32,187 nucleotides of DNA from Candidatus Peribacteria bacterium (GCA_943359415.1 CALRHQ010000003.1:1-32187); one strand, 5' to 3'. Positions 1 through 32,187 are shown, counted from the stretch's first letter. Numbers and translations are program-made. The notes: generated from the sequence alone by a model not told the origin.

Positions 1-931
1 CAGCGATAACTATTACGTTTGTGCCTGTTTCAAATCCATCCATTTCTGTAAGAATTTGGTTTAATGTCTGTTCTCTTTCATCGTGTCCTCCTCCCATTCC
101 TGCGCCTCTATGTCGGCCTACAGCGTCGATTTCATCTATAAAGATGATACATGGTGCGTTGCGTTTTGCTTTTGTGAAAAGATCTCGTACGCGTGATGCT
201 CCAACTCCCACAAACATTTCAACAAATTCAGAACCTGAAATATTGAAAAATGGAACGTCAGCTTCTCCGGCTACAGCTCTTGCAAGGAGTGTTTTTCCTG
301 TTCCAGGAGATCCTATTAACATAACTCCTTTTGGAATTTTTGCGCCCATTGCTCTGTATTTTTGTGGATGTTTCAAGAAATCTACGACCTCAACAAGTTC
401 AGCTTTTGCTTCATCTGCTCCGGCTACATCTTCAAATGTTGTTTTTTGTTTTTCTTTGTCAAAAAGTTTTGCTTTTGATTTTCCAAATGACATTGCTTGG
501 TTGTTGCTTGATTGTGCTGAACGCATCATGAAGCCAAAAAATGCAACAATCAATAAAAATGGAATAATGCTTATTAGGATGTTTGACCAAAATCCTGAAG
601 ATGCATTGTCTTCGACATAGATTGGAAGTTTTGAAATTATGTCGTTTGGAACTCCGGCTTGCCCTAGCAATTCATATAGATTTGTACCAGCTTCTTTATT
701 TGTGAATTGTTTTGCTCCATCGACAAGTTCTAAATTTATTTTATTGTCTGAAACTGTAATTTTGCTTATTAGTCCTGATTTTGCTTCGTCTACAAATGTG
801 TTTAGTGTAATTTCTTTTTCATTCGGTGTTCTTGTATCGAAAATCATTAGTCCTGCTGATATCAAAAGAGCGGCTACAACTAAATATAAAATCGTATTCC
901 TTGGTCTGTTTGGAGAGGAGATGTTTGGCAT
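1..931 (-). CDS. ftsH: ATP-dependent zinc metalloprotease FtsH, 5' part (runs off the left edge of the window)
   Basis: Not in the ORF track; translated by hand from the ATG at 931: [28 protein letters not shown] (TM1)...[18 protein letters not shown] (TM2)...[13 protein letters not shown]...GSPGTGKT (Walker A)...[21 protein letters not shown]...[12 protein letters not shown] (Walker B)...[21 protein letters not shown]. Confidence 0.98.
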
Positions 932-967
932 ATTTATTTTTAATATTTTTAATGTTTTTTGACTTCT

Positions 968-2005
968 CTAATATTGGACTTTTTTGCGTTTTTTTTCAAT
1001 CGAAACTTTGATCTTGTTTTTGTTTACCGAGAAAGTGATAGGTCCTATTTTTTTGCTTTTGTTTCCTATGTTTTTTTCGAGGACTTTTAGGATTTCATCT
1101 ATTTGTGCGTTTCCGAAATCTTTTAGTGTCTTTGCGTTTACTTTGTATAATTCGCGAATTATGGCTTTTTTAAGAGCTTTATTTGTTTCACGAAAATCTT
1201 TTGCGACGAGTGTGTTTTTTTCTTTTAGAAATTTTTCAGATTTTTTTATGAATTTTTTTGCCTCATGGTCAAGGAATTCCAAAGTCTCTTCGATATTTTT
1301 TACGTTTTTTGAGACTGTTTCAAGAATGTTTTTATTGATCTTTTTAAATTGTGGAACGATTTTACTTCTGATTAAATTTCTGTTGAATTTTTCATCTAAG
1401 TTGCTTAAATCTTTTACAAATTCAATTTTTTTGTGCAAAAGATAATCTTCTATTTTATCTTTTGGGATCTGTAAGAGTGGTTTGATGAAGGAAAGATTTA
1501 TGTTGGAAATTTTGTGTTCTATTTTTTCTTCCATGCCAAGAAGTCCCTTAAGGCCTGCACCGCGAGCGATGTTTAAAAGAATTGTTTCGAGATTGTCGTC
1601 TGCGTGATGCGCTGTTAGAACAATATTTGTTTTTAGTTCTTTAGCGAGTTTTGCGAAAAATTCATGGCGAACCTGCCTACCCGTTTCTTCAAGTCCACGA
1701 CCCAGTTTTTTGCTTACTTTGGTGATATCTTTTTTTAAAATTCTTATTTCTATTTTGTATTTTTTTGCCAAATCTTTTACGAATTTTTCATCTTTTTCGC
1801 TATCGATTTCTCGAAGCATATGATTTACGTGTGCGGCAATGATTTTGATCTTTATTTTTTCTGCGAATTTTTTTAGCATTTCAAAAAGGAATACGGAATC
1901 GGGGCCTCCTGAAAGTCCTAAAATGACTTTTTCGCCTTTTTTGATGTTTTTAGAGAGAGATTCAAAGATGCTTTTCTCCAGCTTTTTGGCCTCTTGAATG
2001 TTCAT
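968..2005 (-). CDS. tilS: tRNA(Ile)-lysidine synthase
   Basis: PP-loop SGGPDS, AHVNHMLR, TAHHADDNLET, DLSN..RNLIR. Lies directly upstream of ftsH, as is common. Confidence 0.96.
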   Translation of the reverse strand: MNIQEAKKLEKSIFESLSKNIKKGEKVILGLSGGPDSVFLFEMLKKFAEKIKIKIIAAHVNHMLREIDSEKDEKFVKDLAKKYKIEIRILKKDITKVSKKLGRGLEETGRQVRHEFFAKLAKELKTNIVLTAHHADDNLETILLNIARGAGLKGLLGMEEKIEHKISNINLSFIKPLLQIPKDKIEDYLLHKKIEFVKDLSNLDEKFNRNLIRSKIVPQFKKINKNILETVSKNVKNIEETLEFLDHEAKKFIKKSEKFLKEKNTLVAKDFRETNKALKKAIIRELYKVNAKTLKDFGNAQIDEILKVLEKNIGNKSKKIGPITFSVNKNKIKVSIEKKRKKVQY

Positions 2006-2324
2006 AAGTTTTTTTGTTTTGTTCGAAAATCATAGATGATAAAAGATCGAGATTGTCTTCTTCTGCCGCTTTGTTTCTTTTTATTTCTCCGCACGTTTCG
2101 CATTTGTGGGTAATCATCCAGCCTTTTTTCTTATCCAGCTCAACAAAAACAGGTGGCATCATTCCTAGACATAGAGACATTCTGTCTCCAGGGTATTTCA
2201 AATCTACGTGTTTTGAATATAGACATTTTTTGCAATGATTTCTGCATGTTTTTATTGCTTTTGGATTTACTTCGTCGCATTTCTCACATGTAAATCCTTC
2301 GTTTATGACTGTAAATTTTTTCAT
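1962..2324 (-). CDS. RNHCP-domain (zinc-binding) protein
   Basis: FTCEKC...CRNHCKKCLYSKHVD..PGDR...C.G.M.P...HKCETCG matches the RNHCP family pattern. Overlaps the tilS start by 44 bp. Confidence 0.88.
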   Translation of the reverse strand: MKKFTVINEGFTCEKCDEVNPKAIKTCRNHCKKCLYSKHVDLKYPGDRMSLCLGMMPPVFVELDKKKGWMITHKCETCGEIKRNKAAEEDNLDLLSSMIFEQNKKTYEHSRGQKAGEKHL

Positions 2325-2330
2325 GGGTGG

Positions 2331-2339
2331 ATTATATCA
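2331..2339 (-). promoter_or_regulatory. Extended -10 promoter (TGaTATAAT), 6 nt before the RNHCP start codon
   Basis: The minus strand reads atgaTATAATccacccATG. Confidence 0.65.
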
Positions 2340-2360
2340 TGAAATTTTGTCTCTAGGCTA

Positions 2361-2389
2361 TTGTTTTTTGGCTTCAAATGTGGTAGAAT
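2361..2389 (+). promoter_or_regulatory. Sigma70-type promoter of the pilus operon
   Basis: TTGTTT (2361-2366), 17-bp spacer ending TGG, TAGAAT (2384-2389). Confidence 0.6.
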
Positions 2390-2421
2390 TATATGAAAGT
2401 AAATATTAAAACAAAAACAAA

Positions 2422-3036
2422 ATGAAAAGGTTCTCTACGTTAATGATGTTAGGAATAATAGCTGTTGTTGCTTTTGGTGGATACAATGTGTATTTGTCGT
2501 GGCAAAAATCTGCGCTTTCAGATGAAGTTCTTCAGGCTGACGTGCTTCTTTCTGATTATGGAAAACAGGTTTTACAGTATGAAAACAAGCAAGTCTTGGA
2601 ATCTATAAATGCAAAAAAGACTATCAATGAGCTGAAAAATGAAGGAATTATAGAATGGTCCAGTGTTATCAAAAAAATCAGAATGACGATTCCTAAGGTT
2701 GATGGAATCCCTGTAATCACGGTTCTTTCGTATTCCGGATCGTCAAATGATGAAATCTCAATGAATGTGAAAACAACTGAAACTTCTGAAAATCCATATT
2801 TTGATGTTGCGGATGTTATAAAAGCTTTTAATTCGAGTAAATATTTTACTGAAGCTTTTGTTCCCTCAATTTCAAATGGAGTTGATGAGAAAGGTAATCA
2901 AATTTTGACTTTTCTTTTGAGTATGAAATATCTTTCAAATAGTGCTGATGTGTCTCTTAGTGATGCCGATTTTGGAAGTGTTGATGTGCCTTCTTCAAGC
3001 GCTACAACTGATAATGTAAATAAAGTTTCAAGATAA
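2422..3036 (+). CDS. PilN-like type IV pilus alignment protein
   Basis: N-terminal TM, coiled coil, then IEWSSVIKKIRMTIP and a ferredoxin-like region ending in LTFLLSM. Sits upstream of pilO-like and pilC. Confidence 0.65.
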   Translation: MKRFSTLMMLGIIAVVAFGGYNVYLSWQKSALSDEVLQADVLLSDYGKQVLQYENKQVLESINAKKTINELKNEGIIEWSSVIKKIRMTIPKVDGIPVITVLSYSGSSNDEISMNVKTTETSENPYFDVADVIKAFNSSKYFTEAFVPSISNGVDEKGNQILTFLLSMKYLSNSADVSLSDADFGSVDVPSSSATTDNVNKVSR

Positions 3037-3070
3037 ATTTAAAAAAAATTACTAAAATAAAAACAAAAAT

Positions 3071-3655
3071 ATGTTAGAACAAAATGTACAAGATCAGCAG
3101 ATATATGTTGAAGGGAATAGCAATAAAGGCTCTATTGTCGGTATTTTTCTGATCATTCTTGTTGTGTTTGGATATGTATTTTATACAAAAGGACTATCTT
3201 CCGAGGTAAGCCAAATGAATGCAGATATTACAAGTAAAAATTTGCAGATTGAGGAAAGCAAAGCCAAAGTTGTAGAGATGACAAAGGCGGAAAAAGAACT
3301 TGATTTGTCCAGTGAGGTGAAGAAAACAGAGCTTCTTAAGTCTGTTCCGAAAGATGTAGCTCAAGATCAGATTATTAGAGATATTATCGATACTTCTAAA
3401 ATTCATGATATTAAATTGAATTCTATAGGTTTTGGAAAAGGGGCTTCAAGTAAAGAAGGAGTTGGTTCGCTTCGAATCAATGCAAGTTTTGAAGGAAGTT
3501 ATAATGATCTTGTCTCATTTCTTGAAAGTCTTGAGCAAAATGCGAGAGTTCTTATCGTTGATAGTATAAGCGTTCAGCTTGGAAAAACTGATTTGCTAGA
3601 TTCTACGAGAGCAACTTTTTCTCTTTCAATGCAGGCTTTTTATCTTAAAAAATAA
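3071..3655 (+). CDS. pilO: PilO-like type IV pilus alignment protein
   Basis: Single TM, coiled coil, then LRINASFEGSYNDLVSFLESLEQNARVLIVDSISV, typical of PilO/GspM folds. Confidence 0.8.
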   Translation: MLEQNVQDQQIYVEGNSNKGSIVGIFLIILVVFGYVFYTKGLSSEVSQMNADITSKNLQIEESKAKVVEMTKAEKELDLSSEVKKTELLKSVPKDVAQDQIIRDIIDTSKIHDIKLNSIGFGKGASSKEGVGSLRINASFEGSYNDLVSFLESLEQNARVLIVDSISVQLGKTDLLDSTRATFSLSMQAFYLKK

Positions 3656-3674
3656 TTATTGAACTTTTGAATTT

Positions 3675-4922
3675 ATGGAAAATAATGTAAAAAATCAGTC
3701 GGTTAGCGATACTGACTTTGTTGTGGCTGGGGCTTCGGAAAGCGGATATGAAGTTTTGAATAAAGTTAAAAATTCAAAAGAAATTATTGCTGATAATGTA
3801 ATTTATGGAGTTTATAATAATGAAAATGCAGGACTTTTTGTGAAGTTGAATGATTTTTTCATAGATCGTTCAAGTGTTGGACTTAAAGATAAATCTTATT
3901 TTTTCCATATGCTCGCAGTGATGGTGGATGCTGGAATTCCAGTTGTGGCTGCGACTAAATCTCTTGCTGCAAGAACTGAAAATCCAAGACTTGGTCGTAT
4001 TTTGAATACGTTGGCTCATAGTTGTGAGCATGGTTCTACTTTGGCCGATAGTATGAGTAGATTTGAAACGATTTTTGAAGAATCCGAGATTGGGATTGTG
4101 CGTGCCGGAGAGGAAACAGGAAAACTTAATACAATGCTTTTCAAACTTTCCGCTCAGCTTGATAAAAATCATGATTTATATTTAAAGCTTTGGGGCGCAG
4201 CGGTTTATCCGATTGCTGTTTTGTGTGTACTTGTATTGGTTTCGATTGGTATGCTTGTTTGGGTTTTCCCAAGCTTGATGAGTTTGCTTACACAAGGTGG
4301 AGTTACTGAAGCGAATCTTCCTTTGGCTACAAAAGTTTTGCTAAATTTACAGAGAGCTGTTACAGGTTATTGGTGGGCAATTTTGGCTGGAGTCCTTGTT
4401 TTTTATGGGACTTTCAATGTTTATGTTGGAAGTGATTATGGGGCTTATAGATGGGATTATTTTAAACTTAAATTTCCTATCGTCGGAGGACTTTTACGAA
4501 AACTTTATGTTTTGCAGTTTGTTAGTTTGGTAGGTCTTCTTATTGAGGCTGGACTTCCTGTTATCAGAGCGATTTCTATCACAGGAGGTGCTATTTCAAA
4601 TAAACTTTATAAACTGAAAACTCAGGAAGTTATGAGTGCCGTGCGTGATGGTAGAAAAATTTCTGAAAGCTTGATGGACAGTAATTTTCTTTTCCCTGCT
4701 GAAGTTGTACAAATGTTGAATGTAGGTGAATCTTCTGCCAGTCTTGGAAAAATTTCCGAGAAAATTGCAGATCAATATCAAAGAGAAATTGATAATGGAC
4801 TTAAAAAGATTTCATCTGTTTTTGAACCTGTAATGATTTTGTTTGTCGGTCTTTTTGTAGCGCTTTTGGCGCTTGCGATCATGGCCCCTATCTTTAATCT
4901 TAGCAATGTTGTTGGAAGTTAA
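3675..4922 (+). CDS. pilC: Type IV pilus inner-membrane platform protein PilC (GspF family)
   Basis: Two T2SSF repeats (LAVMVDAGIP...AGEETGKL; LIEAGLP...VGESSASL), YP and EP motifs, three TM segments. Confidence 0.95.
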   Translation: MENNVKNQSVSDTDFVVAGASESGYEVLNKVKNSKEIIADNVIYGVYNNENAGLFVKLNDFFIDRSSVGLKDKSYFFHMLAVMVDAGIPVVAATKSLAARTENPRLGRILNTLAHSCEHGSTLADSMSRFETIFEESEIGIVRAGEETGKLNTMLFKLSAQLDKNHDLYLKLWGAAVYPIAVLCVLVLVSIGMLVWVFPSLMSLLTQGGVTEANLPLATKVLLNLQRAVTGYWWAILAGVLVFYGTFNVYVGSDYGAYRWDYFKLKFPIVGGLLRKLYVLQFVSLVGLLIEAGLPVIRAISITGGAISNKLYKLKTQEVMSAVRDGRKISESLMDSNFLFPAEVVQMLNVGESSASLGKISEKIADQYQREIDNGLKKISSVFEPVMILFVGLFVALLALAIMAPIFNLSNVVGS

Positions 4923-5670
4923 AAAACAATCAGGATTTTCTCGAAGTGGATTTACGCTAGTAGAAATTATAGTCGTTATGGGGCTTGTTGCCGCATTGGC
5001 TGTTTTATCTGTAGGTGGATATTTGCAATATAGAAAAAGCACTATTCTTAATCTGTCTGCTGATAGCATCATTGCACAAATTTATTCTCAAAGAGATAAG
5101 GCGATGTTAGGTTCTTATAAAGGTCAAAGGGCTGAGGAAATAAGGACTGAGTTGGATAAGGTTTCTGGAAATTCCGGTGTTGAAACGGTTTTGAAAAAAG
5201 ATGTTTTTGATTCGAAATGTTTTATAGTTTTATTTGAAAAAAGTGTTGATGGTGAATTTTTAGCTTATATGTCCCAAAAAAATTTTAGTGGTAAGAAAAT
5301 TTTTGTAGGTGATTCTTGGGAATACAAAGGGTGTAAAGATGTTACCAATGGTACTGTAATTCAAAAGAATTTATTTGAGTTGGATGCTCTTATCAAAATT
5401 GATAATGTTTCGATCGGAAATTTTTCGGAAGGTGGAGTGAAAACGCAAGTTTCTCAGTCTCTTGAGGTTAAATTTTTGCCACCAGATGGAAAAATTCAAG
5501 TTTTAGTGGATGGACAGGTGAAAAATGCCGATATAACTCAGGCCGGTGCGCAAGGTCCTTTGCCTATTTTTGGTATGAAAATTGATATAAGTTATGGTGA
5601 TAATAATCCTGAGTATCAAAAAAGTGTTTTCTTTGATTTTGTTTCCGGAGTTGGAACTATTTCTAAATAA
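4906..5670 (+). CDS. Minor type IV pilin (FimT/FimU/GspH-like)
   Basis: Class III signal G|FTLVE followed by a hydrophobic helix. The ATG at 4906 is preferred over the TTG at 4873. Confidence 0.85.
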   Translation: MLLEVKKQSGFSRSGFTLVEIIVVMGLVAALAVLSVGGYLQYRKSTILNLSADSIIAQIYSQRDKAMLGSYKGQRAEEIRTELDKVSGNSGVETVLKKDVFDSKCFIVLFEKSVDGEFLAYMSQKNFSGKKIFVGDSWEYKGCKDVTNGTVIQKNLFELDALIKIDNVSIGNFSEGGVKTQVSQSLEVKFLPPDGKIQVLVDGQVKNADITQAGAQGPLPIFGMKIDISYGDNNPEYQKSVFFDFVSGVGTISK

Positions 5671-5674
5671 ATAT

Positions 5675-6304
5675 ATGAAAAGTTTTCTTAAGAAAATCAG
5701 TAAAAAAAGAGGATTTACCCTTACAGAGGTGCTTATCGGGATTTCGATTTTGACTGTTGCTATTGTTTCGGCGACAAATTTGCTTGTCACGATTGTTCAA
5801 TCAAATAAAAATAATGTGAAAACTTTGCAGGCTTATTATTATGCTCAAGAAGGGCTTGAGGCTTTTAGAAATATTCGTGATACGAATTGGTTACATAATC
5901 AAGATTGGCTTGATGGAGATATTAATCAGAAAATTCAGAAAATTTGGGGAAGTGGATTTAAAAAAAATGTTGATCCTTTGAAAGGCAATATGTATGAAAT
6001 TGTTACAAAAAATGTTTTTGATAATTCTCCGATAAATGAATCCAAGGTCGAAGATGGAATAATGAAAACTTATGCTCCATGGGAAGTTATTTCTATAAAT
6101 AGTGAAATTGAAGCACAAGAAAATAAAATAAATGGATTTAAACGTGTTCTTTATGTTTATTCTTACGATTGTGCGAAAGGACAAATCATGGCTGATTGTA
6201 GCGATTACGTGAGAGTCGTTTCGAAAGTTTTCTGGAAAGATGGATCTGAAAAAGAAGTAAATTTAAATGAAATATTCACTAATTGGAAAGGTGGAGCTTT
6301 ATGA
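5675..6304 (+). CDS. Minor type IV pilin (PilV-like)
   Basis: KKRG|FTLTE plus hydrophobic helix, then QAYYYAQEGLEAFRNIRD. ATG 5675 is 4 bp after the upstream stop. Confidence 0.85.
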   Translation: MKSFLKKISKKRGFTLTEVLIGISILTVAIVSATNLLVTIVQSNKNNVKTLQAYYYAQEGLEAFRNIRDTNWLHNQDWLDGDINQKIQKIWGSGFKKNVDPLKGNMYEIVTKNVFDNSPINESKVEDGIMKTYAPWEVISINSEIEAQENKINGFKRVLYVYSYDCAKGQIMADCSDYVRVVSKVFWKDGSEKEVNLNEIFTNWKGGAL

Positions 6305-6945
6305 TAAAAAATAAATTAAAAAGAGGATTTACCCTTGTAGAAACGCTTATCGCGCTTGGAATATTTGCGATGTTTATGTCGATTTTGATCGGTTCTTATT
6401 CCGGGATTGTAAGATCTCTTAAAGAGGCAAATGATTATCGTATTATGTATTCAGATGCAAGAAGAGTTTTTGATACTGTTGTTGCGGAATTGAGAGAGGG
6501 AATTGTGGATTATGGGAATAATGTTTATGGAGGAGTGTGTAGTAATCCGATATTGTTAAATGGCTCAAAAAATGAAATTTATATGATCTCGAAAGATGGT
6601 GGTTCTGTTACTAAAATTTTTCAAGATGATGTGAAATATGGTGAAACTTCGGGAGTGGAAAAAACTCGCGGTGTTATAAAGGTTTCAAAAAGCATTGGTA
6701 ATGAAATTACTTTGAATTCTCCTGTTGTTAATGTGAAAGAATTTCAAGTTTTTGCTTATCCTCATCTTGATCCTTATGACCTCCAAAATGTATTTAAAGA
6801 TGCTTATCAGTTTCAGCCTTTTGTCCTTGTGAAAGCTGTTTTTGAAAAAGAAAAATTCAATGGAGAATTGTTCAGTGTTTCTTTTGAAACGGCTATTTCT
6901 TCAAGAATTTATAATCAAGTTTTAGTTAAAAAATGCGCAAATTAA
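6301..6945 (+). CDS. Minor type IV pilin (PilW/GspJ-like)
   Basis: KRG|FTLVE. ATGA overlap with the previous gene. Ends FETAISSR. Confidence 0.85.
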   Translation: MIKNKLKRGFTLVETLIALGIFAMFMSILIGSYSGIVRSLKEANDYRIMYSDARRVFDTVVAELREGIVDYGNNVYGGVCSNPILLNGSKNEIYMISKDGGSVTKIFQDDVKYGETSGVEKTRGVIKVSKSIGNEITLNSPVVNVKEFQVFAYPHLDPYDLQNVFKDAYQFQPFVLVKAVFEKEKFNGELFSVSFETAISSRIYNQVLVKKCAN

Positions 6946-8207
6946 ATCTGAAAATTAGTGGAATTTTTGAAAAAAGCGGAAGTGCACTTTTGACGGCACT
7001 TCTTGTGATGGGAGTTCTTATGTCTGTTTCTCTTGCGCTTTCTTCACTTGTTTTACGTGAAATTTATACGACTCGTGAAGTTCTTGATGCCGGAATGGCT
7101 TATTATGGAGCTGAGTCTGGAATTGAGGTTTCACTTTACAATATAAAACATAATCTTCCAGGGTGGGAAACTAATGGGAAAGATTTTGTTCCGCTACAAA
7201 TCGATGACGAAAAAAAAGTTGTGACTGAATATAAAGTTGATAATACTTGTAATGCTTATCCGTGTTTCGGATCTGATTTTGATAAGGGTAGTGCAGAAAT
7301 AGATCTGACTGCTTTTTATGATATTCTTGATTTAAATGAGTCGATAACTATTCCGCTTTTTGTTGTAGGTAATGACTATAAAGAGCATAAAGTCCAGAAT
7401 TTTACAGTTGAATTTTATGGAATTTTTAATCCGACGAATGATCTTAAAGTAAAGGGTAAAAAAGGATTTAATCTTAGTGGATGGGATATTTTGAGGTGGA
7501 AGATTTTGGGAATATCAAATGATAACGCTGTTAAAAATAAAACAGAATCTATCAGTGATTTTACCGCCCTTTCTACTTGGGCGCAGGGTGAGGGGCTTAA
7601 TGCCAAAAAAAATGTGACTGATGCAAAAAGACCTTCTTGGTTTGGAAGCGTTAATTGTAGTGCTAATGCTAATGCTAATGCAAATAAGGGGGAGAGGTAT
7701 ACGGATAAAATTACTTGTATTGGATATGGAAGTGGTGCGCAGGCAGTTCATCTTGGTGATGATATTGCGAAAACTGTTGTTGGAAATTGTTTGAATACAG
7801 AGGCGAGAGAACATTATATTTATGCGAATGGTGAGGTTCAAAGTACTGCAAGTTGTTATCCCATTTCTACGTTTTTGCAAGAACACAGGCTGAATTATTT
7901 GACACTTACGAATCTTATGAATCCTGCGGTTTTTGATGATAAATTTAATGAAGATGAAAAACTTGCGATGTCGAAAATATATTTTAGGATTGAGCTTTTT
8001 GGTGAAAATGGAGAGGTCTTAAATGGGCAGAGTGAAAATGCCGTGTATGACAATAAAACGGTTCGTGAATATGCGGAAATTGTTTCAAACGGTTATAGTG
8101 GAAATAGTAAACAAAGTATCAGTGTGAATTTGAAACGCGACAGCTTTATGCCGGTTTTCAATTTCTCTTTGTATAGTACTTATAAAACTGAAAAGGATTG
8201 GTATTAG
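6933..8207 (+). CDS. PilX/GspK-like minor pilin with large Cys-containing domain
   Basis: G|SALLTALLV without Glu5, then AYYGAESGIE, the characteristic PilX N-terminal pattern. Confidence 0.8.
   Translation: MRKLNLKISGIFEKSGSALLTALLVMGVLMSVSLALSSLVLREIYTTREVLDAGMAYYGAESGIEVSLYNIKHNLPGWETNGKDFVPLQIDDEKKVVTEYKVDNTCNAYPCFGSDFDKGSAEIDLTAFYDILDLNESITIPLFVVGNDYKEHKVQNFTVEFYGIFNPTNDLKVKGKKGFNLSGWDILRWKILGISNDNAVKNKTESISDFTALSTWAQGEGLNAKKNVTDAKRPSWFGSVNCSANANANANKGERYTDKITCIGYGSGAQAVHLGDDIAKTVVGNCLNTEAREHYIYANGEVQSTASCYPISTFLQEHRLNYLTLTNLMNPAVFDDKFNEDEKLAMSKIYFRIELFGENGEVLNGQSENAVYDNKTVREYAEIVSNGYSGNSKQSISVNLKRDSFMPVFNFSLYSTYKTEKDWY
7662..7685 (+). repeat. In-frame hexamer microsatellite (GCTAAT)3-GCAAAT encoding ANANANAN
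   Basis: Read directly: gctaat gctaat gctaat gcaaat. Confidence 0.9.
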
Positions 8208-8225
8208 TTTCATCGTTTTCATGCC

Positions 8226-8255
8226 TTGACGTAAAGTTGTCTTGCAGGGTAAGCT
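8226..8255 (+). promoter_or_regulatory. metG promoter, probably leaderless
   Basis: TTGACG (8226-8231), 18 bp, TAAGCT (8250-8255), 6 nt, ATG 8262. Confidence 0.55.
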
Positions 8256-8261
8256 TTTTGC

Positions 8262-9791
8262 ATGAATAAATTTTATTTGTCGACGGCGATTGCGTATGTA
8301 AATGCGGCGCCACATATCGGACACGCGCTTGAATTTGTGCAAGCTGATGCGCTTACTCGTTATCATCGTGCGAAAGGGGACAGTGTGTTTTTTCTTACCG
8401 GAACTGATGAACATGGAGTGAAAATTTTTGAAGCGGCGCAGGAGAAGGGAATGGATACGAAAGATTTTGTGGATTTTAATGCTAAACAATTTGAAGATTT
8501 GAGAGGAATTTTGAATTTGGCTTACGATGGTTTTGTACGTACAAGTAGTGAGCATCATAAAAAAGGTGCTAAGAAAATTTGGACGGCAATGTTTGAGGCC
8601 GGAGATATTTATAAGGGAACTTACAAAGGAAATTATTGCGTCGGATGTGAGTCTTTTATCCCTGAAAAAGATTTGGATGAAGGAGGAAATTGCTCTATTC
8701 ATAAGAAAAAACCAAAAACTCTTGAAGAAGAAAATTATTTTTTCAAACTTTCAAAATATTCTGATGCGATAAAAAAGGCTATCGAAAGCGATAAATTGTT
8801 GATTTTGCCTGAGGCCAGGAAAAATGAAATGTTGAACTTGATAGGGGAGGAGGGACTAAAGGATGTGAGTTTTTCGCGTCCGAAAGATTTGCTTCCATGG
8901 GGAGTTGATGTGCCAAATGACGATTCTCAGGTGATGTATGTTTGGTGTGATGCGCTTTCAAATTATATTACTGCGCTTGGATATGCTGATGGTGAAAACG
9001 GGGATGAAAGTGATACTTTCAAGAAATTTTGGCCGTGTGATGTGCATTTGATTGGAAAGGATATTTTGAGATTTCATGCAGGAATTTGGATCGGAATGCT
9101 TTTGTCTGCCGGACTCGGACTACCTAAAGCGATTTATGTACATGGATTTGTGACGAGTGAGGGGCAAAAAATGAGCAAGAGCCTTGGAAATGTAGTGAAT
9201 CCGCTTGAGTATGTCGAAAAATATGGAAGTGAGGCGATGAGATATTATTTGCTTAAAGAAATTCCGACTGCTGATGATGGTGACTTTTCTCATAAAAGAT
9301 TTCTTGAGGTTTTCAATAGTGAACTTGCGAATAGCATGGGGAATTTGGTGAATCGTGTAGTGATGATGACGGATAGATATTGTGAGGGGAAAGTGCCTAA
9401 AGAGGTGGATGGAGCTGGTGTTTATGAATTGCTTATGTTGTCCGTAGAGGCGTATAAAACTGCTTTTGAGAGGTTTGATTTTAAAGTTGCATGTGAAGCT
9501 TTGATTTCTATTGTGAATCTTGGGAACAAATATATTGATGATAAAAAACCTTGGGCAATGGCGAAAGAAACTCCTGAAAAAGTTCCGGAAGTTTTATATA
9601 ATCTTCTTGAATTGCTTCGTTTCGTTGGAATTTTGTTTGCTCCGATTTTGCCTGAGTGTTCAGTAAAAATCTTGAAACAAATTGGTGCGGATTTCAACGA
9701 TATAAAACTTGATTCTTTGAAATGGGGTGTATTAAAAGAAGGAAGTATTATTCAAAAAGCTGAAGTTCTTTTCCCTAGGATTGAAGAATAA
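8262..9791 (+). CDS. metG: Methionine--tRNA ligase (short monomeric type)
   Basis: YVNAAPHIGH, GTDEHG, CVGCE knuckle, YVWCDAL, GKDILRFH, KMSKS. No C-terminal tRNA-binding domain. Confidence 0.98.
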   Translation: MNKFYLSTAIAYVNAAPHIGHALEFVQADALTRYHRAKGDSVFFLTGTDEHGVKIFEAAQEKGMDTKDFVDFNAKQFEDLRGILNLAYDGFVRTSSEHHKKGAKKIWTAMFEAGDIYKGTYKGNYCVGCESFIPEKDLDEGGNCSIHKKKPKTLEEENYFFKLSKYSDAIKKAIESDKLLILPEARKNEMLNLIGEEGLKDVSFSRPKDLLPWGVDVPNDDSQVMYVWCDALSNYITALGYADGENGDESDTFKKFWPCDVHLIGKDILRFHAGIWIGMLLSAGLGLPKAIYVHGFVTSEGQKMSKSLGNVVNPLEYVEKYGSEAMRYYLLKEIPTADDGDFSHKRFLEVFNSELANSMGNLVNRVVMMTDRYCEGKVPKEVDGAGVYELLMLSVEAYKTAFERFDFKVACEALISIVNLGNKYIDDKKPWAMAKETPEKVPEVLYNLLELLRFVGILFAPILPECSVKILKQIGADFNDIKLDSLKWGVLKEGSIIQKAEVLFPRIEE

Positions 9792-9793
9792 AT

Positions 9794-10225
9794 TTAGCTT
9801 GCTGCGGATTGAAGAGCTATTTTTATAATGATTCTTACAAGTGAGTAAGAGAAGATTATTATAAGCAATCCAAGTACAGACCATGTCAGGCTGCGTTTGG
9901 CTTCTTCGATTTTCTCAGGTTCTGCTCCAAGCATTGCCATGTTTGAACCCGTCATGACTATTATTATTATGGCTATTGGAGCGGCAAAATAGAGTAAACC
10001 TCCTGCTAGGATTTGCAATAATATTATTGTTCCTGATGTTGTTCCTGCAGTTGTGTTTCCTAAGTCTTTTGATAGATCAAGTGGTTCATTTATAGGTCTC
10101 AAATCTTCAGGAATTGTGTATGCAAATGATGGCATTGTTATGAATGCTGATACAGCAATATTTATGATGGCTGCAAGAGCTATCAGACTAAAGAATTTTG
10201 CTATTTTTTGAAGTTGTTTTCTCAT
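9794..10225 (-). CDS. TrbC/VirB2-like pilin #5
   Basis: Signal peptide (PSFA), then two TM helices joined by GAEPEKIEEAKRSLTWSVLG. Confidence 0.75.
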   Translation of the reverse strand: MRKQLQKIAKFFSLIALAAIINIAVSAFITMPSFAYTIPEDLRPINEPLDLSKDLGNTTAGTTSGTIILLQILAGGLLYFAAPIAIIIIVMTGSNMAMLGAEPEKIEEAKRSLTWSVLGLLIIIFSYSLVRIIIKIALQSAAS

Positions 10226-10228
10226 TTT

Positions 10229-10633
10229 TTATGCCGCTTTAAAGAAATCAATTTGTGCTATTCCTGAGACTATTCCGTAAGCTGATGCTATTACTAAAAT
10301 TCCAATCAGTAAATATTTTAGCATGTTTTTTGCTTTTGAAGTGTCCTCATCTTCTCCACGTGATTTCAAAAAATATACTCCTATGAAGACCAATGCTGCT
10401 AGACTTAGTATCATTGACCAACCTAAAATTGTTTTTATTACATCTGCAATTGCTGCTTCGATGGTTACGCTTGGTAACTTTTTTATTGTACTCAAATCTG
10501 AATAATCTGTTGTGCTACCGGGGCGTGGTGTCAGTGAGTCTAGAGTCGGTTGAGACGCAATTGCTGTTGCGATGCTTGATAGTTTTAAAAATGCTACGAT
10601 GGCGGCTAATTTTAGTGTTTTAAAGTGTGTCAT
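10229..10633 (-). CDS. TrbC/VirB2-like pilin #4
   Basis: Signal peptide, then TM-GEDEDTSKAKNMLKYLLIG-TM. Confidence 0.75.
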   Translation of the reverse strand: MTHFKTLKLAAIVAFLKLSSIATAIASQPTLDSLTPRPGSTTDYSDLSTIKKLPSVTIEAAIADVIKTILGWSMILSLAALVFIGVYFLKSRGEDEDTSKAKNMLKYLLIGILVIASAYGIVSGIAQIDFFKAA

Positions 10634-10635
10634 TT

Positions 10636-11100
10636 TTATTTTGTTGTGGCTGTTGAGGTTGGCGGTGTTTCGTTACCATCTATCCTTATATTTGTGACTG
10701 CTGTGACGATTGTGTAGGCTAGTAGCGCTACAATCATTCCTACAATTCCCCAAATAATTTGTGTTTTTCCTTTTCCTGCGGCTTCCTCGTTTCCGTAGGC
10801 AACCAGATAACGAACTCCTCCGATGACGATCATAAGTAAGGCAATTCCTCCTGTCATTCCTATCATTCCAACTGCAAATCTTGGAAGAATTGTATCCACG
10901 AGTTTTGTTCTTGTTTCTTCTGTGGCTTCAGGTCCAGGTAGATTTGTCGGCCTTGGAATCAGTGAAGGTTTGAATGGCTGTTTTACTGTAGTTGCGGCCG
11001 GTTTCTCTGTAGTTGGAGCGGCGTATGTTACTGTTACCGCTGTTGATATAGATATAGCGATGAAAGTCAGTATCAATAATTTTTTAAATATATTTTTCAT
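10636..11100 (-). CDS. TrbC/VirB2-like pilin #3
   Basis: Signal peptide (VTYA), then TM-GGVRYLVAYGNEEAAGKGKTQIIWGIVG-TM. Confidence 0.8.
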   Translation of the reverse strand: MKNIFKKLLILTFIAISISTAVTVTYAAPTTEKPAATTVKQPFKPSLIPRPTNLPGPEATEETRTKLVDTILPRFAVGMIGMTGGIALLMIVIGGVRYLVAYGNEEAAGKGKTQIIWGIVGMIVALLAYTIVTAVTNIRIDGNETPPTSTATTK

Positions 11101-11101
11101 A

Positions 11102-11806
11102 TTATCTTGTGAAGAATGTTGGATTTACTGTGTAAAGAATAAGTCCTGAAAGGAATAGTACGGCAATTCCTGCTAGAGATTTTAGGATTCTGCCTTTTGC
11201 TTTACCAATCTCTTCGGCTTCACCTCCTGAAAATGAGATCTGGATGCTGCTTATGATGATTACTGCTGTTGCTATAAGTCCTACAAGCCCTGCTGCCCAT
11301 CTGTAAATAAGCCCGACATATCCTTCGATGTACGATGCTCCGCCTTTTCCCAAAATTGCCATAATTGCTCTACAATTGTAGGAAACTTTGTAGGTTGAAA
11401 CCATCTCTTCGTCATTTGCGAGATTTTCTGCGATCGTGGAACAACCTGTTGTTTTATTCGCAAGTTCTGTGATTGTTTTTTCTTCGCCATCTGATTTGAT
11501 AAATCTTAGTGTGCTTCTGTAGCATAATCTTGTTTGTAATTTTGTACTTGTTTTGTCTTCATCTAGAGAAAGTGGTTCTTCTATGAAGGAGATCATCCAA
11601 CCTGATGTTCTGTCTGCGTCTGTGATACATGGAGCACTGTGTTGAGCATCGAGTGCTTTATCGAGTTGTTGTATTTTTGCAGGGTCGAGGTCGGCTGCCA
11701 ATACTGTCATTGAAAATGACATTGTCAAAGCAGAAAATGCGACAATGATATTTGTGAGAGTTATTGTGCTTAAGATTTTTCTAATTTTTTTTGTTTTATT
11801 TTTCAT
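11102..11806 (-). CDS. TrbC/VirB2-like pilin #2 with Cys-containing insert
   Basis: Signal peptide, about 110-aa soluble region with 4 Cys, then TM-GGEAEEIGKAKGRILKSLAG-TM-YTVNP. Confidence 0.75.
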   Translation of the reverse strand: MKNKTKKIRKILSTITLTNIIVAFSALTMSFSMTVLAADLDPAKIQQLDKALDAQHSAPCITDADRTSGWMISFIEEPLSLDEDKTSTKLQTRLCYRSTLRFIKSDGEEKTITELANKTTGCSTIAENLANDEEMVSTYKVSYNCRAIMAILGKGGASYIEGYVGLIYRWAAGLVGLIATAVIIISSIQISFSGGEAEEIGKAKGRILKSLAGIAVLFLSGLILYTVNPTFFTR

Positions 11807-11810
11807 TGTT

Positions 11811-12464
11811 TTATTTTGGCTGTGTTGTCGATGCTGTATTTGCTGCCGTATTTACACTTTGTGTGATGAAAAGTGATTGTACGAAAATGGTTATCACGTA
11901 TGATAAGAATGTTATAATCAAGCCAATAACTGCATATTTGATTATCTCTTTTGCTTTGTCTATTTTTGTTTGATCTCCTTGTGCGATTATCAACATAAAT
12001 CCTGCGACTATGAAAATTATCATCGCGATTGTTCCAATAATTCCCGTCGCGTAATTTATAACGCTTAATATAAATGCTATTATTGGTGGATTTTTTGTGT
12101 CAGAAAAATATGTTTTTTGCTGATCTTCTCCCGGTAATTTTAGTTGTTCATTTACATTGTATTTCAAATCTTTGAGGTCGTATTTATCATTTTCATTTGC
12201 TGCTTCTTTAAGAGCTTTCAGTTCTTTTTCCATCGCTTCTATATTTGTGCCCATAGTCTTCGCTTGGTCTAAGGTCACGTTTGGTCCCTGATATTCTTTA
12301 TATGCTGCGTCTATTTTTTGTTGTAGCTCCATTATTTTGATTGTTTGTTCTTTTGTTGGAGCTGCAAAAGAAATTTGTGAAAATCCTGTGAACATTGTGA
12401 TTGCAAATATAGCTGTCAAAATTATTCCAAGAATTTTCTTATTTTTATACATTGTGTGTGTCAT
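11811..12464 (-). CDS. TrbC/VirB2-like pilin #1 with coiled-coil insert
   Basis: Signal peptide (ISFA), helical coiled-coil region, then TM-AGFMLIIAQGDQTKIDKAKEIIKYAVIG-TM. Confidence 0.8.
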   Translation of the reverse strand: MTHTMYKNKKILGIILTAIFAITMFTGFSQISFAAPTKEQTIKIMELQQKIDAAYKEYQGPNVTLDQAKTMGTNIEAMEKELKALKEAANENDKYDLKDLKYNVNEQLKLPGEDQQKTYFSDTKNPPIIAFILSVINYATGIIGTIAMIIFIVAGFMLIIAQGDQTKIDKAKEIIKYAVIGLIITFLSYVITIFVQSLFITQSVNTAANTASTTQPK

Positions 12465-12474
12465 ATTTTTTGTT

Positions 12475-13518
12475 TTATCCTTCGAAATCTTTCGGCATGT
12501 TTAGCATAGCATTTTCCTCTGAAATAAGCCCTGATTCGAGAAGATCTGTGAGTGACTTTTTCATGGTTTGCATTCCTTCTTTCGATGAGGTTTCTATTAC
12601 AGAATTTATTTGATGAGTTGCTGATTTTCTTATCAAATTTGAAACCGCGTTGTTTACAAACATTATTTCATAGGCTCCTACACGGCCTTTTCCATCTTTT
12701 GTTTTGATAAGTGTTTGCCAGAATACAGCTTTCAAACTTTCTGAAAGCTGAGCTTTGATCTGATTTTGTTGTTCTGTTGGGAAGGCATCGATGATTCTGT
12801 TTATCGAATTTGCACATCCTCTCGTATGAAGTGTCGCGAAGACTAAATGTCCTGTTTCAGCAGCTGTGATCGCTTGCTGGATTGTTTCGATATCACGCAT
12901 CTCTCCAATAAGGATAACGTCCGGTGCTTCACGAAGCGCACTTTTTAGCGCTTTTTGGAAACTATGCGTGTGTACTCCAACTTCTCTTTGTTGGATAACC
13001 GACTGGTTGTTTTGGTGAGTGTACTCAATAGGATCCTCGATTGTGATTATATGATTTTTTTGATTTCTGTTTATTTCATTAATCATTGAGGCGAGAGTAG
13101 TTGTCTTTCCACAACCTGTCGGACCGGTTACGATGACGAGTCCATTTTTGAATGTTGTTGCTTTTTTCATCTGTTGTGGAAGTCCGAGTTCGTCCATTGT
13201 AAGAACTTTTTCAGAGATCAGTCTGAAGACTGCTGAAATACCTTTTCTCTGAACAAACATGTTCACCCTAAATCTGGAAATAGTTTCAATATCCAATGAA
13301 AAATCTATGTCGAGCGTTTGTTCAAACATCTTTTTTTGCTCTGGACTCATTATCTCAAGAAGATATTCTTCCGCCATTTTTTTTGTCAGCTCAGGATGTT
13401 CCTCAATTTTCACCAAATCGCCATTTATACGAAGAGTTGGCTTTATTCCAGTGGCAATGAAGACATCTGATGCGTTGTATTGTACTGCTGTACGTAATAT
13501 CTTGGATAACTTGAACAT
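12475..13518 (-). CDS. pilT: Type IV pilus retraction ATPase PilT
   Basis: ASDVFI, RFRVN, GPTGCGKTTT, TIEDPIE, LREAPDVILIGEMRD, ETGHLVFATLHT, AVSNLIRK (AIRNLIRE-like), GMQT. Confidence 0.95.
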   Translation of the reverse strand: MFKLSKILRTAVQYNASDVFIATGIKPTLRINGDLVKIEEHPELTKKMAEEYLLEIMSPEQKKMFEQTLDIDFSLDIETISRFRVNMFVQRKGISAVFRLISEKVLTMDELGLPQQMKKATTFKNGLVIVTGPTGCGKTTTLASMINEINRNQKNHIITIEDPIEYTHQNNQSVIQQREVGVHTHSFQKALKSALREAPDVILIGEMRDIETIQQAITAAETGHLVFATLHTRGCANSINRIIDAFPTEQQNQIKAQLSESLKAVFWQTLIKTKDGKGRVGAYEIMFVNNAVSNLIRKSATHQINSVIETSSKEGMQTMKKSLTDLLESGLISEENAMLNMPKDFEG

Positions 13519-13543
13519 TTTTTGTTTTTGTTTTATTCAGGTA

Positions 13544-13552
13544 ATTATACCA
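13544..13552 (-). promoter_or_regulatory. Extended -10 promoter (TGgTATAAT) for the pilT-pilin operon
   Basis: The minus strand reads atTTTTTaTGGTATAATtacctg, 25 nt upstream of the pilT ATG. Confidence 0.65.
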
Positions 13553-13581
13553 TAAAAAATCCCCTTTTGGAAAGGGGATTT
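13553..13581 (-). terminator. Intrinsic terminator after the 13613-14284 gene
   Basis: Perfect 11-bp stem AAATCCCCTTT/AAAGGGGATTT with a 3-nt loop, running into a T-tract on the minus strand. Confidence 0.8.
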
Positions 13582-13612
13582 ATCTATCTTATGTACTTAT
13601 GTTTAAGTCTTC

Positions 13613-14284
13613 TTACCTTGGGATTTTTTTAACCGCTTCTCCTGTAGTTGTACTTGTTTCTTCCAAAACTGCATTATCATATATTTTATCTGTTCCTGTT
13701 GATACATCTTTTAGGTCTTGTACTGTTTTTCCGAATTCACTATTTTCGCTTGTAGACGAGCTTCCGCCAAGTGATGGTGGATTTGAGGGAGAGGTTTCTT
13801 CTTCAGAAATTGTTGTCTCTGTTGTCGCCTCTGTGTTTCCAAATGGAGAAGAAACTGTTGGAGGTGGAGTGTTGTCTGGTGATGCTCCACTAAAGAAGAA
13901 TGAATATGTTACATATCCAACCGTTGTAAGCCCTATGATGGATACGAAAATTATTATATATAATTTGAATTTCATCATTTTATCGATGATTGATGTTGCG
14001 GCTGCTTCTTGTGCCGGAGTTGGTTGTGTTGTTTGAATCGGAGTAGGAGCTGGTTGTGTAGCCTGTGGTTGTACTTGTGCAGTTTGAACAACTGGATCTG
14101 GAGTAACTGCGGCTTGAACTGGCACAGGAGTTGGTTCTGGTGTGGCCACCGGTTGTTGTTGAATTGTTGGTTGTACTGCTACAGGAGCTTGTGCAGGGAG
14201 AGCCTGCTCTGCAGGCGTGGCAGCTTGAATAGGATCCAGTTTTATTTCGTGTGGTTCGTTTGTATTTTGTGTATTATCAGCCAT
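13613..14284 (-). CDS. Single-pass membrane protein with Pro/Gln/Thr-rich and Ser/Thr-rich disordered arms
   Basis: N-terminal PQAT low-complexity region, TM LYIIIFVSIIGLTTVGYVTYSFFF, C-terminal S/T/E-rich tail. Starts 11 bp after the upstream gene. Confidence 0.75.
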   Translation of the reverse strand: MADNTQNTNEPHEIKLDPIQAATPAEQALPAQAPVAVQPTIQQQPVATPEPTPVPVQAAVTPDPVVQTAQVQPQATQPAPTPIQTTQPTPAQEAAATSIIDKMMKFKLYIIIFVSIIGLTTVGYVTYSFFFSGASPDNTPPPTVSSPFGNTEATTETTISEEETSPSNPPSLGGSSSTSENSEFGKTVQDLKDVSTGTDKIYDNAVLEETSTTTGEAVKKIPR

Positions 14285-14295
14285 TTGGTTTTTTA

Positions 14296-14850
14296 TTAAA
14301 TGTCTAGTTTCTCAGGTTCGAGTGGCATTACATTTTCAATAGCAGCCCATTCGCTATCTTCAATTTCAGGGACTACAATTGTTACTTTGTTGCCAATTTC
14401 TCCTTTGAAATATGTAACTGAAGCAAGTAAAACTTTATAGGCTTTACCATTTGCTATGACTTTATATTGTGCATCTTCGTATGTAAGTGTTCCTACAATA
14501 CGTTTTCTTGGAATTGGGCCAATTTGTTTATAAACAAATGATCCATCCGGTTTGATGGTTAATTTCAAAACATCTCCAGGTATCAATTTTGATTTGCTTG
14601 CGTAGTTCGCAGGGACTGGATATTCCTTTGAATTTTTATCTATCATTAATTGACCATTATAGACTCCTTCTACAATAGTGTCGTCACCTTCGTGCTCTGC
14701 ATCGTCTAATGTTTCGGCTGCTTTTGCGTAAGTGGCTTTTGTTGATTTTACGCCTGTTAATTCACCTACAAGTTGTTTTGCTGAACGTAAACTGGACTCT
14801 GCTGAGTCTAGCATTTCTTTGATAAGTGCAAGTTTTGAAGCCTGTGACAT
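14296..14850 (-). CDS. Conserved hypothetical protein (N-terminal helix plus beta-rich domains)
   Basis: IVEGVYNGQLM...YPVPANYASKSKLIPGDVLKLTI...YKQIGP...YKVLLASVTYFK is a motif set I recall from CPR genomes. Has its own promoter. Confidence 0.8.
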   Translation of the reverse strand: MSQASKLALIKEMLDSAESSLRSAKQLVGELTGVKSTKATYAKAAETLDDAEHEGDDTIVEGVYNGQLMIDKNSKEYPVPANYASKSKLIPGDVLKLTIKPDGSFVYKQIGPIPRKRIVGTLTYEDAQYKVIANGKAYKVLLASVTYFKGEIGNKVTIVVPEIEDSEWAAIENVMPLEPEKLDI

Positions 14851-14889
14851 TTTGTTTTTATTTTAAGTTTTATTTTTTGTTCGTTTTTA

Positions 14890-14918
14890 ATTATACCAAA
14901 AAAATGATGTTTTTACAA
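14890..14918 (-). promoter_or_regulatory. Sigma70-type promoter
   Basis: On the minus strand: TTGTAA, 17 bp ending TGG, TATAAT. Confidence 0.75.
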
Positions 14919-14942
14919 TTGACCATGAGTTGACACCTGTGT

Positions 14943-15293
14943 CTATTTGTTTCGTTTTATCAATTTTTGAAGCAATGAGCGGCGGATAATTGCGAGATTT
15001 GAGAATATTCTAAATGTAAATACAACCGCTACTGCAAGGTATAAATCGAGTCCAAGTGTTTCTCCGAGGAGTGTTATGGCGACTCCCAAAATGATATTAA
15101 ATCCAAGTCCTGTAAGGAAAATCACCGGATTGTAATCTTCTTTTGTTGTCTCTGCTCTTACGGCTCCGAAGAGGGAATCTAGCATTCCCACTATGATTAC
15201 AGCGGTATATTTAATATATATCATGGGTATGATAAGACTTGTTTTAAGTCCTATCATCATTCCTATAAGTATTCCTGCAAGTGCCCAAAGCAT
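14943..15293 (-). CDS. sbp: Small basic protein Sbp (DUF1290) family membrane protein
   Basis: KYTAVIIVGMLDSLFGAVRA...LGETLGLDLYLAVAVVFTFRIFSNLAIIRR. Located downstream of ftsQ/divIB as in the Firmicute dcw cluster. Confidence 0.9.
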   Translation of the reverse strand: MLWALAGILIGMMIGLKTSLIIPMIYIKYTAVIIVGMLDSLFGAVRAETTKEDYNPVIFLTGLGFNIILGVAITLLGETLGLDLYLAVAVVFTFRIFSNLAIIRRSLLQKLIKRNK

Positions 15294-15308
15294 ACGCGTA
15301 ATTTTATG

Positions 15309-16163
15309 TTATTTCCTTTTGTATATTATCTTATCTCCGTTTTCTCCTGCAATGCGAAGATCAATATATTGTAGTGGATCTTTATATATATCAAGTTTTA
15401 TGAGTGTTTTTTTTAATTTTTTCAATTGTGTTTCGAACGGTTGCTCTATATCCATCCATATTTCGAATTGTTTTTCAGTTGAAATCCGTATTTCGCGTGC
15501 ATTTTTTTTGTATGTTGTTTTTAATACTTTCATGCCAAATTTATCTTCGTAATATTTTGTTGCGTTAACAATGTATTCCAGTTTTTTGGCTTCTACTATT
15601 GGTGTTCCGATGTTTACAGGTGCGTCAGCTGTCATTTCGATAGTAGGAAGAGTCGTTAGTTGCATGTTTTCTTTTACTGCATATCCTACGGAATTTATGA
15701 CGTATGTTTTTTTGACTACGTCTGTTGTGATGGAAATATTTGCGACTAATGGATACTCTGCAAATTCAACATCGATTGTTTTTGGATAATTTTTTGTAAG
15801 CGTTATTTCTTTTATTTCCGGAAATTTATTTGCGATTTTTAATTCAAAATCTTTTAAATCAAGAATTATTATATTCTTGCCGATGGCTTCGCTGAGCGTT
15901 TTTTTTACATTTTCCGTCAAATATTTATTGTCTATTTTTTTATCTGTTAGTTCTATTGATGAAATTAAAAAATATCCTGAAAAGAAAAATTGATATATCA
16001 AAAAAATACTTATAAATAGTGTTAATGCTATTATTAAAAGTTTTTTTGTTTTTGCGAGAAGTAAATTAGGTCTTCTAAAAGAGCTTCTTCTCGGAGGCCT
16101 TACAGGTGTTGATATTGGCCTCATATTCCGAACTTGTCTTATTCTTCTTTTTTTATCGAACAT
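15309..16163 (-). CDS. ftsQ: Cell division protein FtsQ/DivIB
   Basis: Basic cytoplasmic N-terminus, one TM, POTRA-like region (GKNII..L...FPEIKEITLTKNYPKTIDVEFAE) and C-terminal YIDLR motif. Start 16163 avoids overlap with folC. Confidence 0.85.
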   Translation of the reverse strand: MFDKKRRIRQVRNMRPISTPVRPPRRSSFRRPNLLLAKTKKLLIIALTLFISIFLIYQFFFSGYFLISSIELTDKKIDNKYLTENVKKTLSEAIGKNIIILDLKDFELKIANKFPEIKEITLTKNYPKTIDVEFAEYPLVANISITTDVVKKTYVINSVGYAVKENMQLTTLPTIEMTADAPVNIGTPIVEAKKLEYIVNATKYYEDKFGMKVLKTTYKKNAREIRISTEKQFEIWMDIEQPFETQLKKLKKTLIKLDIYKDPLQYIDLRIAGENGDKIIYKRK

Positions 16164-16204
16164 TTTTGTGTAGGATTTGTTTCGTAATAGATATACCAGA
16201 ATAT

Positions 16205-17425
16205 ATGGATTATGAGAAGCATAGGAATTTTGAATATAATGAAAAATATTTCGATTTGGAGAATTTGAAACAATTTTTGTATGCATATTTTCCCGATTAT
16301 AATGATTTTGATTTTGTGCATGTGGCTGGCTCAAAAGGGAAGGGGATGACTTGTAAAATTGTTACAGACTATTTAGCTGATTCTTCTAAGACAGGACTTT
16401 TTATTTCTCCACATGTTCTTGAAATAAATGAAAGGATTTCCGTGAATGGAAAAAACATTTCTGACAAAGATTTTTCAAGAATAAAAAAAGAAATCGAAAA
16501 ATTTTCTGATAATTTTTTTGTTAAAAAAAATGCAAAACATCTTACTGTTTTTGAAGAACTTTTTGTTCTTGCCCTTAAATATTTTTATGAGCAAAAATGT
16601 AAATATGTTGTTTTGGAGGTTGGGCTTGGTGGGCGGCTGGATGCGACAAATATTGTTATTCCGAAAGTTTGTGGGCTTGCGTTGGTTGAGAAAGAACATA
16701 CCGATATTTTGGGAAAAACTGTAAGAAAAATTTTGAATGAAAAACTTGGGATTAAAAAAGATGGAGTACCTTTTGTTGTTGGTCGACAACAGCAAAAGGT
16801 TGAGAAAATTTTGCGTGAAAAATTCAAGAAAGATAAGAATGTTTTTTTCGCGGAAGAGAAGAATGTGTTTGCCAAGGACTCTCTTGATGCTAATTTTTGC
16901 CTTGGATATGCTCTTTTGAAACTCCTGATTGGGTCTGTTGATAAAGAAAAATTTTTAAAATTATGTGCTGATTTTAAAATGGTTGGAAGGTTTGATGTTA
17001 GAGAAAATGTTGTTTTTGATATTGCCCATACCCCAAAAAGTATTGAAAATCTTGTAAAAAATTTAAAAGAAAAATATCCTAATAAGAAATTTTCTTTTGT
17101 AGTTTCTATTATGAAGGATAAAGAGATTTTGCCTATTCTAAGGCAAATCTCTAAAGTTGCTGATAATGTTGTTTTTACAAATGCGCATAAGGAGCGTGGA
17201 GAAAAAGTTGAAAATTTGAAAAAGATTTTTGATGAGATCTTGACTAAAAAGTCCCGAAATAAAAAGAATGAAAAAGGTGCTTCTGTGAAAAAAGATAATG
17301 TTTGGATAAAACAAAATCCCCTTATTGCTTTTGATTTTGCAGTTAAGAATATGAAAAAAGAGGATATAGTCGTTGTGACTGGATCCTCTTTTCTTGTTTC
17401 TGAAATTTTAAAACATAGGTTTTAA
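16205..17425 (+). CDS. folC: Folylpolyglutamate synthase/dihydrofolate synthase
   Basis: HVAGSKGKG, FISPH...ERI, EVGLGGRLDATN, EHTDILG, FDIAHTP, VTGS. Start taken at ATG 16205. Confidence 0.93.
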   Translation: MDYEKHRNFEYNEKYFDLENLKQFLYAYFPDYNDFDFVHVAGSKGKGMTCKIVTDYLADSSKTGLFISPHVLEINERISVNGKNISDKDFSRIKKEIEKFSDNFFVKKNAKHLTVFEELFVLALKYFYEQKCKYVVLEVGLGGRLDATNIVIPKVCGLALVEKEHTDILGKTVRKILNEKLGIKKDGVPFVVGRQQQKVEKILREKFKKDKNVFFAEEKNVFAKDSLDANFCLGYALLKLLIGSVDKEKFLKLCADFKMVGRFDVRENVVFDIAHTPKSIENLVKNLKEKYPNKKFSFVVSIMKDKEILPILRQISKVADNVVFTNAHKERGEKVENLKKIFDEILTKKSRNKKNEKGASVKKDNVWIKQNPLIAFDFAVKNMKKEDIVVVTGSSFLVSEILKHRF

Positions 17426-17428
17426 AAT

Positions 17429-17563
17429 CTATGCTTTTTTTGCCGCCAAGCGATCTGCTTTTCGTACACGTGCTTTTTCTTTGTTTACTCTGTCTCTTAG
17501 TTTGCTTTTTGGTCTTTTCATACCAACAAGACCGTGTTTCTTACTTGCATGTTTGTTAGTCAT
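17429..17563 (-). CDS. Small, very basic 44-aa protein (not in the ORF track)
   Basis: MTNKHASKKHGLVGMKRPKSKLRDRVNKEKARVRKADRLAAKKA*. Its ATG overlaps the queF stop by 8 bp, and it fills the queF-folC gap. Confidence 0.6.
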   Translation of the reverse strand: MTNKHASKKHGLVGMKRPKSKLRDRVNKEKARVRKADRLAAKKA

Positions 17564-17960
17564 TTTGTTTGCATTTATAAAATTTTCTACAGATAGTTTT
17601 TACATTACCGCGTACGTTCATGTCAACTACTATTTTTGCTTTTTTTGGCTTAACCGCTTCCAAAAAGTCCTTAAAAATCACTTCTGTGACAGTTTCATGA
17701 AATATTTTTATGTTTCTGAATGAATTTATATAGATTTTAAAAGATTTCAATTCCAAACAATCTTTTTCTGGAACGTATGAAATCTCAACTGTTCCGAAAT
17801 CCGGCCAGTCTGAAAAAGGGCATATAGATGTGTATTCCGGGCTTGCTATCGTTACCCAATGTTCTGAGTTTTCCAATTTTTGAAATTTAAATGTCAAAAG
17901 AGGAGCAACTTTTTTTATTTCTTTCCTTACTTCTTGTGCGTTTTTTTCGTTGAACATCAT
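17556..17960 (-). CDS. queF: NADPH-dependent 7-cyano-7-deazaguanine reductase (unimodular QueF)
   Basis: PEYTSICP (catalytic Cys), PDFG, QueF motif ELKSFKIY, FHE, VRG. Confidence 0.9.
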   Translation of the reverse strand: MMFNEKNAQEVRKEIKKVAPLLTFKFQKLENSEHWVTIASPEYTSICPFSDWPDFGTVEISYVPEKDCLELKSFKIYINSFRNIKIFHETVTEVIFKDFLEAVKPKKAKIVVDMNVRGNVKTICRKFYKCKQND

Positions 17961-18638
17961 TTATTTTTTGTACTTTATGAGATCCTTTTCTTCAGCTTCT
18001 TTGAATCCTTTAATTCGTAGTTCACATGCTGGACATTTGCCACAAGCCACTTTTTTGCCTTCATAACACGTGTGAGTATGTCCCAAAAATTTAAGTCCAT
18101 TCAATTCTTTCATCAAAGCAACACCATCTGCTTTTGTTTTCCACATAAGCGGAGTGAAGATTCTGAAATTGTGATCCATCGCGAGTTCCATAGTTTTTTC
18201 CATTGATTTAACAAAGTTTTCACGACAATCAGGATATCCGCTGTAATCTGCCTGACAGAAGCCGGCAACTAGATTTTTTATGCCGATTGATTTTGCATAA
18301 ATTCCTGCTGTTGCAAGAAAAATCAAGTTTCTTCCTTCAACGAAAGTTGTTGGGAGTGTGCCATTTTTTCCTGCTTTGATTGGCATTTTTTTGTCTATCA
18401 GTGAGTTTTTTGTAAGACCTTTGAATAGTTCGATTTTGTGTATTTTAAGTGGAACTTTTAGAAGTGTTGCAACTTTTTTTGCTGCGGTTATTTCGATATT
18501 GTGTCTTTGTCCGTAGTCAAAAGTTATTGCAAATACTTTCTTGAAATTTTGTTTTGCCCATACTAGGCACGTAGTTGAATCTTGGCCTCCTGAAAGGAGA
18601 ACAACGGCATTTGATTTTTTTTCTTCTGATTTTGTCAT
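17961..18638 (-). CDS. queC: 7-cyano-7-deazaguanine synthase
   Basis: LSGGQDSTT, FDYGQRH, TFVEGRN, YPDCR, zinc motif TCY...CGKCPAC. Confidence 0.97.
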   Translation of the reverse strand: MTKSEEKKSNAVVLLSGGQDSTTCLVWAKQNFKKVFAITFDYGQRHNIEITAAKKVATLLKVPLKIHKIELFKGLTKNSLIDKKMPIKAGKNGTLPTTFVEGRNLIFLATAGIYAKSIGIKNLVAGFCQADYSGYPDCRENFVKSMEKTMELAMDHNFRIFTPLMWKTKADGVALMKELNGLKFLGHTHTCYEGKKVACGKCPACELRIKGFKEAEEKDLIKYKK

Positions 18639-19324
18639 ATTTTTTTTTGGTTACTCCATAGCATTATATGCAATCTTGGTGTAAATCTAAAGAGTTCTTT
18701 TTTACATCTTTCAATTAGGAATTTTGATTTTTCCATAATCTCTTCTGTTGTTTTGCCCTGAGGCATAAGTAAAACTTTATTTTTTGGTAGTTTGTGATCC
18801 TTGATGAATTTTTTTACTTCTGTTATGTCTTTTTCGTCATCTATTACGAATTTGAAGCTTGTTTTTTCTTTTGGAAATGATTTTAATGCCTCATATTTTA
18901 ATTTTAGATCTATTGCATTTGAAAGCTTTGGTGAGCAATTGAATTTATTTATATATTCAACTATTTCCGGTTTGATTGTTCCGTTTGTTTCGACTTCTAT
19001 AAAATAATTTTTAAGTTTTTTTAGAAGAGGAATAAGTTCTTTTTGTTGAAGAAGTGGCTCTCCGCCTGTAAGTACGATATGTCTTCCAGGAAATTTTTTT
19101 ATTTCTTTTAATATTTCAGATACTGACATTTCTTGAAATCCTTGGCTTAAATCTTGTTTTTTTTGTGATTTCATTGTGTCGATTTTTCTTTTTATTTCTT
19201 GTGAATATTCTGTGTCGCAAAACCTGCAGCGTAAATTGCATCCCTGTAGACGAAGGAAAATTGCCGGTTGTCCTATTTCGGTTCCTTCTCCCTGTATTGA
19301 GTAAAATATTTCGCAAACTTGCAT
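18635..19324 (-). CDS. queE: 7-carboxy-7-deazaguanine synthase (radical SAM)
   Basis: EIFYSIQGEG, CNLRCRFCDT (CxxxCxxC), TGGEP, ETNGT, SPK, PRLH. Confidence 0.96.
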   Translation of the reverse strand: MQVCEIFYSIQGEGTEIGQPAIFLRLQGCNLRCRFCDTEYSQEIKRKIDTMKSQKKQDLSQGFQEMSVSEILKEIKKFPGRHIVLTGGEPLLQQKELIPLLKKLKNYFIEVETNGTIKPEIVEYINKFNCSPKLSNAIDLKLKYEALKSFPKEKTSFKFVIDDEKDITEVKKFIKDHKLPKNKVLLMPQGKTTEEIMEKSKFLIERCKKELFRFTPRLHIMLWSNQKKI

Positions 19325-19346
19325 GTTTCAGATGGTTGTTTATAAT
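19319..19346 (+). promoter_or_regulatory. Possible promoter for the lipoprotein gene
   Basis: TTGCAT, 16 bp, TATAAT. The -35 overlaps the queE start codon. Confidence 0.45.
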
Positions 19347-19392
19347 TTCGTGGATATTTGTTCGCGATATTTATAGCATTTATTCACTCATT

Positions 19393-20370
19393 ATGCATCC
19401 TGAAAAGCGATTTTTTGTAAGATCTGTGCCGTTTGTTATGGTTTTGCTTGTAGTTTTTTCTTTCTTTTTTGTTGCGTGTTCTTCAAGGCAAAATATTGAG
19501 GATTCAAATGGTGAAGCGAAAGTAGTGAATTTGCTTACAAATTGGCAAAAAACACAATTTTATAAAATTGACGACAAAGATTTAAATAAAACTTTTTATT
19601 TTGAATATCCTGATGTAGCTAAAGTCTCTTTTATTCGTGGAAGGGGTGATTTGAATTATCAAGATTGCCATGTTTCTTTTGGAACAAAGCAAAGATGGAA
19701 GTCGATTATTCAACCTCAAGAAAATGAGGAAATAAAGACGAAATCCGATGCAGGACGAGTTTTTGAATCCGTCTATCGTGATGATATTTTGTCGGTTTAT
19801 TCTGCAGATTTGAGACTTTTTGGTTATGTTTTGTGGCTTTACGACGAAGGAAAAGATGTTGGTAGATGTGCTGAATTTATAGATAAAATTGCGTATTCTT
19901 TCACCGATAAGCCTATGTATGTGAATGAAAAATATGATTTTAGTGTCGTTTTGCCAACTGTATATAAAGTTGAATATTTGCCTGATGATGGCGGAGTTTT
20001 GTTCAAAGGTTGGTCTGACGGTGATGATTTTGATATAACTAAAAACAAAGCTGCGAAACATAATCTTGGTGGATATAACTACAATATCAAGTTTGTAGCT
20101 TATGAAAATGTAATGAAATATGACTCTTTGAGTGACATGTTGGCTAAAAAATATGGAGGATTTACGAAGCAATTTTACTATTTAAATGAAAAAACCGGTG
20201 TTTTTGTGGATGAAAATGTGAATGCGACACGTGCTATCAGACATTTCTTTGTTTTTAGTCCTGATGCATCGATTATTTATGAAGCCAATCTTGATATAGA
20301 AAGTTTTCATTATTTTGCTCATGTTCAGGAATTTGATGTTTTTGTTAAAACAGCTCTTGCTATTTACTAA
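19393..20370 (+). CDS. Putative lipoprotein, possibly with a PsbP/DcrB-like domain
   Basis: MHPEKR, hydrophobic stretch, lipobox FVA-C. C-terminal YVNEKYDFSVVLP...FDVFVKT pattern. Start 19393 avoids overlap with queE. Confidence 0.7.
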   Translation: MHPEKRFFVRSVPFVMVLLVVFSFFFVACSSRQNIEDSNGEAKVVNLLTNWQKTQFYKIDDKDLNKTFYFEYPDVAKVSFIRGRGDLNYQDCHVSFGTKQRWKSIIQPQENEEIKTKSDAGRVFESVYRDDILSVYSADLRLFGYVLWLYDEGKDVGRCAEFIDKIAYSFTDKPMYVNEKYDFSVVLPTVYKVEYLPDDGGVLFKGWSDGDDFDITKNKAAKHNLGGYNYNIKFVAYENVMKYDSLSDMLAKKYGGFTKQFYYLNEKTGVFVDENVNATRAIRHFFVFSPDASIIYEANLDIESFHYFAHVQEFDVFVKTALAIY

Positions 20371-20415
20371 AAAACAGGTAGAATCGCTTGGCATTAATCG
20401 TTTACAAGGATTTAC

Positions 20416-20607
20416 ATGTCTAGAGTTTGCCAACTTACAGGAAAACGCCCAAGCGTGGGGAATAATAGAAGTCACGCTATGAATGCTACAAAACGTAGAT
20501 TTATCCCAAATTTAATCACAAAGAAACTTTTTGATGTAAATACGGGTAGAATTCGCAGAATGAGGATTTCGGCTTCTGCACTACGTACACTTACAAAGAC
20601 GAAGTAA
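20416..20607 (+). CDS. rpmB: 50S ribosomal protein L28
   Basis: MSRVCQLTGK...GNNRSHAMNATKRRFIPNL...ISASALRTL. Confidence 0.98.
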   Translation: MSRVCQLTGKRPSVGNNRSHAMNATKRRFIPNLITKKLFDVNTGRIRRMRISASALRTLTKTK

Positions 20608-20635
20608 ATCTTCATTCCAAATTATCCATGTTTTA

Positions 20636-20644
20636 TGGTATAAT
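20636..20644 (+). promoter_or_regulatory. Extended -10 promoter (TGgTATAAT), 6 nt before the GTG start
   Basis: atGGTATAATgggagaGTG, with TTCCAA 18 bp upstream of the -10. Confidence 0.6.
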
Positions 20645-20650
20645 GGGAGA

Positions 20651-21907
20651 GTGACCTTTGAACTTTTCAAACAATTGGGGATTGCAGTTCTTCTTTCGGT
20701 TCTTATAGGCATTGAACGTGAGAGGAGATTTAATGGTGCTAGTAGCGGTTCTTTTGCAGGAATGAGGACTCTTACTCTTGTTGGACTGACAGGTGCGCTT
20801 TCATATGTTTTGTCTTTATATTCAATTGCGTTATTCGTAGTGATGGCTGTTGGATTTTTTGGATTGCTTATAGCTTCTTATATTATTTCTACCCGTAAAT
20901 CTGTGGTTTCCGGAGCTACTTCCGAGATGGCCGCTGTGGTAGTATATCTTGTTGGTATTTTGTGTGGAATGAATCAGTTTGTTTTGGCTACGGCGGTGAC
21001 TCTTTTGCTTTTTGTTATTTTGTATTTTAGAGATCCTTTGCATAAATTGGCTCATGGACTGAATAATGTTGAACTCGTGTCTACTGTTGAATTTATGATT
21101 ATAGCATTTGTTGTTTTGCCACTTTTGCCTAATCAGGATTATGGAATATTTAATTTTTTCAATCCTTATAAAGTTTGGTTGATGGTTGTACTCGTTTCCG
21201 GCATTTCTTTTGTAAGTTATGTTGCTGTGAAATTATTTGGGGCAAGACGCGGAATAGGCCTTACAGGTTTTTTTGCAGGACTTGTTTCGAGTACTGCGCT
21301 TGTCTTTAGTTTTTCATCTCAAAGTAAAAAAAATCAAAATGTTGTGAATCCGTATGTGATTGCGATTTTGGTTGCAAGTAGTGCTATGTTTTTTCGTATT
21401 TTGGCGACTGTTTCTTTTGTTAATCCAGAGCTCTTGTCTCATTTGTATATTCCTATGCTTGTGATGGGAATTGTTGGACTTTTGATGGCTGTTTTTTTCT
21501 CGTTTCGTGGAGATAAAACCGATGATGAAGTGAAAAAAAGTCTTATTGGTGTCAAAAATCCTTTTAAACTTTGGCCGGCTTTGCAATTTGGTGCATTTTT
21601 TGCCGGAATTCTTTTGTTTTCTAAGATTGGAAGTTTCTATTTTGGCTCGGATGGACTTTATATTACAAGTTTCATTTCAGGTTTTTTTGATGTTGATGCT
21701 GTTACACTTTCTGTCGCAAATTTATCAAAAGAAGGGCTTGATTCTCACGTTGCTGTTGTTTCGATAATGATAGTGGCTTTTGTTAATACTATAGCGAAAG
21801 GTGTTGTGTTCTTTATCTTTGGAAATAGACGTGTTGCCTATAGAATCTGCATTGCATATCTCTTTATGATTTTGTCAGGCGTAATTTCTTTACTTTTAGT
21901 CTTGTAG
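20651..21907 (+). CDS. MgtC/SapB family, DUF4010-containing membrane protein
   Basis: LIGIERE...FAGMRT, VVLPLLPN, FNPYKVWLMVVLVSGISF, GLVSSTA, SGFFDVDA. About 12-13 TM segments. Confidence 0.9.
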   Translation: MTFELFKQLGIAVLLSVLIGIERERRFNGASSGSFAGMRTLTLVGLTGALSYVLSLYSIALFVVMAVGFFGLLIASYIISTRKSVVSGATSEMAAVVVYLVGILCGMNQFVLATAVTLLLFVILYFRDPLHKLAHGLNNVELVSTVEFMIIAFVVLPLLPNQDYGIFNFFNPYKVWLMVVLVSGISFVSYVAVKLFGARRGIGLTGFFAGLVSSTALVFSFSSQSKKNQNVVNPYVIAILVASSAMFFRILATVSFVNPELLSHLYIPMLVMGIVGLLMAVFFSFRGDKTDDEVKKSLIGVKNPFKLWPALQFGAFFAGILLFSKIGSFYFGSDGLYITSFISGFFDVDAVTLSVANLSKEGLDSHVAVVSIMIVAFVNTIAKGVVFFIFGNRRVAYRICIAYLFMILSGVISLLLVL

Positions 21908-21948
21908 ATATTAGGCTTTTTTATAAGTAAATCTTATCCTTATTTCTT

Positions 21949-24318
21949 ATGAAAAAGTTTATTTTATCGGTATCTGTTATTTTTGCGATTTTTGCGAACT
22001 CAATTGCGTACGGCGCAACGATTTATATTCCAAGTGCTGCAAGTTCTCAGTATTTGCCTACGGTAAAAATTCTTACTTATAGCTTGTTTTATGATGGATC
22101 TTTGGTGGTAGAGGGATCAGGATCCGGAACTATTATTGATTCAAAGGGGACTATTTTAACTAATGCACATGTGGTTCGAAGTTTGTATGATCCTACTTTG
22201 CCTGCTGATGCTTTTCAGATTTGTTTAACCAAGAGTAATGCTCCAGAGAGTCCTGTTTGTGAGTTTGTCGCATCTTTTGTTGCGATGCATGAGACTCAGG
22301 ATCTTGCGCTTCTTCGAATGGATTCTGCTGATGCCAGAGGGAATACCTTGTCGTTTGATTTTAATTTGCCGTATCAAAATAGTGGAAGTCCTCAAGTTGG
22401 GGATTCTTTGACTGCTATTGGGTTTCCTGATATTGGAGGCAAAACTATTACTTATACAACAGGTGTTGTAAGTGGATTTATACAACAGACTGGGGTTAAT
22501 TATATCAAGACAGATGCTGTTATTTCTTTCGGAAATTCCGGAGGTACAACTGTAGATAAGGATGGTAATTTTGTTGGAATTCCGACACTTGTGCAGCTTA
22601 GTGAATCTTTGTCTTCGCTTGGGTATCTTTTGCCTGTGAAAGATTTTGTAGGATGGATAGGTGAAAAAATCGGCCTTTCCGCTGCGAAAGATAATGCTGC
22701 AAAGGATAAATTGTTTGCGGCCGAGAAAGCCAGTGTCGCCGCAAATAACACCGGAGTTTTCAAAAATTCCGATCCTTCTTATGAAATCTCTGCTGTAAGT
22801 GGATGGAAATTTTCAAATTCTTTGGATGAGGCTTTTAGCAATCCAAATAATATGATTGGAGCTTATTATGGAACTAATAGCGTTGTGATGGTACCAAAAG
22901 ATGACAGTTTACTTTCGACTGGAAGAGTTGAAATTTTCTTTACTGATTATGCTTATGTGATGGCTATGGATGATCTTGAATATTTATTAAACTCGTATGC
23001 TAAAGATAATCCTGATGTTCAGATTGAAAAAGTGAAGCTTAATGGGAAATATGATGCTTATAAAGAGACTACTGCTACTTATGATTGGTATACAGGCGCA
23101 AGTTTGAATATTGTTACGCATTATATTCCTTATGGAAATAGAGTTGTGAGTTTGAAATATGTATATGATGATGAATCTTTTGTTTCTGATTTGGAGGCTA
23201 TTGTGAAGACTTTTAAGATTGATTTAAGCAAAGCAAAAAGTTCTTCTGTGGACTCTGTTGTAAATAAAAATCCAAAAATAACATTAAAGAATCCTTCTGA
23301 TGATTTGTTCCTTTCCGATACGAGTTATGATTTTGATGGAACACGTTATTTTTCTGTAAGTTTTGGTCAAAAACGTGATTTCGATTTTGGTGTTTCGCTT
23401 TATTCTGGAAGTTATTGGGATGAAAAATATACTGATAATTTTGATCTATTTAAATCTGACACTTTGGCTGATGCCGAGAAATGGTATTCTATAGTTTCGA
23501 AGGGGTCTATGTATATAGACGGTCATCAAGGATTTTACTATATGATTGAATCTGATGATGGATTTGGTGGTACTTATAAAAATACGATAGCTTACGTAGA
23601 GATTGATGCTAATCAATATTTATCTCTTTATTACTCTGATGGTTTTGATACTTATGACGCAAATATTGGTTATATCTCGAAAATTTTGAGAAGTGTGTCT
23701 TTTGAAAAAGAAGGTAAAGGGAAATATATTGTGCCTGCGATTGGAGGAAGTTCTTACGTTGTTTCTGTTCTGAGTGACATCAAGAACTATATTTATGAAA
23801 TAAATATCAAAAATCTTAATAGAATGAAGGTTTTTGGAGAAAAAGCTCCTGAAAAATTTGAACCTGGGAAGAAGGTTTCAAGAGAAAGTTTTGTCGTTTG
23901 GGCCGTGAAGGCTTTGAGTGTAGACAAGCAGGCTGATTTTGAAAAATTTAAGGCTTCCTATGAAATTTGTAAGGAAGATTGTTTTGCGGATGTAGATTAT
24001 TCTTCTTCAAATGCGATGTATATTTCTTATGCTAAGAAGGTTGGAGCTATTTCCGGTTCAGAAAAAGATGGTAAAAAATATTTTGATGCAGGTGGAAATG
24101 TGACTTTGGCTGCGGCACTGAAAATATTGGCTAAACTAAATGGTTTTGAAGTTTGGGCTGCGCCTGACTATATCGCTTGGTATGTTCCTTATTTGTATCT
24201 TGGATATCAAAAAGGAATCGTTCCTGCTGGAGTAAACGATGCTTTTTACCTGCTTACAAGAGGGGAGGCGGCGTTTATGATGGATACTCTTGCTGTCTCC
24301 AGTATTTCGTGGTTTTAA
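21949..24318 (+). CDS. Secreted trypsin-like serine protease with C-terminal SLH domains
   Basis: Signal peptide, GSGTI..TNAHVV (His), QDLALL (Asp), FGNSGG (Ser). C-terminal SLH-like motifs FEPGKKVSRE, FADVD, VTLAAALKI, LTRGEAA. Confidence 0.9.
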   Translation: MKKFILSVSVIFAIFANSIAYGATIYIPSAASSQYLPTVKILTYSLFYDGSLVVEGSGSGTIIDSKGTILTNAHVVRSLYDPTLPADAFQICLTKSNAPESPVCEFVASFVAMHETQDLALLRMDSADARGNTLSFDFNLPYQNSGSPQVGDSLTAIGFPDIGGKTITYTTGVVSGFIQQTGVNYIKTDAVISFGNSGGTTVDKDGNFVGIPTLVQLSESLSSLGYLLPVKDFVGWIGEKIGLSAAKDNAAKDKLFAAEKASVAANNTGVFKNSDPSYEISAVSGWKFSNSLDEAFSNPNNMIGAYYGTNSVVMVPKDDSLLSTGRVEIFFTDYAYVMAMDDLEYLLNSYAKDNPDVQIEKVKLNGKYDAYKETTATYDWYTGASLNIVTHYIPYGNRVVSLKYVYDDESFVSDLEAIVKTFKIDLSKAKSSSVDSVVNKNPKITLKNPSDDLFLSDTSYDFDGTRYFSVSFGQKRDFDFGVSLYSGSYWDEKYTDNFDLFKSDTLADAEKWYSIVSKGSMYIDGHQGFYYMIESDDGFGGTYKNTIAYVEIDANQYLSLYYSDGFDTYDANIGYISKILRSVSFEKEGKGKYIVPAIGGSSYVVSVLSDIKNYIYEINIKNLNRMKVFGEKAPEKFEPGKKVSRESFVVWAVKALSVDKQADFEKFKASYEICKEDCFADVDYSSSNAMYISYAKKVGAISGSEKDGKKYFDAGGNVTLAAALKILAKLNGFEVWAAPDYIAWYVPYLYLGYQKGIVPAGVNDAFYLLTRGEAAFMMDTLAVSSISWF

Positions 24319-24545
24319 AAATATATTAGGACTTTAAGTGAAACTTTCTGCAACATAAGTTCGGTTGTAGAAAGTTTCGACAGCGAGCAGTGTGCTTATT
24401 AAATTTTTAAAGTATTTTGGTGTGTTTTGAAGTGGTTTTTCTGTTGAAGTAATTTTCGACATATCATTTTTCGGTTTAATTATAACTTGAAATGATTGAT
24501 GGTGTTTGTGTATCAATGAATCATGTAATTCATAATTTTATTCTT

Positions 24546-26072
24546 ATGGAAAATGTTTTGACACAGGGTGTGCGCACGGCAAGTGGCATTGTAGGTAGGG
24601 AGAGACCTGATATGGGATTTGGATGGAAAATGCCCGAGCATTTGCTTGAGATGACATATGCCGAGATAGAAGAAAAAAACTTGGAAATGAAAAGAGCTAG
24701 GAAAAGCGGTGTTCCAGCCGATGTTCTTAAGGAGAAATTTTTAAATTATTTGAAAGAAGAAAGAGGAATCAAAGCTGTGACGGTGTGTTTTACTGATTTG
24801 GAAGGTAAGCTGCATACTCTTGATTATGATAAGAATTTTTTGGTTTCCTCTCATGATAATCTTACTTTTGACGGATCTTCTATCCGAGGATTTACAGCTC
24901 AAAGTGAATCTGATTTGAGACTTAAAGTTGATTTTAGCAGTATAAGATTTTTGCCGTCTGATCTTTTTGGGGCAGGCAAAGTGCTTGTTTTTGCTAATGT
25001 CAGGGATAAAGATGGAAGTTTGTATGTATCCGATTTTAGAGGAAAGCTTTCTGATTTTTGTGAAGAACTTCGTGTAAAAAGAGGAATTATGGTAAATATT
25101 GCGCCTGAAATTGAAGGATTTTTGTTTAAAGGTGTGAATGCAGAACAAAGCTTTAGTGAAGAAAAAGGTTTTGAATTGGCTACGATGACAGGATATTTTA
25201 GTTCTCTTCCTCAAGATATTTTGCGTCTTTTTATAGATAAATTTGCAGAGGTTCAGAGAGCTCTAGGCTTTGAAAATGAAAAGGATCATCCTGAAGTTGC
25301 GCCTGCACAGTTTGAATTGAATTATAGATATACTAATGCTCTTGAAAGTGCTGATCAAATAGTGATTTATAAGCTTGTTGGAAAACAGGTGGCGATGATG
25401 ATGGGGCTTACTGCTTGTTTTTTGCCTAAGCCGATTCAAAATTTGAATGGAAGCGGAATGCATACAAATATGTCTTTTGAAAAAGATGGTAAAAATATTT
25501 TCTATAATGCTGAAGGAAAATATAGCCTTTCTGCTGAAGCGCATCGTGCTATTACAGGAATTTTGTATCATGCAAATGATCTTTGTTTGATAATGAATCC
25601 AAGCGTAAATGCTTACCGCAGGCTTGATCCGGCTTTTGAGGCGCCAAATGAAATAAAAGTTTCAGCTGTTGATCGTGGTTCTATGGTCAGAATTCCTATT
25701 GGAAATGAAAAAAGTTCTAGAATTGAGGTGAGAACTGTTGCGCCTGATGTTAATCCATATTTGTGTTTTTATTCAATTGCGAGCGCAGCTTTGAGCGGAA
25801 TTGATGCAGCTGAAGATGTTTTGAAAGAAATGGAATCAAAGGCTTACGGAAGAGTGAAAGAATTGCCTGGAAATATTCAGACTGCTATCGAACTTTTTGA
25901 AAAGAGTAAATTTATGGCTGAGATTTTGGGTGAAGATTCTCGTGATAAATACGTAGCGTTGAAGAAACGTGCTGCGGATAGGTCTCCTGAAGCTCTTGGA
26001 ACTAAAGTAAAAAATGGAGAAATTCTTTTCCATCATGAAGTAACAAATCAATCACTTTGGGCTAGTTTCTAG
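24546..26072 (+). CDS. glnA: Glutamine synthetase (type I-like)
   Basis: FTDLEG, FDGSSIRGF, PEIEGF, HPEVAPAQFE, PKP..NGSGMHTN, NAYRRLDPAFEAP, RIEVR. Start is uncertain (24492, 24516 or 24546). Confidence 0.93.
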   Translation: MENVLTQGVRTASGIVGRERPDMGFGWKMPEHLLEMTYAEIEEKNLEMKRARKSGVPADVLKEKFLNYLKEERGIKAVTVCFTDLEGKLHTLDYDKNFLVSSHDNLTFDGSSIRGFTAQSESDLRLKVDFSSIRFLPSDLFGAGKVLVFANVRDKDGSLYVSDFRGKLSDFCEELRVKRGIMVNIAPEIEGFLFKGVNAEQSFSEEKGFELATMTGYFSSLPQDILRLFIDKFAEVQRALGFENEKDHPEVAPAQFELNYRYTNALESADQIVIYKLVGKQVAMMMGLTACFLPKPIQNLNGSGMHTNMSFEKDGKNIFYNAEGKYSLSAEAHRAITGILYHANDLCLIMNPSVNAYRRLDPAFEAPNEIKVSAVDRGSMVRIPIGNEKSSRIEVRTVAPDVNPYLCFYSIASAALSGIDAAEDVLKEMESKAYGRVKELPGNIQTAIELFEKSKFMAEILGEDSRDKYVALKKRAADRSPEALGTKVKNGEILFHHEVTNQSLWASF

Positions 26073-26107
26073 CCAATGTTGAGTCGATTGTGATCATGGC
26101 TGATCGA

Positions 26108-26165
26108 AAACATTCCCGATGTAAGAAATAGTATATATTTCTTCTTCGGGAATTTGTTTATTTTT
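26108..26165 (+). terminator. Long imperfect hairpin after glnA, likely a terminator
   Basis: ATTCCCGA...TCGGGAAT outer stem and AAGAAATA...TATTTCTT inner stem, followed by TTTATTTTT. Confidence 0.6.
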
Positions 26166-26191
26166 CAATAATTAGGTGATAACATTTTGAC

Positions 26192-26932
26192 ATGAATAAG
26201 CATGTTAAAATTTTTGGTAAAGATATTGAGGTTTTGGTTGAGAGTGATGCGGATAATTCTGTGTTCGAGGAAATTTTTGTTGATAAAGATTATGGAGTGT
26301 GTGACGAGGTGATAAAAAAAACCGGAGTTTCTGGTATTTGCGGTGCGATTTTGGATATTGGTGCTCATAAAGGATATTTTTCGATTTATGCCAGTGTTTT
26401 GTGTTCAACGAATGTGAAGATTTTTTCATATGAACCTGAAGAGAAAAATTTTGCTATGTTAAAGGAAAATTTGAGAATGAATAGGATTAAGAATGTGTTT
26501 GCAAAAAATGTTGCTGTTAACGGAAATGATGGAATGTGTGAGCTTTTTTTGAGTGATGATTCCCATAATCATAGTATTTTTGCTATGGACGTCGGGAATT
26601 CAATTGTTTCTAGAAAGGTCAACTGTGTGAGCTTGCGAACGATTATTGAAAAGCATTTAGTGAAAGAAGGATGTGAAATTGTAGATCTTGTGAAGATGGA
26701 TTGTGAAGGAGCAGAATTTGAGATTTTTGGTGGTGTTGAGAGTGAGGATGGAGGAGTTTCCGGCGAGGAAATTTTTAAAAAAATAAAATCTTTCTGTATT
26801 GAATACCATGAATTTTTGCCTGAAATGAGAGCTGAAAAACTTGTGAATATTCTAAAAAAACATGGATATAAGGTTGATGTGAAAAAATCTCGTTATGATA
26901 ACCGAATGGGTTTTATTTGGGCGAGGAGGTGA
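26192..26932 (+). CDS. FkbM-family SAM-dependent methyltransferase
   Basis: ILDIGAHKGYFS, YEPE..NF, VKMDCEGAEFEI, IEYH. Confidence 0.92.
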   Translation: MNKHVKIFGKDIEVLVESDADNSVFEEIFVDKDYGVCDEVIKKTGVSGICGAILDIGAHKGYFSIYASVLCSTNVKIFSYEPEEKNFAMLKENLRMNRIKNVFAKNVAVNGNDGMCELFLSDDSHNHSIFAMDVGNSIVSRKVNCVSLRTIIEKHLVKEGCEIVDLVKMDCEGAEFEIFGGVESEDGGVSGEEIFKKIKSFCIEYHEFLPEMRAEKLVNILKKHGYKVDVKKSRYDNRMGFIWARR

Positions 26933-26963
26933 TTAATACAATGTGTGTGCTATTAGGACAGGG

Positions 26964-26991
26964 TTGACATTTTTCAGAATAGTGTTAGCAT
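26964..26991 (+). promoter_or_regulatory. Sigma70-type promoter
   Basis: TTGACA (26964-26969), 16 bp ending TGT, TAGCAT (26986-26991). Confidence 0.6.
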
Positions 26992-27020
26992 AAATTGCTT
27001 AATATTTTTATTTGAAAAAT

Positions 27021-28181
27021 ATGTCTGAAGTTGGAAGACAAGTTGATGACAGATTGGCCAAAAAAATTCATCATGATGGTGGGAAAAACGGTCTTTTAAG
27101 AGGGTTTAAGTATATGGCTGCTTTGCGTGATCATGTTGTGCCTTCTTTTATTTTTCGTGAAGGACTTGATGCTATTACACCAAATATTAGAGAAATGATC
27201 GCTGCTCGTTGCGCAAATTTTGGAAGTGGTGAAAAGGTAATTGCTAGGTCAAGTTGTGAAGCTGATTTTCGTAGGTTTGTTGATGTTATGCCTACTATTC
27301 ATGGAAATCTTGGTGATTTGGATCGTATTATTCGTGAAATCAGGGCAAAATGTGCTGATCCTGAGCTTTTGGCTTATGCGGCAAGGGAAGGGATTGCATA
27401 TGATCCAAAAGATGTGACGATCAGTGTTGCTCCGTATCTTGAAGGGCATAGAGGTCTTGTTTCTGAGCATCCTAATCTTGAAAAAGTTAGGCTTGTTGAT
27501 ATTGTGTGTAATGATAATGACTCTTCCGGAAATGCACATTCTGATAAGGCTTCACATTTTTCTTTTGATTTTCTTGAGAATGAACATTTGTCGGTTTATG
27601 GGAACTGTGGTATGCATCTTGAAGAGGATGCTCGTCGTGGTATTATGCTTAGAAATCTTGTTAGAGACTCAGGCCTGTTTTCTGATGATATTGCTTTGCA
27701 GATTGAGTATGTGGTTGGTAGGCAGCAAGCTTTTATAACACAGGTTAAATTTTTTGCGGATGTGAAGGAAACTGGTTGTTCTACTGCTGAAATGAGAAAA
27801 GCATTTGAACAAGAAAATAGTAGAGGTTTTAGAACTTTTGGTATTACTCCTGAAGATGGACTTGTTCTTCCTTGTGTAAATGCCAAGAGAAGAAATGCTT
27901 TTAGAAATTTTGAATCGAGACGTCCCGGTGTTCCATATGCAGGTTATCTTGACTTAGATGGTTTAACTCCACAGTTAACATTGAGAGATAGTTTTCCTTT
28001 TATGATGGCGTATTTTGCAGATAAGCCACCTATGTCTCATAATAATTTTAGACCTGTTCAGGATGTATTAAGAAACGGAGGTGTGGCATTTTTGAACTCT
28101 CCTTACTCTGTGAACTGCGAAGGCGCTGAAGCCGTAAAAGTCTTTTCTGACGGACTGCATTCTTCGATTGAAGCGCTGTAG
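27021..28181 (+). CDS. Divergent PEP-synthase/pyruvate-phosphate-dikinase-like protein (ATP-grasp plus phospho-His swivel domain)
   Basis: Collinear motifs GGKNGLL, VVPSF, VIARSS, LQIEYVV, FITQVK, MSHNNFR...GVAFL...VKVFSDG. ATG 27021 is preferred over TTG 27012. Confidence 0.55.
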   Translation: MSEVGRQVDDRLAKKIHHDGGKNGLLRGFKYMAALRDHVVPSFIFREGLDAITPNIREMIAARCANFGSGEKVIARSSCEADFRRFVDVMPTIHGNLGDLDRIIREIRAKCADPELLAYAAREGIAYDPKDVTISVAPYLEGHRGLVSEHPNLEKVRLVDIVCNDNDSSGNAHSDKASHFSFDFLENEHLSVYGNCGMHLEEDARRGIMLRNLVRDSGLFSDDIALQIEYVVGRQQAFITQVKFFADVKETGCSTAEMRKAFEQENSRGFRTFGITPEDGLVLPCVNAKRRNAFRNFESRRPGVPYAGYLDLDGLTPQLTLRDSFPFMMAYFADKPPMSHNNFRPVQDVLRNGGVAFLNSPYSVNCEGAEAVKVFSDGLHSSIEAL

Positions 28182-28184
28182 TTT

Positions 28185-29129
28185 TTAACTTCTTTTCTTG
28201 GAAAGTTTTCGCATTTTTTCTTTGAATTTCTTTACGATTTCTTCAATCTTTTCTTTTCTTGTTTTATCTGATTTTTCGTATTTTTTTGGCCTTGAGTTGT
28301 CGTTGTTTTTGCTTTGTTTTTTTTCTTTCTGTGTTGGTTCTGTGATTATTGGATTAACTGTCGGTTCCTGTACAGGAGTTACCGGTGTAGTGGTTGGTAC
28401 TGAAGTAGGAGTGAATTTAAAGCTTTTTATTATGATTTCTTGATCTGTGCCTGTGGCTGGTGCATTTCCTTTTACCATCCAGAAATTCATATCTACTCTT
28501 TCTGCACCCGGAACGAAATTGTCCGAACCTGTATAGTTTCGTTCTCCAATCTTTTGGCCATTTTGCCATGTGCTGAAAAGGATATAGTCCTTGGTCCATT
28601 CGATTTTGTGAGTTGATGTCCCATCTGTGAGAACAAGCGGATATGATTGTGTGTTTCCTGTGGTTGTGTATGGCTGAACTGTGTAATTTAATACATTTTT
28701 TTCTGACGGGACACCCCATTGGCTGAATTCTATGTCGATTTCATGTGTATCATCTTGGTACATGAATAAGCCCAAAACCAAGTTTGTGTCGATTTTGTCT
28801 ACGCGTGTTGGAGTTTCCCATTCATAAGTTCCATAACCTAGAGAATTTGGTAAATATACTTCTGATGAATACCATTGATCTGCAATTTTCGAAACTTTTA
28901 GGTGAAGCTGATTTGTGTCGTCCAGGAAAACGCTTGATGAACTGTCATCCCAATTGTTTGGACCAGGTCCGTTAAATCCTGATTTCACCGTCCATGTGTA
29001 TCCTGAAAAATCTATTGTTCTTGTTTCTGCCGCGAATGTCGGAGCGCTTAAAGAGGAGAATATTAATGTTGAAATTGCCAGTATTGATGTGATTTTTGAG
29101 ATCTTTGTTTTGAATGGATTTGTTCTCAT
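28185..29129 (-). CDS. Secreted glycoside hydrolase family 16
   Basis: Signal peptide (TFA-A), LGYGTYE, catalytic HEIDIEF (ExDxE) motif, Pro/Thr linker and Lys-rich C-terminal tail. Confidence 0.88.
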   Translation of the reverse strand: MRTNPFKTKISKITSILAISTLIFSSLSAPTFAAETRTIDFSGYTWTVKSGFNGPGPNNWDDSSSSVFLDDTNQLHLKVSKIADQWYSSEVYLPNSLGYGTYEWETPTRVDKIDTNLVLGLFMYQDDTHEIDIEFSQWGVPSEKNVLNYTVQPYTTTGNTQSYPLVLTDGTSTHKIEWTKDYILFSTWQNGQKIGERNYTGSDNFVPGAERVDMNFWMVKGNAPATGTDQEIIIKSFKFTPTSVPTTTPVTPVQEPTVNPIITEPTQKEKKQSKNNDNSRPKKYEKSDKTRKEKIEEIVKKFKEKMRKLSKKRS

Positions 29130-29343
29130 TTTTTTATTTTAAAAGTATATATATTGAGTGGTTATTCTATAGTATTTTTTTTCTATTTCAACTCTTTTAG
29201 TGTGATTTTCCTTGATGGAGAGCTGTTTTATTGTTTGGCTTGACATGTGCACTTTGATTATTGAAAAAGCTTCTAAGAGGTCTTGATTTTTGTATAAATA
29301 CCTTTATATTGTTTATCACTTTACAAAACTATTATATATTTAA

Positions 29344-29571
<228 letters not shown>

Positions 29572-29589
29572 AAAATAATCCAAAATTAG

Positions 29590-30090
29590 ATGGAGCTTAT
29601 TTCAAAGCTGGGTATTGATGTTAAACTCATTCTTGCCCAAATCGTCAATTTCGTAATTATACTTATTGTACTGAGAAAGTTTGCGTACGGGCCTATTCTT
29701 GATCTTCTTGATAAAAGGAAGAAAATGATCGAGAAGAATGTGGATGACACGAAGAAGATAGAAGAGAGAATGGTGAAAATGGAAGAAGAGAAAAAGCAGG
29801 TGGTTGCTGATGCCGGAAAAAAGGCAATGGAAATCATCGAAAAAGCGAAGGCTGAGGCGCAAATCGAAAGGGAGCAGTCTACTGCAAATGCTAAGAAAGA
29901 AATTTCTGCATTGGCGGAAAGATATAGAGCTCAACTTAAAGCTGAAGAGGCAAAGATGCTTAAAGATGTTAAGGAAGAAGTATCTACTCTTATCGTGGCG
30001 GTTTGTGAAAAAATCTTGAAGAAAGATTTTGGCAAGGCTGACCAAAAAAGGCTTGAAGACGCAATAAGAAAAGAAATTGTATCATCATGA
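29590..30090 (+). CDS. atpF: F0 ATP synthase subunit b
   Basis: LGID...AQIVNFVIIL...YGPI...R followed by a long charged coiled coil. Confidence 0.96.
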   Translation: MELISKLGIDVKLILAQIVNFVIILIVLRKFAYGPILDLLDKRKKMIEKNVDDTKKIEERMVKMEEEKKQVVADAGKKAMEIIEKAKAEAQIEREQSTANAKKEISALAERYRAQLKAEEAKMLKDVKEEVSTLIVAVCEKILKKDFGKADQKRLEDAIRKEIVSS

Positions 30091-30491
30091 AAATATCACT
30101 TAAAAAATACGCACAAGCGCTTGCTGACTCGCTGCATGGCGAGAAAGATAGTGCTGTGATAGAAGAAAGAATCCAAAATCTTTTGAAAATTCTTGTTAAA
30201 AGAAAACAGAGTAAGCTTATTAAGCAGTTTACTCCTGCTTTTTTTAGCGAGTGGATGAGAAAAAATGGAAAAGTTTTCTGTAAAGTCACTGTTCCTTATG
30301 AGCTTAACGAAGCGGAAACTAAAGATTTGGAAAAACTTTTAAGTGATTCTCTTAATAGAAAAGCCAGTATTGAAGTAAATGTGGATGCGAATATTATTGG
30401 TGGAATGAAAATAGAGTTCGAAGACTATATTATCGACGGTACGGTCATTACAAGTTTAAAAACACTAAAATCACAAATTGTTAATGCTTAA
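30087..30491 (+). CDS. atpH: F1 ATP synthase subunit delta (short form)
   Basis: KKYAQAL and VDANIIGGMKIEFEDYIIDGTV. ATGA overlap with atpF. Confidence 0.92.
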   Translation: MKISLKKYAQALADSLHGEKDSAVIEERIQNLLKILVKRKQSKLIKQFTPAFFSEWMRKNGKVFCKVTVPYELNEAETKDLEKLLSDSLNRKASIEVNVDANIIGGMKIEFEDYIIDGTVITSLKTLKSQIVNA

Positions 30492-30503
30492 ACACAATTA
30501 ATT

Positions 30504-32009
30504 ATGGAAGTTAAAGATCAAATTTTATCCTCGCTTAAAGAACAAATTGAAAAATTTCATTCTTCTGCGAAAGTTGAAAAAGTCGGATATGTTGTTGAGA
30601 TTGGAGACGGAATTGCACGTATTTCCGGGCTTTCTGATGCAAAATCTCAAGAAATGTTGCAGTTTGCAAACGGACAAGTGGGAGTTGCCTTGAATCTTGA
30701 AGAAGACTCTGTTGGTGTGATTATTCTTGGAGAGGATGAAGGAATTAAAGAAGGAGATGAGGTGCGTACTACAGGAAAGATTTTGTCTGTACCTGTTGGG
30801 GAAGCTTTGATTGGACGTGTTGTTGATTCGCTTGGAATGCCACAAGATGGAAAAGGAGATATTAAAACTGATAAATTTTATCCTATTGAAAAAGTTGCGC
30901 CTCGTGTTATCAAAAGAAAATCTGTTGATGTTCCTTTGCAAACAGGAATCAAAGCGATTGATTCAATGATTCCGGTTGGAAGAGGACAACGTGAGCTTAT
31001 CATCGGAGATCGTCAGACAGGGAAAACTGCGATTGCTATTGATGCGATCATCAATCAAAAAGGACAAGATGTGATTTGTGTTTACGTAGCTGTTGGACAA
31101 AAAGATTCAAAAGTTGCGAAGATTGTTGCTGAGCTTGAAAAGAATGGAGCGATGGAATATACGATTGTCGTAAGGACTTCTTCTTCTGATCCTGCTGCGA
31201 TTACTTACTTGGCTCCGTTTGCCGGATGTGCGATGGCTGAATATTTCTTGGATAAAGGACAAGATGTTCTTATCGTTTATGATGATCTTTCAAAACACGC
31301 ATGGGCTTACCGTGAAATTTCACTTTTGCTTAGAAGACCACCTGGACGTGAAGCATACCCTGGAGATATTTTTTATCTACATTCAAGACTTCTTGAAAGA
31401 GCTTGTCGTCTTGATCCACAATATGGTGGAGGATCTATCACAGCCCTTCCAATCATTGAAACTCAGGCAGGAGATGTGTCTGCGTATATTCCTACAAATG
31501 TAATTTCTATTACTGATGGACAGATTTTCCTTGAGTCAGATCTTTTCTATAAAGGAATAAGACCTGCTCTTAATATCGGTATTTCTGTTTCACGTGTAGG
31601 ATCTGCGGCTCAAATCAAAGCCATGAAGAAAGTTGCAGGAAAACTAAAGCTTGAGCTTGCTCAGTATCGTGAACTTGCTGTTTTTGCTCAATTCGGATCA
31701 GATCTTGATGAATCTACAAGGAGACAATTGAATAAAGGAGATCGTCTGTCTGAAATACTTAAGCAAAAACAATATTCTGCCCTTGCAGTAGAGAAGCAGG
31801 TTGTGATTTTGTACGCCGGAATCAATGACTATCTATCTCATGTTCCTGTCGAAAAAGTAAGAGAATATGAAGAGAAACTTTATAAATATTTTGAAGCGAG
31901 TTATCCTGAAATTTTCAAAAATATCAGAGAGTCGAAAGAAATCTCTGCTGATACAGAGAAAATGTTGAAAGATGCTTTGACTCAGTTCAACGGAGAATAC
32001 ACATTCTAA
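30504..32009 (+). CDS. atpA: F1 ATP synthase subunit alpha
   Basis: [33 protein letters not shown]. Confidence 0.99.
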
Positions 32010-32013
32010 TTAA

Positions 32014-32187
<174 letters not shown>

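Follow-up and report, generated by a model that had tools for sequence, protein, structure and literature searches.

A pilT gene heads a conserved array of five VirB2-like pilin genes in the Peregrinibacteria/Peribacteria order

Results

Gene organization at the pilT locus

The window analyzed in this study is a 32,187-nucleotide stretch of DNA from Candidatus Peribacteria bacterium (CALRHQ010000003.1). On its minus strand, pilT is followed by five pilin-like genes with intergenic gaps of 10, 4, 1, 2, and 3 bp (Table 1), and this layout of ORFs and spacing agrees with the original prediction. The last pilin-like gene ends 2 bp from the stop codon of the convergent metG, and the block is oriented tail-to-tail with metG and, beyond it, a type IV pilus operon. 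The array is one gene away from the pilus operon, as had been predicted. The pilus operon was recognized by profile searches (PilO/T2SSM_b, T2SSF, and N_methyl matches), and its class-III pilins lie at 5594–6945.

A terminator and an extended −10 promoter had been proposed upstream of pilT, and both were located. The extended −10 element TGGTATAAT (TG-G-TATAAT) stands at 13552..13544 ahead of pilT, and it is kept together with the hairpin in 5/5 aligned same-genus relatives. The motif TGnTATAAT is common to genomes G001–G005 and G023; G023, a more distant family member, also has a hairpin plus TGATATAAT. The putative promoter is a consensus match, and the arrangement suggests that pilT and the five pilin-like genes are co-transcribed from it.

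Table 1 Features of the pilT-led array and its neighborhood in the window
Feature	Position	Strand	Basis or remark
Type IV pilus operon (context): PilN-like, PilO, PilC, 3 or 4 class-III pilin-like genes	2422..8207	+	
metG (context), convergent neighbor	8262..9791	+	PF09334, 347 bits
Pilin-like gene 5, 143 aa	9794..10225	−	PF18895, 28.5 bits
Pilin-like gene 4, 134 aa	10229..10633	−	PF18895, 28.5 bits
Pilin-like gene 3, 154 aa	10636..11100	−	PF18895, 41.7 bits
Pilin-like gene 2, 234 aa	11102..11806	−	PF18895, 30.0 bits
Pilin-like gene 1, 217 aa	11811..12464	−	PF18895, 32.6 bits
pilT, 347 aa	12475..13518	−	TIGR01420, PF00437
Promoter-like site: TATAAT preceded by TG, 18 nt after TTTCCA	13544..13573	−	10/12 matches; consensus match
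Terminator-like hairpin, 11-bp stem and T run	13557..13581	−	Predicted to end the upstream gene and insulate the operon

Identity of PilT and its paralogue clade

PilT scored 457.8 bits against TIGR01420 (pilT_fam; cut-off 319.1), with residues 4–341 aligned to positions 2–338 of the 343-position profile, and 171.6 bits against PF00437. Its translation contains the segments GPTGCGKTT, DVILIGEMRD, and AVSNLIRK, which we take to be the PilT hallmarks Walker A, Walker B, and the C-terminal AIRNLIRE-like helix, respectively. Assignments to VirB11 (TIGR02788, 61.1 bits; cut-off 249.95), DotB (TIGR02524, 162.5 bits; cut-off 463.3), and TraJ (155.8 bits; cut-off 368.3) were tried and rejected. The original prediction set type IV pili, which PilT retracts, apart from conjugative pili as an unrelated filament class. 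PilT is not alien to type IV secretion system (T4SS) biology, however: VirB11 and DotB are ATPases of the same superfamily, and the window protein gives scores on both models, though far below their cut-offs.

The window pilT is the only PilT found in the genome, where a genome-wide search returned a single PilT-length match and no further copy. The genome also has two PilB, two PilC, and class-III pilins. Its PilB/PilC sets are distributed over the window, contig C31, and contig C7, and the C31 operon consists of pilB-pilC without pilT. Since no other PilT accompanies the complete-looking pilus genes of this genome, a type IV pilus role is the default. The protein still resembles true PilT, and a retraction role on type IV pili is predicted from this context.

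Three PilT clades (A, B, and C) were distinguished, with several paralogues per lineage, each in its own gene neighborhood. The window PilT groups in clade A, the pilin-linked clade (43 rows), which holds 35/35 of the pilin-linked PilTs; among the remaining 39 rows, no link is supported by Pfam. One locus outside clade A (L110) gave two weak matches to our own HMM, and the one that was rescanned had no Pfam match.

The five pilin-like proteins

All five proteins exceed the gathering cut-off of PF18895 (T4SS_pilin, 26.6 bits), and none reaches that of PF04956 (TrbC/VirB2, 27.9 bits). The best PF04956 score in the array is that of pilin 1 (17.3 bits, E 0.0057), pilins 2–5 have no match at E ≤ 1, and pilin-like proteins of relatives reach 24.8 bits (E 2.5e-5). 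As judged from these profile scores, the proteins resemble TrbC/VirB2 and are not members of that family. The predicted VirB2/TrbC-like identity is supported by membership in PF18895, a T4SS pilin family of CPR type, and by these weak links to TrbC/VirB2. Against NF045849 (Mycoplasma ICE pilin-like; cut-off 40), pilin 1 scored 32.2 bits (E 6.3e-8) and pilin 3 matched at E 1e-5.

Hydropathy analysis indicated that each protein has a hydrophobic, signal-like segment at its N terminus and two further hydrophobic segments towards its C terminus. A charged loop, G-x-(E/D)...K(A/G)K, lies between the two C-terminal segments, and K172 and G181 are invariant in the five-way alignment. No prepilin site of the G-F-x-x-x-E type occurs in any of the five proteins, and none has an N_methyl match at E ≤ 1. 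The signal-like segment, the two-TM core, the charged loop, and the absence of a class III site all agree with the original prediction.

The five paralogues share only 23–27% identity and differ in their soluble parts. Pilin 1 has a predicted signal peptide, a coiled/charged ectodomain of approximately 90 residues, and the two-TM core. Pilin 2 combines the signal peptide and two-TM core with a four-Cys α/β ectodomain, whose Cys residues are conserved (alignment A5), and a C-terminal LILYTxNPxFF motif. In pilin 3, a disordered linker with a conserved IP(K/R)PxxLPGP sequence connects the signal peptide with a helical hairpin (alignment A2). The AF2 model of pilin 2 has a mean pLDDT of 87, with ectodomain blocks mostly >90 and a hairpin at H156–192/H197–227, and the model of pilin 3 places the hairpin at H61–100/H105–137. 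Foldseek gave no structural match at E ≤ 0.001, and VIA-align returned only generic helical hairpins, in which the archaeal conjugation pilin 8dfu_B (Z 8.0, rmsd 2.8, 73 residues) was tied with unrelated hairpins (Z 7.4–8.8). At a second locus, a giant surface protein with PKD repeats starts with a PF18895 domain as well.

Conservation across the order

The order-level sample from the Peregrinibacteria/Peribacteria order comprised 41 genomes, 38 of which have pilT. A pilT gene followed by 3–5 PF18895-type genes was present in 34 of these 38 genomes and in 11/17 families, a recurrence that makes the arrangement more than chance. The original prediction had named an adjacency restricted to this genome as grounds for giving it up; since the adjacency is order-wide, those grounds do not apply. 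A partly overlapping set was drawn from named Peregrinibacteria/Peribacteria records and comprised PilT loci of high similarity with 1.5 kb or more of downstream sequence; at least one pilin ORF follows in 64/64 of these loci and at least three in 63/64.

The best matches of each pilin fell on the gene at the same position in nearly all comparisons (pilin 1, 746/756; pilin 2, 756/756; pilin 3, 753/756; pilin 4, 687/756; pilin 5, 714/756), and the mean identity within one position is 36–39%. By sequence comparison, the five positions correspond to five separate orthologous families, which together form a fixed, non-redundant set. The spacing between pilT and pilin 1 is 10 nt here; among the 33 linked loci of relatives, 29 have a spacing from −67 to +37 nt. 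A metG-like gene of approximately 500 aa is convergent to the array in 9/11 array-bearing relatives' maps of one set (one map is without the gene and one stops at a contig edge) and in further relatives' maps. The same type IV pilus genes lie beyond metG in the gene maps examined, and collinearity throughout the order takes in metG, the pilus operon, and the 184-aa gene upstream. With synteny extending over the entire region, its conservation does not by itself tell selection for co-expression apart from inertia.

Outside the order, pilT heads such an array in 0/35 pilT genes in the class and in 0/38 loci elsewhere in the phylum. At these 38 other-class CPR loci, the ORF sizes around pilT (approximately 590, 355, and 403 aa) fit the order pilB-pilT-pilC in most cases, and PF18895 was matched by none of 130 flanking ORFs. 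In G107, a genome outside the order, a clade-A pilT is divergent to three Pfam-matched PF18895 genes, two of which are above the gathering cut-off.

Altered junctions and unlinked T4SS genes

The junction between pilT and the array has been disrupted or changed several times (families f6, f7, and f13; loci L055 and L057). The array is retained in two genomes that encode no PilT (G028 and G039) and in two others whose clade-A PilT is unlinked (G029 and G036); PilT is thus not obligatory for the array. At L055 and L057, a gene on the opposite strand separates the array from pilT. In family f7, a VirD4-like ATPase takes the place of PilT upstream of the array in 4/4 genomes; in one of them (G123), it forms a single 826-aa ORF with pilin 1, although an assembly indel could produce this single fusion. 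In G028, FtsK is immediately upstream of the array. The recurrence of a hexameric ATPase gene (PilT, VirD4-like, or FtsK) directly upstream of the array hints at a direct ATPase–pilin partnership beyond simple co-regulation.

No match to the VirB4, VirB6, or VirD4 families was found among the 34 larger ORFs of the window that were scanned. The predicted lack of virB4 and virD4 is therefore true of the window but not of the genome, which has a VirB4 on contig C52, away from the array (NF045975, 274.6 bits, E 1.7e-82; cut-off 590), and at least four VirD4-like ORFs, likewise on contigs other than that of the window. VirB4-like matches are present in 40/41 genomes of the order, and in the complete genomes of two relatives (G011 and G025), VirB4 is >100 kb from every PF18895 match.

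Discussion

We tentatively favor, with somewhat less than even confidence, the interpretation that the locus is a conserved host-contact operon of the order in which PilT and the VirB2-like modules are co-regulated. PilT would continue to serve type IV pili as their hexameric retraction ATPase, and these pili would be built by the PilB/PilC sets of the window, C31, and C7. The five pilin-like proteins would leave the cell interior through Sec, with cleavage following an A-x-A site, and the helical hairpin would anchor them in the membrane with the charged loop towards the cytoplasm. We propose that the five subunit types assemble into a short heteromeric surface structure by means of the VirB4-type T4SS-like machinery encoded elsewhere in the genome. 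The coupling would be regulatory, with cell-to-host retraction and the VirB2-like contact structure produced together. Counted in favor of co-regulation are the operon layout, the family membership of the proteins, the order-wide conservation with its five positional orthologue groups, the true-PilT character of the window protein, the arrays that do without a linked PilT, and the VirB4-like genes in almost every genome of the order, which represent a separate T4SS ATPase. Counting against it are the distance of the VirB2-like genes from VirB4 in both complete genomes checked, unlike in Saccharibacteria (available text of PMC10633639), the ATPase gene that recurs in the slot upstream of the array, and the independent adjacency of clade-A pilT and PF18895 genes in G107.

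It is possible, though less probable, that the motor is coupled directly, and that the VirB2-like structure of five subunits has recruited clade-A PilT as its cytoplasmic hexameric ATPase, whether or not the protein also serves the pilus. PilT might then play a VirB11/DotB-like part, with the pilins extracted from or returned to the membrane via the cytoplasmic loop. Monoderm-type T4SSs are not known to include VirB11, and direct coupling, if true, would give such a system, otherwise devoid of VirB11, a T4SS-type filament capable of retraction. The confinement of all pilin-linked PilTs to one clade, the tight or overlapping pilT–pilin spacing, the VirD4-like hexameric T4SS ATPase in the same slot in f7 (once fused to pilin 1), the divergent G107 locus, and the superfamily common to PilT, VirB11, and DotB all favor such coupling, as does the monoderm type of CPR T4SSs given in the available text of PMC12102498. 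However, PilT scores fully as PilT, stays under the VirB11 and DotB cut-offs, and is the only one in a genome with complete-looking pilus genes. Arrays also occur without any PilT or with PilT elsewhere, opposite-strand insertions part pilT from the array in two loci, and the G123 fusion is a single case that may be an assembly artifact.

The position of the array between pilT and the pilus operon would also be accounted for if the five PF18895 proteins formed no separate filament and were instead membrane accessories of the type IV pilus machine specific to this lineage, such as a collar or platform that spans the wall of a cell lacking PilQ, a protein generally absent from CPR (available text of PMC6744442). 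The array adjoins the metG–pilus operon block in all gene maps examined, and pilT leads it in most families. We nevertheless consider this quite improbable in view of the homology to T4SS pilin-like proteins (PF18895, with weak TrbC and NF045849 matches), the T4SS coupling-type ATPase that leads the array in f7, the PF18895 domain of the PKD-repeat surface protein, and the homologous Saccharibacteria array, which belongs to a T4SS cluster (available text of PMC10633639). Neutral synteny, in which one ancestral juxtaposition of pilT and the array was never broken and entails no functional link beyond read-through transcription, appears rather improbable as well. With the neighborhood collinear across the order, the conservation of the pilT–array junction would not be special on this reading, and the altered junctions in f6, f7, f13, L055, and L057 fit it. 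It is at odds with a junction kept so tightly while the pilins have diverged to 36–39% identity, with another ATPase occupying the slot in f7 where pilT is absent, and with the second, independent adjacency in G107. The observation made in the original prediction is confirmed, and its interpretation is partly supported.

Comparison with known systems

VirB2-like (PF18895/PF04956) pilin arrays in Patescibacteria have already been published. The available text of Quinonero-Coronel et al. (2025, PMC12102498) describes tandem arrays of 2–11 divergent genes with approximately 25% identity between paralogues, discusses them relative to virB4, and reports a pilin near virB4 in 1,135/1,948 assemblies. 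In Saccharibacteria, VirB2-like genes are located within the T4SS cluster, and Southlakia epibionticum has an essential pilin series there (Wang et al. 2023, PMC10633639, available text). The array described here shares with the published arrays the Pfam family, the Sec-type signal, the two-TM core, and a similar paralogue identity. It differs in being pilT-led, in having five fixed rather than variable positions, and in its distance of >100 kb from VirB4 in complete relatives. The term PilT occurs 0 times in the main texts of these two papers.

The VirB11, DotB, and TraJ ATPases are also PF00437-superfamily cytoplasmic ATPases encoded beside T4SS-type pilin genes, whereas the window protein passes the PilT/PilU model and not theirs, and does not adjoin VirB4. 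Compared with the canonical CPR operon pilB-pilT-pilC-(pilins, PilD), the PilT family is the same and the genome encodes PilB, PilC, PilN/O, and class-III pilins, but pilT is outside the pilB-pilC context and heads a VirB2-like array. Pilins 1 and 3 and the VirB4 match the Mycoplasma ICE module (Mbov_0395, NF045849; Mbov_0397, NF045975), with all scores under the curated cut-offs, and these matches are in line with published work that derives the CPR T4SS from monoderm conjugation. As in PilT/PilU and multi-PilT sets, there are several paralogues per lineage with their own neighborhoods, except that one paralogue here is tied to VirB2-like genes, a link of which no description was found in the literature searched. 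VirB2-like arrays in CPR were known already; the papers searched describe no pilT-led five-gene array, and this arrangement may link two kinds of cell-surface machines.

The pilT–pilin operon

The original prediction described pilT and five tightly spaced genes behind an upstream terminator and an extended -10 promoter, with products of the T4SS pilin type that carry a Sec-type signal and a two-TM core and lack a class III site. Gene order, spacing, signals, family scores and protein architecture confirm this description as written. The spacers from pilT through the fifth gene measure 10, 4, 1, 2 and 3 bp. The promoter and terminator are consensus matches, and both are retained upstream of pilT in five aligned same-genus relatives; in G023, the genome of a more distant family member, the hairpin and TGATATAAT likewise lie upstream. 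All five proteins (pilins 1–5) score above the cut-off of PF18895 (T4SS_pilin, VirB2-like), and each has a signal-like hydrophobic N-terminal stretch and two hydrophobic C-terminal stretches. No prepilin-peptidase site was found in any of the five.

Features of the pilT–pilin region in the window
Feature	Coordinates	Strand	Description
type IV pilus operon	2422-8207	+	behind metG; PilN-like, PilO, PilC and class-III pilin-like proteins
metG	8262-9791	+	convergent; stop 2 bp from the end of the array
pilin-like gene 5	10225..9794	-	143 aa; PF18895 28.5 bits (cut-off 26.6)
pilin-like gene 4	10633..10229	-	134 aa; PF18895 28.5 bits (cut-off 26.6)
pilin-like gene 3	11100..10636	-	154 aa; PF18895 41.7 bits (cut-off 26.6)
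pilin-like gene 2	11806..11102	-	234 aa; PF18895 30.0 bits (cut-off 26.6)
pilin-like gene 1	12464..11811	-	217 aa; PF18895 32.6 bits (cut-off 26.6)
pilT	13518..12475	-	347 aa; TIGR01420 457.8 bits (cut-off 319.1)
extended -10 TG-G-TATAAT	13552..13544	-	directly after the hairpin; consensus match
terminator-like hairpin	13581..13557	-	11-bp stem and T run; consensus match
upstream gene	13613-14284	-	223-aa Pro/Thr/Gln-rich protein; one hydrophobic segment, no Pfam match
upstream gene	14296-14850	-	184-aa protein; no Pfam match

In the four loci of family f7 (L111, L112, L157 and L158), a gene for a 183-195-aa protein with an N-terminus like that of the 184-aa product precedes the array by a few genes.

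Five fixed positions

The five window pilins share only 23-27% pairwise identity, and each has its own counterpart across the order. Positional orthology was assessed from best matches among 28 loci with exactly five genes, giving 756 comparisons per position. The best match fell at the same position in 746, 756, 753, 687 and 714 of the 756 comparisons for positions 1 to 5, respectively, and mean identity within one position across loci was 36-39%. The sizes in the order keep the same pattern (roughly 180, 235, 155, 135 and 140 aa). Judged by these sequences, the array is a set of five fixed subunits and not a variable one, which speaks against antigenic variation, an interpretation proposed for arrays of this kind, and in favour of a defined multi-subunit structure.

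Two positions have distinctive features. Position 2 conserves cysteines in the ectodomain, of which the window protein has four, and the motif LILYTxNPxFF at the C-terminus; the AF2 model of pilin 2 (mean pLDDT 87) has an alpha/beta ectodomain running into a helical hairpin. At position 3, IP(K/R)PxxLPGP is nearly invariant about 15 residues before the first core helix (alignment A2, of the position-3 pilins). The AF2 model of pilin 3 consists of a signal helix, a disordered linker that contains this motif, and a hairpin; the motif may be a processing or docking site. Pilin 1 has L-P-G residues similar to it. A PDB-chain profile search with 28 pilin-3 orthologues returned only a chance light-harvesting match (E 1.7), and Foldseek found no match to the pilin 3 and pilin 2 models at E<=0.001. 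VIA-align of the same models retrieved generic helical hairpins only, the hairpin having crowded the pilin-2 ectodomain out of the list; a fold search with a helical hairpin cannot test homology.

Conservation within and beyond the order

Our sample of the Peregrinibacteria/Peribacteria order comprised 41 genomes from 17 families (f1–f17), the source genome (G000) included. PF18895 genes occur in all 41, with 9-17 listed matches each, and PilT in 38; it was not seen in G021 (f1), G028 and G039. We scanned 42 pilT loci of relatives with an HMM built from the five cores of the window. Counting the window, 34 of 43 loci have three to five pilin ORFs on the same strand just downstream of pilT, and exactly five are present in 26 (25 relatives and the window); G095 (L077) and G038 (L071), fetched later, bring the five-gene loci to 28. 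The original prediction had proposed a synteny survey, and the adjacency does extend beyond the source genome: linked loci occur once per genome in 34 of the 38 pilT-bearing genomes of the order, all of them metagenome bins among which kin are not independent. Linkage was found in families f1, f2, f3, f4, f8, f10, f11, f12, f14, f15 and f17, including all 24 sampled pilT-bearing f1 genomes (window included), and was missing from the pilT-bearing genomes G029 (f6), G030 (f7), G032 (f9) and G036 (f13). In 29 of the 33 linked loci of relatives, the first pilin gene begins -67 to +37 nt from the stop codon of pilT. An opposite-strand gene lies between pilT and the array in L055 and L057, a same-strand gene in L070 and a 686-nt gap in L067.

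Named species-representative records gave 69 loci with PilT at 66-96% identity, mostly titled Candidatus Peregrinibacteria, Peribacteria or Gracilibacteria. Where at least 1.5 kb of downstream sequence was present, at least one pilin ORF was found in 64 of 64 loci and at least three in 63 of 64; because of overlap, this set is not independent of the 41 genomes. Four contigs (L168, L170, L181 and L197) with a PilT about 80-83% identical to that of the window are filed under Nitrospirae/Nitrospirota or Flavobacteriales bins and are probably mis-binned Peregrinibacteria contigs.

Elsewhere in the class Gracilibacteria (TGA-recoding lineages included), none of 35 pilT genes in 23 genomes is followed by a Pfam-confirmed pilin; pilins here were sought with our own HMM and Pfam was run on selected ORFs only. 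PF18895 matched none of the 93 downstream ORFs scanned at E<=1e-4, unlinked loci inside the order included. Two weak own-HMM matches downstream of pilT in L110, one at L110:5534-6307 (no Pfam match at E<=1e-4) and one of 125 aa, were dropped. A single exception, of another type, is G107 outside the order, where three PF18895 genes (38.8, 20.2 and 32.1 bits) are divergent to a pilT of the pilin-linked clade described below. In the rest of the phylum, the 40 best-scoring PilT loci were collected and a PilT ORF was present in 38, most with surrounding ORFs (~590, 355 and 403 aa) that fit pilB-pilT-pilC. None of the 130 ORFs flanking these 38 loci matched PF18895, only four added controls doing so; 40 of the 130 have N_methyl and 26 prepilin peptidase domains. 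Tandem pilT-pilT duplications were also seen in CPR genomes outside the order (L117, L118, L119, L087 and L091).

A dedicated PilT clade

In a quick IQ-TREE analysis of 82 PilTs of the class, a single clade of 43 rows (clade A, SH-aLRT 99) takes in every one of the 35 pilin-linked PilTs. A FastTree of 121 rows, including 39 PilTs from other CPR classes, recovered the same clade with a support of 98; both trees used quick methods and midpoint rooting only. Eight unlinked PilTs, of which five come from other orders, belong to this clade as well. The source genome and almost all f1 genomes have the pilin-linked paralogue only. In a second clade (L058, L061, L063, L069, L073, L075, L076, L078 and L080, among others), pilT is usually followed by a gene for a cNMP-binding (sometimes GAF) protein, pyrH and frr. 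In a third (L048, L082, L084 and L086), a response regulator is next downstream, with PilC further on in L048, the sole locus reaching far enough. These clades, each with its own neighbour genes, suggest that the class has separately regulated retraction motors.

VirB4 and VirD4-like genes, and alternative occupants of the pilT slot

The source genome (0.92 Mb, 96 contigs, 88% complete), of which the window is contig C3, has one PilT, two PilB-like ATPases and 12 PF18895 matches. Five of the matches are in the window and four on C56, while C9, C41 and C65 have one each. The lack of virB4 and virD4 is confined to the window: elsewhere in the genome, VirB4 lies at the edge of C52 (NF045975, E 1.7e-82; PF19044, 91.4 bits) and at least four VirD4-like ORFs lie on C21, C30, C66 and C47, with a fragment on C15. 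TrbL/VirB6 (PF04610) and CagE_TrbE_VirB (PF03135) gave no match in this 88%-complete genome, which is not proof of their absence. A second pilus operon on C31 reads putative pilM-pilN-pilB-pilC-pilin, without pilT.

VirB4-like matches are present in 40 of the 41 order genomes. In the complete genomes G011 and G025, VirB4 stands beside gyrB and gyrA and more than 100 kb from any PF18895 match; the gyrB/gyrA neighbourhood is seen in L113 (G011, 7224-11850) and L161 (C52 of the source genome). An 802-aa membrane protein without a Pfam match adjoins VirB4 in G011.

C56 carries a second conserved PF18895 locus (L160:3-1022 and 1074-5729). One ORF has three tandem T4SS_pilin domains (79.8 bits, three stretches), and the next encodes a giant surface protein (1552 aa or more) with an N-terminal PF18895/TrbC-like domain and a body of PKD repeats. 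The counterpart in relatives, for example in G011 at 571-573 kb and G025 at 479-481 kb, is mostly two ~340-aa proteins with three pilin-domain matches each and a ~1600-aa protein.

The array keeps its neighbourhood in each of the four f7 genomes examined but is headed by a 671-697-aa VirD4-like ATPase that matches PF10412, PF02534 and PF12696; its closest relative in the source genome is on C21, away from any pilin. In the f7 genome G123 (L158:5872-8352, minus strand), a single 826-aa ORF encodes both this ATPase and pilin 1, with DUF87, T4SS-DNA_transf, TrwB_AAD_bind and TraG-D_C matches in the ATPase part and PF18895 at residues 753-821 (33.3 bits). The two are separate genes in the three sister genomes, and this one case may reflect either a genuine fusion or an indel in the assembly. 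Replacement of VirB4 by the VirD4-like ATPase in f7 was rejected: VirB4 is present in G074, G123 and G139 (E 1e-79 to 1e-83), though none matched in G030. The four f7 genomes also encode a separate ~255-aa protein whose match to the VirB4 model is confined to the N-terminal part of that model. Of the genomes in which PilT was not seen, G028 has a full FtsK before a six-gene array, and in G039 the array begins at a contig edge.

Possible functional coupling of PilT and the array

In the genomes of this order the two machines are linked by gene order, with the sole retraction motor and a fixed set of five VirB2-like subunits behind one predicted promoter; the linked set adjoins pilus assembly genes, far from VirB4. 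Cultivated CPR bacteria are attached to other microbes. The reading that we tentatively place first is that PilT and the five proteins belong to one host-contact programme as co-regulated modules. Direct motor coupling, in which PilT would take a VirB11/DotB-like role for a VirB2-like structure, is possible but rather doubtful. Three observations argue for a real functional tie: the dedicated PilT clade, the tight pilT-array spacing kept while the pilins diverged to below 40% identity, and a second hexameric ATPase in the pilT slot, once fused to a pilin. An obligatory mechanical tie is opposed by four others: the protein scores as a full PilT and falls short of the cut-offs for VirB11 and DotB; no other PilT accompanies the complete-looking pilus genes; some arrays are retained where PilT is missing or lies elsewhere; and two loci are interrupted by opposite-strand genes. 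The whole region is collinear across the order, which weakens conservation of the junction as an argument. Neutral synteny of pilT and the array is improbable, and a role of the five PF18895 proteins as pilus accessories is the least probable of the four readings.

A more specific and unlikely version of the mechanical reading is that PilT was captured as the missing VirB11/DotB-like motor of a monoderm-type T4SS-like system. PilT and the five fixed VirB2-like subunits would form a heteromeric, conjugation-type filament capable of retraction, a hybrid of T4P motor and T4SS fibre with which Peregrinibacteria would grip or probe host cells. On this view, the f7 VirD4-like ATPase, which one genome has joined to pilin 1, would drive the same fibre as an alternative motor.

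A regulatory link, as in the programme that we favour, would make the operon a compact host-contact regulon. With a mechanical link, this would be the first T4SS-type fibre with a PilT motor, and secretion ATPases would be swappable between filament classes. The candidate proteins are small and amenable to heterologous expression and structure work.

Comparison with known systems

PMC12102498 and its preprint describe CPR arrays in which 2-11 divergent VirB2-like genes were identified through PF18895 and PF04956. According to PMC10633639, the T4SS cluster of Southlakia contains a series of pilins that is essential, and the genes that cultivated Saccharibacteria need for host-attached life include those for type IV pili and for an unusual T4SS whose pilins are VirB2-like. 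Excerpts of the Peribacteria genome paper (PMC4736985) mention only twitching and pilus genes. The word PilT does not appear in the main texts of PMC12102498 and PMC10633639, whose supplements, outside that scope, may list array neighbours, and no title or abstract in the literature searched by full text describes a pilT-VirB2 operon. Divergent VirB2-like arrays in CPR genomes are thus already known from PMC12102498 and PMC10633639; relative to these papers, the new elements are a set of five VirB2-like subunits fixed across the order, its separation from VirB4 and the dedicated PilT paralogue at its head.
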